In this document: positions 1 to 64,000 of the stretch, piece after piece | Position numbering within the stretch: the first letter of the stretch is position 1 | Layout: every line of letters starts with the position of its first letter | From: Blasia pusilla | Lineage: Eukaryota | NCBI GenBank assembly: GCA_050084515.1 | Contig: CM114271.1 | Span: 14,446,001 to 14,510,000, forward strand | Reading direction: 5' to 3' | DNA length: 64,000 nt | Translations under genes and position numbers: made by a program | Notes under the pieces: model-generated | Told to the model about the DNA's origin: nothing | What the model saw: only the letters and a program-made list of their open reading frames with translations | The model's database searches: none

Positions 1-229
1 AATTCTGGATGTGTTTTGTTCCTTATTATGAAAAGTTACCTCACAGTCACATGCATAGATTCCTGCAGGAAGTAAAGTGCTATTACGAATGTGATAGGAA
101 TGATCCCATCGATTGTTGAGCTAGATATTGGAGTCCGATCGAGCAGGAATCATCATTGTTACAGTTCCACTCAGATTGAGGTTCAATGGCGAATCATTGT
201 GACTTTATCATGGCTTGCTTCAGTGGTAC

Positions 230-3200
230 CTGTTTCGTAAGACACCATAGCCGGGGTGCGAACAAAGAGAATCGTTCACGTTACGAAGAAGATAACTCGT
301 GGCATGTTGAAGGACCTGGGAAAGTCACCCAAAAATGTAAATAGGACATTCATTTATTTCAAACGCACACAAGAGATAGGTGTTCACCTTTCCGCCCTGC
401 AGACCTCAGAGGCATATGCCGCAGGACGAAAAAAATCATCTTTGTAAGGAGGGAAATTTACCTCTGAAAGGGCGGGTAGAAGTTGTAGTGCCTCTTTTAA
501 CAGAATGATTCCGGCTACTAAAGTTTGGCTCCTTCTAGTGTTCGTTGTTGAATCACCAGCGAATCTTTTTCTCTTGAAGCAGAAGTTGCAAAGCACGCGG
601 TCTTCACGGTCGCAAAGCGCATCATGAGAACCAGAAGTCATTCTAATAACTAAAACTAGCGTTGTCTAAACATGATTTCTGAACAGGAGTTAAACAGCTT
701 ACATCTTTCAAATAGAACTCAGACTATTACACACTATACGATGAGCAGATAGCGAATCACTCGCATAACAAAAGTAACCTGTATCTTTAGGAAACTTTTG
801 GATGACATTTGATAGTCCGAAATACAGGTCCTCATTCGTAGTGAGCTCATCCTGTGGAAAAATCCGAAACACTCGATCGATTTACTGTGTTTTGGGCTTA
901 CGAATCGAGAATTTGAAACTATCGTTCAGAGTATCATCAGAGTTTCCACTATCCTAAACTTTGTCCTTATTAAGCTTAAATGCCAGCTTTCTGTACGCAG
1001 TACAGACTAGTAGAGCCGCTATACTCACCAGACAATCCAGACGGGTATTGATAGTTTCAATATCCTTAAGAGGCTGAAGTAGATTAGCCCTGAGAAGACG
1101 TGCTCTGCGAGAAAATACATGGTAAACTTGACATTAAATATTTTTTAGCACAATGTAACTTAGTAACTTCCTAGCCCTTAACACATGAAGCAGCTTCGTT
1201 AGGGAGCTCCAATCACAAAAGATGGATCGGAAGACTTGACTATGAGCGTTCGTATCTCAAAGATCCCATTCACTCAACCTAATGCTGTCAATGTGATACT
1301 CCATTCTTTCAATGTGAAGCGCAGATTCCAATGATTAGTTGAGTGCGTAACAACAAGACTCCGGTTAAATTGAACCATCTGAACATTGTGAAGCAAAAGA
1401 AGTTAAGATATCTACCCTCCAACTGTACTTGTTGTGTTCAGCATGTTGTAAAGGCTCCCCCGCTTCCCCAATTGTTTGTTGAGGTCCAGAATGAGAGGTT
1501 CGATTACTTCTAAATTCTCAATACTGCAATTTCGCAGCAGCACAAACGTAGTAGAAATGAAAATGCAGTCTAGTTTTCATTTAAAGAGACACAGCTCCAC
1601 TGAGCCAACGATTAAATTGGATCTTGCAATCACAGGTGGTGAGCGAGAAAGTGATCGAGCTCGCGGGTACGGAGGTTCTTACGAGCACGATATTCCATCA
1701 TTGAGAGAACTACGATCCCTACAAACTGAGCCTTGTTAAAGAGGACAAGGGAATTATGCTGAGGTCTTGCATTGTAGTTTTCAAGATGAATGACAGATGC
1801 TATTAAACCGTAACTACTCCGACATCTGACGAACTGACTACCATTACCTTGTCGCATCGATGTTCATGTGATCATACGATCCGTTGAAGGTGACCTGCAT
1901 ATCCCGATTGTCAATTTTGTGCATTTAAGGGAACGCTGATGCCGTTGGACGTTACAAGAACTCGCGCTATATCTGTTGATTAATCAATTTTCCATCGCAA
2001 TATTCTTCCCATACAAACTACACATTTTGTTCTCCCGCTGGTAACCTTAGGAGGTTGAAAGTTCAAGTTAATTATTAAAGAATATACCTGCAAAGAGTTG
2101 TTGGTTATTATGTAGCCATTGTCGTTCTCAATCCTGCGAGGTGATCCATCCAGCAAGACTTCATGCATTAAACATTAATAAACGAAGCTGTCAAATAGTC
2201 ATCCTTACCAGGGTCATCAGTAGAACAAACCTAGTATACTCACTACCACACGTGTTCAGACTACACGGCGGAAGAGGAATACTGAATTCGCTACAAGTCG
2301 GCTCGATACATAGAAATATGCTATTAAAGACCTCCGATAAATGAGCGTTTTGGAAAGCACCTAAACTACAATTATGAAGTCATAAAATATTTGCCAAACC
2401 TAAATGCTCTAACCATTTCAACACAGCTGCTGCAGCACCAAGGCAAAGGTAGTACTGCTTGTAGTAATTTTCTGAGGTGATAGCATTGGTTTCTTTGGCT
2501 GCAAGATTTTGTAACAACATTGCTCCCTGCACAGAGGACCAAGTGGATCAGAGCATCACCCAGACTTTGGCTTCAATGTCGTGCATGGATAAACGTAGTG
2601 TAGACACCGTGTTCTCTCATGATTATCTCCGAGACCGTAGACAGTTTTAGCTACCAAGATTTTGCCTTACCGATTCGTACGTGGAAACTGAAGCGATGGA
2701 ATTTCGTAAATCGCATTCGATTATGGTGAAAACTATGGCTTGCAGTTGTTATCGAGTTATGACTGGAAACTTCAGGACCAGTGCATCACCACTGTTATTG
2801 AAGTAATGAAGTTACACAAATATTCACTAACCTTCGTATCATCAAAGCAACCTCGAAGCAGATGAATCTGCAACTCGTATCCAATGGTTACCGTGTTAGC
2901 GGCATGCGCGTGATGAGACTAAACCTGAATTTAATAACACGCCATAAGACTATTATCACCTTCCTGGCGCTGGAGCACCGATCTACGAGGGCTGATAAGC
3001 CAATCATACCATCCGGCGCTGCACTGTTAGCGGGTAGTATGATGGCTGTGGGGTCAAAAAATTGGAGTAGAGTCACCGTATTTTGATAGGAGCGGCTGGT
3101 CTCTATGAACTGAGATAAATGCAGCGATGCTGTTCTTAGATCTAAAGCAGCCAGTCCGACCTGCACGCATGACCAACATGTCCATATATATATATTTATG

Positions 3201-3399
3201 TTGTCTCACATGGCAGGAAATGACTGAATGCATCTGCTATTGCAGCTGGAGACAGAAATTCATTGATCCATGCAGCTAGCAAACTTTATTTGACTATTGA
3301 GGCTGCACATCTAAAAATGCTGTGTGTTATCACCTCTTTTACCCGATTCTCAATAAGACTCACGACAAATTTATTTTCTCGATCTGCTTCGCTGTCCAT
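230..3399 (-). CDS. MSH4: MutS homolog 4 (meiotic crossover protein), 5' part; gene continues off the left edge
   Basis: Manually spliced GT-AG exons: 3399-3334, 3160-2960, 2867-2832, 2526-2414, 2133-2088, 1894-1848, 1523-1416, 1104-1029, 851-779, 601-462, 315-230. They join in frame to give MDSEADRENKFVVSLIENRVKEVGLAALDLRTASLHLSQFIETSRSYQNT...RGCFDDTKGAMLLQNLAAKE...VTFNGSYDHMNIDAT...RLLRANLLQPLKDIETINTRLDCLDEL...DRVLCNFCFK, which matches the plant MSH4 N-terminal half as I recall it. Confidence 0.95.
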
Positions 3400-5199
3400 T
3401 TCGTTGATCAAAGATGACTCTCTTGGCCTCAAAACTTGTGAATAAGCGTGCCTGAAGATTTTAATTGGTGGGGAGAACCGGTGTTCAAGAGCACGCTGTT
3501 AACTCGGTTCAAAATCGTGCTACACCTCAGACTTCTGTGGTACTATTCTTGTAAGTGGAGTCTAACTATTTCCTCTACAATTGTCCGTAGATTCTTTCTC
3601 ATTACGAACGTCACATTAAGCCTCGAGGCATCTATCTAATCAACAAGATTTCACATCAAACCAATCTACCGTCTCCTACACCTGTCGACAACAATTGATC
3701 AACTGATCGTATATCGACGGAGAATCTTCCGAAGCTCTTCCCAATTCACACAGTCGCTGGTCATGCACAATGTCGACAATTTATGGTTCATCACTATCCA
3801 TCGACCCAGTGTACATACAACGCGTGCTTCCGTGCTTGCTCGATGTAATCAGTTTCTATATTACTGTAGTGCACTAGTAAGTCGAGGCCCCGCTTACTCG
3901 TCTGATTTGAACGGAACGAGCGCATCGCTCGGACTCCCTGTCCGTCGGGTTGATGGTCAGCACCCATCCGCGCCAGTTCTTCACGCTCGTTCCTTCCACG
4001 TGGTCTAACGGCGCTAGTGCACTTGTTAATATATGTCTCGAAGTTAACTGCAACTAGTAAGGAAATATAATAAGGTTTGGAGAGTTTTTCTAGTATATAA
4101 TAAATTCAAAAAAATTATGAAATTTTTTTAATCAAATATACAGATGTTTCCAAATAAAAAAGTATTCTCTAGTAATATGGATGATATTTCACGGGCCCTT
4201 TCATTTTGCAAACACCTTTCACACTTCTAAAATGGGATTTATCGCCTTTGTAAACCAATAAAATAGTATTTGCGAACTTGGGGTAATTTAAACCCACATG
4301 ATAACACTAATTTAAACTAACAATGGATGACTTAACTAACCACAAAATCCTTAATTGACATTCCTATATCAATTTCCCATACCTTGTATATTCACCTCTT
4401 TTTATGAGATCTAACACGTGGCCACCGAATACTAACATTCCTTGGCAGTTTACAATTTGCCGACAATAACATTACTTTCTCGACAGAAGCTCCTCGTAAC
4501 TAAAGTGTGGCTTCTTTCTTCTTCCTTTTTGACTTTGTAATTCTCCTTTCTAGTTTACAAGAGTGTTGCCTTCATATGGCTTCTTTGCATTGCAAATACT
4601 ACTCTTTTCCTACAAGTATAGTTAACACACCTATTGAGCTTAATTTACAACAACTTAATTTTTGTATGGTTTTTTCTTAGACTTGTAAGGCTTTAAGTCT
4701 TGATTTAGGTGATGTGACTTAGCTTGTGGTTATAAGCTTCATCACCCATGTCACTTAAGAATATACTTGAGCAATCAAAATGTGATGGTATCTCAATCAT
4801 ATGCATTTATTTTTTTGACTCATTGTGTTGACTTGTTCATACGTATTAGGAGTATGATATGTGTTGAGAATGAATTGTTGTTGTGTTCAACGTTCTCACA
4901 ACAACAAAAAACCATTACTAGGTGATTGATTCGATGGTCATAGTGGACACTTGCAGGACTTCTTGAAAGTTGAGAGATGTCTCCTAGGAGAGATCGTAAT
5001 GTTGCTAATGATAGAGGATGTTGGTAGTGGCTATTATATTGTACTACTAGGTTTCATACTTTACTTCTAAGAGGAGAAAATATGTGATCAATCATGTTGG
5101 AATTCATATGAAGGACAAGCTACTTTGTTATAATTCCACATTCATTATGTAAAAAAGCTTACAACTCATTGTGAGGATTGACCATAAAAGTAACCATTT

Positions 5200-5987
5200 A
5201 CAATGGTTATTCTAAGCTGTTCTAAGCTCCCTCAGCTCCCTCACCACCCACACCCAACTTTTGTCCAAATGTGGTTCATCCCGCGGCCTCCTTGCGTACT
5301 TTCTTTTGTCCGACTCACAGCCCACGCTCGAACCTTCCTATCCTCCTACGTTACTACCTCCGTAACCCGCACACAAATCCCCTTCCACATCGGCCGCTCT
5401 GTGGTGGCTTTTCCTCACTCCCCGCACTAGCTCTTCCATCCACGCACATGGCTTCACCTTGTACTTTCTATCGTCTCCTACCCTTGACCCTCTACTTTGT
5501 TGCAGCCTTGGCATTACTCCATGGCCCTCACTTCTTTTCTCCTTCGGCATGATGCCCTATGCGGATGAGTGTTGGCTCACACGGCTAACTCCACTCTCGA
5601 ATCTACACATAATTTCAAGCCACATCCACCTTCTGCCATGAGGAAATCTAGACTCTAACACTCAAGGTCCTACCAAACACTAAGCAAGAGAAGTGCTCGG
5701 AAGGCTCAACATGAGAAAGATGGTATGTGAAAGCCCTCGCTAAACCTCTCTTATACCTTGGGGAAGAGCCAAAAGTTATTTCCCCAAATGATAATCTATG
5801 TGCACAATGTACCGGACGCAAAATAGCAAAAGTGGGGAAGAGTCACAATCGACAATCAGAATGTAATAGATCTTTTTCCAACTTCATCTGACACCTTATG
5901 AAAAAGTTACATCCAAAAAGCATGTTGGCCCTCTATGTCGACGTTAGCACAGCAGAACTCTACCCCTTGACTAACTAAAATGTGACA
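5200..5987 (-). mobile_element. Degenerate family-Y Gypsy-like fragment (A repeat plus part of the 5' leader)
   Basis: Minus strand begins TGTCACATTTT at 5987. It contains the GGCTCTTCCCCAAGGTATAAGAG and CCATCTTTCTCATG motifs of the A repeat; 5200-5640 resembles the leader at about 41200-41760. Confidence 0.7.
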
Positions 5988-6099
5988 ACTTCTTCAAAAA
6001 TTTGGATAGGAACAAGTAGTGATGTTGGATTGCATACATAATATTTTCCATGATTTTGGTGGAAAAATATTTTACCATCTGATGTTTTGCGACAGGCTT

Positions 6100-6866
6100 A
6101 TGATGGAGTCAAAGTTCAAGATGATAAATCTCGGATAAACGCATGAGTAGAGGTCTAGAAACCATCTCCAAACGGTCAAAATGATAGTTGGGTTGAGGCC
6201 ACAAGGAGCAGCCCAAGAGCAATTCCCTAGATGTAAGGAGGAGGTGGAGATCACTAGAACCATATACAATGGAGAGGGTCTCCAAGGGTGTTGGAAACCT
6301 AAGCTCCACCTTAGGAATCATGGGAGATAACAAGTTGAGGTAGGATAACCTGAGAGAGCAAGTTTCCCCTTCGTTTAGGCTCATTTGGAGCCATATTGAG
6401 GAACTTATTATTTTGGGTAAGTTAACGTATTTGGCATTGTTGAATTTCCACTTTTGGAAGTGGCCTTTGACCCGCTACAGCATGTCAAGAGCCAACGAGG
6501 TGACCTACATATCGTGGAGAGAGCTTGGAAGAGGGAAGGGGATATACCTCCAAGAGAGAGAGCTTGAGAGCTCATTCTCTCTTTGTTGAACCTCTTGGCA
6601 TAAGGCGGCGGAGCTATGGTCCTCCTTGTCTTGTGTGTGTAACCCAAGCCTCTCATTAGGAAAGTGGGATTGGTTTGACATGAGAGAGAAAGAGCGAAAT
6701 AGTGTATGTGTGCATATTTTAGAGACCTTATTGATGGAGAGATCCACGAGATTCAATTGAAGATATTATGGTACTTCTCATCTCGATATTTGGATGCCAT
6801 GAGTTAGCATGGGATGGTGCGTGTTTGTGTGTATGTCCGGCGACAGCGATGTGTATGCGCACAATA
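6100..6866 (+). mobile_element. Family-X solo A-B terminal unit (left boundary approximate)
   Basis: Homologous to the reverse complement of 53920-54565. Ends GATGTGTATGCGCACAATA (terminal CA mutated to TA). Confidence 0.7.
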
Positions 6867-7019
6867 AGGATAACGCGAGACCCAAATTCGGGAAATGCAA
6901 GGTTGGTTGACCCGAGTTGTAAATCCGGGTGCAAATCAATAAGAAGAGTCTGACCTGCTAAACGAAAGCTTCTACAATACACACGATTTTCGTTTAAAGG
7001 AGTAGGTAGACTACAACGT

Positions 7020-8980
7020 CACTCCAATAAGTCTATAAATTTGGGATACATCAATTGTCCCTAAAAACCTTAGTAAGAGATAGAGGCTAACATGAAATAT
7101 GCCACCCTCTAAAAATCCTATCATAGACTAGCATGGTGGCCGCACCTTTAAACATGTATCGTAATATTTTTAATACCACTATCATTGTATCTACAATTCC
7201 ATCAATATTTAGAAGGAGATGTTGCATGCAGTTATAGTGTTACACACATGATCTTTCCAAAACATACCATTGTGTGCCTCTAGCAAGAGAATATATGATG
7301 GAAATACCTCATATGCCCTTACAATGGTGTATTTTACGATAACATCCAATGTCATTGAAATCCTCTACTATTGGTGAAAATTTTCCCTAATGAAAACTTC
7401 AACTCATCAATCGATATGCTTCTTCTTAGAATATCTCTATCCATTGAGAACATGCTCTTAACCACAAATCCATATATAAGTTTCCTAAAGCAATCCCATA
7501 ACTATATGAACTTGAATCATATCTTAAGGATGTGGAATTTGTGAAATACCCTCCATTTGAGTTTGTTGAACGCCCCAACCATGTGGATGTATCGTGTGAC
7601 CTAGATAGTTAATTTGATTGTGCAAGAACTTGCACATATCTAGATTTAACTTGAACTCATTTAAGTATAATCATCGGAGTTCCCCTACAAGATTTTGCTT
7701 ATGCTATTAAATCGTGAAACTAAAAACTTCAAAACTATAATCTCATCAATATGACATCTAGAACAATCCAAACATACCAAGATCCTATCCAAAACTCTTC
7801 GACAAAGTTCTTCAACCTATATGGTAAGAAATGCTAATGGTAAGAATGATCCTTCCATTGAGTCTATGCCCCAAAATTTCATCTTCTATATATCTACCAA
7901 TCTTAAAGGCAAAATTGATGATTTTTAACTTAGAAATCCAATGTTTGAAGACCTTTTCCTATCCAATTGCATCAAAGATCTCCTCTTAGGTGGGCATAAC
8001 ATACCAATTGACTTTCATATGCCAATTAATTGGAGGTAGTCTCCACACATATGTTTGTTTGTCTAGTTGATATGTATATCTTTCTATGCAAACATGACTA
8101 TGAAAATTACACACTCTTCATGCGTTATCTCCACTAGTTCTCCCTCGAACAACTTTAGATTCTTATTCTGAATCAAAGTTCTCTCAATTTTTCTATCATT
8201 GTAGGATCATCAAAGGATCGGTTTGTCACTAGCCACCTCAATAAGATTCATGGAACTCTTTAGTATATCCAAGTCCCACATACTATATACAAAGATACTC
8301 TTGCAAATCCTCAAGAATTGATATACTCTACGTCTCTATCCTTTAGCTAAATTGGGCCCATCGTTGGATCACAAGTCTTCAACGTGACTTTAGTAGGTCT
8401 CAACAACACAAGTGTTAGTTGCTATTGTATAACTCCGTCAACACTACCAATGCTTGCTTGCTCTCCTATACATAGTCTCTTCAAACACCTATACTCTTAG
8501 AACGTTTCCGTGATATAAACTATAAGCCACAAGTGATGCAATGTCAAATCCCACAAAGTCCACAATGTACCCCTCGCAATCTGTTATGGTCTCACCCCGA
8601 ACTAGTGCATATACCACCTTGATTTGCAAAGGGATCACAAGTACTTGAGAATTCAACTGTTTAAATCACATTTGACATTGCGCACCCTCGTTTATATTGA
8701 CGATCCATGTCATAACTTGGATGCATAATTTGACCCTAAACATGGCATTAATGCATTCAAAACAATTACTATGCTATGGTTGTACTTGTAAGAGACCCCA
8801 ACATATGCTTTTCATGATTGGCTTTGGAATCCACCATCATTAGAAACCAATCCAGATCTGTCCTCTCTAAAGGCATGATGGGTAAGATATCTCAACTAAC
8901 TCGATATGGCCGCCTATGGCAATCCCATAGTGTTGACCATTGTCATTGGCAAATGGATAAGATGTAGTAAACAACGCTGT
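7020..8980 (-). pseudogene. Heavily decayed Gypsy pol relic: DNMT C-terminus, RT, integrase tail and PHD remnants
   Basis: Minus 8640-8970 resembles 59990-60300 (DNMT C-terminus); 7600-8400 resembles RT; 7040-7340 resembles the integrase tail/PHD at 61690-62000. Confidence 0.65.
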
Positions 8981-9719
8981 CCTCCCACACCAAAAAAAAA
9001 CTTGTGAAATTAAAGAACAGTCTCAAAATTGAACTCTCAACACATATGCATGTCGACTAAGGCAAGCCATTAATGGATTGCAGACATCTGCTCCAACTTC
9101 CTTTAGTTCGATGAATGAATAACTGATTTCTTAAAATTTATCAGAAGTGTAACATGTTAATATTTATGACAAACAAAAGTATTCTGCGTAGCATATACTT
9201 GGAGTTAGTTCATGTGTGGATGGCCTTGCTATCCTAGATCACAGTTTCTTAAGTCCATGTACCAAAACTCCAAAAACAGTTTCCCCTGTTCCCAAAGAAA
9301 CTACAGATCCAGAGATTTAAGTGTAAACATCCTGTTATTCCAATTTCATAAATATTAACAATGTCTCTTTCCTCCTTTGCCTGCTGCTTATTCACAGTGA
9401 ATGTTAGGACTTGCTCCAACTCCAAGTTGCTGTCATTCGCATGTATTACAATATAACTCAAATCACAATGACGTGCTAGACTATGAACTTGCGCATACGC
9501 CCGGCAAAAACCATGTTGGAGCTACGGTCCTACGATTTCAATCTACGTTACCTCCTAGTTTCAGCGTGGACTACTTCTCCCTATGGATTCTCTCTTGCGT
9601 AATGAAAATCTTAGACTAGTTATTTTCGGTGACTACTTGGCAATGGCCTTCTACACAGCACTTCCCTAACAGTTTCCCAAGTTTTGAGCTTATAGAGGGA
9701 ACTCTACAAAGAAATACAT

Positions 9720-12359
9720 CTACATCACTGCCCTTTCCCCTGCTTGGCACGGTCCCACGTGTATATTTATATGATCAGAGTTGATGCTTCTCACCCTACA
9801 ACATTGCCTTCGTGGATTCTGCACACAAACCGAATCAACTCAATTTCGCATACACACAATCCAGCTGCTCCTACCCACTCCACGAAACCCCATATCAAAT
9901 CTTTTCACCACGTAATGAAACGCAGACTTCCCGAAATGCTATGAAAAATTTACCAAAACTTGAAAACTCGAAGATAGGATGAGATTGGCGCAAAAAAAGG
10001 AACCTGAAACCAATCTTCTTCAACTGGTTCACTTTCCACGAATATCTTGTCCACAAGAGATAGGGGGAGGAGCTTTTCGTGGCAGCCTCTCACTCTGTTT
10101 GGCCTCTCCAGTTTCTCATACGCGCTGTACCTGAAGGTCTCGTTCAACACTTTCACATCAAACAAGTAGTAAGGTGCTGGCTCATCACATATCTCTTTGG
10201 CCCTGGATCGAGTGTTCATCGGGAAAGCATACGACTCTCTCCTTTTATGCCAGCTCATGAAAGTAAGGGTGGGCACTTCCAGTTCATGAGGTGGTACAAA
10301 GCCTTTATAGACGTGAACCATATAACCCCATGAAACTGAAAACGACCACCGCTTTTCTGAGTCGTAACAGATGGACTGTTGGAAAATGTTATGTGGGTCA
10401 ACATGGATAGCCTTCTGTAGCCTCTTCAGAGACTGAACACGCTTCTTGCCCGGGAAAAGCGAGTAGATTGCCTCCAGGTGATGAAGAGAGAGGATAGGAG
10501 CCACCGGGTGTGCTGTGAGGAATCCGCTTAAATCACCCATTAAATCAATCTGGGGAAATGGACAGAACAGAGCATCAGTGGCAACATCTATGGTATGAGA
10601 AGCTCTGCACGAAACAGCTTCACAACTCTCTGAGACCAGCGACCTGACCTGACCTGACCTAAATATAGTCTAAATTGAGACTGAAGAACACCACAAATTG
10701 ATGATCATTTCTTAGAATACGAGGTTTCAAAGCCGTGTGTCTGGGGGTACATCCCAGAAACGTCCGCTGCGAGTCACCGTGGAAAGGCAATCAAGAACTG
10801 AATCTTTTAGACATGATAGTTATGGCCACACGACCATAAAACGTGGATCACTACACAACACCGTCAGTCTACATATCACCCCGTGCTTACAAGGAGATTC
10901 AATAATTATCAACCATCTTACAACCTCTGACGACCATCAATCAGCTTGCAGATTAGCACATCTCCACCAGATCTTTCCTTCTATTGTAAGATCACATAAA
11001 GTAGTCGTCATAGAAATGTGCCCGGGCTCTGATGGGTCTAAGGACCTGAGGAAGAGTCCACTCACGGACTTGGGAGTTCACTACGAGCTCAAATTAGGCC
11101 ACTCTCGATATGAAGCAGCAACGACCTCGAACTTCCGCAGAAACACCCATCACAGAAGACGGAATGAATGAACCCCACCTATTTGTTTCGGATAGTAGGC
11201 TAATGTGAACTAACAGTCCTAAAAATGTGCTTAGGATTTGAGAGCTTTAATGGCTTCAACTACTCCAAGAGTTCCAGTCCAGGAGTCCGGTGTCCACTTC
11301 TAGCACGCAATAGGTCACCCTCGATGTGACGCTGAACGAACTTTGGTGGGCAATTCTTCACACGCATCCCAGACAGCAAAACACAAGAAATCCTTCTTGC
11401 ACAAAACGCTGCAAGACTCTGTTTGTGAAGGATGAGGGATCGACCTGATGGAAACCCGGCTCTTTCGTGAGTGGAACCCCCAGCTCACTCATGCAAGCCT
11501 TCATCCTGTCATCGCTGCCGAAAAGCCAACTGTACCTCTCCATGCACTCGTCCTGCATCTCCGAAAGTTCTTTCGCAAGAGGATAGCTAATGGCGAAACC
11601 TCCACCACCATACGCCATGCTGTAGCTAAACAACTGGTTTTGTATATGATCTTCGGAGTTACTTCCGATGTACCATCTCTTCCTGTGATCGTACTTGCTA
11701 AGAACCTTCACCAGATTCTCTGTGAAGAAAAATGTGTCGTCGTCTCCCATCACAAACCAGTCCACATCGGACAATCCTAGTCGGAACGATTCCGACACAA
11801 CGCGTGAGATCCTAATTGCTGCCTTCCGACCCCTTCGATGAGTGTAGTTGAAATGAGATATATCCTCGGAGACTCTGTACGGGGGATCACCGACAGTCCA
11901 GTTGCTCCCCAAATCACGCTCCGTCCATATGTAACCTCTCGTCTCTGGCTTCCACCATACTTTCAGAAACTGGCTCCGGTTAGTCCACAGATCAGCAGAT
12001 GCTCCGATTCCAAAGACAATTCGGTCAAAGCTCGTCCTTGTGAATTCTTCCGATACACTGCGAATCTGCCTGACGTCCGCCTCCGAGCTTTCATTCACGA
12101 GAATCAGAGGCGAAAAAGTCTCCGTGGTACCAGTCATTTGATCAACACGAGTTGTTTTACGAAATTCGCAGGCTTCATCGTCGCAGTAAGGTGACCCGTA
12201 GGTCCAACAAGGATTGCTGGTGACCAGGAGAAGGAAGAAGTATACACAAGAGCAGACGCATCCTATTCCAATCATCAGGCTCAATCGCGACGACAACAAA
12301 GAGACGATTTGGTCCTTCCACCCGGGATGTGCCTGCTTTCCATACTTGCCACCCGCCAT
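9720..12359 (-). CDS. DUF604 / fringe-like (GT31-related) glycosyltransferase, copy 1, 519 aa
   Basis: Exons 12359-11445, 10549-10004, 9818-9720, with phase-0 GT-AG introns and TAG stop. N-terminal TM anchor; motifs IVFGIGAS, DWFVMGDDDT (DxD), WYIGSNSE, MAYGGGGFAISYPLA, GSDDRMKAC, LSLHHL, SVSWGY, RRQCC. Confidence 0.93.
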
Positions 12360-13081
12360 TGCCCTGAGAGCAATCGCTTTAGTGCTTCACGAAATCGTCG
12401 ATCTCAGTCGCAGGTGAAGCTTGGATTCCGACACTCCGATGACAAAAGGTTCACTCTTTCTAACTGCCGTCAACCCAGAGTGAGACAACAGTAGACTTCC
12501 TGTTCGGTAGCCCAGCTTTACGACGCCATCTCAATTGATAAGTGTGTACTTAGAAAATCTACAGGGAATTGGAGCGGACAGCCACGAGATTGGAAGGGCC
12601 CCAGTACACCTCCCATGATGTGATACTAGCAAAAGAAAAAATTAAATCATATCCCACACAGACCGTCCACTACCAAGGATATTGGCACAGGAAATACCAG
12701 AGTGCTGAGAAGCCACGGTAAATGAAAGAAGAACTTCACGCAGGGATGTCTCATGTGAGGACCAGATCTCTGCAAAGGAGAGTTCATCAGAACGATCATC
12801 GAGCGCAGCAATTACCATGTGTGGCTGCCGCCGCCGCTGCTGCTGCTGCACGCATCACTGGACAAACTACGGAGAAATCAATTCACATGCGGGACATGAC
12901 CATATCGTGGCTTCTGGTGCTTCTACATGGAAGAAGCATCACACGACAATATTCAACGACTGGAAGTAGAACAAAAACGCCGCAAACCCGGCCGCAACGC
13001 TCCCCGCAGCCTCACAGCATTCTCCTCCATTCGACCCAAGCGACGATTCTGCTGGCTTGACTCGACTCGAAGGCGTAGTCT

Positions 13082-13101
13082 GCAGCAGCAGCAGCAGCAG
13101 C
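13082..13101. repeat. (GCA)n microsatellite upstream of DUF604 copy 1
   Basis: gcagcagcagcagcagcagc. A shorter (GCC)(GCT) run lies at about 12825-12850. Confidence 0.85.
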
Positions 13102-16100
13102 ATTGCAGACTCGCTCCGCAACCGACATCACCCCGCGCCATTAAAACCTTCACTCGAATCTAAACCTTTTGGGGCGCAGATTCCCACCGCTTTCAAGCCT
13201 GGCCGGGCGACCTTCACAGCCCGCTGCATTTCGCGCGTTTCTTTCTCCTAGCGCATGACAGAAATCTCCGCTACAGCAGCCATCACGAGCAATCCACCCC
13301 TTCGCCCACAGTCAAAGCGCTTCGACGCGACGCGGGGACCTCCTGAGTCCTGCCACGCTTGATTTGTTCGTCCGCAGGACTGTGCTGCGTGTCCAATCTT
13401 TTGCTATTTCGCGGAGGTGAGTTTGACTGCGTCAGTCGTCTTGACGTGCTTAGGAGCTCGCGCCGCCCCCCCGCGGCCCCTTTCGCACGTACGCTGTGGG
13501 CCGACCCCACCACCACCGTAGGCAGCCTCGGCACGACTGGACACGGATCGGATTCCGTGCATTCATACGATATTAGTAACTAATCAGGTGGTGTGCCTCT
13601 GGATTTTGGCTTAGCGGTTGTAGAGGGTGAGACGTGTGAGTTAATTAATTAATGAGAGCCGGTGGATTAGGTGCATGGAAAAACTTTTATAAAAATTTGG
13701 AAATAAGTTCCACATGGTCGGGGAATATAAATAAGTTTCTTTGTCAAGAATCCTCACCATGCCTTCATGTACATGAAAAAAAAATATTTTCCAGAGACAA
13801 GAACATCAGTGTGTTCCTTTGAGACGGTAGAACTAATTCTCAAACAAGTGATTAGGTTAGACGAAGATTAGGATAAAAATAACGAATACTTGTAGGGCTA
13901 TGATGAATACGACTTAAAGGAAATAGCCCTACATATGAAGACGACTTAACTATCATACTATAAAAAGAATTAGCTCTGGCCAAGAGGCTGCCAATGCGCG
14001 CCACGTGAGAAGTTTGTAATTTTTATCTGAGTTTTATCTAAAAATTTGAGTATACAAGATTTTAGTACTCATATTAAGTTTTGTTTTTGACGTAAATTAA
14101 TTCTTATGAAGAAATTATGAATCTCTTTCATTTTCCATTCTTCTTAAAGCAAATTTCTTGTTTCATTATTTTCAAATTTTTGAAATTTCAAGTATATTTT
14201 GGAAAGGAACCTATATATTATTTTAAATAATGAGAAGATATTTTAAAGTATATTTTTTTAAAGGATGGAAATTTCAAAAGGATTTCTAAAAATATTTTTA
14301 AACAAATTTTGGCTCAAAATTACTGATTTTGTTTCATTAATTAAGAGAGACGGTTGAAAAAAATTTCTCTATTTTAAAATTTAAAAATAATTTTTAAAAA
14401 CGTGATTATTCATATATTTAGGCAAAAAATATATTTATTTATTGTGTACTCATCAATTCTATAATTTCAAATTTTCAACAAATGTACAGTGTATCACTTC
14501 ATGATATTTTTCCATTTCCATTCATTCGATCAAGTGAATCACATCGGGAAAAAATTATTAGTGACAAGTAATTATAATTAAACTTCTAAGTAAATCACAA
14601 AATTCCCTTCCTAGCTAGGATAGGAGCAAAACATGAAAATTCTTCTGGGCTAACTAACATATTGAACGTTAAACTACCTAGCCTTACTTACAAAAGGAAT
14701 AGTACATTAATAGTGATACACACATCAATTTAAATTCTTGTACTCCGATTTACATAAGAATGTCAATATTTTAATTTTGACAAAAAATACTAGAAATTGA
14801 TTCCATTAATTTAGTTTCTCAAAAAGTACACATTATGTCCATTGAGTACTTTACATAGGGACACTCACCAGCCAGATTAGTTTTAGGATTAACTCTCAAT
14901 AGTGGAAAGAAAGACAAAAATAGAGAAATTTACTACAAAGAAGGTTTCATAAGGATATTGTTTCAAGTGTTTCTCCTCTTACAAGTTCAGCTTTCTGATT
15001 GAAAATGAAACGTTTAAAAAAAAAAGGTTATCAAACCTTCTTTATTTATTTTTTCTATTTTTTACCCTTCTTTCCACTATTGAAAATTAATCTTTGTCTA
15101 TCGCCCCCTTTGAATCCTTGATATGTTGAAAATAAATTAATTTTAAAACATTCACTCCATCTTTTAAAATCTTCAATTTCTCTCTCCCCCTTCCCTCTTC
15201 TTATCTCTCCTCCCCTCTTGAAATAAATTTTTTTAAGTCTTGTGAAACCAAAATGTAATGCAACCTTTCTACAAAGCATTAAATGTTATGGGTAGTTATT
15301 GTTAACACTTTCTCAAGTTTGGGAAATAGAGAAGAGCCCACTAAATAAACACAAAACTCCACATTAGCAAGAACAAGTGTTAGTAGAGTAATAGGGGTGA
15401 TTACGAGTGTGAGTTTGAGCAAGCAAACAACCTTAGCATATTTTAGTCTACTCTTGCCCACTCCATAACTTCTTAGGGCTCTAAGTAATCCACAAGGCAA
15501 GATTTTGTGAATTTTATATAACATCCTCTATCCCTTGAAAATTGATCTCTTTAATTCCATCCCCTATTTAAACTCTTTTCAGGAAAACTAAATAATTACC
15601 CATGAGTTATTTATAAACCCTAGGATATGAATCATAAAAGATAATTTACCATTATAACAGATGGAGATGCTAACTAGAATAATAGAATCGATTTGTGAAT
15701 TTTGACATTATATTCTAACAAGAAGGAAATAAAAGGAATCATTAATTTTCATGTAATTCTATGTGATTGAGGTGTATCTTTCCTTTTCTAATTTTTTAAG
15801 ACCTTTTTTCTAATTTTTTCAAGAGCAAGTGAGTATCATATGGAAACTTTGTATGGTCATATTCTTTTCAGAATGAGCCACATCAACTCACGGCACAACT
15901 TTGGCTCTCTACCCTTTTTTCTCTTAGAATAAAAATGCATTTTCTTTCAAAAATGGAAATATATCTACCCTGCTAAAAATTTAATATGCATGGAAAAGAC
16001 CCACATGTATCTCACTGGCATCCTTGGTAGTAGATATAACGTGAATTTGTATCGATATATTTTTTCATCCTAATTGGATGAAAGAGAGAATACTTTGCAC

Positions 16101-17058
16101 AAAATTCATACGTATGGTTGGAGTTGTATTTAAAGGCGTAGGGAGTCAATCGAATATTTTCCTATGACATTTTCTTAAGTGGGTGGATATAATTAGTTAG
16201 AGCTTCATTGCGTCGCACGTGTTGTTCTAAAAACTGCCTCATTTCTACTTAGGTTTAAGTAACATGTTGATCCATTCAATGGTCATTTAGTAAGATATGT
16301 TTGTAGGTTACGAATTTTGGCTATATTTGGGGGGAAGGCTCTTTTGATTGTTCCTAAGGGGAGAATATGGATTTCAAGAGCCTTCTTTCTTGTGATGAGC
16401 CTATGAAACACTCTTCCATCTAGGGTTTGGTAGGAGCTAGGGTATTAGAATCTAGATTCCCTCATGGCAGAAGGTGGATGCGGCTTGTTGACAATGGGGC
16501 CTCTCAAGAATAGAGTTGGCTTAATGTGTCATTTTTATCTCAATTTTACATGATAAAGATCATAGGGAGGGCGCAGGGGTAATTTTTTTGGGCTTCCAGA
16601 CAATTGAATTGCCTCATTAGAGATCCCAATGAAGATTTTTTCATACGCTTATCCATTTTCGTTTTGGAAATTTGTGTGCAAAATGACATCCCATTTTTCT
16701 GTAGAATATTATGGTAGCGGCTAGACATAGGGAGCAATAGCAAAGTTTTGGGAATATTAGCACAAATTTTTAATTTAAAGGTGGTGGGAAGGAATGGTAA
16801 GTATCAATGAAAGAAGCAACGATAAACTATTCAAGGAGAGAAGTGAAGAGAACCTACTTTTATAGAAGAACATCGCTTGGGTGGATGGTGGAGTGAAACC
16901 ACGCATGCCACTAAGAAGTAGCCATACTACACCCATGAAAGCCTTGTGGAGGGAGCTATGGGATGCATGTGGTGTCTATGCATGGATATCGTGTACATGT
17001 AGGTACAAAGTTGTAGGTATAGAGTCCTATCATTGTTGATACACAAACTCTCAATAAA

Positions 17059-18081
17059 TGTCGCAACCCTCACAACCAAACCAGCGCCAAGAGCAACAAC
17101 TGAACTCTAGCAGGCTCACGTTATGATGGTTTGCGCTTTGAAGAAGTCTCAAGAAGAGACAAGTTAGGAAACACAAGTGCGAGACACGAGCGAGGCTAGC
17201 GTTTTGAGTTTTTTCATGCGTTAATGGTCGCAGGAAACCGGAACCAAACACAAACTTAGACTTGAGAGGAGTCAAGTCTCGAATGAGACGTGGCCAAGGG
17301 GTGAGAATCGCACTTGGGACGTGGCTAGCGTTTGGGGTTTCTGTTTGTATTTTTTACCATAACTTTTAGTTCCAAGATGCGTTTGGGACAAAAAAGATGG
17401 CATCAAAAAGATTATCGAGAGCCAATTCCAAAGCACCAAAGATCTTGGCAAACGCTTTAGCTTGGATATTGGCCGAAAATAACTATACATGGAGTTGGGT
17501 TGAGGGCCAAAAAGAGGGGCCTGAATGTCTCTTCCCCAAAGGTAGGGGGAGGGCGGGAATCCCCAAAAGTACAAGTAAGCGAGAAGGTCTCCAAGGGTGC
17601 TTGGGAACCTAACCCCACTTTGGGCGCCGCGGGGCAACTCAAGGGCACGAAATGGATCGGGAGTTTTGGCGATGGGATTTGAAACCTGAACCAAGTCCAA
17701 TAGAGCAAATTTTGGAGGTCCTTACTGGATTCCAAACCGTGAATCATAATTTTGGGTTTTGATTTAGGAGCTCATGCGAGTTCCATTGGAAAGTTGAGAC
17801 CGATAGGCGTGCAAATGCCGTTTTAGGTTCCTAGACTAACCAGAAAGTCTATCCCAAGTCTCGGAATACTTGCCCGTGTTGGGAAGCTAGGAATGAGGGA
17901 AGGTTGAGCTTGATGAGGTGCGGAGTTGAGAACTTGGTGGGTTGGATGGCAAGCTGACCCAGATTAGACTAACGTGAGTGTGTTTGGGTGCAGATCGGTG
18001 ATGAGAGTGTGTCCTACTGAACGTACGCTTCCGCAACACTAGACATTGACGTTCGAGGGAGTGAGCACACGAATCACAACA
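17059..18081 (-). mobile_element. Conventional solo LTR (1023 bp) with 5-bp TSD
   Basis: TG...CA termini; ATAAA at both 17054-17058 and 18082-18086. Inverted homolog of 26005-27011; strand inferred from the TATA box in that copy. Confidence 0.9.
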
Positions 18082-19818
18082 ATAAAGCTATTGACACAAA
18101 AAAGGAAACATCAATACACCTATTTCCTAGTGTGTGACTAGCCTATCTAGCCCAACCCGTGAGCTTATAATCAATTATGAGAATTTTGCAAGATCTTTCT
18201 CAAGATTATTCCAATGTGTGCTTTTTCATTCATGTATTAGGATACGTGTTTTGTTTGAAAATGATTACCCATGAGATGCATTGACCTACCATAAGTTTTC
18301 GGCTGAGTTACACTTCACTAGTACAATAACTATGCATGAAAACCTACGTTGAGATGAGTCTTCCACACCATAGGCATTTTTTATGCAAGTGACAACTGAT
18401 CATTGGCATTTATGGAGTGTTTGGCACAAATTGTACACAATTGGTATCGGGTTGTGAACCAAGAGCTACAATGGAGAGTTTGATATGTGATGTTGCTACA
18501 CATGATCAAGCCTACCTTAAAGGTGGTGTTTAAATTATCGAAGTGGATTGTGCTCAATATGAGTGAGGAACATTTTTTTATCAGAAGATTTGTGTGAGAC
18601 TCAACTAGTTCAAGAGTGTTAGTAGCCCCAAAGGTGCCCCAACAGGCACTAGTATCGTGCATGGGAGAAAGTTGGCATATCTCAAACTCAAGATCTCAAA
18701 GAGAGAGTCAAGTGAATATCAAGAGCGTATGATGATGAAGCGATGAACTACATGAACATACAATGGCCATTATGGATCAGATTTTGTTTGTTAGATGTGT
18801 CAAGGACCCAATAGACATCAACATAGGGATACATACAACATGGTGGAGGTAGACGTCGTCTCACCTTGCCTAGGAGCTAACTTAGATGGTACCATCAGAG
18901 CCACAATGTGACCATTAATATGAAAACAATCAAAGAAGAGATAGGTGTTTTGAGCTTTACTACAAGATATGTCTAGAGGTGAATCTAGAGCTTTAGGGGG
19001 CTTGAGGATTTTTGGGATAGAGTTGGTGGAGATTGAGGAGATTTTGGATATGGTCGACAAGTTCCACCACCTACTAATTCAAAAGCATATCAAGGTTGCA
19101 CATCCTGCACACCTCCATATTGTGTTATTCACATAGAAAGATTTCTCTATGTGAATAACACATAGAGAAATCTTTGAAATCCTTTGCTCTAAATGTTATT
19201 CACATTTAGAGCAAAGGATTGGTATTATAACAATGAAAGAGACGACGATAAAGATGGAGTTAAGAAAATCCACCTTAGCTTTAACTTTCACATAGTATCA
19301 AAATATAAGGTGGATTTTACTAGTATGGGATTTATGTATAGTGTGGCATAGGTTCACACTATTGTTGTGATAACTTAAGGCAATGCGATAGTGACCAAAC
19401 CACAAAGATCGAGGTTGGGTTGATCTGGACCAATAGGAGGGGGGAAATGGGCAACATCCCAAGGTTCTCTAGTCATTTATATTTTTTAAGACACTTCATA
19501 CTTCCTTGATCGTGTCTTGATAACCAAATTTCTTGCTATTGGAGTAAGTACGTCAACATCAAGAGGGGTTAGAGAGGCAACTCTTATGCAAGCTCAAGTA
19601 GAGCCAATTTGTGACTTCATTTTTTGTGATGGCAACTACAATTGTAAGGCTCCAAAGTTCTCCATCATGGACTAGGTGGAAACAAGAGTTGGACCAACCA
19701 AGGTGTCATGACTCATGGATGGTTGCTACCTATATAGCGGCCAGCTGAGACACTTTGTGAGCATGGAAAGGTTGTTTCCACTCATATAAAGGTAGTTGGT
19801 GGGGAGATGATGGACCTA

Positions 19819-19820
<2 letters not shown>

Positions 19821-19856
<36 letters not shown>
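19821..19856. repeat. (TA)18 microsatellite
   Basis: Read directly from the sequence. Confidence 0.95.
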
Positions 19857-19860
<4 letters not shown>

Positions 19861-21587
19861 ACCTAGATCTATGATAGAGCAAACCATGGTGACATCATAT
19901 GTGGTTTTGGTGGATAACTAGAGTACTTGGTTAGTCTTATAAATATTATACCATCCATAATGCATCGTACTTCACTCGAGGGCACAACCCTTGATACTAG
20001 GGAAAATGGCATGTTGAGTGTTATGCTAAAATAGGAGAAATTGAGCCATGTCTCTTTTAGAGACATATATCCATTGGGGATGTTTCATCCACATAATTTA
20101 TGACTTAAAGGAGTATGTCATAAAGTAAGCCAAAGCGTTTGACGGATATTACAATAGTATGCACACATGAAATTACAATACTAGAAGAGTCGTATGATGT
20201 GTTTGTAGGGAGTGTGGTGTTGTATCCCATTGGATTCAACCTTAATTATGGGAAGAAGATGATTGCATATTGGCTAAGATGATGATTTGGAGATGGTTAG
20301 ATGAGTCAAATACCACTTTGATTTTCTTGGGATAGTAGTGGTCTAAGAGCAGATACCATCACCATGTTACCAACAATCAGTGGTAGCTTTAGCTTTTAAG
20401 GAGAGTTTTTGGAGGGTAATATCCATGTAAGGGACATTCCCATAAAGGATAATCTTAGGAAGAGATAGGTCATATTTGGTGTCTCTTCCAATGAAGAAGA
20501 TGCCTTCTTCCTAGTTTTGGGCATAAGCGTCAAGTTGTACATGAGTCTGAAAAAGCATTGAAGCAAGCATAGAGGCAAGGCTTCACTCTAGGGCTAAAAG
20601 AAGAGGAGTCATGTGATAGTTATGCTCATATAGTGATAACATTGGTATCTTTTGATACCATACATTACAAAACTTGGAGCATTTTAATATCAATCATAAT
20701 GTAATGTGTGTCTAATGTATTTATGAGGTCATTTTTTTACTGAATTTTTTAATAAAAATATTTATGCATAAAATTGGCATTGAAAGTTGATTCTTTTAAA
20801 AAATCAACATAAAAATAAATTTATTTGAAATGATATCAATGTGATTGTCAGATTTTTGTATTGAAATTATATGGAAGTTAGCACCCTCTAACTTTCGTGA
20901 TGTACCACTCATATGGTAATGTCGATAGGAGGGTGTGATAATGTTGGATCTAGATCTTTTCAAAGGGATGAGAACGGGATTAGCTATAGTATTGCAAGCC
21001 AACATTCAAGTACATCAATATCTACATCAAGAGGGATGAGATTGCACAAAGACTTTCATTATGTTTTGTGGTGAGATTGGTCCAACAATTGGCAATATGT
21101 GGATTTATATTGATGTACTTTGCTCCCGAAAAATTCATTTTTTGGGCCCCATGAACTGAACGGATTTGGGACCATACATTTGGCAATCACTAGATAGCCA
21201 TGCCAAGGTCATTCACAAGGGTTTGGCTTTCAAGAACCAAGATTGAGCACGCTTTGGCCCTTTTGGGAGATGATGCAAGTATTACAATATTTATAGGAAA
21301 TTCAAGTATATTCTCCATCATACATTATGGAGAATGTGTGATTGCATTCATATTGAAGATTGAATTTTAGTCCATTTCATGGGACATAAAAATTGCTATA
21401 TTTAGCTTAGATGGATTAGATCAACTTAATTAAAATTAGCCAGCCATAGTTTGTGTAATTAGAGACTATAATTATAATTAGGGTTAATTATACATACCCT
21501 ATATAAGTAAGAAGGGGACCAACCCTTGCTTATTCTCTCAATGCAAAGTTTTGTTCGTTTTGGTTGTATGTGTGTGTATGTGAGAGC

Positions 21588-22215
21588 TATCACATCTTAG
21601 TAGACGATAGGTAGAGATCTATCGTGGCAACGACATAGAGAGCCATTGGACTATCATGAGTGTAACTTCGTTCCGAGATGTCGGATGAGGTTGGCGACAG
21701 GTCTGTCGCGTCGGGAAGAACATTTATGGAAATTTCCCTATTTTGGTTTTAGTCCATCATGTGACCCGTTGATGGAGTCAATGGTTACCCGGTAATCTTT
21801 GCACAGAGGTTACCCTTGGTAGGGCTATTTTTGGGGGGAAGAGCCTTTTGGCTCTTCCCAAGGGTATAAGAGAGGAAGAGAGGGCTTTCTCAAGCGATCT
21901 TTCTCATGTTGGGCTGTTGGAGCACCTCTCTTGTCATGTGTGAGGTAGGACTAGGGTGCTAGCGTCCGGTTCTGCTAAGACCACATGGTGGACGAGGTTC
22001 GATATGTCGATGTAGATTGAGGAGTGAAGTTTTAGGCTGGGTGTGCAGTTTTTACTACTCTTATGGTTGTGGGGGCGGTTGTGGGATCTCAATGTATATG
22101 TGTGAGTTTTTTGGTTTATGGATGGATCGACCTGTGTGTTGGGAAGATCGGTGTTGTGTGGTGTGTAGATGTGACCAGCGATGTGGGTTGTGAAGCGATG
22201 TGTATGCGCACAACA
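21588..22215 (+). mobile_element. Family-Y solo A-B terminal unit
   Basis: Starts TATCACATC (TG mutated to TA) and ends GCGCACAACA. A is about 21588-22063, B is 22080-22215. Collinear with 45941-46580. Confidence 0.85.
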
Positions 22216-22399
22216 ACGCCATATTCCATCAATCATTCTCCTTTAGAAATTTTCTATAACTCGTGCATAAGTTAAGACAAGTTTGCACCAAGTGAGGTCT
22301 TGGTTAGTACCAACAATATTTCTAGATGCGGCATATGACCTCACATGGAGCAAAATTGTCATAGCTTATGCATGAGTTATAGAAAAATTCTAATGTATT

Positions 22400-23340
22400 T
22401 ATGACCTATGATATGATTGGGCATGCAAAGGTCTTCAATACATTAGATCTCCGTGCTGGTTATCATCAACCTTTTGATCATGGTAGAGGATATGGGAGGG
22501 ATTGCTTATACTCGAGCTTATACCAATGGAAATTCTTACTATCTAGGTTGAAAAATGGCCCTTCAAAGTTCTATAGGGTGATAGATAGGCTTTTAGCAAG
22601 TTTGGAGTACGTGCAATGTTACATAGATGGCATTAATATCTTCTGTTCCACAATTGAGGAGCACGAGTATCATTGGGAGGAGGCGTTTTGATGATCATAG
22701 GTACATATGCATCCAAGAAGTGTAAGTTCTTCCTAGATCAGATCATATACCTAGATCACATCATATACCCAAGTGGGTTCGGTATTCAACAAGCAAAGGT
22801 AGAGGTTATTCGGTGAATTCCACGCCATGTTTTATAGGTCAAATATGAGCATTTCTAGGAATAGCATAAATACTTCTATTAATGATATGTCAAGGGGTTT
22901 AGGAGGATCGCAAAGTCTTTGACATTGCTAGGGAGAATTCATTAGGTGTGGCATTAGGGATATAATGAAGAGCAAGCATTCTCAGAGATCAAGAAATGTT
23001 GATATCCTCGCCCATTTTTAAGAGATCTATGAGAGGTCCTTCATTCTAGTTATATGTGGATTCTAGTAAGTTTGGCCTAGGATTGGTGCTTACTCAAAGA
23101 GACCACGAGGGAAGGGAGTTTATTATTTTGAAGCCAATCAAACAACACAATAGAGGCAAAGTACATCTCATATGAGGGAGAGCGTTTGGTGGTAGTGTAG
23201 GCCGTGGCACATTTCAAGTGTTTCTTATTTGGTAATCCTTTCACGCTTACCACTAATCTTTAGCCACTAATGTGGTTGATGGATTTTAATAAGCTTGCAG
23301 AGACGCTTGCCACATGGGCTCTAGTACTATATGGGTATAA
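22400..23340 (+). pseudogene. Gypsy RT/RNase H relic
   Basis: IGHAKVFNTLDLRAGYHQ...YQWKFL...CYIDGINIF, followed by RNase H-like remnants collinear with 61030-63380. Confidence 0.85.
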
Positions 23341-25960
23341 CTTTCTTGAGGACGTGAAAGTCCTCGAGAAAGTTAGCACTCCATGTGAGTACGTTGCAAG
23401 GGGTTTTTTCATTTTAAAAAGAGGTGAATTATAATTAACTAATTAGTTGCTAAAGGGCTTGAAGAAAACTTTTTAAGGTCTTATTATAATGTAGGGTCCA
23501 AATAATTGGTTGACCAATAAAAATAATAATAAAATCTACTATAGGGAACTCGACATCCCATGTTGCAACGTATCATTTTCTAATTGGTCATGATAAAATA
23601 AATATAAATATATAGGAATAAATACAAAATCATCATTAAGTATGTAATAGCATCATCCATAAACAATCCATTTTCTTTACTACCATCCAAGTAGGGTAGT
23701 ATATGTATACTTCAATTTAGAAGACTTATGAGTATCCAACTTCTCTCATACTTATCAAAAAATTATGAATCTTTGTCATGCATGAAAATTTGAGGAGTTG
23801 GCTAAACCATTTTTATGGGAAAATATTGTTCTAGAGTGAAGCTAACAATAAAAATGGGGAAATACCATGTTTAAATGATCACTCAAATTTTGAGTGACTT
23901 TCAAAAAATATAAACCGTTCACTATATTTAAATACAATTAAGAGTACTTTCGTACAACTTTCAAATCCATCCAAAGGTGCAACGTGGTGTTACAAGTACA
24001 TTCATGAAAGAAAATGGGCAAAGTGATTGATGTTCCATGAGAGTTGAAGCTCCAAAATCTTCCAAAATTTTCTAATACATGTATGGGGTGGTACTTAACA
24101 TGTATGAATTATTTTAGATCCATTGGACATCCCATAAATGAATAATAAATGGAAAATGGTTTTAATTTGATGTTTTTGTCTCCACCTCTCAAATTCCAAA
24201 ATAAGATATGAACCAATAAACTACATGATACTAAAAATATGGAAACATCCTCAAGGTTTTAACATAATCCAACGGTTAAATCTAAGGTGGTGCTAGAACT
24301 AAGAAAAATAAAACAAGAACCTAATGCCAATTCTCAAGGTATATTTTTTATACTTGAAGTTGGAAGTCTTGTGAGTATTCAACTTCGCTCGTATTCATTA
24401 AAAAAATATGAAATCCATCAAATCATGCACAGAGGCATGAAGAGTTGGCTGAGTTTTTTATGAGAAACTATTGACCCAAAGTGAAGCTAAAAATAAATAC
24501 TGTAAAATTCCAAGTTTAATCATAACTCATATTTTGAGGGACTTTCACAAGATCTAATCCGTTCATTAAATTTAAATACAAGAAAGAGTACTCTCCTATA
24601 ACTTTCAAATCCATCCAATGGTGGAATGTGATGTTATAAGTACATCAAGACAAGAAAACTTTGTTGTGTGATTGCCAAGAATTGTCAATTTATAATCCAC
24701 ATCGTGAAGTTGATTATGAAAAAACCCTTATGGAGAATGAGCATGCTAGTTATCGTGATGGTGTAAGGGAAAACATTTGAAATAATTTTTTTCCATTAGT
24801 TCACTAGTCTATGCAGTCAAATTTATGGAATGAACCAAATCCTCCCTTGGTTCTCCTAAGTGATAAAAATAATATAGATTATGGTCTAGCTAATATTGAT
24901 GTAGTTGGACATGAGTTGAGACATATTATGAACGAGGTTATCCATGAGAGTGTTGGAGAAGAAAATGTTAGAAAGGTTGATCCTACTATTATATATGAGG
25001 GGAAAACAATATATAAATCAACATTGGTGAGCCAACTTATTGGAAATCCTATGATTTCAAAAGATAGACTTTTAAGAGTCATAAGTTCATTGACATTTAG
25101 TATTCCTAAACTTCGCTTACAATGTTCAAAAGCACCATGAGCATCATGTATATTAGATATTGGTTATACACGTGTGTGTTTTTTTTAAAAGGAAGCTTTG
25201 TAATCTTCTATCTCGAGGGTTGCAGCATCTAGACAGAGGGAAAAAAAACTAAAGGAGTCCCTATAAGTAGCATGGAGAGAGGATATACTTACAAAGCTTG
25301 GATAGGTAAAGTTAAAAAGTTGAGGAGAAAAAAAGGAAAGAGTTAACACACTAGGTTACACAACAATAAGATATGAAATATCATTACATGACAGAGGCAT
25401 GTTTGACCGTATGGAGGATCTACAACGGAAGATGATAAGATAGAGTGTATGTTTAATTGATTCAATCTTGTGAATCAAAACTCAATTCTTTTCATTTATG
25501 ATAACAATGATGTATAATGGATAGAAATAGATATGGTAATTGCTTATGTTATAATGGAATACAAGCAAGGAGTGAAAGATGTTGGGATACTAGATCCTCA
25601 TGATAGAAAAGTTGCAAATGCTTTCTTACAAGACAAGAGGAAATCTTGACTTTTTAAGGTATTTATCAAAGAAAGTATTTACATTAGAGAAGTTGTAAAT
25701 TTCATTGAAATGTATTTGTGTTATGTCTTAAGTTTATTTTGTGTACTCTTTTTCATTTATATCCAATTGGCTCTTTGTACTATGCTTCTTTTATAGAAAT
25801 TATATCTACATGTAAAAGGGGCCGTAAGGTTTTGTGAAGATTTTATAATAGTAAAAGGGTTATTAAAAATCCATAATTCAAAAAATTATAGTAGTGATGT
25901 ATTAATTACAAATTGAAAAAAAAGGGCTTGATTAATTAAAAAATAATAATAGCGAAGCGT
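23341..25960 (+). mobile_element. Unclassified AT-rich putative DNA-transposon relic with internal ~310-bp duplication and coding remnant
   Basis: Hairpin at 23341-23372; imperfect direct repeat about 23707-24020 vs 24350-24655; coding-like fragment 24811-25140 (DPTIIYEGKTIYKSTLVSQLIGNPMISKDRLLRV). Confidence 0.35.
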
Positions 25961-26004
25961 CACTTTAAAGGCATATGGTCGCATATGATGTATGAGACCA
26001 TCTA

Positions 26005-27011
26005 TGTCGCGCCCCTACTCTCCTTGAACGTCAATCTTTAGTGTTGCGGAAGCGTACGTTCAGTAGGACACGATCTCATCGCCGATCTGCACCCAAACAC
26101 GGACTCTCGTTTGTCGAGTCCGGGCCAACCAGCGTTCCAACCCACCGAGTTCTTAACTCGGCGTCTCATCAAGCTCAACCTTCCTTAATTCCTAGTTTCC
26201 AAAACATGGCAAGTCCTTCAAGACTTGGAACAGACTTCCTGATTAGTCCAGGAATCTAAAACGGCACTTGCGCGCCTAGCGATCCCAAGTGTTCAACGGA
26301 CCTCGTGCGAGTTCCAAACCGAGACCCAAGTAATTGAGTCGCGGGGTGAAATCCAAGAGGGATGTCTAAAATCGCCTCCGTAGACTTGGTTCAGGTTTTC
26401 CAACCCAACCCCAAACTCTCGATCCGTTCCATGCCCTTGAGCCGCCCCGTGGCGCCCAAAGTGGGGTTTGAGTTTCAAGCACTCTCGGAGAACTTCCCCC
26501 TTACTAGTACTTCTGGGGTTCTCCAATAACCCCTCCCCCCCCTTTGGAAAAGGAGGGTCTGGCCCTTCATTGTGGCCCTCAACCCGACTCTACTTATAGT
26601 CGTTTCCGGGTTGTTTCTCAGCCGCTGCTTATGCGTTTGCAAAGATCTTTAGTGTGTTTGAACCGGCTTTTCATAAGCCTTCCAACGCACCCTTGCTTAA
26701 TCCAAAATTATCTTGGTGCTAAAAGTTATGGTTATAAATACAGTCGGAAACTCTCAAACGCTAGTGGCGTTCCAAATCTGGATTCTTCCTTTGGAAACCC
26801 ACTTTCTAGACTCGACTCCTTTCAAGTCTTATTCCGCGTTTGGTCCAGGTTTCTCGGTTGTGACCACAACATCTGAAATGCGAAGCCTCACTTGCATCTC
26901 GTCTCTTGTCTCTTCTTCGAGACTACTCCAACGCGCAAACCATCTTAGCGTGAGTCCGCTAATGTTCCGATGTTCCGCTTTGGCACTCGTTTGGTCATGA
27001 GGGTCGCGACA
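26005..27011 (+). mobile_element. Conventional solo LTR (1007 bp) with 5-bp TSD
   Basis: TGTCGCG...CGCGACA inverted termini; ATCTA at both 26000-26004 and 27012-27016; TATAAA near 26733. Confidence 0.92.
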
Positions 27012-28089
27012 ATCTAGATGACATCCACGAGAAAATTTTTAGGTAGTTTATAGGCTAGGTTGGCTGAACTAGGATGTAGACGTGATAAGTTGCAACCCAT
27101 GCAAGAGTTTGAGAGATAAGATAATAACTTGAGGGCATGAAGAGAGTGGTGAGGAGCTATGGGGGAAAATCTATGTATACCTTCTACATCACCTACGACG
27201 TTTCGGGGTTGAAAATCACTAACTTATAAGTGAAATTTTTTTTCCTCCCCCTTACTTACTTTAAAGCCTTAAGTTTTAAAAAACTATGACCCTTATATTT
27301 TGTTAAGTAAATTTATATCCTTGATTTGTTTAGGGGCTTGAAAGTAAAGACAAGTATCCCTTTGCGTGGCGGTCTTATATTATTGCACTCGATAGTAGCC
27401 CTCAGCAAAACCCAAGCCATTGCCAAACATGGTAATGATATGTGAGGTGGAATTATCTGCATGTTTCCACTAACTCAATGTTTAGTGCAACTTCCACTTT
27501 CCCCATTACTTTGGCACCTATGACTGAGAGGAATTAAACCTCAATATGAGCAGGATGCTCATAAGACAATGCCGTCATCTCCCTAACATATCCTCTCCCA
27601 AACCTAGCCTATAATAATCTCAGAAAATGACTTCACACTATAACATGCACATCACTTGGCAAAAGATGACATACTGCGAATGTAATCATTGACCACTTGT
27701 AAATCACCCCTATTCAATTCATAGATCCAGGATGTAAGACTTGGCTACATGGACAAGCTTACATTTGAAATCACCATTTCAATATCAATATATTGGCCAT
27801 CACATGCATCATATGTGAACAAGGTGTTCGTCTTACCTGAGCACCGATATCAATTGCATAATATCTGATAGACACTGCCTGTAAGGTCATCTTGAATGCC
27901 TTCAAAACTTCTCTCACATACTTTTGATGAGAAATATTAATAGAATTTAGTAGACGCCAAAGTTCAAGGCTTGTTATTTAATCTAAATGACCTAAATTTC
28001 ATACTCTCAAACTTAGATTTCACACCTCTTTTATTTCTTCGTCTTTCTTTTCATGGTCTTTTCTAATAATAAGATTATACAACTAAAAG

Positions 28090-28820
28090 ACCATGAGCAT
28101 GGGACAGACATGTCCTTACATGCCCAACAGGTCCCATACTTGGGTTCTTTTGCCATTCTTGTGGCCCGCGTGGGCTTGAAACTTAGGAATGAGTGCGGGC
28201 TTAGCAGGGCAAGGATCAAACAAGTGAGCAGGCTATGAGCCTTTTCCTAGCCCGCACACGGCCTACACCATCCCATATTGACTTGCAGTCCATCATGTGG
28301 TTAGGATCTCATAGGGCCCATAGGCCTAGGGTAGGCTGGTGCGGGCTGCCAAGCCCAAATTCACCTTACGGGCGAGGCGGGGGTGGATGCACGCACAGGT
28401 GCAGGCCCGAAGGTTGTATGGAATTGGACATGTCCACGGACATGTTCAACAGGTCTCCTGCTCGGGGTTTTTCAGTACCCTGGTGGCCCGCGGGGGGTTA
28501 GATTAAGGGACAAGTGCAATAATCAGATGGCACTGGCCCGTGGAGGGTGGTGGGCCTATCACGGGCCAACGCAAGCTTAGGGCACACTGGTGTAGACTAC
28601 AAAATGGGAAATGGGTTCTTAGACAGGGTGCGGGCTAGTTGAGCCCAAATCTTCGTTGTGGGCGGGGCAGGCTTGGATGCCGGTCGCGGGTACCCATGCG
28701 CGAACGGACATGGACGTTGTCTGTGTGCAACCTTGTCAGGTTGGCACAAACATGTTCGTCTTAGGGATAGACATAAGTCTATGGACATGGACATATCCGT
28801 GGATACAGACTTTTTTTGTG
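28090..28820. mobile_element. GC-rich non-autonomous element with GGACATGGACAT subterminal motifs
   Basis: Repeated GGACATG/CATGTCC motifs; its right end resembles 29840-29885. Confidence 0.45.
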
Positions 28821-28849
28821 TGCAACCTTGACATATATGCTATCTTTAA

Positions 28850-29400
28850 AAAAAGCGAGGAAAAATTACTCATGAGGGATTCTTATAGGGGACATTTTCT
28901 TTGAAGAATGTATCTATCCATTTATACCATATCTTAGGGAGTTTCTTAATCCTATATAGTGCATGATGAAGCAAACATATTTTCTCTTGTCATTCTAAAC
29001 AATCTTGTGCAACCAATCTTGCTTTAAGTTTATCCAACATACCATTGGACTTGTAGTTAATATTGTACACAAACTTGTAATGAATAATCTTATTATCCTT
29101 CGGCTTCTCAACCAAAGGCTACGACTAATTCCCTTGTTTGACCTGCATCTCCATCAACATGGCTTCTTTCCATTGAGATTTGACAAGAATTTTCTCCACC
29201 ATACTCATTGCTTGACTTCAAAGCGTCGGTCACTATGGCCATATTAACAAGATGTCCATAAGCTTTATTTTAGTCCTCAAAGTTCTTGGGTCTCCTCAAT
29301 TTTGTAGTAACTTCATCTATAGCTAATGGATCCTTATTATCTTGAAGTTGCTTCATCTAATTAGGATATAACAAATGTGGTGGAAGAACAACATCTTTGT
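28850..29400 (-). pseudogene. Ty1/copia reverse transcriptase relic
   Basis: Minus strand reads LVEKPKDNKIIHYKFVYNINYKSNGMLDKLKARLVAQD, which contains the copia KARLVA motif. Confidence 0.75.
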
Positions 29401-29599
29401 TCTCGTCACTTGATTCTTCCTTTGATGATCTAGTGTTAACATCAATGGTATACTCTAATGGGTTATCGCTTGAGGATTTTTTAGGAAAACTCCTAATATC
29501 CTCCACTTGACAAGGTTGTTTCTAGAACACCACAAGGATCATTACTTACAAGCATTATATTATCCTTCAAACACCATAAAAGCATGGTTGCAAAAAAAT

Positions 29600-29885
29600 G
29601 GACAAGTCCGTCCTTAGGACAAACGAGTTTGGGCATGTCTACGGACATGGATTGCAAGAGGTGGGAACCACACGTATAGTTCATGATAGAAAGTAGGGCA
29701 AGGGCAAGTAGGGCAATAAGAGGGAGGAAGTGGAGGTGGAAGGAGGAAGAAACGGGAAAGTATGGAACACGAAGGCAAGTGAGGACAATGGGAAAGAAGG
29801 GGAAGGTTGGGCCCACATGGGAGAAAGTCCTTCCATAGTCCGGACGTAAGTACATGGACATGTCCGGAGATACAAACTTTGTCCA
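29600..29885. mobile_element. MITE-like element; inverted copy at 38037-38295
   Basis: GGACATGGATTGCAAGAGGTGGGA...CATGGACATGTC here; the reverse-complement equivalent lies at 38037-38295. Confidence 0.6.
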
Positions 29886-31686
29886 TATTGAAGCTTGTAT
29901 AAAGAGATAGCCTTTAAACTCATCTTCTATCCCATGCATGAACATGTACCTTAACCATAGTCTAAATGCTATGTTAAATGGACTAGGACTCTATAAGATA
30001 AAGGTCTGTATTTAGCGATGAGAGTTTTTTTGATTTGCAAAAAACTCATTGCTTGACGTATAACTAATGGAGTAGCAAGAAAGGGGAAACAATAATTCAA
30101 AACAAATTTAGATTCTTTTTGTGTACCAAGTATACTAGTAGGAATAATGAAACGAATAATGAAATGGTTTATAGCACATGGACTAGTATGGAGCTTCTCT
30201 ATTTCAAATCCTACCTTAATCTTTGCACTCTTTTGGAGTTAGATTTATAATTTTCTAATTAATTCAAAATAGAATAATCTATTACCAAAAAAAAAAATTA
30301 TGATGTAATACTACTATATTGGAAGAAAAAATGTGGAAAAAAAAGGATGGGGATGGGGAAAAATGCAAAGGAGGGGATTCAAATTTCAAAGAGCTATGGA
30401 TATCAAGGACACACCCAACAGATCAAAGAAAAGGTGGAAACCCCTAAAAATCTATTTTATTAACGGATAATACCCTCTTGATTTTCGAACACTTTTCCTC
30501 ATGACACTTCAATTTTCAACCAATCCGATTATGATATGTATCTTTAAATCACTAGAGATCAATTTGGGAGGTCATTTGAGTCACAAGGGTGGTGATGATG
30601 GGTACTCATATTATTATGGGTGTTAGCTCATTTTGAGAACCTATGAATGAATGTCACGAGCAAAATTTGTCCGTGAAGGCCATTTAGGAAGACTTTCTAA
30701 TATTTTCTTAGTTTTACCCTATACTAAGTTAAAAAGTAGAATGAGGGGAAGGTTTAAAAATTCTATTAATTTCATAAATTTACATTTTAAAATTTAAATT
30801 TTCAAAATTTTAAATTTGAATTCAATAAGGAGAAATCGATAATTATAATAAAAAAGTATTTTTAAATCTTTAAATGAAAGTTTTTCTCAAAGGAACCCTC
30901 CAAAGTCTCTCCCTTATATTTATTTTGTTTTTCCTTTAAAAATTTTAAAATTATTTAAAACATTCATGCTAAAAAGTGTTAAGAAATAAAAAATCAAGTT
31001 TAGTTTGGAGCGGAAATTAATTCAAATCTAAACTATTAATAGGTTTTCAGATGGCGACGCAGGATAATTCGGCAAATATCTTTTGAATCGTGGCATGGGT
31101 AGGGGGAGGGGGGCATTCAAGTAATGGAGACGATAGGGACCATGGGATATATTCAATTAGTGCATCCTTCATCCTCACAGGTCCTAACTAGTATGGAAAA
31201 AAAAAGCATAACAAGAGAGATTTGGGACAAGAATTCTTCCTTGTAGTAATGAAAGACATTTTGTATTTACATTATTTTTTATTTTTAAGTTCCATTGAGA
31301 AAAAAATTTAAACTCTACCTCCAAAAGAATAATTGATCAAAATGAATGAGTTTTCTGATTTTATTTGAAAGGTGGAGATAGAAAACAAAACCGTAAGGTT
31401 TTTCCATCTACACTATAATGTGAGGGGCAGTTATGACATGAAGACACATGTCTCGAAAACACGGCCTAGTTTGAAATACTCTATTGTATTTCAGACTAGG
31501 CGTACAAACACGGGCCAAGGGGGTGAAAGAAGAGATATGAAATTTTTTCTTAAAGCAAAATTACAAATGCATCATTAAAAAATCTACAATGTTAAACTCC
31601 ATAAATTCATCATGTCCAATACCCTCGCATCATCACTCCCCAATCATCTCACTAAATTTAATACTTTAAATTACAATCATTAACAA

Positions 31687-32013
31687 GGATCCTCGTCCTC
31701 ATGGAAAGCCATGAACAAAGATGGATTTGAATTACCATCATTAACTTAGATCCTCGCCCTAATGGAAAGCCACGCAGATCGCTTTAAATTACCATCATTA
31801 AGTTGGATCCTCTTCCTCATGGAAAGCCATGCAGATCGGTTTAAATTACCATCATTACCTTGGACCCTCGCCCTAATGGAAAGCCATGCAGATCGGTTTA
31901 AATTACCATCATTAACTTGGATCCTCGTCCTAATGAAACGAAAGCCATGGAGATCGGTTTAAATTACCATCACTAATTTGGATCCTCGTCCTAATGGAAA
32001 GCCATGGAGATCG
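31687..32013. repeat. Minisatellite, ~57-bp unit, about 5.5 copies
   Basis: Unit GATCCTCGYCCTMATGGAAAGCCATGCAGATCGGTTTAAATTACCATCATTAACTTG repeated head to tail. Confidence 0.92.
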
Positions 32014-32853
32014 GCAAGAGGAGAAAGAAAAAACAACTATTCGTCCCTCTTCCCTAAACCCTGGCTATGCCGTTCCTGACCCCCTTCTTTTGTACTTTCG
32101 ATGGTTCTCCATCACCCTTTTGTGTTTCTTCATCAGTCGCATGTCGAAGGAGAAATCAGAACTTGAAAAGAAGAGGGGGGACTTTCTTCGGAAGCTGTTT
32201 TCACGTGGCAGCGCCGAGTGTGAAACGAGGGCATGGTGTCGCACGTCGATGTTGTGATGGCTGCGAAGAAACTCAGTCGCCTTCGGATGACGGTTGGAGT
32301 TCTTACCACGGAGACCCGCCGATGGTGATAGGACTATTGGCATGTCTCTAAAAGATCCGAAGTGAAGTTTGCCATGCTCTCAAAGAATGTACATTCCCAT
32401 CGATTCCAAGGGTATGTAAGCACTATGATTAGGCGAAAATGGTCGTTCTCGGTTGTTGTTGGGGGTTCCATGAAATTCGACGTTAACAGTGTGTTTGGTC
32501 CTCTCCCAACTGATTATTGACCGTGAACCTCGGGACTTGCGCTGTGACTCCAAGCTGCTCTCGTTAATGAGGACGATTACATTACAACTCAAATCGCTGG
32601 CTCGCTAGACTACGGGACTTGTGCATACAGCCAGCAACGATCGTGCCAGAGCTATGGTTTTATGGTTTCGATCTTTGTTACCTCCAGGGTTCAGTGCCTG
32701 GGCTGCTGCTCCAAATGGATGCTCTACTGTGTGGGGAGAATGTTAAGTCAACTCGTTTGTTAGGACTACTTGGCAATGGCCTTCTATACTGAACTTCGCT
32801 GATAGGTTCGAATTTTCAGCGTGTGGAGAGAACTCTCCAAAGAAATTGTAAGC

Positions 32854-35467
32854 CTACATCACTGCCCTTTCCCCTTGTTGGCACGGCCCCATGTGTATAT
32901 TTATGTGGTCAGGGTTCATACTCTTCACCCTACAGCACTGCCTTCGTGGATTCTGCGCACAAACCAAACGGACTCAAGTTTACGTTCTCAGAATTCAATT
33001 AGCTTCATCAGTTTGATGAAGCTAACTTCATACCCACTTCATCAAAGTGCTTTTCAAACCTTTCACATCATAGCACTCGTAGCTCCAAACACAAATTGAA
33101 ATGAAGCCTTCCCCGACTGCTGTCAAGCAATGACCTAAACTTGAAAGCTCGAGGATGGGATGAGATTAGCGGGAAAAAGAAAGGAACCTGAAACCAATCT
33201 TCTTCAACTGGTTCACTTTCCACGAATATCTTGTCCACAAGAGATAGGGGAAGGAGCTTTTCGTGGCAGCCTCTCACTCTGTTTGGCCTCTCCAGCTTCT
33301 CATACGCGCTGTACCTGAAGGTCTCGTTCAACACTTTCACATCAAACAAGTAGTAAGGTGCCGGCTCATCACATATCTCTTTGGCCCTGGATCGAGTGTT
33401 CAATGGGAAAGCATACGACTCTCTCCTTTTATGCCAGCTCATGAAAGTAAGCATAGGCACTTCCAGCTCATGAGGTGGAACAAAGCCTTTGTAGACGTGA
33501 ATCACATATCCCCATGAAACCGAAAACGACCACTGCTTTTCTGAGTCGTAACAGATGGACTGCTGAAGAATGTTGTGTGGGTCAACATTGATAGCCTTTT
33601 GAAGCGTCTTCAGGGACTGAACACGCTTCTTGCCGGGGAAAAGCGAGTGGATTGCCTCCAGGTGATGGAGAGAGAGGATAGGAGCCACCGGGTGTGCTGT
33701 GAGAAATCCGCTAAGATCGCCCCTTAAATCGACCTGTGCATATGGAGAGGAGAGTACAGAGCGTCAGTGACACCATATCTGATATGAGGAAATACGCAAG
33801 AACCAGCTTCAGAACCCTCGGGGATCATCGACCTAACCGGTCCAAATTAAGACTGAACTGCACCACAACTTCATTTTTTCTTAGAATACGATGTTTCAAA
33901 GCCGTTTGTTTGGGTGCGGGTCTCAGACGCATCAGCTGCAAGTCACCGTGAAAAGGCAATCAGAAGCTGAATTTTTCAGACATGACATTTATGGCCGCAA
34001 GGTCACAAGAAAGTAGGCCGCTCCACCAGTCTAGATGTCACCCGTATTTCCACAGGAAACGCAAGAACTTCGGATTGTCAACCATGGTTCAACGAATATT
34101 TTTCACCAATCAGCAGGTAGACTAGCATATATCCACCGGCTCTCTCCTTCTGACGATTGGATCACGCGAAGCAGTCGTCACAGAGATGTGCACAGGACCT
34201 GATGGTTCTAAAGGCCTCCAGGTACGAAACCGTAGAAACACCCCTTCATGGCAGACATAACACATGACCCCCAGCCAGGTCTTTGTCTCGGATGGTAGGA
34301 TAATGTGATCAAGCCGTCCTTAAAAAGTGCTTAGGATCTGAGAGATTTCAGAGCCTAAATCAACCCAGGAATTCCGGTCCAGGAGTCTGGAGTCCACTTC
34401 AAGCTCACAATAGGTCGCCCTCGATGTGAAGCTGAAAGAACCTGGACGGCCAATTCTAAACACGCATCACAGACAGCAAAACACGGAAAATCCTTCTTGC
34501 ACATAACACTGCAGGACTCTCTCTGTGAAGGACAGGGATCGACCTGGTGGAAACCCGGCTCTTTCGTGAGTGGAACCCCCAGCTCACTCATGCAAGCCTT
34601 CATCCGGTCATCGCTGCCGAAAAGCCAACTGTACCTCTCCATGCACTCGTCCTGGATCTCGGAAAGCTCCTTCGCAAGAGCATAACTAATGGCGAAACCG
34701 CCACCACCATACGCCATGTTGTAGCTAAACAACTGGTTTTGTATATGATCTTCGGAGTTACTTCCGATGTACCATCTCTTTCTGTGATCGTACTTGCTAA
34801 GAACCTTCACCAAATTCTCTGTGAAGAAAAATGTGTCGTCGTCTCCCATCACAAACCAGTCCACATCGGGCAATCCTAGTCGGAAAGATTCCGACACAAC
34901 GCGTGAGATCCTAATTGCTGCCTTCCGACCCCTTCGATGCGTGTACTTGAAATGCGATATATCCTCGGAGACTCTGTACGGAGGGTCACCGACAGTCCAG
35001 TTGCTCCCCAAGTCACGCTCCGTCCATATGTAACCTCTCGTCTCTGGCTTCCACCATACTTTCAGGAACTGGCTCCGGTTAGTCCACAGATCAGCAGATG
35101 CTCCGATTCCGAATACAATTCGATCAATGCTCGTCTGTCTGAATTCTTCCGACACACTGCGAATCTGCCTGATCTCCGCCTCCGAGCTTTCATTCACGAG
35201 AATTAGAGACGACAAAGCTTCCACACTTAGTCTACCAGTCAATCGGCCACCACGAGTCGCTTTCCGGAATTCGCAGGCTTCATCATCGCAGTGAGGCGAC
35301 CCGTAGGTCCAATAAGGATTGCTGCTCACCAGCAAAAGAAAGACATATATGCAAGAGCAGGCGCATCCTATTCCAATCATCACGCTCAAGCGCGACGAAA
35401 ACAACGCCACGATCTGTTCCATCCACCCCGACTGCGCCTGCTGCTTTCCATGCTTACCACCCGCCAT
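32854..35467 (-). CDS. DUF604 / fringe-like glycosyltransferase, copy 2, 522 aa
   Basis: Exons 35467-34544, 33733-33188, 32952-32854. Same intron positions as copy 1, and exon 2/3 lengths are identical (546 and 99 nt). All motifs intact. Confidence 0.93.
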
Positions 35468-36369
35468 TTTCCGCAACGCAACGTCCCTCCGATCCGCCTC
35501 GAAATCGTTGATCCCTTTCGCAGACGAACCCGCTCGAATTCCCGCACTCCGATGACAACCCTCTCCTCGCTACTCCCCCCGGCTCCTCATCAAGTCACAG
35601 TGACACCGCAGTAGAATTCCCGGAGGGTACGCGATCCTCGCCCCCGCCAGATCATCTCCGGATCGAAATGCTTATGAAGTCTACAGGGAAGTGGAGCGCA
35701 GGACCACGACATCGGAAGACACCGAGGACTGGACAGCGCTCCCCGAACACGGCAAGCGCTAGAAAACCCGCATATTAAAACTCCGGATCGATTGCACGAG
35801 CCCAGCCGAGCCGAGCCGAGCTGAGCTGGGCACATACAAAGAAGCTACGAGCTCGGTCGCCCCCCGGGAACGGCGTAGTCATGGGAAGCAGCAGTTGGCT
35901 CATATGGGCGATCGGAATAAGATCGCTCAAGTGATGGCGCGCGAGTACAGGAGCAAAATAAATGAAATGAAATTAGCGTGAGGAAAGCTCATTGGATTCG
36001 TCCGGATCGTACCGATGACATTACTTCGGGTAATTGCTTAACCCACCCCCCCCCCTCCTCCTGCGGAGAACGTTTGCTATGTCACCCCTCATTCACGGAA
36101 AAGGTCCGATTAGGGCTTTAATAAAGGAGGCTAATTGGTGATTAGCCACGATGCAACTATTAGCGTCTGGATTATGATTAGAGTAATTTTACCATTGGCT
36201 AGGTGTCGGAATCTATATTATTGTTAGAGAGTGAGATCATTTTTCTTTTTGACACGTGTCCTTTTTAGCCAATTGAATCATTAGCTATCTAAGGCAATCG
36301 AATCGTTCCAATCCCATTGTACATATAGGATGGGAAATTCAAAATTATACATCTGTGCACAGACACCGA

Positions 36370-36670
36370 TTAGTGTGATTAGAAGTTGGATACCGTTAGT
36401 CTTCTGCTTGTGATTACCCACCCACATGATATTAGCAAGTGGTCTGTGATTAGCCTTCCGTTTACCATTAGCCTTCGGCTTGTGATTGCCCATAGGGTTG
36501 TAATTAGCAGCCAGATTGTGATTAGCTGCCACGCTTCCATTAGCTTCCGCATGTGATCAATTGCCGGGAAACCATTATCCCTCGCCTCGTGATTAACTAT
36601 TGGGTTGGCATTAACAGTCGGCCTCTTACGGGGGTAATTACCGATAAGAGGCCGACTATTAATGCCAACG
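36370..36670. repeat. Degenerate short-period repeat array rich in (G)ATTAG / TGTGATT
   Basis: More than ten recurrences of TGATTAG/ATTAGC-like motifs at irregular ~20-bp spacing. Confidence 0.6.
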
Positions 36671-38036
36671 CTAGGGAGACGCTTAAGCAATTACCTCGAC
36701 ATCAGATAGCTGCTTAAGTGGCCTCCTAGGGAACTTGTGATATTTAAATGAGTGGTTTTAAAGATTTTTGAAGGTTTACTTTTTAAAGAAGAGAAAATAT
36801 TTTCAAACATACATATAAGATGTCATGTTATTATCTCTTATAGAAAGAAAGAAACCAAGAAGAGTCTTGTGACATAGAGGTGGACATGGTGAGAGAGAAA
36901 GAATGGCCAAGAGACAAGGAAGGGATATGGAAGTGTATAATGAGAGTTCTTCATGCAACAAATGCATCCTATACACTTGGTATCACTAGAACTCAATCAA
37001 TGTTAGTAAGCTAGCTAATCAAGTTCATATTCGCTTCACTATAATAATTTAGTGCAATGGTGGGATATCTATTTATCCACGCTCTAGGAATTGTGTAAAA
37101 AAACACACTTATGTATGTACACTTCCAAAAAATTAAATATATGGAAATGAACAGATTGTCAAGATGGATCAAGAATTTAAACCCACAAAAAGGTAAATTC
37201 TCAAATAGCCCCTTTATTCAAAGTTAAAAAAGGATATTCGTGCCAAGGATACTTCACAATAGGACTTAACATCATCCATTGGATTAATTTGAGGAATCTC
37301 TCGATCAAGAAGATAATCATGGGTTGAGCCAGACTCTTTTGAGGTCACAATAAAGCTCATCTTTAGCATTGATGATCGAGATTCAATCTCTTGTGATGGA
37401 TTCTTGACAGGTAGATTGCTAACTTCATGCTTGGTTTTGGCCAGAGTTCATTTTTTTCCAAATCAAAATTTGAGTTTCAAAACCTCCTCCAATATGTTGA
37501 TATCCTCAACATTAAGGAGTGCATGAGTAGGACAATAAGCATCATCATTCTAAAATGACTTTTCATGAGTGAAGACCAAAGTGACCATCTTCTTCTTCCT
37601 TGCAAGGTATATAAGTGTCCATTTGTTGTGGGTACAAGAATGCAATATCAATTAAGTGTATTGTTAGGATTTTTTTTTGGTCATAGCTAGGAGACATGTT
37701 TATTGCAATTTGGTTTCCATTGTTCATTACTTCTTGTATCTTGGATCACAGGTGCTCCCATGGTTTATACAAAGATAAACCAAGGGATAGTCTCTTCTCT
37801 TCTTGAGGGTCCCACTCCTCTAATGGTGGTTTTTTTTCCTTAGATTTTCATTTATTTTGGTTTATTAGATTCCCTCTCATCTTGAATGACATTTTTATAT
37901 TTGGTTCTATCGCCATGGAGTTGAAAATTCCTTCTCCTTGCGTATTTGGTTATACATGCCCTCTAGATCTTTCAACACATAATATCTCCTCCATATTTAC
38001 CTTCCTCATCATAAATCTCGCCAATTTTTCATGTGG

Positions 38037-38295
38037 TCAAAGTCCGTGTCCACTGACATGTCCATGTACTTGGACTTATGTCCGTCCTATGAAAGAAATT
38101 TTCCATATGTGGTCCACTCTTTCCCTTTCTTGTCCCCCCACTTGCCTCCATATTTAGCACTTGTCCCTTGCTTCCTCCACCCACCTCCACTCCCCCCCCC
38201 CCTTGTTGCTACCCGGCCTGCTCTCACCCTCTCACCCACCAGGACCAAAAAATGCAGGTCCCACCTCTTGCAATCCATGTCCATGCTAGGGACAA
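38037..38295. mobile_element. MITE-like element, inverted relative of 29600-29885
   Basis: AAGTCCGTGTCCACTGACATGTCCATGTAC...CACCTCTTGCAATCCATGTCC. Confidence 0.6.
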
Positions 38296-39765
38296 AATTT
38301 TCCGTTGTGTACAATCATGGATCTCACTGTTTTCCTCATTATACTCTTATACCCATTAGGCACTCTATATTTCTTCCCTACCATCCTCTTAACCCCTCTC
38401 CATATTTTCCCATTCACCATAATCTCAATCAATTACCACGAGATGCTACTACTTTGCAATCTTCACATACCTCATATAAACCCTAGCTTCCAACTTTCAT
38501 CTTCTCTAGCCTTATACCTCCTCCTCAAGTTCTCCTCCTTCCCCAACTAACTTACTCCCACATCATTGTCCATCATCATCTAGTTCACTTTCCACCTCCT
38601 CCTCTTGTAACCCTTCTTCTTCTTCTATATATATATATGTGCTTAAGGCTCTTTTCATACCTTATGATAAAAAACTTTCTGCTACTAGGATCAAAAGACA
38701 TCAATGGTATTGTCGATCTATTCATATGCCTTCAATCCCTAACTCTATATCTCGCACTAATTTGATTCATATATCATCTATGTGGACATGGTTGAGCCAA
38801 ATTGATCTCCTTCACCCTTCTTATCTTCAAGTTGGTCTCCCTCTTCCTAGACTCCATATATCTATATATATTCATGTATATCGCCCTTATTCCATCATGG
38901 AAGAAGAATCTATTTTCTCATGAGAAAGGTTAAACTAAGTGCATGATCCCGCAAATGGCATGCAATGTTTTGTAACTTCTATTACTCTTTCCCTAATTGG
39001 TTTTAGCTATGCCTCGAAGGAGAGATGCAATGGCTTATTGAGAAACCTCCTCATGTAGTTAGCACTTTATGTCTGGAAATTGAAATTATCTTCAAAATGA
39101 GTAGTTGATTTTAGTAAAGGCCCTAGAAACAACTCATCCCATCTAGCATATCAATCATTGGAGGCTTTCAATAGAAGAACGCCCTGGATATAGCCTGCAT
39201 TTGGGGCAAGTTGGTGAGTTTTCACATCCATCTTGACCATTGGCCCATTGGGATCTCTTTCTCAAACTATTCCATGTGCAAAAAAATAGGCACTCTTAGA
39301 TGATCCTTTCATCCTCCTTCAAATAACAACCTACCATCTTTTGTGGAAGATTATGCAATAGATCTTGATTTGGAGGTTTCCGAAACAACAATTCTTTATA
39401 CTTCTTTCTTTAGTGGTTTATCACCAAGTGGGCTATTGTGCATGGATTTGAGCATCTTTTCAATTTCTTTATTCCAATAGATTTTGAAATTGGCTTGATC
39501 TCTCTTTCTAATATATGTGCATATGTTGCGATAGATTGTCTACCATAATATATCTCTAGACTATAGGATTTTTGTTGTTTATATTTGCTATGGATAAGCT
39601 CCCTTTTGGCCATTATTGGCAAAGAATTATACCAATTTGTAAGTCAATCCATTTGATTACACTTTCGTTCCCCCTTTAACCCTCACTTATTTTCCACATG
39701 AGTTTAGAGTGTCCATCCCTCATGGTTTTGAGCCAATGGTTCATGAAATTTTCTCCACTCATGAT

Positions 39766-39971
<206 letters not shown>

Positions 39972-40215
39972 ATATACTTGAGACGCTCGAGTATCAAAAT
40001 ATCTCGAATAAATCAAGGTTCACTCCTAACAACAATATCTCTCCATGGTGCATACAAACCTATCTCTCTCATGTCAAACCAAACCCCCTCCTCTAATGAG
40101 AGGCTTGGCTTATTCACGAGGCAAGGAGGACCATAGCTCCACCGCCTCATCCCAACATGTTAAACAAAGAGAGAATGAGCTCCAAAGCTTTCTCTCTCCT
40201 TAGGTACACCCCCTT

Positions 40216-43200
40216 GGTCACATCTTATTTTGACGTAGGTAGACTTCTATCGCGTCGACGGTATAGAGAGTCCCCGGGCTATTCGGGTGTAACTTCGTCC
40301 CGAGATGTCGAACGAGGTTGGTGATAGGTCTGTTGTGTTGGGAACGTCATTTATGGAAATTTCCCTATTTTGGTTTTAGTCCGTTAGATGATACGTTGAC
40401 CGAGTCAACGGTCACCCTGTAACCTATGCACACACGCTACTGTTGGTAGGGATATTTTTGGGGGAAGAGCCCTTTGGCTCTTCCCAAGGGTATCATAGTA
40501 ATGAACGCCTCTCTTGCATAGACGTGTGTGGGTGTGTAGCAGTAGTTAGGGTGCTAGCGTCCGGATTCCCTCATAGCTATGATGTGGATGTAGTTCGATA
40601 TGCCGATGAAGATCAATGATCGGGGAGATCCGGGGTTTAGAGTAAAGCTAGCCGGTAAAATTCAAGAATTACCGGCTGATTTTAAAAGTGCCTATGAAAA
40701 ACCCGTTGGATTCGAGCATGTCCTTTGTATTTGTGTCTGAAAACCGGTTCAAAAATGGGGATTATTGTTTCCGACTAGACATTCTTGGCAATGTACCGGG
40801 TCCCACGAGAAAACTCCCTGAACCCTGATGTAGATTCATGAGTGGAGTTTTAGGCCGGGTGAGCCGGTTTTACTACTCTTGATTTTACATGAGAAAGATG
40901 TCAGGGGGCTGGTGGGAATTCTTTGTTTGCAAGTAGGCAAGCAAGTTGCCTCGGTGGGGAGCCCCATGAGACGTGTGTGTGGCGTTTTGGGCGTTGTTTT
41001 CTGTTTGGAAGATTGTGCGTGGGAGCGCTGCTCATTTTTCTCAGATTTTCGCGGGTAACGGATTAGAGTAGAGCAGTAGGAGAGTGGCGGACAGGGTGCT
41101 CGAGTGTAGCATTGATGGGAGAACGGCGCATGTTAGGAAGGAGAGGGTTTGCCTTGCAGCCGCTGGGGTTGTTAAGTGAAGACTAGCTAGGTCGTGGCCG
41201 GTCTAGGGTTAGGTCACGGGCAAGGGACCGGAGGACCACGGAGTCAACAGCCAAGGGTTGTGAGGTAGCAGACAGGAAAACAGGACAAGAGAAGAGCTGC
41301 GTGGCAATACGGGGGGGCAGCGTATAGGGTCGCGTGCCCACATACTGATGGCCAAGAGCCGGGCAGCAAGGCAAAGTATGCCGGATCCGGGAAGCTGCAT
41401 AGGGCAGCACACCCGAGCGGGGTTTGAAGGAGTTGAGGATGCACAAGGGAATCCGCAAGCTAGGGCGCCGGGCTGCGGGAGTAGTAGCCGGAAGCTGAGA
41501 GTGTGAAGCTGGGGTTCGGGGACAAGAAGGTGCAGAGTACAGGGCTAGAGTTGGGAAGCAGAGGTTTAGCAAGACTGCATAGGTATGTGTGCCAAGGACT
41601 AAGGTGGTAAGGCATATAGAGGCAGGTAATGTAGGTACCGAGGTACCTCGTAGTAAGAGTGCGGGTGAAGGAAGAGAAATTATGGCTCCATAGGGATGGG
41701 CGCTGGAAGATGTGAGCGTGGAAAAAGGGGATAGGTACAACCAAGTGGGAAGAAAAGAAGAGAGAGCTGCAGAGGCTCAAGGGAGAGTGTTTAGGGACCC
41801 GGATGAGCTCCTAGGTTCACAGATGGAGGAGGGAGCCATTATGGCTCCAAAATTGGTGGAAGGAGGGAGGGCCATTGAGGCCAGAAATTCGGGTGAAGGT
41901 GTGGAAGGAGCAAGGAGCTCCAAGTGCGCAGGAGGGTCCAAGGGAGTCATTATGACTCCAAAGGTGGAGGAAGTTGCATGGGCACATGTGTTTGCATAGG
42001 GCCGCTTGCCTAAACGGGTAGAGACAAGCAGATGGAGGAGAGCGTTGGACGTAGTAGAGGTGACTTCACGCAGTTGGAAGGCCGTCATGGTTGTAGGACC
42101 GGCAAGGTTGAGCAGTGAATGTGGTATGTTGGATTGGAGATGGTTGGTGATTGGAGAGTTACATGGTGGGGCCGTCCAGCGTGGTACTATAGCTACGTTG
42201 TTGAGTGGGCATGCGTTGGGATTTTCGGAGTCGAATGAGAGATTCAAGATGGATAGACTTGAGGCTTTGAGCCAATTGATGGTGAGAGTGTGAGCTACAT
42301 CGATAGTTCATGACTGAGTACTGGAGGTGGAGACGCAAGCGCTGATGTCGACGGGTTATCTACATCCGTTGACGAGAGGTTTGACGTGTTGTTCGAGGAG
42401 AGTGTCGTGTTGCGGAGGTTTCCGCACCACATGGAGGTGTGCGTCTTGATGGATTGTTAGTAGGTTGGAGGGCGTGATTAGGTTACTCATTCGAATCCCT
42501 TTTCTTGCACTTGTCGTGTGTCATTGAGAGTGTTGGGTATCGGGTAGTTGTTGGTGGTAGATGGGTGTAGCGATGGCGACGAGTGTAGACTCCTTTCATG
42601 TGTAGCATCTTGGTGGATATACGGCGGTTTCCGAGTAGGGGTCGCGTGTATGACCCAAGAGTGTCTGTAGTTTAGGTGAGTTAGTGGGAGGCTCATGGTG
42701 AGCCCAAGTGTTGAGTGTGCGTGAGGTCGGGTGTATGATCACGGATTGACATTAGCATAGGTGAGCTAGTGAGGAGTGTGGGAGACTCTTGGTGAGTCGG
42801 AGTGCTTGAGCGGGTGAGACACGGTTGTCATCATGGCGTTCTTCTAGGGTTTGGAAGAACGGGGTAGTACGAGCACTGGTAGTGGAGTGACACGGAGTGA
42901 TGTGAGGTATCGAGGGGTTTTGAGTGAGGAACCACCCCGACTCCCATCAGTGGCTGGATTGTCATCACTAGACAGTGGGTTTGGTGACGGTGATACGTGG
43001 AGAGAAAGGGACGGTGATACGTGGAGAGAGATGGACGACATGGGCCATCAGGGCATGCGTCTTTTCACGGGTGCGGTAGGCATCATAGATTTAGATGACT
43101 TCATCCAGGAGTTTGACATGTGGTGTGACTTCCAGGAGATACATACCCCTATGCGATTCAACTCTTTTATGGCATGGAAGGGGTTATTCCAGCACTTGGA

Positions 43201-46200
43201 GGGTCCACCGATGGATGACTACATGGAGTTTTGATCTCTATATTTTATAGGGATTGATGTCTGGAGGGTGTATTGGGCTCCAAGGTATATGTTCACTAGT
43301 GGTCGCAAGGCGTATGATGGGATAGTGAGGGCAGAGAGACCTTCACCATCACCCCGGGGACTAGATGGAGAGGATAGCAGTGAGAGTTGTGAGGTGGCAG
43401 AGACCTCTTTTGGTAGAGGACCACCGAGTTTCACTCCTATAGTGGAGTTCTTCCGACAATTGGGGAGAAGCTTCCAGGGCATGCCAACTGACAAGCTGAA
43501 GAGTCTACAAGATTTTCAACGGAGATCAAATGAGAGTCTGAAGGAGGCATTCACGCACATGCGACGGTTGATTGTTGCCACATATGGGGTGACTGAGGCA
43601 TCGTCAATATAGTATTGGTACGTGGTGCTAGATGAGGAGCTACGGAGGAGAGTTTGGGATGCGATGTTGCTTCATACGGCAAAGCCCACATTGAAGGTGG
43701 TCTTCGAGTTGTTTGAGCGAGTAGAGCTCAACATGAGTGAGGAGCAAGTAGTGACCACGAGATTTTTGCAGGATTTGACGAGTCGACGAGTAGGAGTAGA
43801 CCCACAGGTGTCCTAGCATGCACCAATACCATGAGGGCGGGCCGATGGGCCCAAAGAGCATAGCGAGTATTGTGAGCCAATGAGGCAACGGCTCGTACTG
43901 ACATATGTTTCCCAACAAGGATGAGGGTTGGCTTATTGGATGTGTGGTGGGTCACATAGGGAGAGGGACTGCCCACAATATGGGAGAGGGCCACGGGCAG
44001 CTCCGATTTCTCAAGAGCCACAAAGGATGGCCCCACCACAATTGCAGTGTGATCATTGTCACCGATAAAGTCACACTAGGAATAGGTGTTATGATCTTCG
44101 CCATGAGGTACGTCCAGAGGTAGGCAGAGGACTTGGGGGCGAGAGAGTTGGTGGCGATCAAATAGTGGGTGATCGTGGTGGTAGAGTGCCATCACCTCTC
44201 ACAAGAGATGGAGGACGTGCACTTGATATAGCGCTCCTTACGCGCATCGATCAGTTGGAGTAGAGGATGGTTGCCATGATGATGATGCAGCTACAGGCAG
44301 GCCCAAAGCTGAGAGTAGCTAGCGTGGCGCCAACCTCCACATCTTACCACGATGCTGTAGGGATGGGATTTATGTGTAGCGCGGCTCAAGTTGAGGCAAC
44401 TTTGGTGGTGACTTGGGGTGTTGCAAGAGTAACCAAGCCATCAAGGGATGGGGTTGAGATTGACCCACGAGAGGGGACCGATGGGCGTTGTTACAGGCAT
44501 TGCATACATCGTTGATGGTGCCTTGACAACCGGTAATACCCATGGGTGGGACAGATGTGTCGACATCACGAGGAGTTAGAAAGACGACTCCTATGCCGAC
44601 TCGAGTGGAGCTAGTGTTGACCACACTGTTGGATGTGGCCACTAGGGTGAGCCACGCTCCGTTATTTTCCGTTGTGGAGTTGGCGACGTTGGGAGTTGGA
44701 CCAACGGAGGTGTTCTGACTGGCGCCACATTGTGTGAGCGTGGAGAGGTGACAGCCTCTCGTTCAGAGGTAGTTGAGGAGGTGGTGGACTTGCCCTCAGA
44801 GCAAGAGCTCTGGACATCCCCCACTCAGTCATGGCATGCGACGACGGCAAAGTTGGTAGATATGCCAACTCGGCTAGCGATAGAGCGAGCCATGATCACA
44901 CCAGGTGTGGTGTTGTTGAATAACCGAGAAAAAGTGTTTTGCTTGGTTAGTCCCACAGGTACGGTGTACCACTTGCAGCGCGTCCTACTTGATTTGAGAG
45001 CGCAACCCTTGATACTAAGGAAGGTGGCGCGTGTTTGGCGTTGGGTTTACGGAAAGGCAACATTAAGCATTGTCCCTTTCAGATACAGACGTCTATTGGG
45101 GGCGTATCACCCATGTAGTACATGACTCGAGAGGAGTTGGTGGTTATACTCCAGCCAGAGCATGAGTCGGATAGTGCAATGGTGCGCACTCGGGCGATTA
45201 CGACACCTGCAGAGTCATATGATGTTTTGGCTAGGGAGTACGGTGTTGTATCCCTCTGGTTTTATTCTGGATTTTTGGGAGGAGAAAGTTTCTTATCAGC
45301 TAGGGTGGCGATCAAGTGATGGATGGATGAGCCATCTACCGGTGTTGTTTGCAAGGAGTAGTGATGGTCAACCACGTGAGGATACGGTGACCACATTGGC
45401 AACATTCATAGGTGGTGTTTGCTGATCAGAAGGGTTTGGGGAGAGGAGCACACATGCGAAGGGCATTCCCGTAGCGGATAGTCGTGCGGAAAGACATGCC
45501 AGGGTGGGTGTCTCTTCCCATGGTGCGAAGCTTTGTTATTGTTGTTGGGGAGCATTGAGATGCGTGGAGTGCAGACGAGCACTCCACGCATGCATGGAGC
45601 CGCGCCTATGTTTGGAGTAGGGTATGAGAGTGTTAGATCTCTTCCGACGGATCAACATGGCATGTTGCTATAGTGTGAAAATGTTGCGGGAACAACGGCA
45701 CCGATGGCGCTAGATGTGCATAGGATAGGAAATCTTGTCAGATACATATGTGTGTGCTATCTAGAGTTAGGGGGACCCAACTGCAAGTTAGGATGGTGGT
45801 TGTGGGATCCCATTTTATATGCGTGAGTGTATTTCGTTTATGTATGGATCTACCCGTATGTTGGAGAAGATCGATGTTGTGCGGTGTGTAGATGTGACCA
45901 GCGATGTGTGTTGTGTAGTGATGTGTATGCGCATGACAAATGTCACATCTTATTTTGACGTAGGTAGAGTTCTATCGTGTCAACGGCATAGAGAGTCAAC
46001 GGGTTGTTCGGGTGTAACTTCGTCCCGAGATGTCGGATGAGGTTGGCGACAGGTCTCTTGTGTCGGAAACGTCATTTATGGTGATTTCCCTATTTTGGTT
46101 TTAGTCCATCAAGTGACCTATTGACCAATTCAATGGTCATTCGGTAACGTGTGCATGCAGGTTACCGTTGGTAGGGCTATTTTTGGGGGAAGAGCCTTTT

Positions 46201-46580
46201 GGCTCTTCGTAAGGGTATAAGAGTGAGGAAGATGGCTTTCCCAAGCCATCTTTCTCATGTTGAGCCTTAGCAGGGCCTCTCTTGCATAGACGTGTGTGGG
46301 TGTGTAGGAGTTAGGGTGCTAGCCTGCGGATTCCCTCATAGCATAGGGTGGATGTGGTTCGATATGCCCATGTAGATTCATGAGTGGATTTTTAGATCGG
46401 GTGAGCCGGTTTTACTACTCTTGGTTTTTGATGCAACGCTATTGTGGGGTCCCAGTGTATATGCGTGAGTGTATTTCATTTATGTGTGGATCTACCCGTA
46501 TGTTAAGGAAGATCAATGTTGTGTGGTGTGTAGATGTGACTTGTGATGTGGGTTGTGTAGCGATGTGTATGCACATGACA
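40216..46580 (+). mobile_element. Family-Y element: A1 (40216-40889), PBS-like site, long leader, decayed gag and protease, B1 (45801-45938), AA, A2 (45941-~46428), B2 (46443-46580)
   Basis: A1/A2 and B1/B2 are direct repeats. Gag remnants at 42850-43820 and protease-like VLLDLRAQPL near 44980. Inserted as one block in an X A-repeat, flanks CCTT / ACTT. Confidence 0.85.
40614..40827. mobile_element. hAT-type MITE (214 bp) inserted in A1
   Basis: 8-bp TSD ATGAAGAT / ATGTAGAT (1 mismatch); imperfect TIRs CAATGATCGGGGAG vs CAGGGTTCAGGGAG; absent from A2. Confidence 0.8.
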
Positions 46581-47189
46581 ACTTCCCTATCCTAAGCTCT
46601 CTCCACGGTAATCTATGTTTGCACGTTGCCTCCTTGGTTCTTGACTTGCTGTAAGGTATCAAGGGCCACTTCCCAAAGTGAAAATTCAACTCTACTCAAA
46701 ACAGTATCTTACCACAAACAGTAAGTTTCTCTATGTGGATGCAAAAGGGAAACCTACTCTCTCAAGTTTCTCGTGGCCTTGGCATGTCATCTTCAACTTC
46801 TTGAGGCTACCGTCCAATAGCCTTGAAGATGCTCTACTAGATCTGGTTGATCTATCCTAAAAGACCCGATAATTTTTGTGCGCATACACACTACTAAACA
46901 ACTAATATCACTGAACATATACATTAACACACAAAATATCATACTAACTCATGGCATCCAAACATCGAGACAAACGAGTACCAAAATATCTCCAATCATC
47001 CCCCCAATTGGTGGTAAGGATCCTCTAACTCCAAATATCCATCTATCCCTACCTATCATGACATACATCTCTAAGACGCTAAGAGCAAAAAGTTCGGGCA
47101 ATCATGTGGTCCCATTGTTGGTCCCCTTCTTGTCATCTATGTCACACATACAAGTCATAACCTATACCTACGGAGTATCTTTTCTATAT

Positions 47190-48720
47190 ACATCTAGGGC
47201 ACATTGATCGTCCCTGAGGAACCCTAGTGTGAGGTGGCATCAGACATTCAGACATACCAAATGCCACCCTCTCGAACACCCATCACAGACTAGCATAGTG
47301 GCTGCACCATAGGCAGAAACTAACAACATACAACGCAAGCCTGCAAGAAGTACTGCTAGACTCGGATCAACTCTATCGTCAATGTTAGGAAGGGGACATG
47401 ACGCTCAACTACGCACATGGTCCTTCCAAACCATACCATAGCGTCCCTCCAATAAGAGAATATCAAATGGAAAAATATCTCCCACTCTCAAAATAGTGCG
47501 CCTTGTGGTCATATCCAACATCGTGGGTGCGTGTGTTGCAAGTAGACATTAGTCTCTCTGAAGAAACCTCTAGATAATTAGTCGATAATCAACTTCCCAA
47601 ATAGTCACATACCTCAAAGTATTTGGATGTTGTGGAATTCCCAAGTTCTCAAACGCCGTGGGTATAACTCTCTGAAACAACTTAGCCCTCTCAGAACATA
47701 CTCGCATCCATACATCAAGGTTATCGAGCTTCAACACCTCTCCAGAATTCCGACGAATGGCCATAGGAAAATTAGGCTCTCTGGCATAAAGCAACAAGTA
47801 CGGTGAGAAAGACGTTAAGGATGATTTCTTGCTAAATATGTGTCTCATCGACAACCACGACAACTGGAGATCCCAATCTCCAAGGTGACCTATTTGCAAG
47901 CCATACTTGCATAAAGCTCTCTTCATCGTATGCACAACCCTATCCGCCAGTCCATCCGCCTCAACATGATCTCGTGAAGTGGTGCGGTGGTCAATTAACG
48001 CTTGATCACACAAGGCTTGAAATTCCCTGTGAAACTCAATACCCTAGTCTGTCAACATCTCAACACGTGCACCATAATGACTCAACACTCAATCTAGGAA
48101 AGCGTACGCTACTTCCTCACTTGCTTTATCAAGCAATGCAACCAACTCTATCCATTTCGAGAAGTGCTTGACCATCATCAACACATGAGGACTATGGCAC
48201 TCCGTCAAAGGTAAATGTCTTGAAAAATCCAAATTCCATTTATGACCTAAATCGATGATCGATAGTGGATGCAACTGTGGAATCAAAGCATTGAACGATG
48301 CCTAGATTCGATCACAAATCATGCACCTGGGCAAAAAAATTTTGAACACTCGTTTGCATGCCTCATCACCAATACTATATCTAGAGCAAGTTGTGTGTCG
48401 TGTTCACTCCAAAGTGACCAAACTCCTTATGGGCATACTGCACTAAATGTGCTCTCTACAAAGGATGAGACACTACATTTACTATACCATCCTCCCAAAC
48501 TCACAATACACGTGTCCCCTCCCACCAAAACCATCTAGCTTGCTCTAAGATCTGATCCCGCTCTCTAGCACCCACTTTACTCCCGACGCTGCTAATATGC
48601 AAGTACTCCAAGACTACTGCATCCTCGTGAATATCTTGACCATCTCTCGGCTCCTCACTGGCCTCTCGATCTAAGGTCTCTCCCTTAGACCTCGCCATCA
48701 AGGTCTTGACACTTTGGCTC
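47190..48720 (-). pseudogene. Gypsy DDE integrase with C-terminal PHD finger (decayed)
   Basis: WNLDFS...HFSKWIELVAL; DHRTTSRDHVEADGLADRVVHTMKRAL; SPYLLLYARE; then LRCMLL...[16 protein letters not shown] (8-bp duplication frameshift) PPHTRVPQGRSMCPRC. Confidence 0.88.
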
Positions 48721-49380
48721 TCTATAATTCGTACGTTTAGAAAAACTCATGATAATCGTTCATGGATGCCCCCTCTAAAAGTTGGAACATTCCGTTCCAT
48801 GTTGTGAACAAGTTGAACTCTCTAGAGTTCATAGCTCTTTACGAATCGCTCCAACTCCTAAACTCCACAATGAAGTCATGCAGATCTATAGTACGCATTG
48901 AGATTCCTCTCGAGAGCACCAACATGGAACACCCCGCCCCCATGCTCAGTTCCTACCAAAACTTTTTCAAGGCTTCTGCGCGCCACTCTCATGTACTTCC
49001 CTGTTGTAGGGGTCAAGGGCCACTTCCCAAAGTGGAAAGTTAAGTCATCAAATCAACAACTTACTCAGAATAGTAAGTTTCTCTATATGACTCCAAATGA
49101 GCCAAAATGAAGGGCAAACTTGCTCTCTCATCTTACGGCCTCAGAAGATCATGCTCAACCTCATGAGGATGTTCTCCACTATCCTTGAAGGTGCTCTACA
49201 AGATCTCGTCAATCTATCTTAAAAACGTGATATGTCTCTCTCCTCTTGAAATTTTGATTATCCTTGTGTTCTTATGATGTTTTTTTTATGATAAAATGGA
49301 TAACAAATTAGTTCACCTCGGAATCCAAAAAATATCATTCAAAATTTTGTAAACTTAATAGATAAACAATCCCTCAAAAT

Positions 49381-52300
49381 TGTCACGTCTTTTACGATAG
49401 ATCGGTAAGATCTAGTAGAGCGCCTTTGCGGATAGTGGAGGATAGGCTTAGGAGGTCAAGAATGTCTTGCTGAGGCCTCGAGGAAACTTGAGAGAGCAAG
49501 TTTCTCGGGGCCTTCGTTTCGGCTCATTTGGAGCCATATTGAGGAACTTACTATTTTAGGCAAGTACCATTTTGCGCACTGCCAAATTTTGTATAGGAGA
49601 ATGAGACGTTGGGCTTTACGACAATCCCCTTCAATTTTTACAAGAAATTTCCAATTAAAAATATTTTTTAACATTGTCGTAGATCGTGAAGCTGTGCACG
49701 CAGTGCAACAGACGGTGCGCGATTTGAAGTTGCAAGCAAAAAGAAATGGTCAATCTTGCAAAATTGCCATTGCTAGGAAATTTTTAGGGTTAAATTATTC
49801 AAACCCTAAACCAACCGCCGCGCCGGCAGCGGCCGTCGCCATCAACGGTACGATGTCGATCGTCAATTGTCACCGTCAACGATCAACCGTCACCGTCAAC
49901 GGTCCACCGTCCATCCTCGGCCGTCGCCGTCGCCTAGCGTTGCTTAGAGCCGCGTTGGGCCGTTGTCCACCCTTGGTTGCCATTGCCGCCATTATGGAGT
50001 GGAGGGTCTTCCACGACGACCATTGATTCTCTGACTTTTGCCGCCACCACGTACTTTGTTTTGGCCGCCACCGTCATCGCAGTTTCATCATCAACAAGTG
50101 ATGGGAGGTGACCTCGGGTTATGGTGTTTCAGTTTTCATTTCATGCTGCTATGTTGTGATTGGTAGCTGCTCGACGACGATCGAGTATCGTGTCGTGACG
50201 CCCGTAGCTGCAACGCACCGCCGATTTCCGTGCCGTGCCGCTCGTGACTGCACCATCTAGTTGGGTTTGTCCCAAGTTCAACCCTGTGGTTGAGTTCTTT
50301 GCTGAGTTAAGGGAGAGCTACCAAGGGGTACGGACGGAGAAGTTGTGGAGCATCCACGACTTCCAGAGGCTCCTGGTTGAGAGTTTGCGTGAGGCTTACA
50401 CTCGCTTGCACCGGTTGATCAACGTCACTCAGGGGCTGACAGAGGCTCAGGCTATCCAGTCATGGTACACCATGCTGGATCGGACCCTGTGGACATGGGT
50501 GCGGGAAGGGGTGCTTCTTATGAACACCTCCCCTACATTGAGGGGATGTTTTTAGGACCGCCGAGAATATTGAGTGCAAAACATGGCGGAGGAGAGCGTA
50601 CACCATGGGTTCTAGGCGAGAGTAGTCACGATTGTCTACACCACCCGTGCTGCAACGTGGACTCCAAGATAGGTTGATTGTGGCACCACAAGCTCAGGGA
50701 GGATCCTAGGAGGCCGTGCCGTAGAGATCTACGCCTTCATATGAGGCTCAGCAACTGCCACCTACAATTACTTGTTGGTCATGTGGTGGAGTCCATCATG
50801 AGCGTGATTGCACTCGTCAGGGTCATGGACGTGTGCCTCAGCATGGAGGAGATGGTGTTGCACTAGGAGGTTATTAGTATGACTATTGTCAAAGGTATGG
50901 TCACACATGCGCTAGGTGTTTACACCTTGAGTCTCATCAAAGTTCCCAGAGAGTTGGTGATGTTGTTGGTGTGCAGATACGGAGGGCGATGGGAGAAGCG
51001 AGTGCAACGACTCTTATTGGTGATGCTCAGGAGGAGCATGTATTGAGCACACTGTTGGGAATGGCCACAATTGTGTAGCGCGCTCCTTTAGCATGGCGGA
51101 GATGCCCGCTAGACCGGCGATAGAGTGTGACATGGCTTCTCCTTGTGGTTTGTTGTTGGATAATTGGTCTTCCAGTTGGTGAGTCTTGGAGGTAGAGCTT
51201 TTAGTCTGAAGCGCATCTTGTTGGATTCAGGAGCGCAACCCCTCATGTTGGGGAAAGCCGCATTCAGAGGATTGGGCTTGACGAGAGTCGATGTGGAGCG
51301 TTGTCCATTCTGGATACAGACATCCTTGCGGGGAGCAAGTACCACATAGTATATCACCCGACAAGAGGTCTTGGTGAGGATTCGCTCGGGACATCCTATA
51401 GATGAGTGAGTTGTGCGAGCCAAGGCGATAGTGACTGATGCAGAGTCCTACGACGTCTTGGTTGGTAGAGTAGTGTTATACCCGATGGGGTTTTCCTTGG
51501 ATTACATGGAGGAGTCAGTGTCCTACAGACCAAGATGGCAGTCACGTGATGGGCGCCTTAGTTCATTACCCGTTCGATTCATAGGTGCAGTGATCAAGCG
51601 ACGGCTAGGAGAGATGGCAACCTTAGCAACATTTAGCAACACCATCACTTGGCCTAGTGATTTCATTAAGGTACATGTCCATACACAGGATATGCCGGTT
51701 TTTGACATTTCTATGGAGAGGAGTGTCATGGTCGCCGCATGAGTCCGTGGAGGAGAGGTGCCGCTTTGGGGCTCGACTGAGGAGCTTTGACGCTTAGCCA
51801 ATGAGCATGTGCAGACCACGTGGAGCAAGACGTTTGCACCAGAGCAAGACGGATCTGAGGAACCCAAGGTAGTCAAGAGTGCTATAATGACGCCCTTGGA
51901 CACCACATACATTGTGTGGCGTATCCCAGAGGAGGGTATTCGGGTATTGGATCTCTTTGGAGAGATCAGCACTGGGTCACCTGGTGTTTTGCAGGCACGA
52001 GTACACTTGCAGCAGTACTTGTATGTGGAGATTGATGATTTTGCAAGGCACGCTTCACTTCATCATGTGGGGAAGTTACGCCTCTGCTTTCCCAACTTGT
52101 TGTCTGCATCCGCCATCCAGGGTTACCAGAGTTCCCTACCGAGGGACACTTCATTGCTTGGGGTGCAGGACTTGGAGCGGGTAGGGACCATAGACTTGGT
52201 CATTTCTGGTTGGCCGTATCACGGCCAATCGAGTGCGGATGAGGGAACGGGTTAGCTGACACTCGGTCCAAGTTGTTTTGGGAGATGATGCAGATCTTGC

Positions 52301-53919
52301 GACATTTACAAGAGCATCAGCCTCGTTCTCTAACATACACTTTGGAGAATGTGCAAATTTTGGGCAATTCGAGGTCCCGCGTAAAGACAAGTGCTCATCA
52401 GGTACGCACATGGATCGGCCCGACAATGTTGTTAGATGCGGCGAGTGTAGGTTCTAGAGCACACCACCCGCGTCTTTGGTGGACCAACTTGGTACCACAT
52501 AAGGTATTATGGAGGGCCTATGTGGGAGTGGAGCTCCCCTCCGATTTGTTGGCGGATTCAATATTGGATCCCGACTGTCCATCACAGGCAGTGAGGCACG
52601 ATGATCAACCGCCATTGATTGTGGTCAACAAGATAGGCATGCCACGTGCAGCCTTTCCCATATTGGTAATTTTCCCGATTCCTATGCATTCAAGGAGGCC
52701 GGAGTTGGCTTGGTTTGGGATGACCGGATACATAGGTTGGTGGAGCCCAACGCCGATGAGCGAGAGGGAGCGATGGGATTCCCCATAGGAGTGACGGCAG
52801 TACCGTCACTATCAGAGGCATCACGACGTCATGTCTTGGGTTAGGCAATGGACATGAACTACTTGACATGGATTTTCAACTTACGAGTCGATGTACAACA
52901 TCGTTTGAGGATGCGACATATCACAACAGTTGTGTTGGTGAGCCCCATGCCTACTGAGACGGTTGAGGCAGTGGCTAGGGGTGAGACTTGAAGAGATTGA
53001 GAGAGACACCCTTGGACTTCTTAGGATATTTTGCAGGTATACCAAGAGATGGTAGCCACAACATCGAGCGTGGTTTTATGTATTACACATAGAGATCCGA
53101 TTTTGTAGTTGGCTGCAGGGGAGCAGTTGAGTTTTGTTGTCCGAGACGGGGTTGCACCATAGCAACCATCACAACCTACGTCGAAGAGTCCTACCATAGT
53201 CACGATGGAGACTTAGGACCCCAATATGGGCCCTAAGTTGACAGGAAGAAAGCGGCGCCGGACACACCAGTTCCTTAAGAGTTATAGGAGTTGTTTTGCA
53301 TTTAGCATGCATGATTTGGGTATGTTGAAGGGTCCAGGGATCCGCATTGAGTTGTCGAGCAACACGTCGATCTTCCGGCGATCCTACAGGTACAGTGACA
53401 TGGAGAGGGCTTTGATTTAGAGTAGGAGCTAGGACTTGGTGGGAGCAGGACTGGTGGAGATGTCGCATGGGGAGTATGCATGTGCCACTATCATGTATGC
53501 CAAGAAGGATGTGCATGGCAACTCGACGGATAGGCGGATGTGTGGAAATTACCGACCTATCAATTGGCAAACAAAGTCTGATAGGTATGCCATGCCCATC
53601 CTTGAGGAGATCTTTGATTCGATTGGGCATGCAAAGATCTTCAGTTCATTGGATTTGCCAGTCAGATACCATCAATTGCCTATCAGATTGGAGGACAAGC
53701 AGAAGAGGGGCGGTTCTTACCATTCGGGTTAAAGAACACCCCGGTTGAGTTTCACACGGTCATGGATAGGATCATAGCAAGTCAGGATTTAGCTAGATAT
53801 TATATTGATGACATCGTAGTCTTTAGCGTCACGGTTGAGGAGCATGAGCGACATCTAGAGGAGGTGTTTCCACGATTGCAGTTATATGGGCTGAAGCTAC
53901 ATCCAGGCAAGTGCAAATT
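49381..53919 (+). mobile_element. Family-X element copy 1 (truncated): partial A, leader, gag, protease, DNMT3-like domain, RT
   Basis: Starts TGTCACGTCTTTT. Contains ILLDSGAQPL (protease), IRVLDLFGEIS/GWPYHGQS/TLENV (DNMT) and RMCGNYRPIN...YIDDIVVFS (RT). Collinear with 54602-61380. Confidence 0.9.
51938..52880 (+). pseudogene. DNMT3-like cytosine-C5 methyltransferase domain, copy 1 (catalytic PC mutated to PY)
   Basis: Motifs I (IRVLDLFGEISTG), IV (DLVISGWPYHGQS), VI (YTLENVQ), VIII (AHHPRLWWTNL). Confidence 0.9.
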
Positions 53920-54565
53920 TGTAGTGCGCATACATATTGCTAAACAACATACATCGCTATCACCAAACACACACACAAACGCGCACGATCCCATGCTAAC
54001 TCATGGCATCCAAACAACGAGACAAGAGGTACCAAAATATCTCTTTGTAAAATAGGATCCAATCTCTCTCACAACACCATAGTTCTCATATGTGTGCAGT
54101 CACACATGTCTCTGTCAATGTCAAACCAAACCCACTCTCTGAATGAGAGGCTAAGGTTACACACATTAGCTAACCAAGACCATAGCTCTGTCGCCTCATG
54201 CCAAGACGTTCAACAAAGAGAGAATGAGATCTCAAGCTCTCTCTCCTTGAGGTATATCCCTCTCCTCTCCCAAGCTCTCTCCGTGGTAACCTATTCTCCC
54301 AAGTCACCTCCTTGGCTCTTGACCTGATGTAGGAGGTCAAGGGCCACTTACCAAAAATAGAAAGTTGATCATATACTCAAAATGGTACTTACCTAAAATA
54401 GAAAGTTCCTCAATATGGCTCCAAATGAGCCGAAACGAAGGGGAAACCTGCTCTCTCAGGTTTCTCAAGGCCTCAACAAGTCATCCTCAACCTACTGAGC
54501 CTGTCCTCCACTACCCATGAAGGTGTTCTACTAGATCTCACCCATCTATCCGAAAAGACGTGACG
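53920..54565 (-). mobile_element. Family-X solo A-B unit
   Basis: Minus strand: GTCACGTCTTTTCGGATAG ... TATTTTACA (A end, 54046) joined to AAGAGATATTTTGG ... GCGCACTACA (B end, 53920). Confidence 0.85.
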
Positions 54566-57500
54566 TATGACCAAAGTACTCAATCTGTTCGTAGAAGAAT
54601 TTGTCATGTCTTTTAGGATAGCTCGGTGAGATCTAGTAGAGTGACTTCTTGAGTAGTGGAGGACAGGCTCAATAGGTTGAGGACGACTTTGTTGGGGAAA
54701 ATCAGCGCGGAAGAGCTGCCGAATTTTACGTAGGAGAAAGAGACATTGGGCTTTACGACAGTCCCTGTAAATTTTTACTGGAATGTCCGATTCTAAATAT
54801 TTTTTAATAGTGTCGTAGATCGTAAAACTGTGCAGGCTGTGCAACAAACAAATTTGGAGTTGCGAGCAAAAACTTATGGTCAATCTTGCAAAATTGCCAT
54901 TGCTAGGCCATTTTTCGGGTTAAATTGTTCAAACCCTAAACCAGCCGCCACGCCGGCGGCGGCCGTCACTATCATAGTCCCCATCAACGGTCGGCCATCG
55001 AGGATCAACCGTCACCATTGATGGTCAACCATCACTGTCAATGATCGGCCATCACCATCAACGGTCAACGGTCCACCGTCCGTTGTCCACCTTTTGGTTG
55101 CCATTACCGCCGCTACGGAATGGAGGGTCTTCCACGACGTTCGTTGATTCTCTGACTTGCATCTCCACCACCTACTTTGTTTTGGCCGCCACCGTCATCG
55201 TAGTTTCGTCATCAACCAGTGATGGCAGATGACCAATGTCTCTTTCTCCTACACAAAATTTGGCAGCGTTTCCGCGCTGATTTCTCCCAACGAAAATGAC
55301 ATCACTCATCATCAACCACTAAAGTAAAAACGGATGGGGATTGTCGTAAAGCCCAGGTTGGGGACCGTGTTCCCCGTTCAGCGGCTCATGGGAGTGCTCA
55401 CCGGAGCAAGGGCTGCTTTCATCATTCCTTGCATTTGCCGATTTTTCGTGTGGAAGAGTGGCGCACGGAAGCGCTGCCCAATTTTTGACAGGGATTGAGT
55501 ATGGGGTTGGGTTGCCCCATGCTAGTGCTCACGGGAGCACCATGTAGCTTGCTGATTTGTATTTTTACAGATTTTACATTTTTTTGGGAGAAATCAGCGC
55601 GGAAACGCTGCCAAATTTTGTGTAGGAGAAAGAGACATTGGGCTTTACGACAATCCTCGTCCGTTTTTACTGAAATGTTTGATTCTAAATATTTTTTGAT
55701 ACTAGGGTAGATCGTAAAGCTGTGCACGTTGTGCAACAAACAGTGCGCAATTTGGAGTTGCGAGAAAAAAGTTATGGTCAATCTTGTAAAGCTGCCATTG
55801 CTAGGCGATTTTTAGGGTTAAATTGTGCAAACCCTAAATCAGCCGCCACACCGGCGGCGGCCGTCGCCATCATAGTCACCGTCAACGGTCAACAGTCAAC
55901 CATCACCGTTGACGGTCACTTATCACCATCATCGGTCGGCCATCACCATCAGCGGTCAACCGTCACTGTCAACGGTCCACCGTCCATTGTCCACCCTTTG
56001 GGTGCCATTGCCGCCATTACGGAGTGGAGGGTCTTCCACGACGTTCGTTGATTCCTTGACTTGCGTCGCCACCACGTACTTTGTTTTGGCTGCCACCGTC
56101 ATCACAGTTTCTTCATCAACCAGTGATGGCAGGTGACCTTCGGTTATGGTGTTTGAGTTTTGATTTCATGCTGCTATGTTGTGATTGGTAGCCGCTCGAC
56201 GACGATCCAGTATCGTGCCATGATACTGGATCGTCGTGTCAATGAGATGATAGCCTGGTCGATTTGCCGCACCACGCCGCGTGTTACCGCACGTTACACG
56301 TCTCGGGGAGAGAGAGTGTAGATTGAGTGCCGCATGTTTGGGATGAGTGATTGAGGGATTCCTCACCAGGTTCAGAGTGATCGGGTGAGAGGGGCACGAG
56401 GGTCATCACGGAGTCCGTTCGGGACTTTGAGAGGCGAGGTGGTGAACCCGAGAGTAGCTCTAGAGGTTTTACGCGGAGTGGCGCGAGGTTCCGAGGGTCT
56501 CCACGTGAGGGACCACCTCGACCTCTTTCTGTGTCATCGTCAGACAAGGGGGAGGGTGTAGAGGAGTTTGTGAGCACATCGCCACACATTGTGAGTGGTC
56601 CTATCAGTTGGGCGTACGAGATGGACGACCGGGGTAGAGGACCGCGTAGGTTTTCAAGTGCAGTAGGCACGATTGAGTTGCACGATTTTATAGCAGAGTT
56701 TAGGAGTTGGTGCAACTCCCAGCGGGCCAGGAACTCTAGAGAGTTCAACCCGTTCTGACATGGAAGCGGTATGTTCCAAAGCATTTAATGGGGCGCCCAT
56801 GGACGATTACCATGAGTTCTCTCAGAGATATGCATGTGAGATCAAGGCGTGGAGGCTCTACTATGACCCACATTATGTGTCATGGACGGAGCCGTTCCCA
56901 GATGAGGAGGAGGAGTCAGGAGAGGCTACTTCCTCTTCCACTAGTGACGTTTTAGGAGGAGTCACTCGCACGGGAGCAGTTGCACCATCTAGTCGGGTTC
57001 GTCCCAGGTTCAACCCTGTGGTTGAGTTCTTTGCTGTGTTGAGGGCGAGCTACCAAGGGGTACGGACGGAGAAGTTGCGGAGCATCCAGGAGTTCCAGAG
57101 GCGCTCGGGTGAGAGTTTGCGTGAGGCTTACACTCGCTTGCGCCGGTTGATCAACGTCACTCAGGGGATGACAGAGGCTCAGGCTATCCGGTCATGGTAC
57201 GCGATGCTGGGCCGGACCCTACGGACACAGGTGTAGGAGGGGGTGCTTCTTATGAACACCTCCCCTACGTTGAGAGATGTTTTTAGGACCACCGAGAACA
57301 TTGAGCGCAACATGGTGGAGGAGAGCGTAGCCACCATGGGTTCTGGGCGAGAGCAGTCGTGCTTGTCTATAGCAACGTGGACTCCGAGATAGGTCGACTG
57401 TGGCACCACGAGCTCAGGGAGGGTATCAGGAGGCCGTGCCACAAAGACCTATGCCTTCATATGTGGCTGAGCAGTAGTCGCCTATTATTACTTGTTGGTC

Positions 57501-59323
57501 ATGTGGTGGAGTCCATCATCAACACGATTGTACTCGTCAGGGTCATGGACGTGTGCCTCAGCATGGAGGAGGAGATGGTGCTGCACCAGGAGGTTATCAG
57601 CGTGACTATTGTCAGAGGTATGGTCATACACGCGCCAGGTGTTTCAGTTTACATCCTGAGTTACGTCCGGACCGAGGGCGAGGAGGGCACCGGCGAATAG
57701 CGGTCGGGGTGGGCCTAGAGATCGTGCACCAGGTGGTCAGTTGGGGGCGAGGCTGGGAGTTGCCCGACAGGGTGGTGGAGCTGCCCATGGAGGAGGTAGA
57801 GTACCACCACCTAGACGCGCCGAGGGAGACGCCAAACGTGAGGCTGGGATGGCTGCTCAGATACAGCAGCTAGAGGAGCAGATTGCCGCTATGGCATTGA
57901 GGTTACCAATGCCGGATCCATCGCATCGACATCATATGGAGTAGCCAGAGATCTGGAGGATCCTGGATGGATGTGCGGGGTTGCCCAGATGGAGGCCACC
58001 GCAGTTGTGACGCGTGGAGGAGCCGCAGAGTTGGATCCACAGTGAGGGGAAGCCAGAAGACAGATTAGGCTTCCTCACTCTTTCACGTTGTTTGAAGCGA
58101 TGAGGATCCCATCGATGGGTCCTCATCAAAGTTCCTGGAGAGTTGGCGATATTGTTGGTGTGCAGGCACAGAGGGCGATGGGAGAAGCGAGTGCGACGAC
58201 TCCTATTGTTGATGCTCAGGAGGGGCATGTGTCGAGCACGTTGTTGGGGGCGGCCACCGTTGTGTGCCGCACTCCCTTATTTTCTGCTTCCGATGTTATG
58301 ACGTTGGGGGGTACGCCCGCCGAGGCTTTTTGGCTGGCTGCTTCACTATGTGAGCACGGAGTTCGAGTTCCTGCATCACGTTCAGAGGTGATTGCAGAGG
58401 AGGTGATGGACCTGCCCTTGCAGCGGATGCTCGGACCGTCCACGTCAGATTCATGGCAGGCTGCGGCTGCTTGGATGGCGGAGATGCCCGCTAGACCCGC
58501 GATAGAGCGTGCCATGGCTTCTCCCGATGTTGTGTTGCTGGATAACCAAGGAGAGGTCTTCCAGTTGGTGAGTCCTGGAGGTAGAGCTTTTAGTCCGCAG
58601 CGCATCTTGTTGGATTCAAGAGCACAACCCTTGATGTTGGGGAAAGCGTCATTCAGAGGATTGGGCTTGACGAGAGCAGATGTGGAGCGTTGTCCATTCC
58701 GGATACAGACATCCTTGGGTGGAGCGAGTACCACACAGTATATCACCCAACATGAGGTCGTGGTGAGGATTCGCCCGGGACATCCTACAGATGAGTCCGT
58801 GGTGCGCGCCAAGGCGATGGTGACTAATGCAGAGTCCTACGACGTCTTGGTTGGTGGAGGAGTGTTATACCTGATGGGGTTTTCCCTGGATTACTGGGAG
58901 GAGTCAACGTCCTACAGACCAGGATGGCAATCAGGTGATGGGCGCCTTAGCTCATTACCCGTTTGATTCATAGGTGCAGTGATCGAGCAAAGGCCAGGAG
59001 AGATGGCGACCTTAGCAGCATTTAGCAGTGCCATCACTTGGCCTAGTGATTTGATTGAGGGACATGTCCATGCAGAGGATACTCCCGTTCCTGACATTTC
59101 TATGGAGAGGAGTGTTATGGTAGCTGCATCATTCCGTGGAGGAGAGGTGCCGTTGTGGGGCTCGACTGAGAAGCTTCAACGATTGGCAGATGAGCACGTG
59201 CAGACCGCGTGCAGCCAGGCGTTGCACAGGCGTGGCGGGTGCGAGGAACCCGAGGTAGCAGGGAGTGCTACGATGACACCCTTGGATACCACACCCATTG
59301 TGTTGTGTACCGCGGAGGAGGGT

Positions 59324-60260
59324 ATTCGAGTGTTAGATCTCTTTGGAGGGATTAGCACCGGGTTAGCTGCTGTTTTGCAGGCAGGAGTGCGAGTACAGCA
59401 GTACCTCTATGTGGAGAGTGATGATGTTGCGAGGCGCGTCTCACTACGACATGTGGCGCAATTACGCCTATGTTTTCCCGACTTATCATTTGCGTCCACA
59501 CTATAGGGGTACCAGAGTTCCCTACCGAGGGATATTTTGTTGTTGGGGGCGCAGGACTTAGAGCGGGTAGGGACCATTGATTTGGTCATTGCCGGTTGGC
59601 CATGTCACGGCCAATCGAGTGCTGGACGAGGCAGCGGGTTGGCTGACACTCGGTCCATGTTGTTTTGGGAGATGTTGAGGGTCTTACGGCAATTGCAGGA
59701 GCACCAGTCTCGTTCTCCAACCTACATTCTGGAGAATGTGCCGATCTTAGGAGACTCCAGGTCACGGGTGGTGACGAGTGCTCATCAAGTGCGTGCCTGG
59801 ATTGGCCCAACAATGTTCTTGGATGCGGCAGTGTAGGTTCTAGAGCCCATCGCCCGCGTCTATGGTGGACCAACTTGGTGCCCCATGCGGTGTTATGGAG
59901 GGCGTATGCGAGAGTGGAGCGCCCCTCCCATTTGTTAGTGGATTCCATTCTGGATCCAGGTCGTCGATCACAAGCAGTGAGGCACGATGATCGACCACCG
60001 CTGATTGTGGTCAACAGGATAGGTAGGCCGCGGGCAGCCTTGCCCACGTTTGTGAGATTTCCTGCTTCCTATGCATACAAGGAGGCCAATCCTGGCTTGG
60101 TTTGGGATGACCAGGTTCAGCGGTTGGTGGAGCCCAACGCCGACGAGAGAGAGCAAACGATGGGATTTCCCACAGGAGTGACGGCAGTACCATCAGTGTC
60201 AGAGGCATCATGATGCCATATCTTGGGTCAGGTGATGGACCTGAACTGCTTAACATGGAT
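59324..60260 (+). pseudogene. DNMT3-like cytosine-C5 methyltransferase domain inside Pol, copy 2
   Basis: I IRVLDLFGGISTG; II YLYVESD; IV DLVIAGWPCHGQS; VI YILENVP; VIII AHRPRLWWTNL; IX EREQTMGFPTGVT; X ILGQVMD. Broken by stops at 59504 and 60211 and a 1-bp deletion near 59829. Confidence 0.93.
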
Positions 60261-61474
60261 CCTCAGCTTGGGAGTGGTTGAGCAGCGTCGTATGAGATCG
60301 CGACAGATCACAACGGTTGCGTTGGTGAGCCCCATGCCTATCGAGACGGTGGAGGCAGTGGCTGGGGGCGAGACCGGAAGGGATCTACGCACCAGGGGAG
60401 ATCGGGAGAGACACCCTTGGACTTCTTGGGATGTTTTGCAGGTACGCAAGGAGATGATAGCCACAACATCGAGCATGGTTTCGGGCACTGCACGTGGAGA
60501 AGATCACAATTTGTAGTTGGCTGCAGGAGAGCGGCCGAGTGTTGTTGTTTGAGACGGGGTTGCACCATAGCAACCACCGATACCCGCGCCGGAGAGTCCT
60601 ACCGTAGTCACGATGGAGACTTGGGAGCCAGATATGGGCCCTAAGTTGACAAGAGGAGAGCGGCGCCGAATACATCAGTTCCTCAGGAGTTATAGGAGTT
60701 GCTTTGCGTTTAGCATGGAGGATTTGGGTACGCTGAAGGGACCGGGGATCCGCATTGAGTTGTCGAGTGATATGCCGATCTTCCGACGACCCCTCTGGTG
60801 TCTGATGATATGGAGAGGGCTCTGATTCAGAGTAGGAGCCAGGACTTGGTCGGAGCACGACTAGTAGAGATGTCGCATGGGGAGTATGCATCTGCCACTG
60901 TCATGCTCGCCAAGAAGGATGTGCATGGCAACTGGACGGATAGGCGGATGTGTGGGGATTACCACCCTATCAATCGGCAGACAAAGTCCAATAGGTATGC
61001 CATGCCCACCCCTGAGGAGATCTTTGATGCAATTGGTCACGCAAAGGTCATCAGTTCATTGGATTTGCGAGCCGGATACCATCAGCTTCCTATCAGATTG
61101 GAGGATAGGTAGGAGACGGCATTTTGGGGCATCGATCCTCACGGGAAGGATTGTTTGTACCAGTGGCGGTTCTTACCATTTGGGTTAAAGAACGCCTCGG
61201 GTGAGTTTCAGAGGGTCATGGATAGGATCTTGGCTGGTCAGGATTTTGCTAGGTGTTACATTGATGACATTGTAGTCTTTAGCGCCACGGTTGAGGAGCA
61301 TGACCGACATCTAGAGGAGGTGTTTCGACGATTGCAATTACATGGGCTGAAGCTACATCCAGGCAAGTGCAAGTTCTTCTACAACCAGATTGAGATTTGG
61401 GTCATACGATATACTCAAGGGGCCTTGGTGTTCAGCAAACGAAGGTAGAGGCTATCTCACGCATTCCACACCCT

Positions 61475-62855
61475 TGTCGTGCGCATACATGTCGCTACAC
61501 AACATATATCGCTAGTCACATCTACACCACACAACACCGATCTTCCCCACACACGGGTCGATCCACACATGTACAAAAATCAACTCATACATATACATGG
61601 AGATCATACAACCGCCCCCCTAGCTGGCAGTTGGATCCCCCCAACTCCAAATAGAAAATATCATATCTCTCTGACACGACCTACTACCCTATACACATCT
61701 TGGACATATCCATCGTCCCGTGTGAACCACATCAAGAGGGGGGTTTAGACATGACATATGCCATCCTCGAGAACAACCATCACATACCTACATGGTGGCT
61801 GCACCCCTCGCACATCCGTACAACATACACCTCAAGCCTACACTTACCACTGCCAAGCTCGGATCCACCGTCCCATCAACGTTCGGAAGATGACATGGCG
61901 CACAATTTCCGAAATGATCCTTCCAAACCATACCATCCCGTCCCTCCAACATGAGGACTCTCGTCGGTAAAACCTCGCGCACACGTAGGATCGTGCGCCC
62001 TGCAGTGACATCTAGCACACGTAGGATCGTGCCGCTTGCTGTAAATACACGTAATCTCCACGATGAAACCTCCTAATCCCGGACGGGTGCGTTTAGGGTC
62101 CGCGCCCATCCGCGTCCGTCAGCGCCCGTCGCCGCCCGTCTGTCGCCCGTTGCCGCCCGTCCTTCGCCCCTCGCCCGTCGCCGCCGCGCCCTAACCCTAG
62201 ACCGGCCGCGACCTAGCTAGCCATCTTTACTTAACAGCCCCCCGACGGCTGCAAGACCCAAATCTTCTTTTCTTCTCTCTCTCAACACCCTCACTCGCGT
62301 ACACCCGACGCCTACTCCGTACTACACTCTGCCGTTGTGCCCAATTCCTGTGCACAAAATCTGAGAAAAACGGACAGCACCAGCCCCCTGCCATCTTTCT
62401 CATGTAAAAATAAAGAGAAGTAAAAACGGCACACCCCGCCTAAAACTCCACTCCTCAATCTACATCGGCATATCGAGCCTCGTCCACCCTGTGCTATCAA
62501 GGAATCCAGACGCTAGCACCCTAGTCCTAGCTTACACACATACAAGGGAGGTGCTCCAACGGCCCAACATGAGAAAGATGGCTTAGGAAAGCCATCTTCC
62601 TCTCTTATATAGGGTTGGGAAGAGCCAAAAGGCTCTTCCCCTAGAAATAGCCCTCCCCTTGGTAGCCTGCGCGCACAGGTTACTAGGGGCGGGTGACCTG
62701 GTCAACAAGTCACCCGGCTGTAAAAGATCTCAACATGAAAGTTATCAAAAACGAATGGACCTATCCTCAACCTCATCCGACACCATGGGACAAAGCTACA
62801 CTCAAGATAGTCCGCTGGCTCCTACGCCCTATCCACGATAGATCTCGGCCTATCA
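61475..62855 (-). mobile_element. Family-Y-related short element nested in pol: A (62855-62403), PBS-like site, short leader, integrase tail plus PHD, PPT-like tract, B (61610-61475)
   Basis: TGATAGG...CACGACA termini. Host pol is continuous across it (ISRIPHP | SDVSRV). Confidence 0.88.
62390..62611 (-). promoter_or_regulatory. Element promoter (TATATAA at 62611-62605) and putative self-priming pair
   Basis: 16-bp perfect inverted repeat, 62567-62582 vs 62390-62405. One arm starts 29 nt after the TATA box; the other lies at the TTTTACA end of A. Confidence 0.7.
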
Positions 62856-64000
62856 CCTGCTCAGATGTGAGCCGGGTTCCCGCATTCATGGGATTGGCGA
62901 ACTTCTATCGGCGATACGTCAAGGGATTCAATTTGATTGCGAAGCCACTAACCTTGGTGACCAAGGTGGATCACGAGTGGCACCAGGGGGATGAGCAAGA
63001 GCGAGCATTTCAGTTGCTCAAGGAGAGGTTGACGTCTGCGCCCATCTTGAGGAGACCGATCAGGGGGCGTCCTTTTCAATTGCACACAGATTGAAGCATA
63101 TTGGGACTTGGAGCGGTGCTCACCCAGCATGATGATGAGGATAGAGAGTTCATGGTGGCTTGCGCTAGCCGCTCGAACAACGCTGCAGAGGCAAAGTACA
63201 ACTCGTATGAGGGTGAGTGCTTGGCTGCGGTGTGGGCTGTCACGCATTTCACGTGTTCCTTATTCGGCGACCCCTTTACCATCATCACTGATCATCAACC
63301 ACCGAAGTGGTTGATGGAGTCCGACAAGCTTACAGGGAAGCTTGCGAGATGAGCTCTGTTGTTGCAGGAGTATGATTTTCAGGTGGTACATAGACCTGGG
63401 ATGCTCAACCAAGATGCAGATGGGTTGAGTCGTAACCCATGCCCAAGTCAGCGAGATGCGACTGGAGCTTGATGGCATGGAGAGAGTGATGAGGAGTTGG
63501 TGCTAGGATGGCACGCGTCAGCCTATTTAGGCATGTTGGCTATGGAGAGCCATAGTGTGGAGACTTCGATGGCGAGGTCTAATGGAGAGTCCTTGGATCC
63601 CGAGGCCAGTGAGGAGACGACAGATGGCCGAGATATTCATGATGATGGAGTAGTCTTGGAGTACCTTCGTACTGGCAGCGATGCGAGCACTCTGGGTGCT
63701 AGAGAGCGAGATCGGATCCTACAACGGGCCAGACGGTTACGTTGGGAGGGGACACATGTTTTGAGGGTTTGGGAGGATGGCAAAGTACGCGTAGTGCCGC
63801 ATCCTTTGTAGAGAGCACGATTAGTGTAGCATGCCCACGAGGAGTTGGGTCACTTTGGGGTGAAGCGGACGTACAGCTTGCTCCAGATTCAGTATTGGTG
63901 GCGAGGCATGCAGACAGACGTTGAGCATTTTGTTGCCTAATGCATGGTGTGTGATCGGGTTCGAGCCTCATTCAATGCTCCGACTCCACACTTGCATCCA

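Follow-up and report, generated by a model that had tools for sequence, protein, structure and literature searches.

Does a Ty3/gypsy retrotransposon in the liverwort Blasia pusilla carry a cytosine methyltransferase as a regular part of its polyprotein, and what would such an enzyme do for the element? The question arises from a stretch of 64,000 nucleotides of contig CM114271.1 (positions 14,446,001 to 14,510,000), referred to here as the window, in which a DNA methyltransferase (DNMT) domain lies between the protease (PR) and reverse transcriptase (RT) of a decayed element. Two methylase-bearing copies in the window are dead and very probably belong to the streptophyte elements named Gypsy-DNMT3 (bioRxiv 10.64898/2026.05.21.726589), whose methylase is predicted to be a de novo 5-methylcytosine enzyme that may act on the element's own DNA.

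Layout of the element copies

The methylase-bearing element under study, copy 2, is a decayed Ty3/gypsy element on the plus strand that occupies about 56.2-64.0 kb of the window. Within-window blastn detected a repeat unit just upstream (55580-56223, plus strand) that may be a 5' LTR or belong to one. It is similar (80% and 83% identity) to units at 49579-50198, which precedes copy 1, and at 54688-55234. Copy 2 is preceded by two tandem units (54688-55234 and 55580-56138); its 3' end is beyond the window. No LTR pair was definable for copies 1 and 2, the former being truncated and the latter running out of the window, and no exact unit boundaries or primer binding site were recognized. The Gag region of copy 2 (56351-57896) is decayed, with several frames and stops, and was located by tblastn of the Marchantia gene models P0005 and P0071, both of which carry Gag, PR and DNMT. 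The protease is encoded by a 306-aa ORF at 58046-58966 with an active-site region LLDSRAQ at 58607-58627 that reads LLDSGAQ in copy 1 and LLDTGAQ in relative P0001. This ORF matched no Pfam family at E ≤ 0.01, and the protease parts of relatives give weak Asp_protease_2 matches.

The DNMT domain follows at 59324-60258, and the RT at 60622-61519 is identified by RVT_1 (E = 6.4e-19 on 61113-61448) and by collinearity with residues 696-955 of the Marchantia model P0008. The RT has a further frame change near 60792-60810, plus stops. A gap in the P0008 alignment corresponds to a foreign repeat of ~1.3 kb (61520-62860) within the connection between RT and RNase H (RH), and the ends of this insert match opposite-strand repeats at 21590-22216 and 45712-46429. 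The insert also contains a PHD-finger-like piece on the minus strand (61692-62083) with 72% identity to residues 500-608 of the Marchantia protein P0054. The RT connection and RNase H resume at 62861-63766 (RT_RNaseH, E = 7.8e-24 on 63095-63352; P0008 residues 941-1190), and the start of the integrase (INT) region, found by tblastn of the integrase parts of P0053, P0059 and P0060, extends from 63554 to the window end at 64000, where it is cut. Overall, copy 2 aligns collinearly with P0008 through PR-DNMT-RT-RH.

Three more copies are present on the plus strand. Copy 1 (49975-54055; tblastn and ORFs) consists of an upstream repeat, a Gag remnant, PR, DNMT and RT and is truncated at ~54055. It is 82% identical to copy 2 at the nucleotide level over 2905 columns, with LLDSGAQ at 51218-51238 and a methylase running from motif I at 51938 to motif X at 52871. 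Its motif IV has lost the cysteine (GWPYHGQS), and two frame changes and several stops have accumulated. Copy 3 (18424-23344) is a very decayed, AT-enriched Gag-PR-DNMT-RT-RH element recognized by tblastn of P0001, P0005 and P0008, to which it is 30-60% identical with many stops; the DNMT pieces fall at 20908-21338, PCQG is retained at 21198-21215, and the copy has a CpG observed/expected ratio of 0.40 and a GC content of 0.39. Copy 4 (43031-45413; tblastn) comes from a related element and retains Gag and PR, breaking off ahead of the DNMT, with 43% identity to P0005 residues 1-481 and 34% in PR. The domain order is collinear in copies 1, 2 and 3, and copies 1 and 2 are dead pseudogenes without present function. 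The window is rich in nested transposable element fragments.

The Ty3/gypsy Pol order PR-RT-RH-INT is represented in the window by the RVT_1, RT_RNaseH and integrase-start matches and is complete in two relatives. In one of these, P0085, an uninterrupted ORF of 2188 aa encodes zf-CCHC, Asp protease, DNA_methylase, RVT_1, RNase H and integrase; P0341 is also a full-length single ORF. The other, the metagenome locus L046, is near-intact with one in-frame stop between DNMT and RT, and no direct repeats were found in it. The first-pass annotation had reconstructed the ancestral Pol as PR-DNMT-RT-RH-INT, and this order is upheld by the three collinear window copies, the collinear P0008 and the single ORF of P0085. 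Some family members have a PHD finger behind the integrase (Pfam), and a sister lineage has the DNMT placed between RNase H and integrase.

The methyltransferase domain and its probable affinity to DNMT3

The domain of copy 2 opens with motif I (IRVLDLFGGISTG, 59324-59362) and continues through motif IV (DLVIAGWPCHGQS, 59579-59617), motif VI (YILENVP, 59723-59743), motif VIII (GSRAHRPRLWWTN, 59836-59874) and motif IX (NADEREQTMGFPTG, 60136-60177) to motif X (ILGQVMDLNCLTW, 60220-60258), which closes it. Motif names were assigned from alignment to DNMT3A and to intact relatives. The order I-IV-VI-VIII-IX-X is canonical, and the motif coordinates and both alignments agree with the earlier claim of C5-methyltransferase motifs in canonical order across 59324-60260. 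The first reading frame spans 58046-59836 and is interrupted by stops at 58964 and 59504. The frame changes at about 59831-59833, within the domain, and the next frame runs from 59833 with a stop at 60211 and is shared by the start of the RT (60622-60792). Copy 1 is open through the equivalent place (ORF 52243-52788). ORFs and alignments therefore bear out the proposed structure, one frame with point stops followed by a frame common to DNMT and RT, as well as the proposal that copy 1 lacks this break.

The suggested search with PF00145 gave a match on 59507-59836 (E = 3.2e-11; 43.7 bits versus a cut-off of 22) that covered only the profile centre. The N-terminal (58967-59506) and C-terminal (59647-60213) pieces of the domain matched no Pfam family at E ≤ 0.01. 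Intact relatives match PF00145 in the same manner, only or mainly at the profile centre with 34-51 bits. A profile made from 20 relatives aligned to the copy 2 read-through, with X at the breaks, over positions 50-401 of 502 with 538 bits, a match that by its score is far beyond chance. The identity of the copy 2 domain to the intact relative P0001 is 54-62%. Across 20 relatives, the W-P-C-Q, E-N-V and R-x-R columns show no variation or a conservation of 90% or higher.

A search of the PDB returned 37 distinct sequences at E ≤ 0.01. DNMT3A ranked first (3.6e-11), followed by DNMT3C (3.8e-10), DNMT3B (6.4e-8), DRM (1.2e-6) and HaeIII; DNMT1, CMT and DNMT2 were absent among the 37. The predicted structure is of moderate confidence (mean pLDDT 69.1), and the Foldseek matches listed for it (ranks 1-49) are all DNMT3A, DNMT3B or DNMT3C with E about 1e-17. 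TM-scores on the target are 0.75-0.81 for chains of the catalytic domain only and 0.39-0.53 for longer, full-length chains. The motifs of plant DRM enzymes are circularly permuted, with VI-X before I-V. DRM appears as a distant relative that shares the catalytic fold (4onj, E = 1.2e-6), but the match is limited to the motif I-IV part (query 346-470) and the element has the unpermuted order. PDB ranking, predicted fold and motif order together point to a probably DNMT3-like domain rather than DRM, as had been proposed from the motif wording.

Host DNMT3 enzymes (DNMT3A/3B; PpDNMT3b, Yaari et al. 2019, PMC6453930) share with the element domain the motif order and the best sequence and fold match. 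The element domain differs from them in its ~20-22% identity in structural alignments and in being embedded in a polyprotein. The DNMT-bearing part of P0001 is matched in Pfam by PF00145 only. Motif IV reads PCN in the aligned DNMT3A and PCQ in the element family. Pfam detected no PWWP or ADD companion domain in P0001, P0005, P0008, P0085 or L046. This is compatible with membership in the catalytic clade because some DNMT3s are described as lacking companion domains (PMC12344493).

Family range and known relatives

The family is large, with 12993 matches at E ≤ 1e-3, 2387 at E ≤ 1e-10 and 507 diverged cluster representatives at E ≤ 1e-30, and the best 150 library matches are all family members. 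The named relatives are proteins of Marchantia, Calypogeia, Sphagnum, Closterium and Klebsormidium nitens. In DNMT trees built without host DNMT3, DRM, CMT or MET1 sequences, the window copies and the Marchantia and Calypogeia proteins form one clade with 99-100% support. A search of metagenome contigs with P0001 confirmed 0 of 55 candidate stretches; an alignment used as the query confirmed 300 of 599 and yielded 80 retained loci. Most of these loci are decayed. The DNMT core is stop-free in 2 of 44 close copies, and L046 is the sole locus with near-full-length ORFs.

The element is a liverwort representative of the same kind as KnitGypsy-Dnmt3, published from K. nitens by de Mendoza et al. 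(2018, PMC5890265). The K. nitens protein GAQ93235.1 (P0141) has PR at 591-729 and DNMT at 825-1145 and is collinear over both with P0001, a protein of the liverwort clade (31% identity, E = 5e-59). It is likewise collinear with copy 1 and with copy 2, to which it is 29-39% identical per segment, and in the DNMT tree it shares a side with the window copies but sits in a different subclade. The shared domain order and tree position remove the novelty that the first-pass annotation had implied: the window adds a decayed liverwort member of a published kind and no new mechanism. As reported, KnitGypsy-Dnmt3 also has a non-rearranged DNMT3-type domain with conserved catalytic residues in a Gypsy Pol ORF (PMC5890265). 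Its host is a charophyte alga, in which few copies are described (PMC5890265), whereas the host here is a liverwort, in which the family appears very abundant and transcribed. A DIRS-like repeat layout, A-coding-B-A-B, is reported for K. nitens (PMC5890265); for copy 2 the window covers the upstream side, with its two tandem units.

PMC5890265 presents the acquisition as an event of the K. nitens lineage alone. The Closterium, Sphagnum, Marchantia and Calypogeia members argue for a much wider family that extends to mosses and liverworts. Searches of the open-access literature, including PMC11982613, PMC12344493, PMC6453930, PMC5784723, bioRxiv 10.64898/2026.05.21.726589 and 10.1101/2021.02.12.428880, found no text naming a liverwort or moss Gypsy-DNMT3; bryophyte sequences may be present in the supplementary trees of PMC5890265 and PMC12344493. 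A second published case, SymbioDIRS-Dnmt3 of Symbiodinium, resembles the window element in having a DNMT3-type domain inside a retrotransposon Pol polyprotein and in the occurrence of two domain orders (PMC5890265). It differs in being a DIRS element with a tyrosine recombinase in a dinoflagellate host, compared with a Gypsy element with a DDE integrase, and its acquisition is considered independent. The SymbioDIRS-Dnmt3 enzyme deposited de novo CG methylation in yeast according to the same paper.

Selection, transcription and predicted role

The dN/dS between copies 1 and 2 over the DNMT core is 0.22 (bootstrap 0.16-0.31; dS 0.61), and a Ka/Ks below 0.2 is reported for KnitGypsy-Dnmt3 (PMC5890265), so purifying selection is common to both. 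Among the 44 metagenome copies (858 usable pairs of 946), dN/dS per pair declines from 0.82 (dS < 0.1, 33 pairs) to 0.19 (dS > 0.8, 41 pairs). These values show that the DNMT domain has been under purifying selection in the replicating lineages. They bear on the alternative that a host DNMT3 exon was captured once, or that the insertion is nested or chimeric, and that the domain is no family trait. Nested fragments are indeed many in the window, and one splits the copy 2 RT. The domain nevertheless occupies an equivalent place and frame setting in three window copies and in single ORFs of other genomes, and the 507 representatives and the dN/dS of 0.22 leave such a capture practically no probability; it was ruled out. 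The earlier claim of a family trait, for which a one-off exon without purifying selection was the refuting outcome, has thus withstood the comparison.

Three RNA runs of the host cover 30 of 30 bins of 58046-61448, and first-mate-minus reads exceed the opposite orientation roughly 5- to 100-fold or more in most bins. Most reads are 90-95% alike to the stretch (1118 of 1271, 897 of 987 and 1209 of 1386), and this likeness together with the strand bias indicates that related copies are transcribed in sense. The reads were not assignable to intact copies, and, judged from 40 of 502 differences, the transcripts may contain stops. The codon after the catalytic cysteine encodes Q in 90 of 94 RNA reads at 59608, giving PCQ. 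In a DNA run, contigs with the extra base at the frame-change site account for only ~1/5 of the total depth (1701.5 of 7858.8, 10 contigs), so frame-shifted copies may be common. The stretch is matched by 74631 contig pieces of this run, which indicates a very abundant repeat.

This abundance speaks against the idea that the DNMT-bearing copies are a host-domesticated cluster of transposon-derived liverwort DNMT genes. In favor of domestication, ordinary gene annotations exist for several Marchantia models, among them one DNA (cytosine-5-)-methyltransferase. The window copies, however, are surrounded by Gag, PR, RT, RNase H and integrase and have stops throughout. Domestication is highly improbable and was rejected on the surrounding element domains, the stops and the repeat abundance. 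Bryophyte DNMT3-like gene models should be checked for descent from transposons before being assigned to the host methylation machinery.

The architecture shows that an active member would make one Gag-Pol comprising Gag, protease, DNMT3-type methyltransferase, RT, RNase H and integrase. The methylase is predicted to enter the virus-like particle with RT and integrase because it would be translated inside Pol, and once there it may be cut out by the protease or remain fused to the N-terminus of RT. Motif I for SAM binding, the PCQ nucleophile, ENV and the motif VIII RxR are all retained by family members, and the predicted activity is therefore most likely the de novo deposition of 5-methylcytosine on DNA. 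The target may be the element's own cDNA or a new insertion; packaging with RT and integrase and pre-methylation of the cDNA, as suggested by the first-pass annotation, are also hypothesized in PMC5890265.

A conserved domain that does not methylate DNA is an unlikely alternative to this self-directed methylase. It could work on an RNA substrate (the genomic RNA or the tRNA primer), serve as a module that binds DNA or chromatin, or act as a DNMT3L-like regulatory partner. The K. nitens domain had no methylation activity in yeast, a result called inconclusive by its authors (PMC5890265). The motif VIII-IX stretch, the site of target recognition in DNMT3A, is modeled with pLDDT below 50 at residues 317-343, and its alignment to DNMT3A is weak (1.1 bits for the second stretch); both count in favor of this alternative. 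DNMT3L lacks the catalytic motifs, and DNMT2-type enzymes act on tRNA. Unlike DNMT3L, the element family preserves PCQ, ENV and RxR in the conserved columns of the 20 relatives. The best sequence and fold matches are DNMT3-group DNA enzymes, and DNMT2 is not among the PDB matches.

A broader interpretation of Gypsy-DNMT3 as a self-methylating lineage is offered tentatively and remains doubtful. It would make these elements an old, streptophyte-wide lineage (Klebsormidium, Closterium, Sphagnum, liverworts), still transcribed and very abundant in a land plant, with a large sister lineage that relocated the methylase to between RNase H and integrase in a single rearrangement on the DNMT tree. If so, a transposon-encoded de novo DNMT3 would methylate the element's cDNA or new insertions and may contribute to bryophyte methylomes or manipulate them. 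The benefit of a transposon-borne de novo methylase could be probed in a tractable land plant; liverworts are suitable because Marchantia genetics is good and annotated family gene models are present.

The window also holds a DUF604/Fringe gene that marks the host as a liverwort: its identity is 70% with Marchantia, 68% and 67% with two species of Riccia, 60% with Calypogeia and ~50% with mosses.

A methyltransferase domain inside Pol

The window is eukaryotic DNA with much transposon debris. Two decayed Ty3/gypsy elements on its plus strand, copy 2 (which begins at about 56.2 kb and runs off the end of the window) and copy 1 (about 49975-54055, ending within the reverse transcriptase, RT), have a cytosine methyltransferase (DNMT) in the same place and are 82.0% identical over 2905 columns. 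Alignment located motif I (IRVLDLFGGISTG, 59324-59362) and motif X (ILGQVMDLNCLTW, 60220-60258) of the copy 2 DNMT on the plus strand, and between them motifs IV (DLVIAGWPCHGQS), VI (YILENVP), VIII (GSRAHRPRLWWTN) and IX (NADEREQTMGFPTG). This is the canonical C5-methyltransferase order that the first-pass annotation had read at 59324-60260. The central DNMT ORF piece of copy 2 matches PF00145 with E = 3.2e-11 and 43.7 bits (cut-off 22), and the flanking DNMT pieces and the protease (PR) ORF match no Pfam family at E ≤ 0.01. Downstream of the DNMT, Pfam detects RVT_1 (E = 6.4e-19) and then RT_RNaseH (E = 7.8e-24); other repeats, about 1.3 kb at 61520-62860, split the RT. The frames were as originally read: 58046-59836 is a single frame with stops at 58964 and 59504, the frame changes at about 59831-59833, and the frame that follows, interrupted by a stop at 60211, continues into the start of RT. 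The DNMT domain is part of Pol, between PR and RT.

Copies 1 and 2 are pseudogenes. Copy 3 (18424-23344, plus strand) is much more decayed and AT-enriched; it retains Gag, PR, DNMT pieces with PCQG kept, RT and RNase H in the order of copies 1 and 2. The copy 4 fragment (43031-45413, plus strand) stops short of the DNMT. The more decayed the copy, the lower its CpG observed/expected ratio: copy 2 has 0.75, copy 1 has 0.67 and copy 3 has 0.40. Transitions between copies 1 and 2 leave A/T in copy 1 where copy 2 has G/C at 195 positions and the reverse at 96, an approximately twofold bias that fits C-to-T decay of methylated repeats. A motif VIII remnant of another DNMT copy (6048-6110, plus strand) and an RT fragment of a related Gypsy element (7491-8359, minus strand) were also seen. 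An unclassified repeat of ~620 bp occurs three times inside or beside the elements (21590-22216 and 45712-46429, minus strand; 61474-62870, plus strand), and its occurrence in copy 2 is interrupted by another piece, which contains a minus-strand PHD-finger remnant (61692-62083).

DNMT3 likeness and intact relatives

A word-index search with a copy 1 ORF as query recovered P0001, an intact 726-residue PR-DNMT protein; its identity to copy 2 is 54% for one frame piece and 62% for the other. Searching P0001 against all PDB sequences gave 37 distinct chains at E ≤ 0.01, with DNMT3A best (3.6e-11), followed by DNMT3C, DNMT3B, DRM (4onj, 1.2e-6) and HaeIII. The DRM alignment covers motifs I-IV only, and DNMT1, CMT and DNMT2 are absent among these 37 chains. 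A structure model of the relative P0004, built from a 20-sequence alignment, has a mean pLDDT of 69.1 and a pTM of 0.68; its core is good and the stretch between motifs VIII and IX is poor. The Foldseek matches listed for this model (ranks 1-49) are all DNMT3A, 3B or 3C with E of about 1e-17, and TM-scores on the target are 0.75-0.81 for catalytic-domain-only chains and 0.39-0.53 for longer full-length chains. The PDB ranking and the modeled fold, on which the DNMT3 label rests, together with the canonical motif order, point to a DNMT3-like rather than a DRM enzyme, in agreement with the initial assignment.

The DNMT part of P0001 as query matched 73 proteins at E ≤ 0.001 (8000 candidates scored). 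Marchantia polymorpha accounts for many of them, and Calypogeia fissa, three Sphagnum species and Closterium are also represented. The Marchantia protein P0005 aligns to copy 2 as Gag, PR and DNMT, and a second, P0008, is collinear with copy 2 through PR, DNMT, RT, a gap at the insertion and RNase H. When 1.84 billion representatives were searched with a profile built from 20 DNMT-only relatives, 12993 proteins matched at E ≤ 1e-3; of these, 2387 reached E ≤ 1e-10 and 507 reached E ≤ 1e-30. Polyproteins of 1000-3456 residues make up many of the top 150 matches. The PR-DNMT-RT-RH-INT order proposed as ancestral is seen whole in P0085, a single 2188-residue ORF with a zinc knuckle, aspartic protease, DNA_methylase, RVT_1, RNase H and integrase. 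The family-wide matches and this single-ORF polyprotein exclude a one-off exon capture.

A metagenome contig holds a near-intact element of this order (L046:976-8226). One ORF encodes Gag, PR and DNMT and another RT, RNase H, integrase and a PHD finger, with a single in-frame stop (5083-5085) exactly between DNMT and RT; this stop may have arisen by mutation or may serve as a read-through signal. The 9.3-kb contig showed no direct repeats. The retrotransposon DNMT clade also includes P0021, beside eukaryote-like sequences; this protein is labelled as a DNA cytosine methyltransferase from a Candidatus Obscuribacterales MAG and probably reflects plant DNA binned into a bacterial MAG.

Selection, abundance and transcription

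Purifying selection has acted on the DNMT domain. Comparison of copies 1 and 2 gives dN = 0.133, dS = 0.611 and dN/dS = 0.22 (bootstrap 0.16-0.31) for the DNMT core; the corresponding dN, dS and dN/dS are 0.089, 0.12 and 0.73 for the protease core and 0.128, 0.31 and 0.42 for RT, and all of these ratios are overstated because both copies are now dead. Identity between 51093-53919 and 58475-61375 is also uneven, at about 87-90% in the protease region and about 78-83% in the DNMT. The uneven dS (0.12 in the protease, 0.61 in the DNMT) suggests that copies 1 and 2 are mosaics of different lineages that recombined before insertion. Of the 946 pairs among 44 close metagenome copies, 858 could be used, and their median dN/dS drops as dS grows: 0.82 at dS below 0.1 (n = 33), 0.60 at 0.1-0.2 (n = 454), 0.54 at 0.2-0.4 (n = 320), 0.55 at 0.4-0.8 (n = 10) and 0.19 above 0.8 (n = 41). 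This trend is expected if replicating lineages retain the enzyme and inserted copies decay. The DNMT core is free of stops in only 2 of the 44.

A DNA run yielded 74631 contig pieces that match the window, which indicates that the element is a very abundant repeat family. Three raw-read RNA runs (organism A), mapped at ≥ 90% likeness, cover all 30 bins of 58046-61448. In most stranded libraries a first mate on the minus strand denotes sense RNA, and in run X22 the depth in this orientation is 17-47 over DNMT, 15-70 over PR and 44-78 over RT. Depth in the opposite orientation is lower in most bins by a factor of roughly 5 to 100 or more, an asymmetry that argues against DNA carry-over. Most RNA reads are only 90-95% alike to the window (1118/1271, 897/987 and 1209/1386 in the three runs) and so derive from related copies. 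Copies related to the window elements are transcribed. Among the differences listed (40 of 502, from which the open frame of the transcripts is not inferable), one extra base at the copy 2 frame change is present in 82 of 109 RNA reads, and at position 59608, 90 of 94 RNA reads encode Q instead of H directly after the catalytic Cys, which yields the PCQ of the family. In the DNA run the share with the extra base is much smaller, 1701.5 of 7858.8 depth units.

Two copies, ~23 kb apart, of a two-exon DUF604/Fringe-type glycosyltransferase gene (9950-12386 and 33068-35569, both minus strand) with long open exons are the only host genes clearly recognized in the window. Their best hits are liverwort proteins, and the gene shares 70% identity with Marchantia, 68% and 67% with two Riccia species, 60% with Calypogeia and about 50% with mosses. 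The window therefore derives from a liverwort of a genus other than Marchantia, Riccia or Calypogeia. Air metagenome runs X8, X10, X11 and X14 contain 17-29% of the window's sampled words, which is no evidence of habitat.

Two architectures and the Klebsormidium element

This kind of element is already published. In PMC5890265, KnitGypsy-Dnmt3 of Klebsormidium nitens is reported as an LTR Gypsy element whose Pol ORF contains a Dnmt3 domain that is not rearranged (Ka/Ks < 0.2). Two later texts use the names streptophyte Gypsy-DNMT3 (bioRxiv 10.64898/2026.05.21.726589) and DNMT3 embedded in streptophyte LTR elements (PMC12344493). The K. nitens protein P0141 (GAQ93235.1; PR 591-729, DNMT 825-1145) is collinear with copies 1 and 2 and, over both PR and DNMT, with P0001 (31% identity, E = 5e-59); the window element is therefore of the same kind and architecture, in a different subclade. 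No text naming liverwort or moss copies was found in the open-access literature searched; supplements may list some. The present data extend the known kind by a wide streptophyte distribution, by abundance and sense transcription in a liverwort, and by a sister architecture with the methylase beside integrase.

Domain order was scored with phmmer probes in 219 proteins, and two orders were found, both confirmed by Pfam: type A, (Gag-)PR-DNMT-RT-RH-INT, and type B, (PR-)RT-RH-DNMT-INT-PHD. Type B is a large sister lineage (e.g., P0053, P0059, P0060, P0128 and P0193). In a FastTree phylogeny of 160 DNMT domains (35 type A, among them copies 1 and 2 read through with X placed at each break; 78 type B; and 47 that could not be classified), one A/B change suffices, on a branch with support 99. 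A quick-search IQ-TREE was built from 47 rows, 27 type A (of 35) and 20 type B (of 78), after all 47 unclassified rows, near-duplicates and one long branch had been left out; it recovers this one split as well (SH-aLRT 99). Neither tree has a root, and type A could therefore be paraphyletic to type B. Copies 1 and 2 pair with support 100 in both trees, in a clade (support 99-100) with P0001, P0006, and Calypogeia and Marchantia proteins, and P0004 is within it in the FastTree run. K. nitens and Closterium are in other type A subclades.

The catalytic motifs of the family DNMT are conserved: the W-P-C-Q, E-N-V and R-x-R columns are invariant or ≥ 90% conserved in 20 relatives. Such an enzyme would be translated with Gag-Pol, would enter the particle together with RT and integrase, and, judging from sequence, could methylate cytosines on cDNA or at the new insertion. 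PMC5890265 proposes that retrotransposon DNMTs may methylate retrotranscribed DNA, names escape from foreign-DNA recognition and protection from deamination as possible gains for the element, and describes a yeast assay of KnitGypsy-Dnmt3 as inconclusive. Less probably, the domain acts on RNA or has a non-catalytic role. Upstream of the elements, a repeat unit forms a tandem pair before copy 2 (54688-55234 and 55580-56138) and is single before copy 1, and a 39-nt palindrome closes it (56199-56237). The K. nitens element is reported to have a DIRS-like repeat layout, to which the tandem units and palindrome may be linked.

Follow-up and report, generated by a model that had tools for sequence, protein, structure and literature searches.

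Results

Copies of the family in the window

The 64-kb stretch of DNA analysed here (hereafter the window) holds at least seven copies or fragments of one Ty3/gypsy retrotransposon family, spread over ~27 of its 64 kb (Table 1). The first-pass annotation had described dense self-nesting at this locus; the density is real, but it says little about targeting, and copies that accumulate passively in gene-poor DNA would be expected to cluster just as much. The defining Ty3/gypsy arrangement, PR-RT-RNaseH-IN with a DDE (rve) integrase, is represented by element E1 within the window and by the related proteins P0017 (from RNaseH onward) and P0078.

Table 1. Family copies, their domains and associated repeats in the window
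Feature	Position	Strand	Remarks
PHD finger remnant, copy A	61692–61829	minus	PF00628 match and alignment to relatives
Integrase C-terminal (SH3-like) region, last part	61830–62077	minus	In frame with PHD; P0017 residues 618–725 against 62018–61695, 600–649 against 62077–61928
LTR-like repeat U	61475–62852	plus	Starts TTGTCGTGCGCATACA, ends AGATGTGA; interrupts RT of element E1
Extra sequence, ~0.79 kb	61613–62405	none	Antisense IN-C and PHD fragment plus ~330 bp of other repeat
Element E1	53919–64000	plus	Same family; integrase N-terminus runs off window
E1 probable 5' LTR	53919–56230	plus	Internal duplication
E1 GAG	56636–57893	plus	
E1 PR	~57902–58966	plus	
E1 DNMT3-like domain	~59339–60262	plus	One frameshift near 59815–59830; motifs FGG, PCH for PCQ, ENV
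E1 RT	60718–61475 and 62852–62950	plus	
E1 RNase H	62954–63350	plus	
E1 integrase N-terminus	63470–64000	plus	
Element E2	49000–53963	plus	GAG, PR, DNMT, RT up to 53919
Copy B	47184–48990	minus	GAG N-terminal piece 48892–48725; integrase 48680–47249; PHD 47332–47190
Element E3	43031–45473	plus	GAG-PR fragment of family
Element E4	18424–23344	plus	Decayed GAG, PR, DNMT, RNase H
Copy C, heavily decayed	6347–8401	minus	RT 8401–7526; IN-C and PHD remnant 7352–7036; family LTR start 6802–6347

The RNase H and integrase of E1 are 66–68% identical to those of P0017 and P0028, both of which carry a terminal PHD. E2 is ~82% identical to E1 and then abuts the LTR start leading into E1. None of the elements in the window has both LTRs, E1 extending past the window end; a common LTR start (TTGT.GTGCGCATACA) lies after the PHD in copy C and before the GAG of E1 and E2. 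Two intact-looking DUF604/Fringe-like host genes also lie among the family copies. Stranded RNA reads 95–99% identical to E1 were mostly sense (219 of 220 in X22, 173 of 174 in X23), which indicates that related copies are transcribed.

A PHD finger remnant at 61.7 kb

The minus-strand PHD translation given by the first-pass annotation was reproduced letter for letter at 61692–61835. Between the first ligand Cys (codon 61829–61827) and the last (61700–61698), copy A retains seven of the eight zinc ligands; the exception is ligand 2, where the C4HC3 pattern had been described as mutated and where the codon at 61820–61818 indeed gives Tyr for Cys. The frame is interrupted by an internal TAG (61790–61788) and ends at a stop at 61694–61692. 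Against PF00628 (curated cut-off, 24 bits), copy A scored 33 bits (E 6e-8) when read through with X in place of the stop codon, and the 31 residues beyond the internal stop scored 37 bits on their own (E 3e-9), so that the Pfam search proposed earlier places both this window copy and its relatives (below) above threshold.

Upstream of the PHD, the open frame extends to 62072 and runs on into integrase C-terminal sequence, homology to which begins at ~62015–62018 (LDVTAGRTILRV...) after a short direct duplication. In a tblastn search with P0017, a related RH-IN-PHD protein, its residues 618–725 matched 62018–61695 at 73% identity (E 4e-45), a resemblance far above chance. A host-gene exon was rejected as the origin of the PHD, since at three places the domain joins without a break to integrase sequence and to the family. 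What remains of pol at 61.7 kb is its last ~108 codons, with the integrase core missing; the placement of the finger at an integrase C-terminus, as first proposed, can be seen within the window at the 47-kb copy, whereas copy A offers just these last codons. Copy A itself is a mutated, promoterless antisense 3' pol fragment, dead and uninformative on targeting. RNA reads from X22 gave no matches at ≥95% identity on 61618–62220, and those from X23 gave none on 61819–62019 and a mean depth of ~1 on the two flanking bins; given the divergence of copy A, both results are uninformative.

The other two PHD-bearing copies are more heavily damaged. The same module had been noted after a DDE integrase at 47190–47340, and residues 232–725 of P0017 (integrase through PHD) do align with 48680–47190 on the minus strand. 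In this copy B, the GAG piece is joined to the integrase via an internal deletion, and the PHD has lost ligand 2 and carries an in-frame stop and an 8-bp insertion that shifts the frame; against PF00628 its first half alone was matched, at 21.9 bits and so under the cut-off. The PHD suggested at ~7040–7170 (copy C) is recognisable by alignment (P0017 618–707 against 7352–7090, 45–60% identity) but not by Pfam, which returned no match, and about three of the eight ligands are left (~7161–7036). The three PHD copies differ from one another at 31–40% of their DNA, and G>A and C>T changes are over-represented in those of higher AT content (68 of 145 differences between A and C, against 16 in the reverse direction); this bias would fit the decay of methylated repeats.

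The block surrounding copy A

Copy A lies within a block (61475–62852) that splits the RT of E1 between ...IPHP and DVSR, a place where intact relatives read P-x-DVSR. The outer parts of this block constitute an LTR-like repeat, U, the first ~45 bases of which resemble the family's own LTR start. Its two flanks (61475–61619 and 62413–62852) are contiguous at 22216–21590, a solo minus-strand copy within the DNMT of E4, and at 46581–45961; the intervening 0.79-kb extra sequence is missing from most genomic copies. In a DNA run carrying the same species label (X1), the flanks of U are 5–20 times deeper than neighbouring bins, and many contigs from that run join 61601–61613 directly to 62393–62439. 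RNA reads likewise skip from 61613 to 62406. These skipped joints, together with the contiguous U elsewhere, indicate a nested arrangement: ~0.79 kb of extra sequence holds the PHD fragment and is itself enclosed by an abundant LTR-like repeat, which in turn interrupts an RT.

A search for a target-site duplication of the U block at this locus found none. A clean nested insertion of the same family at 61.7 kb was rejected, as only ~0.4 kb of pol is present, there is no target-site duplication, and the flanks belong to an LTR-like repeat found uninterrupted at other places. An insertion common to E1 and E2 was likewise rejected: the RT of E2 ends 100 bp earlier and abuts the LTR leading into E1. 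The last ~17 bases of U resemble the RT sequence at the junction, a likeness for which template-switching recombination is one possibility. The placement of copy A looks like the outcome of recombination or decay, not of a clean integrase event.

Integrase-PHD proteins in relatives

A word-indexed protein search with the 91-residue copy A read-through as query returned 42 proteins, among them representatives from Marchantia polymorpha, Calypogeia fissa, and Sphagnum fallax. Identity was 58–81% where the alignment covered at least 85% of the query, and up to 85% in shorter partial alignments. Copy A is the C-terminal integrase module of a Ty3/gypsy family whose closest sequences come from two liverworts, Marchantia and Calypogeia, and from the moss Sphagnum. 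Precomputed Pfam annotations place rve (PF00665) and PHD in one ORF in six of the 42 (P0001, P0010, P0014, P0015, P0017, P0028). The 728-residue P0017, for example, reads RNaseH - Integrase_H2C2 - rve - PHD, with the PHD at residues 681–725; in the bryophyte group the PHD ends 1–7 residues ahead of the stop. PF00628 scores were 33.7 bits for P0017, 41.4 bits for P0001, and 37–45 bits for the relatives P0080, P0087, P0083, and P0094.

By an alignment-based count, all eight ligands (CCCCHCCC) are intact in 21 of the 42 relatives, and the remaining 21 either carry a single substitution (C->Y/S/R or H->Y) or stem from truncated gene models. The relatives with a damaged PHD are for the most part decayed genomic copies. 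A strict C4HC3 regular expression was matched by 16 more distant proteins drawn from the search with the DNMT-RT part of P0047 (below). Neither a loss of the eight ligands from the family nor a PHD out of frame with the integrase, the two findings that would speak against the proposed module, was encountered, given the 21 intact ligand sets and the in-frame rve and PHD.

The first-pass annotation had placed the finger where chromoviruses carry a chromodomain, and this is borne out in the relatives, in which the PHD is terminal, in frame, and follows the SH3-like integrase C-terminal region. In P0017 and P0001 no chromo family was matched at E ≤ 0.1, the PHD standing in that place; judged on domain content alone, these proteins do not carry the chromodomain at the integrase C-terminus that characterizes chromoviruses. 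From the N-terminus of the integrase up to the final Cys of the PHD, P0017 and P0080 share 45% identity, an end-to-end match which argues that the IN-PHD unit, conserved from bryophyte to green-algal relatives, is old and not a local accident. The PHD is almost certainly the C-terminal accessory domain of the integrase of one Ty3/gypsy family of green plants.

A DNMT3-like domain in the same family

A search with one E1 DNMT ORF led to proteins of Marchantia and Calypogeia. Among these relatives, P0047 (Mp_6g11220, 1333 aa) encodes GAG (CCHC), PR (DSG), DNMT, and the start of RT in one frame, that is, a DNMT3-type C5 domain inside a gypsy polyprotein ORF, and the same order is seen in E1. Among solved structures, the DNMT matches DNMT3A/3B best (E 8e-11 to 1e-9), with plant DRM next, and the catalytic motifs PCQ and ENV are kept in relatives. 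Pfam searches of single stop-to-stop ORFs from the E1 DNMT region gave no match at E ≤ 0.01, and this domain of E1 was recognised through relatives only.

Copy B shares GAG and IN DNA with E1 at 77–79%, and copy C shares its RT and LTR start with E1 and E2; as both copies carry the PHD, DNMT and PHD belong to one family. The order in the bryophyte family is GAG-PR-DNMT-RT-RH-IN-PHD, including a predicted DNMT3-like methyltransferase. The co-occurrence of DNMT and PHD in one element, which the first-pass annotation had raised, therefore holds at the level of the family and, in the distant relatives P0080 and P0094, of a single ORF; no single intact bryophyte ORF with both was found.

The wider relatives were collected by searching with the DNMT-RT part of P0047. 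A single ORF of P0080, and likewise of P0094, encodes all of DNMT, RT, RNase H, IN, and PHD. Pfam places the domains of these two proteins in the order RT-RH-DNMT-IN-PHD, the order of their group, and as many as ~350 additional residues come after the PHD. Relatives from Haematococcus lacustris include P0086 and P0087; P0087 has no DNMT match in Pfam, and its DNMT-like region is assigned from coverage of the P0047 query. The DNMT cassette occupies two positions: it follows PR and precedes RT in elements of the bryophyte type, but lies after RNase H and ahead of IN in relatives of the P0080/P0094 type and, judged by its DNMT-like region, in Haematococcus. The DNMT of P0080 is 38% identical to that of P0047, which, taken with the 45% identity of its IN and PHD to P0017, indicates that reader and writer are both old in the clade and that the DNMT cassette has changed position. 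P0078 and P0079 (2318 aa) have the order GAG-PR-DNMT-RT-RH-IN (zf-CCHC, Asp protease, DNMT, RVT_1, RNaseH, H2C2, and rve in P0078) and lack the PHD; this sister lineage indicates that the PHD is dispensable for such elements.

Similarity of the PHD to readers of the H3 tail

The 60 best solved sequence matches of the PHD include CHD4 PHD1/2, PHF12, DPF2/3 PHD2, PHF21A/BHC80, KDM5A/B and Lid PHD1, ATXR5, and MLL3/4, as well as WSTF, BAZ2A/B, MOZ/MORF, UHRF1/2, ORC1b, AIRE, and PHF10. E-values for the H3-tail readers among them range from 1e-14 (CHD4 PHD1/2) to 6e-7. We take CHD4, BHC80, KDM5A/B PHD1, DPF2/3, ATXR5, and BAZ2A, partly from the titles of their structure entries, to be readers of the unmodified H3 N-terminus. 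The earlier statement that PHD fingers with this signature often read the unmodified H3 tail is upheld by similarity, the nearest solved neighbours being such readers. None of the 60 best solved matches was an H3K4me3 reader of the ING, BPTF, TAF3, or PHF2/8 type.

The AF2 model of P0003 has pLDDT values of 75–86 over the PHD (residues 170–220) and is poor outside it (mean pLDDT 48); the PHD fold is recovered in this model, with zinc binding as a prediction. The predicted domain superposes at 0.7–1.4 Å over 47–52 alignment columns on DPF3b-H3, ATXR5-H3, BHC80, BAZ2A-H3K4me0, and UHRF1-H3, and is 36–44% identical to histone-tail readers at ~1 Å rmsd. Foldseek comparisons with isolated PHD structures gave TM scores of 0.73–0.85 (normalised by target length); matches to the UHRF1 TTD-PHD, at an rmsd of 13–14 Å, were set aside as driven by the PHD alone.

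The motif MLxCDxCxxGWHxxCLxPP...P.G.W.CP.C is conserved from bryophyte to algal members. In the alignment, conserved aromatics are confined to two Trp, one preceding the His ligand and one preceding ligand 7, at positions that are presumably structural and not cage-forming. The family PHD resembles the H3K4me0 readers (BHC80/PHF21A, CHD4 PHD1/2, KDM5A/B PHD1, BAZ2A, AIRE PHD1, ATXR5) in its C4HC3 spacing and in the motif CDxC..(Y/W)H..CL.PP...P.G.W.CP.C, but differs from them in standing alone at the C-terminus of a transposon's integrase and in having Trp for Tyr before the His ligand. From these resemblances, H3K4me0-type reading is our best guess for the domain.

Discussion

Proposed role of the PHD and alternative explanations

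Chromatin-reading domains of retroelements are the clearest cases of site choice by transposons, and the chromodomain of chromoviruses is the textbook example. By analogy, the PHD described here would tether the complex of integrase and cDNA to nucleosomes, as the chromodomain of chromoviruses does; these would most likely be nucleosomes lacking H3K4 methylation, and new copies would land away from active promoters, in silent, repeat-rich chromatin. We consider a tethering role in integration somewhat more likely than not. The identity of the mark is held with less assurance: H3K4me0 is a plausible candidate that falls somewhat short of being probable, as we infer it from sequence and fold neighbours and PHD specificity can shift with few residues. 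Taken as a whole, the explanation that combines family identity, domain architecture, and PHD tethering to H3K4-unmethylated chromatin is the one we favour, and we regard it as somewhat more likely right than wrong.

An alternative is that the PHD serves the DNMT as well as, or instead of, the integrase, acting as an ADD-like sensor of H3K4me0 that places or licenses de novo cytosine methylation, for example in self-silencing or camouflage. The ADD domain of animal DNMT3 reads H3K4me0, and the DNMT of these elements is itself DNMT3-like, with DNMT3A/3B as best matches and the catalytic motifs PCQ and ENV kept in relatives. In P0080 and P0094, moreover, RH-DNMT-IN-PHD lies in one ORF in which DNMT and IN-PHD adjoin and could remain on one polypeptide. 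In the bryophyte family, however, the DNMT lies between PR and RT, with RT, RNase H, and integrase intervening before the PHD, and PR is expected to cut the polyprotein; an ADD-like pairing of DNMT and PHD is for this reason an analogy and not a structural fact. The DNMT also occurs without the PHD in P0078 and P0079. We consider this explanation unlikely, if marginally less so than the two that follow.

The same sister lineage bears on a further alternative, namely that the PHD is a structural or protein-binding zinc module that reads no histone and functions, for example, in integrase multimerisation or in the binding of a host factor. Some PHD fingers do bind non-histone partners, and P0078/P0079 manage without the domain; against this, the motif surrounding the ligands is conserved from bryophyte to algal members, and the match to histone-tail readers is close in both identity and rmsd. 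The combination leaves this alternative rather improbable.

Marginally less probable still is a PHD that reads an active or poised mark (H3K4me3 or, as in DPF fingers, acyl-lysine) and directs integration to promoters or permissive sites and not to heterochromatin: although some retroelements target promoters, and the nearest neighbours in sequence and fold include the DPF2/3 and MOZ/MORF fingers, which contribute to the recognition of acylated H3K14, the acyl pocket of DPF proteins is formed by the first finger of a tandem pair, whereas a single finger is present here, the 60 best solved matches include no H3K4me3 reader of the ING, BPTF, TAF3, or PHF2/8 type, the two conserved Trp are presumably structural and not cage-forming, and the window copies lie among other repeats.

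Returning to the favoured reading, in which the PHD tethers the integrase, a broader form of it may be put forward speculatively. A Viridiplantae-wide Ty3/gypsy clade might possess an epigenetic toolkit of its own, consisting of a DNMT3-type writer and an H3K4me0-type PHD reader on the integrase, with a prokaryote- or phage-like methyltransferase-like tail after the PHD in some algal-type members. The DNMT cassette would have moved within pol and, in members with adjoining DNMT, IN and PHD, a single reader could guide de novo methylation as well as integration. We regard this broader scheme as unlikely.

Comparison with known elements

The family resembles chromoviruses (chromodomain Ty3/gypsy elements, e.g., MAGGY and Tf1; Gao et al., 2008, as cited in the text of PMC6673714 and bioRxiv 10.1101/2021.11.30.470311) in its Ty3/gypsy order, in having a small histone-reader domain after the SH3-like integrase C-terminal region, and in the tethering role proposed for that domain. 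It differs from them in carrying a PHD, predicted to bind zinc, in place of the chromodomain, in its likely ligand (the unmodified H3 N-terminus, as opposed to H3K9me), and in encoding a DNMT as well.

A gypsy element with a DNMT has been described in Klebsormidium nitens: in KnitGypsy-Dnmt3, as published, the pol ORF includes a DNMT that is related to DNMT3 and not rearranged (de Mendoza et al., 2018; PMC5890265). As far as that published description allows a comparison, the present family is similarly a streptophyte gypsy with a DNMT3-like DNMT in frame with GAG-PR and RT (P0047), but its host is a bryophyte-type land plant, in contrast to a charophyte alga. The main text of PMC5890265 does not contain the words 'PHD', 'Marchantia' or 'liverwort'; a passage in a 2026 preprint mentions 'streptophytes (Gypsy-DNMT3)'.

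According to PMC6673714 and bioRxiv 10.1101/2021.11.30.470311, PHD fingers are widespread among retrotransposons. The latter, a survey of PHD/Chromo-TE fusions in 172 eukaryote genomes, reports frequent co-occurrence of PHD and Chromo with RT and integrase domains, and Gypsy-7a_cRei of Chlamydomonas is drawn with a PHD according to one figure legend (PMC9940879, Fig. 6). In these elements as described, as in the present family, the PHD is encoded in retrotransposon pol; the DNMT and the bryophyte host set our family apart from Gypsy-7a_cRei and the survey fusions, so far as these are described, and from REM1 and the CR1-like LINEs, to which the same likeness extends. REM1 is reportedly a PHD-bearing retrotransposon (said to have been described by Perez-Alegre et al. 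in 2005), and CR1-like LINEs are reportedly PHD-bearing as well (said to have been described by Kapitonov and Jurka in 2003). Separately, an ESM Atlas cluster of 80 proteins labelled 'Integrase zinc binding/PHD-finger/Integrase core', with Mollusca as its commonest phylum, stands at 0.94 to P0001 and is mentioned as a lead only.

A literature search confined to the running text of papers found no account of a gypsy element from bryophytes that carries PHD, DNMT or both, or of any element combining the two. Supplementary Table 6 of bioRxiv 10.1101/2021.11.30.470311 and Fig. 4c and the supplements of PMC5890265 may list the family already. With PHD-bearing retrotransposons and DNMT3-bearing gypsy elements already in print, the family constitutes a new example and not a new principle.

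Implications

The family presents a second type of reader at the position of the chromodomain, paired with a DNMT3-like enzyme. According to one opinion paper, 'land plants, such as tracheophytes' lack DNA methylases encoded by transposons (PMC6338049); the gene models of Marchantia, Calypogeia, and Sphagnum with GAG-PR-DNMT-RT in one frame indicate that such elements do occur in bryophytes. These hosts include Marchantia, which is genetically tractable and for which chromatin maps have been published. If the PHD directs integration, it would represent a compact, swappable targeting module, and would permit testing whether H3K4me0 reading alone keeps a mobile element out of genes. Should the broader scheme of a shared toolkit hold, the element would first select chromatin lacking H3K4 methylation and then methylate that chromatin's DNA itself, a transposon counterpart of the ADD-methyltransferase logic of DNMT3 that would still be present in land plants. 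The pairing of writer and reader, and its persistence in land plants, are the parts of this finding most worth attention.

DNMT3-like and possible second methyltransferases of the gypsy elements

Between the protease (PR) and reverse transcriptase (RT) of the gypsy element lies a coding region for a DNMT3-like C5 cytosine methyltransferase (DNMT), with further occurrences in the window. The same PR-DNMT-RT arrangement is found in gene models of Marchantia, Calypogeia, and Sphagnum; a passage of an opinion paper (PMC6338049) states that there are no transposon-encoded DNA methylases in "land plants, such as tracheophytes".

In some distant relatives, including P0080, which combines DNMT and integrase-PHD in one ORF, the PHD is followed by a tail of ~240 residues with a DPWAGTGT-type motif; similar tails occur in P0104 and P0105. 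The closest ESM Atlas clusters to the P0080-type tail consist of bacterial and phage proteins, and in one of these PF05175 (MTS) is present in 26% of members (score 0.92, a lead only). The tail may be a second, prokaryote-like methyltransferase, like those reported in other LTR elements by a 2026 preprint.

Coordinates of features in the window and of the post-PHD tail
Feature	Position	Strand	Remark
DNMT3-like C5 cytosine methyltransferase	59339-60262	+	
DNMT3-like, further occurrence	51167-53021	+	
DNMT3-like, further occurrence	20905-22333	+	
Copy B	48892-47184	-	
Antisense IN-C/PHD copy	61692-62077	-	inside E1
U repeat	61475-62852		in E1
U repeat	22216-21590		
U repeat	46581-45712		
DUF604/Fringe-like host gene	9950-12386	-	
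DUF604/Fringe-like host gene, paralogue	33068-35569	-	
Post-PHD tail	P0080 residues 1640-1881		outside window

Sequence context

Across the whole window, GC ranges from 28% to 56% (2-kb windows) and GC skew is locally strong; AT content is higher in older family copies, which show an excess of G>A/C>T. Amid the decayed retrotransposon copies stand two host genes that look intact; they are paralogues carrying DUF604 and Fringe-like domains, and both are made up of two long ORFs ~0.6-0.7 kb apart.

Interrupted and rearranged elements

In the plus-strand elements E2 (at 53919) and E1 (at 61475), an LTR start breaks into the RT gene; the two LTR starts share one orientation and fall within 100 bp of each other in RT position, which could reflect coincidence, site preference, or recombination. 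Oriented head to head with E2 is copy B, a family fragment derived by an internal deletion that fuses GAG residues ~20-75 directly to integrase.

The interruption in E1 is U, an abundant LTR-like repeat of ~630 bp. Its final ~17 bases resemble E1 RT sequence at the U/RT junction, where no target-site duplication of U is visible. Near 46.5 kb, U is arranged part1-part2-part1. Because reads connect the end of U to its start, with ~20 bases in between, tandem or LTR-LTR junctions are suggested.

Within the U block, a copy of the integrase C-terminal region and PHD (IN-C/PHD) lies antisense to the E1 transcript unit, whose own IN-PHD should follow just beyond 64000. Purely as inference, read-through transcription of E1 could yield an RNA that forms a long hairpin and feeds small-RNA silencing of the gypsy family.

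What the first reader, a model, noticed from the sequence alone, without database searches (positions are those of the whole stretch)
62390..62611. Tf1-like self-priming instead of a tRNA primer-binding site
Seen: immediately after the A end (TTTTTACA) comes TGAGAAAGATGGC, not TGG. It is the exact complement of GCCATCTTTCTCA, which starts 29 nt downstream of the element's TATA box (16-bp perfect inverted repeat overall). The same post-A sequence TGAGAAAGATG is at 40890-40900, and its complement lies 30 nt after the TATA in A2 (46246-46259). Established: S. pombe Tf1 primes reverse transcription by annealing its first 11 transcript nt to the PBS. Inference: family Y self-primes; this also fixes A as the R-U5-bearing part of the LTR.
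Basis: partly seen in the sequence, partly recalled or inferred. Interest (0 to 1): 0.72.

Follow-up and report, generated by a model that had tools for sequence, protein, structure and literature searches.

The report
Self-priming retrotransposon with split terminal repeats
A jumping gene of a moss- or liverwort-like plant appears to start copying itself with the front end of its own RNA, then join the two ends of the copy and insert through a site in the middle of its terminal repeat, a route that related elements and retroviruses are not thought to use.

Summary
The inverted repeat is real (16 bp, 62390-62405/62567-62582), and self-priming is well supported. Three families carry different primer/PBS pairs that stay complementary (7-9 differences in 14 nt), and no match to 23 host tRNAs exceeds 6 nt. 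The TSS is unresolved.

Self-priming alone is already predicted for non-seed-plant Tcn1 elements. The larger result is the element: a ~9.5-kb Ty3/Gypsy (gag-PR-DNMT-RT-RH-DDE integrase-PHD) built A1-internal-PPT-B1-A2-B2, with 4-bp target duplications and no tyrosine recombinase found. The A2|B2 joint fuses exactly the primer-defined and PPT-defined cDNA ends (77 of 100). The element's ends are the halves of an internal palindrome, GACA-RY-TGTC. I infer that the cDNA ends are joined and integrase opens the 5' LTR internally. The layout was noted once (KnitGypsy-Dnmt3, a figure legend); my searches found no mechanism. Only one of two possible permutations occurs (340:0), which is unexplained. 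This scan noted a similar element in another genome (e1-7226033).

The parts
62392..62405 (-). Primer-binding site, 14-nt core (ACATGAGAAAGATG); 62390-62391 extends it to 16 nt in this copy only
   Evidence: family-wide form
62567..62580 (-). Predicted self-primer (CATCTTTCTCATGT), first 14 nt of the inferred transcript; predicted TSS 62580
   Evidence: pairing probability; TSS inferred, not shown
62589..62604 (-). Upstream decoy arm between TATA and primer; forms a hairpin with the primer only in RNA that reads through from upstream
   Evidence: (z -5.1, 0 of 200 shuffles)
62605..62611 (-). TATA box (TATATAA)
   Evidence: function inferred
62406..62870 (-). Repeat A (promoter part of U3, R, U5); its outer TG and the right target duplication are missing, most simply through a short microhomology deletion with host pol
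   Evidence: empty site in L050
61622..62389 (-). Internally deleted body (leader joined to the 3' tail); this copy is non-autonomous, A-internal-B form
61613..61621 (-). Polypurine tract AGGGGGGCG
61475..61612 (-). Repeat B (138 bp; starts GTTG right after the PPT, ends GACA)
61471..61474 (+). Surviving copy of the 4-bp target site (CCCT) in the pol gene of the host family-X element
56620..64000 (+). Host family-X element: gag, PR, DNMT, RT, RH, start of integrase; beyond the window it ends PPT-B1-A2-B2
40217..46580 (+). Second family-Y element with the full split layout: A1, PBS 40887-40900, gag-PR remnants, B1 to 45938, 2-nt spacer, A2 from 45941 (primer arm 46247-46260), B2 to 46580; its A1 has lost the arm
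21590..22215 (+). Family-Y A-B remnant with a PPT piece at the joint
53920..54564 (-). Family-X A-B remnant with arm CTCATTCTCTCTTTGT and a partial PBS left at the joint

Best explanation
This is the self-priming signal of a DNMT- and PHD-bearing Ty3/Gypsy retrotransposon whose LTR (B+A) is integrated in permuted form. (1) RNA starts about 30 nt after the TATA in A1; its first ~14 nt pair with the PBS and are cut off to prime the minus strand (pairing shown in sequence; TSS and cleavage inferred; ~0.9). (2) Ordinary LTR reverse transcription gives linear B-A-internal-B-A, with ends set by the PPT and by the primer's 3' end (inferred; repeats are homogenised within each copy; ~0.85). (3) The two cDNA ends are joined blunt, giving the A|B joint (joint shown; ligase or RT jump, before or after integration, not known; ~0.75). 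(4) The DDE integrase cuts the palindrome GACA-RY-TGTC inside the 5' LTR, drops the 2-nt spacer and inserts both halves with a 4-bp stagger, giving A1-internal-B1-A2-B2 (ends, spacer and TSD shown; catalysis inferred; ~0.7). (5) A hairpin with an upstream decoy hides the second copy of the primer in read-through RNA (folding predicted; role inferred; ~0.5).
For: Covariation: Y CATCTTTCTCATGT/ACATGAGAAAGATG, X CATTCTCTCTTTGT/ACAAAGAGAGAATG, metagenome locus L177 ACTTTTGGTGATTT/GAATCACCAAAAGT; 7, 7 and 9 differences in 14 nt; 8 of 13 X copies pair perfectly over 16 nt. Joint: 77 of the first 100 of 589 are exactly TTTTT|GTTG; variants keep 1 or 3 nt of the PBS (4) or one more PPT G (3); X and L177 follow the same rule. 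Own B1 and B2 share minority variants: Y 19 of 97 vs shuffled mean 4.1, max 12; X 38 of 144 vs 12.0, max 34; upstream A 17 of 61 vs 5.1. 1409 exact B|A junction motifs vs 1 control, always a 2-nt spacer by pattern, RY in 95 of 100 listed. Exact 4-bp TSD in 8 of 12 elements, none at 3, 5 or 6 bp, and in 7 of 12 solo candidates. rve, Integrase_H2C2, RVT_1, RNase H, DNA_methylase, PHD found; no recombinase in 22 of 22 ORFs of one full copy. Sense RNA reads cross both joints (21 reads each, 3 runs of one study).
Against: TSS not confirmed: the only 5'-end pile near A is 5 molecules at L037:625 in 1 of 3 runs, inside the TATA and 26 nt upstream of the predicted start at 651. A circle with two equal B|A sites should open at either, but PPT-B-A occurs 340 times and the other order 3 times, all 3 tandem A-B duplications, so a symmetric circle model fails. 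A1/A2 sharing downstream of the arm is not above chance (3 of 18 vs 2.3). The whole 5' leader folds no better than shuffles (z -1.7). The decoy wins in only 2 of 3 X copies as RNA and 0 of 3 as DNA; its z in X is -1.7. In L177 the A1 arm has decayed (2 changes); the match is to the A2 arm. No arm/PBS pair was found in 11 metagenome stretches scanned with a strict filter, L177's own A1 included. The tRNA set was partial (23 genes, no Met).
Confidence: 0.66

Rival explanations
1. Strict Tf1 geometry: an 11-nt primer, U5 ending in ACA, with the UGU:ACA pairs as the flanking duplex. The three bases are then trimmed when the cDNA ends are joined.
For: All three families parse as 3+11 nt; 3 of 100 joints keep ACA; Tf1 is cut between bases 11 and 12 and has flanking duplexes (passages of PMC7175516; 10.1101/2022.12.06.519325).
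Against: It needs a trimming step that removes exactly the three paired bases in about 9 of 10 joints, in three families, while the PPT end is untouched.
Confidence: 0.27
2. B2 and the A2|B2 joint are copied from the parent RNA, as might hold for PAT/Ngaro-type split repeats; B1/B2 likeness comes from gene conversion, and no cDNA end-joining is needed.
For: The joint is highly uniform (77 of 100) and RNA reads run through it.
Against: The joint matches primer end and PPT end to the base in three families; its variants are the bases adjacent to each end; B1 and B2 share copy-specific variants.
Confidence: 0.12
3. A host tRNA fragment or other small RNA primes; the inverted repeat is only a structural or regulatory hairpin.
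For: TSS not shown; only 23 tRNA genes tested.
Against: The PBS does not begin TGG; best tRNA match 5-6 nt; three unrelated PBS sequences are each mirrored by their own arm at TATA +28 to +31.
Confidence: 0.04
4. A tyrosine recombinase supplied in trans integrates these elements at the B|A junction, as in DIRS-order elements.
For: Same A1-B1-A2-B2 layout as PAT/Ngaro/VIPER. The genome was not searched for a recombinase.
Against: TG...CA ends, loss of the 2-nt spacer, 4-bp TSD at varied targets and an encoded DDE integrase.
Confidence: 0.04

Closest known systems
KnitGypsy-Dnmt3 of Klebsormidium nitens (de Mendoza et al. 2018, PMC5890265; passages and a supplement search seen, figure not seen)
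   Same: DNMT inside a Gypsy Pol; legend of Fig. 4c says the repeats are arranged as in DIRS while the domains are Gypsy.
   Different: No priming or integration mechanism given ('priming' and 'circular' 0 hits in the main text). Direct orthology not shown: a K. nitens RT hit at 45%, no K. nitens name among 132 DNMT hits.
Tf1/Tf2 and the Tf1/sushi group (passages of PMC7175516, PMC4600332, 10.1101/2022.12.06.519325)
   Same: PBS complementary to the predicted 5' end of the element's own RNA; Ty3/Gypsy enzymes.
   Different: Those have intact LTRs ending CA next to the PBS, an 11-nt primer (Tf1) and a chromodomain; here split repeats, probably 14 nt, DNMT and PHD.
Plant Tcn1 chromoviruses (Neumann et al. 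2019, PMC6317226; passages and supplement rows)
   Same: Non-seed-plant Gypsy with predicted self-priming (83%).
   Different: Tcn1: 5-bp TSD 100%, chromodomain 100%, mean 6.4 kb. Here 4-bp TSD, PHD, ~9.5 kb.
PAT, TOC, Ngaro, VIPER, TATE tyrosine-recombinase retrotransposons (passages of PMC4157794, PMC6681497)
   Same: A1-coding-B1-A2-B2 split direct repeats; solo A-B remnants (SIRE).
   Different: Those use a tyrosine recombinase; here protease, DDE integrase, PBS, PPT and TSD.
Panganiban-Temin 2-LTR circle model (passages of PMC11054761); IS3/IS30/IS256 circle junctions (recalled, no call)
   Same: A DDE enzyme opening an abutted, twofold-symmetric end-to-end junction.
   Different: That model was dropped for retroviruses in favour of linear DNA. 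Here the cut site is inside the LTR, has a 2-nt spacer, and is not the cDNA end joint.

Membership tests
Tf1/sushi self-primed chromoviruses | PBS complementary to the element's own sequence just after the TATA box | tested here: met
Tf1/sushi self-primed chromoviruses | PBS not complementary to a tRNA | tested here: met
   No TGG start; best match 5-6 nt in 23 host tRNA genes, a partial set
Tf1/sushi self-primed chromoviruses | Transcript starts at the primer | tested here: inconclusive
   Fragmented RNA-seq; one 5-molecule pile 26 nt upstream in 1 of 3 runs
Tf1/sushi self-primed chromoviruses | 11-nt primer with LTR ending CA beside the PBS | tested here: inconclusive
   Joints lack ACA in most copies and keep it in 3 of 100; 14 nt favoured
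Tf1/sushi self-primed chromoviruses | Three-duplex 'pretzel' leader | tested here: inconclusive
   Only a global fold was run, z -1.7
Tf1/sushi self-primed chromoviruses | RNase H cleavage releases the primer | not testable with these tools
   needs biochemistry
Tf1/sushi self-primed chromoviruses | RT/IN phylogeny inside the clade | not tested
   No reference set; best solved relative is Ty3 RT, E 3e-55
Tcn1 (REXdb) | C-terminal chromodomain | tested here: not met
   PHD finger ends Pol; no chromodomain hit
Tcn1 (REXdb) | 5-bp TSD and two whole LTRs | tested here: not met
   4-bp TSD 8 of 12, 5-bp 0 of 12; split repeats
Streptophyte Gypsy-Dnmt3 (KnitGypsy-Dnmt3 kind) | C5 methyltransferase within a Gypsy Pol | tested here: met
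   PF00145 between PR and RT
Streptophyte Gypsy-Dnmt3 (KnitGypsy-Dnmt3 kind) | A-coding-B-A-B repeats | tested here: met
Streptophyte Gypsy-Dnmt3 (KnitGypsy-Dnmt3 kind) | DNMT of the Dnmt3 class, same clade as the K. nitens element | tested here: inconclusive
   No tree built; no K. nitens name among the DNMT hits
PAT/Ngaro/VIPER (DIRS order) | Split direct repeats | tested here: met
PAT/Ngaro/VIPER (DIRS order) | Tyrosine recombinase instead of DDE integrase | tested here: not met
   0 of 22 ORFs of one copy; rve with D16, D76, E111 in another
Phygy (REXdb) | 4-bp TSD with tRNA-Trp PBS | tested here: not met
   TSD fits, PBS does not

The most novel reading that the evidence does not exclude
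A streptophyte Ty3/Gypsy lineage has moved its integrase attachment site from the cDNA ends to a palindrome inside the LTR. It self-primes, joins its cDNA ends and integrates from an IS-like abutted junction: the circle-junction route once proposed and then dropped for retroviruses, here the normal life cycle of more than a thousand copies, and a worked model for how split direct repeats arise from ordinary LTRs.
Probability: 0.55. Interest if true: 0.86.

Novelty: new variant of a known kind. Interest (0 to 1): 0.7.

Why it matters
LTR retrotransposons and retroviruses are held to integrate linear cDNA through its ends. Here every sequence mark points to a DDE integrase using an internal 10-bp palindrome, with the true cDNA ends preserved as a readable joint in each insertion. 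That makes two old questions testable: whether circle-type junctions can be routine integration substrates, and how A1-B1-A2-B2 repeats are made. The joint also records primer length in vivo. In practice, standard LTR finders would mis-delimit these elements (no TSD around A1-A2; solos are A-B), so a large DNMT-carrying lineage with relatives in Marchantia, Riccia, Calypogeia and Sphagnum may be misannotated.

Tried and rejected
TSS from RNA-seq: no RNA holder was listed by the index; three raw runs with the same species label gave no usable 5' pile. Symmetric 2-LTR circle opened at either B|A site: rejected, 340 vs 0. TTTTTACA as the A end: disfavoured. Extended-PBS copies (33 genome-wide; 30 read): several continue as the complement of the sequence upstream of the arm and then rejoin the leader, others run into long inversions. 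They fit an upstream-started primer or fold-back of plus-strand strong-stop DNA, but chromosomal template switching between the arms is not excluded, so I do not count them as proof. Looking for further primer families among 25 old, ~70%-identical copies gave only decayed Y-type pairs. A strict arm/PBS scan of 11 metagenome 5' regions found nothing usable. One X copy (L112) has matching changes in arm and PBS, but another (L087) has non-matching ones, so this is not counted. No RT tree was built for lack of reference sequences. Literature searches that found no mechanism for this layout; the library lacks most subscription journals, Repbase reports and bioRxiv supplements.

Full report
OBSERVATION. 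The minus strand reads TTTTTACA-TGAGAAAGATGGC. The maximal exact inverted repeat is 16 bp, 62390-62405 with 62567-62582, and the arm begins 29 nt after TATATAA. The sites at 40890 and 46245 are as stated. Markov resamples gave such a repeat in 2 of 20 windows. The 16-bp length is a rare variant: of the first 100 of 443 copies, 2 end in GGC and 79 keep the 14-nt core ACATGAGAAAGATG (my count).

THE ELEMENT. The window lies in a 390-Mb genome. RT and DNMT relatives carry names from liverworts, Sphagnum, Closterium and Klebsormidium, so the host is probably a bryophyte (inference). The copy in the finding is a 1.4-kb internally deleted element inserted in the pol gene of a sister family, X. The empty site in L050 shows a CCCT target, and a short microhomology deletion most simply explains the lost right end. 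Of 20 ten-kb stretches downstream of A, 9 show A1-gag-PR-DNMT-RT-RH-INT-PPT-B1-A2-B2 (2 of them cut at the stretch end) and 2 show A-internal-B. The other 9 are deleted, interrupted, atypical or longer than the stretch. B lay directly upstream of A in 1 of 29 other loci, and that one is the second A of an element. Pfam finds RVT_1, RNase H, Integrase_H2C2, rve, DNA_methylase and PHD, and no recombinase or chromodomain in 22 of 22 ORFs of one full copy. The integrase triad is D16, D76, E111 in an open frame. Ends are TGTC...GACA with an exact 4-bp TSD in 8 of 12 elements (2 more with one mismatch, 1 none, 1 with its end mis-set). Of 12 solo A-B candidates 7 are exact, 3 have one mismatch and 2 have none, one of these not a true solo. 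Family X has the same layout, as do metagenome loci L177 (RT 44%, with DNMT and PHD) and L173.

SELF-PRIMING. Three families have different, complementary pairs. Y is CATCTTTCTCATGT/ACATGAGAAAGATG. X is (CT)CATTCTCTCTTTGT/ACAAAGAGAGAATG(AG), perfect over 16 nt in 8 of 13 copies. L177 is ACTTTTGGTGATTT/GAATCACCAAAAGT (13 of 14 plus G:U; the match is to the A2 arm, its A1 arm has decayed). They differ at 7, 7 and 9 of 14 positions. Each arm sits about 28-31 nt after a TATA-like box. The best match to 23 host tRNA genes is 5-6 nt; the set is partial. RNA starting at the arm pairs it with the PBS at 0.92-0.98 in 5 of 5 copies. RNA-seq from three runs of one study (1322-1462 reads each, mostly 90-95% alike) is sense across the element and crosses both joints, 21 reads each. 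It does not map the TSS: the only nearby 5' pile, 5 molecules in one run, is 26 nt upstream of the prediction.

THE JOINT GIVES THE cDNA ENDS. A1 is followed by ACA-TGAG..., but A2 stops before ACA and meets the first base after the PPT: TTTTT|GTTG in Y, TTTT|ATTGG in X, TTTTTTT|ATTTGG in L177. Of the first 100 of 589 Y joints, 77 are exact, 5 differ only in T-run length, 3 keep ACA, 1 keeps A, 3 keep one more PPT G and 11 differ otherwise (my count). This is what joining the primer-defined and PPT-defined ends of a linear B-A-internal-B-A cDNA would give. It puts the primer's 3' end at nt 14; an 11-nt primer with later trimming remains possible. B1 and B2 of one element share minority variants beyond shuffled pairing (Y 19 of 97, 28 units, mean 4.1, max 12; X 38 of 144, 24 units, mean 12.0, max 34). 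So do A1 and A2 upstream of the arm (17 of 61 vs 5.1) but not downstream (3 of 18 vs 2.3). So B2 is most likely made from the same template as B1 each cycle.

THE ATTACHMENT SITE. The B|A boundary is GACA-NN-TGTC: 1409 exact matches against 1 control, spacer RY in 95 of 100 listed. The element's two ends are the halves of this palindrome without the spacer. I infer that integrase cuts it with a 2-nt stagger and inserts both CA-3' ends 4 bp apart. The choice is not symmetric: PPT-B-A occurs 340 times, joint-B-A 3 times, and those 3 are tandem duplications. In 30 position-ordered junctions none had A before B. A freely diffusing 2-LTR circle is therefore not enough. Something marks the 5'-LTR site, for example earlier completion, nearness to the end joint or an RT end-to-end jump; this is unexplained.

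DECOY HAIRPIN. Between TATA and arm lies a partial copy of the PBS. It folds on the arm with z -5.1 (Y), -1.7 (X), -4.2 (L177) and -5.8 (L173). With 45 upstream nt included, the arm switches from PBS to decoy in 2 of 2 Y copies (RNA and DNA), 2 of 3 X copies as RNA and 0 of 3 as DNA. It most likely masks the 3' copy of the primer in read-through RNA (inferred).

WHAT IS KNOWN. Tf1 primes with its first 11 bases after RNase H cleavage (PMC7175516, passages). Self-priming is predicted for 83% of plant Tcn1, which have 5-bp TSDs and chromodomains (PMC6317226, passages and supplement rows). A Gypsy with DNMT and DIRS-like repeats is noted for K. nitens in a figure legend, without mechanism (PMC5890265, passages and supplement search, figure not seen); 'KnitGypsy' occurs in that paper alone in this library. 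Split repeats otherwise define tyrosine-recombinase elements (passages). Integration via circle junctions was proposed in 1984 and dropped for retroviruses (passages). Searches found no account linking self-priming, end joining and an internal att site; the library is incomplete. An unchecked note of this scan on another genome (e1-7226033, seen after my analysis) describes a similar element with a 12-nt primer; it is not independent proof.

VERDICT. Observation confirmed; self-priming supported (~0.9) with a corrected boundary. It works like Tf1 but is not a Tf1/Tcn1 member by structure; it belongs with the Gypsy-DNMT kind. Self-priming alone would score about 0.35. The inferred permuted-LTR integration route raises the interest to 0.70: a new variant of a known kind, with a 0.55 chance of a distinct LTR life cycle.

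Noticed in passing
genome-wide: Only the permutation opened at the 5' LTR occurs (340 vs 0); the 3 apparent exceptions are tandem A-B duplications. Unexplained.
   Followed up: partly
B|A junctions: The 2-nt spacer is GT, AC, GC or AT in 95 of 100, all four common in families X and Y; possibly deamination of an ancestral GC in CHG context at a position discarded on integration.
   Followed up: no
L036 and L212: A second A is followed by a PBS and leader rather than B (tandem or mis-joined forms).
   Followed up: no
L258-L287: Fold-back inversions that begin exactly at the A end and copy back through the TATA region.
   Followed up: partly
window 49381-50250 and 54602-56250: Family-X A starts cut short at about 95-190 nt and followed by another, AT-rich then GC-rich repeat with inverted ends (55233-55656); not identified.
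   Followed up: no
window 9950-12386 and 33068-35569 (minus): Two ~96-97% identical copies of another coding repeat about 23 kb apart; not identified.
   Followed up: no
L173, L174, L176, L177, L185: Metagenome relatives (RT 42-46%) share the PPT and, where intact, B1-A2-B2; L173/L174 gave no DNMT hit.
   Followed up: partly
P0122-P0144, P0153, P0159, P0216: Many Marchantia, Calypogeia, Riccia and Sphagnum 'hypothetical' or DNA methyltransferase gene models are 43-69% identical to this element's DNMT region and may be retrotransposon copies.
   Followed up: no
window 39770-39970: About 200 bp of (CA)n just outside the family-X repeat that hosts the 40217-46580 element.
   Followed up: no
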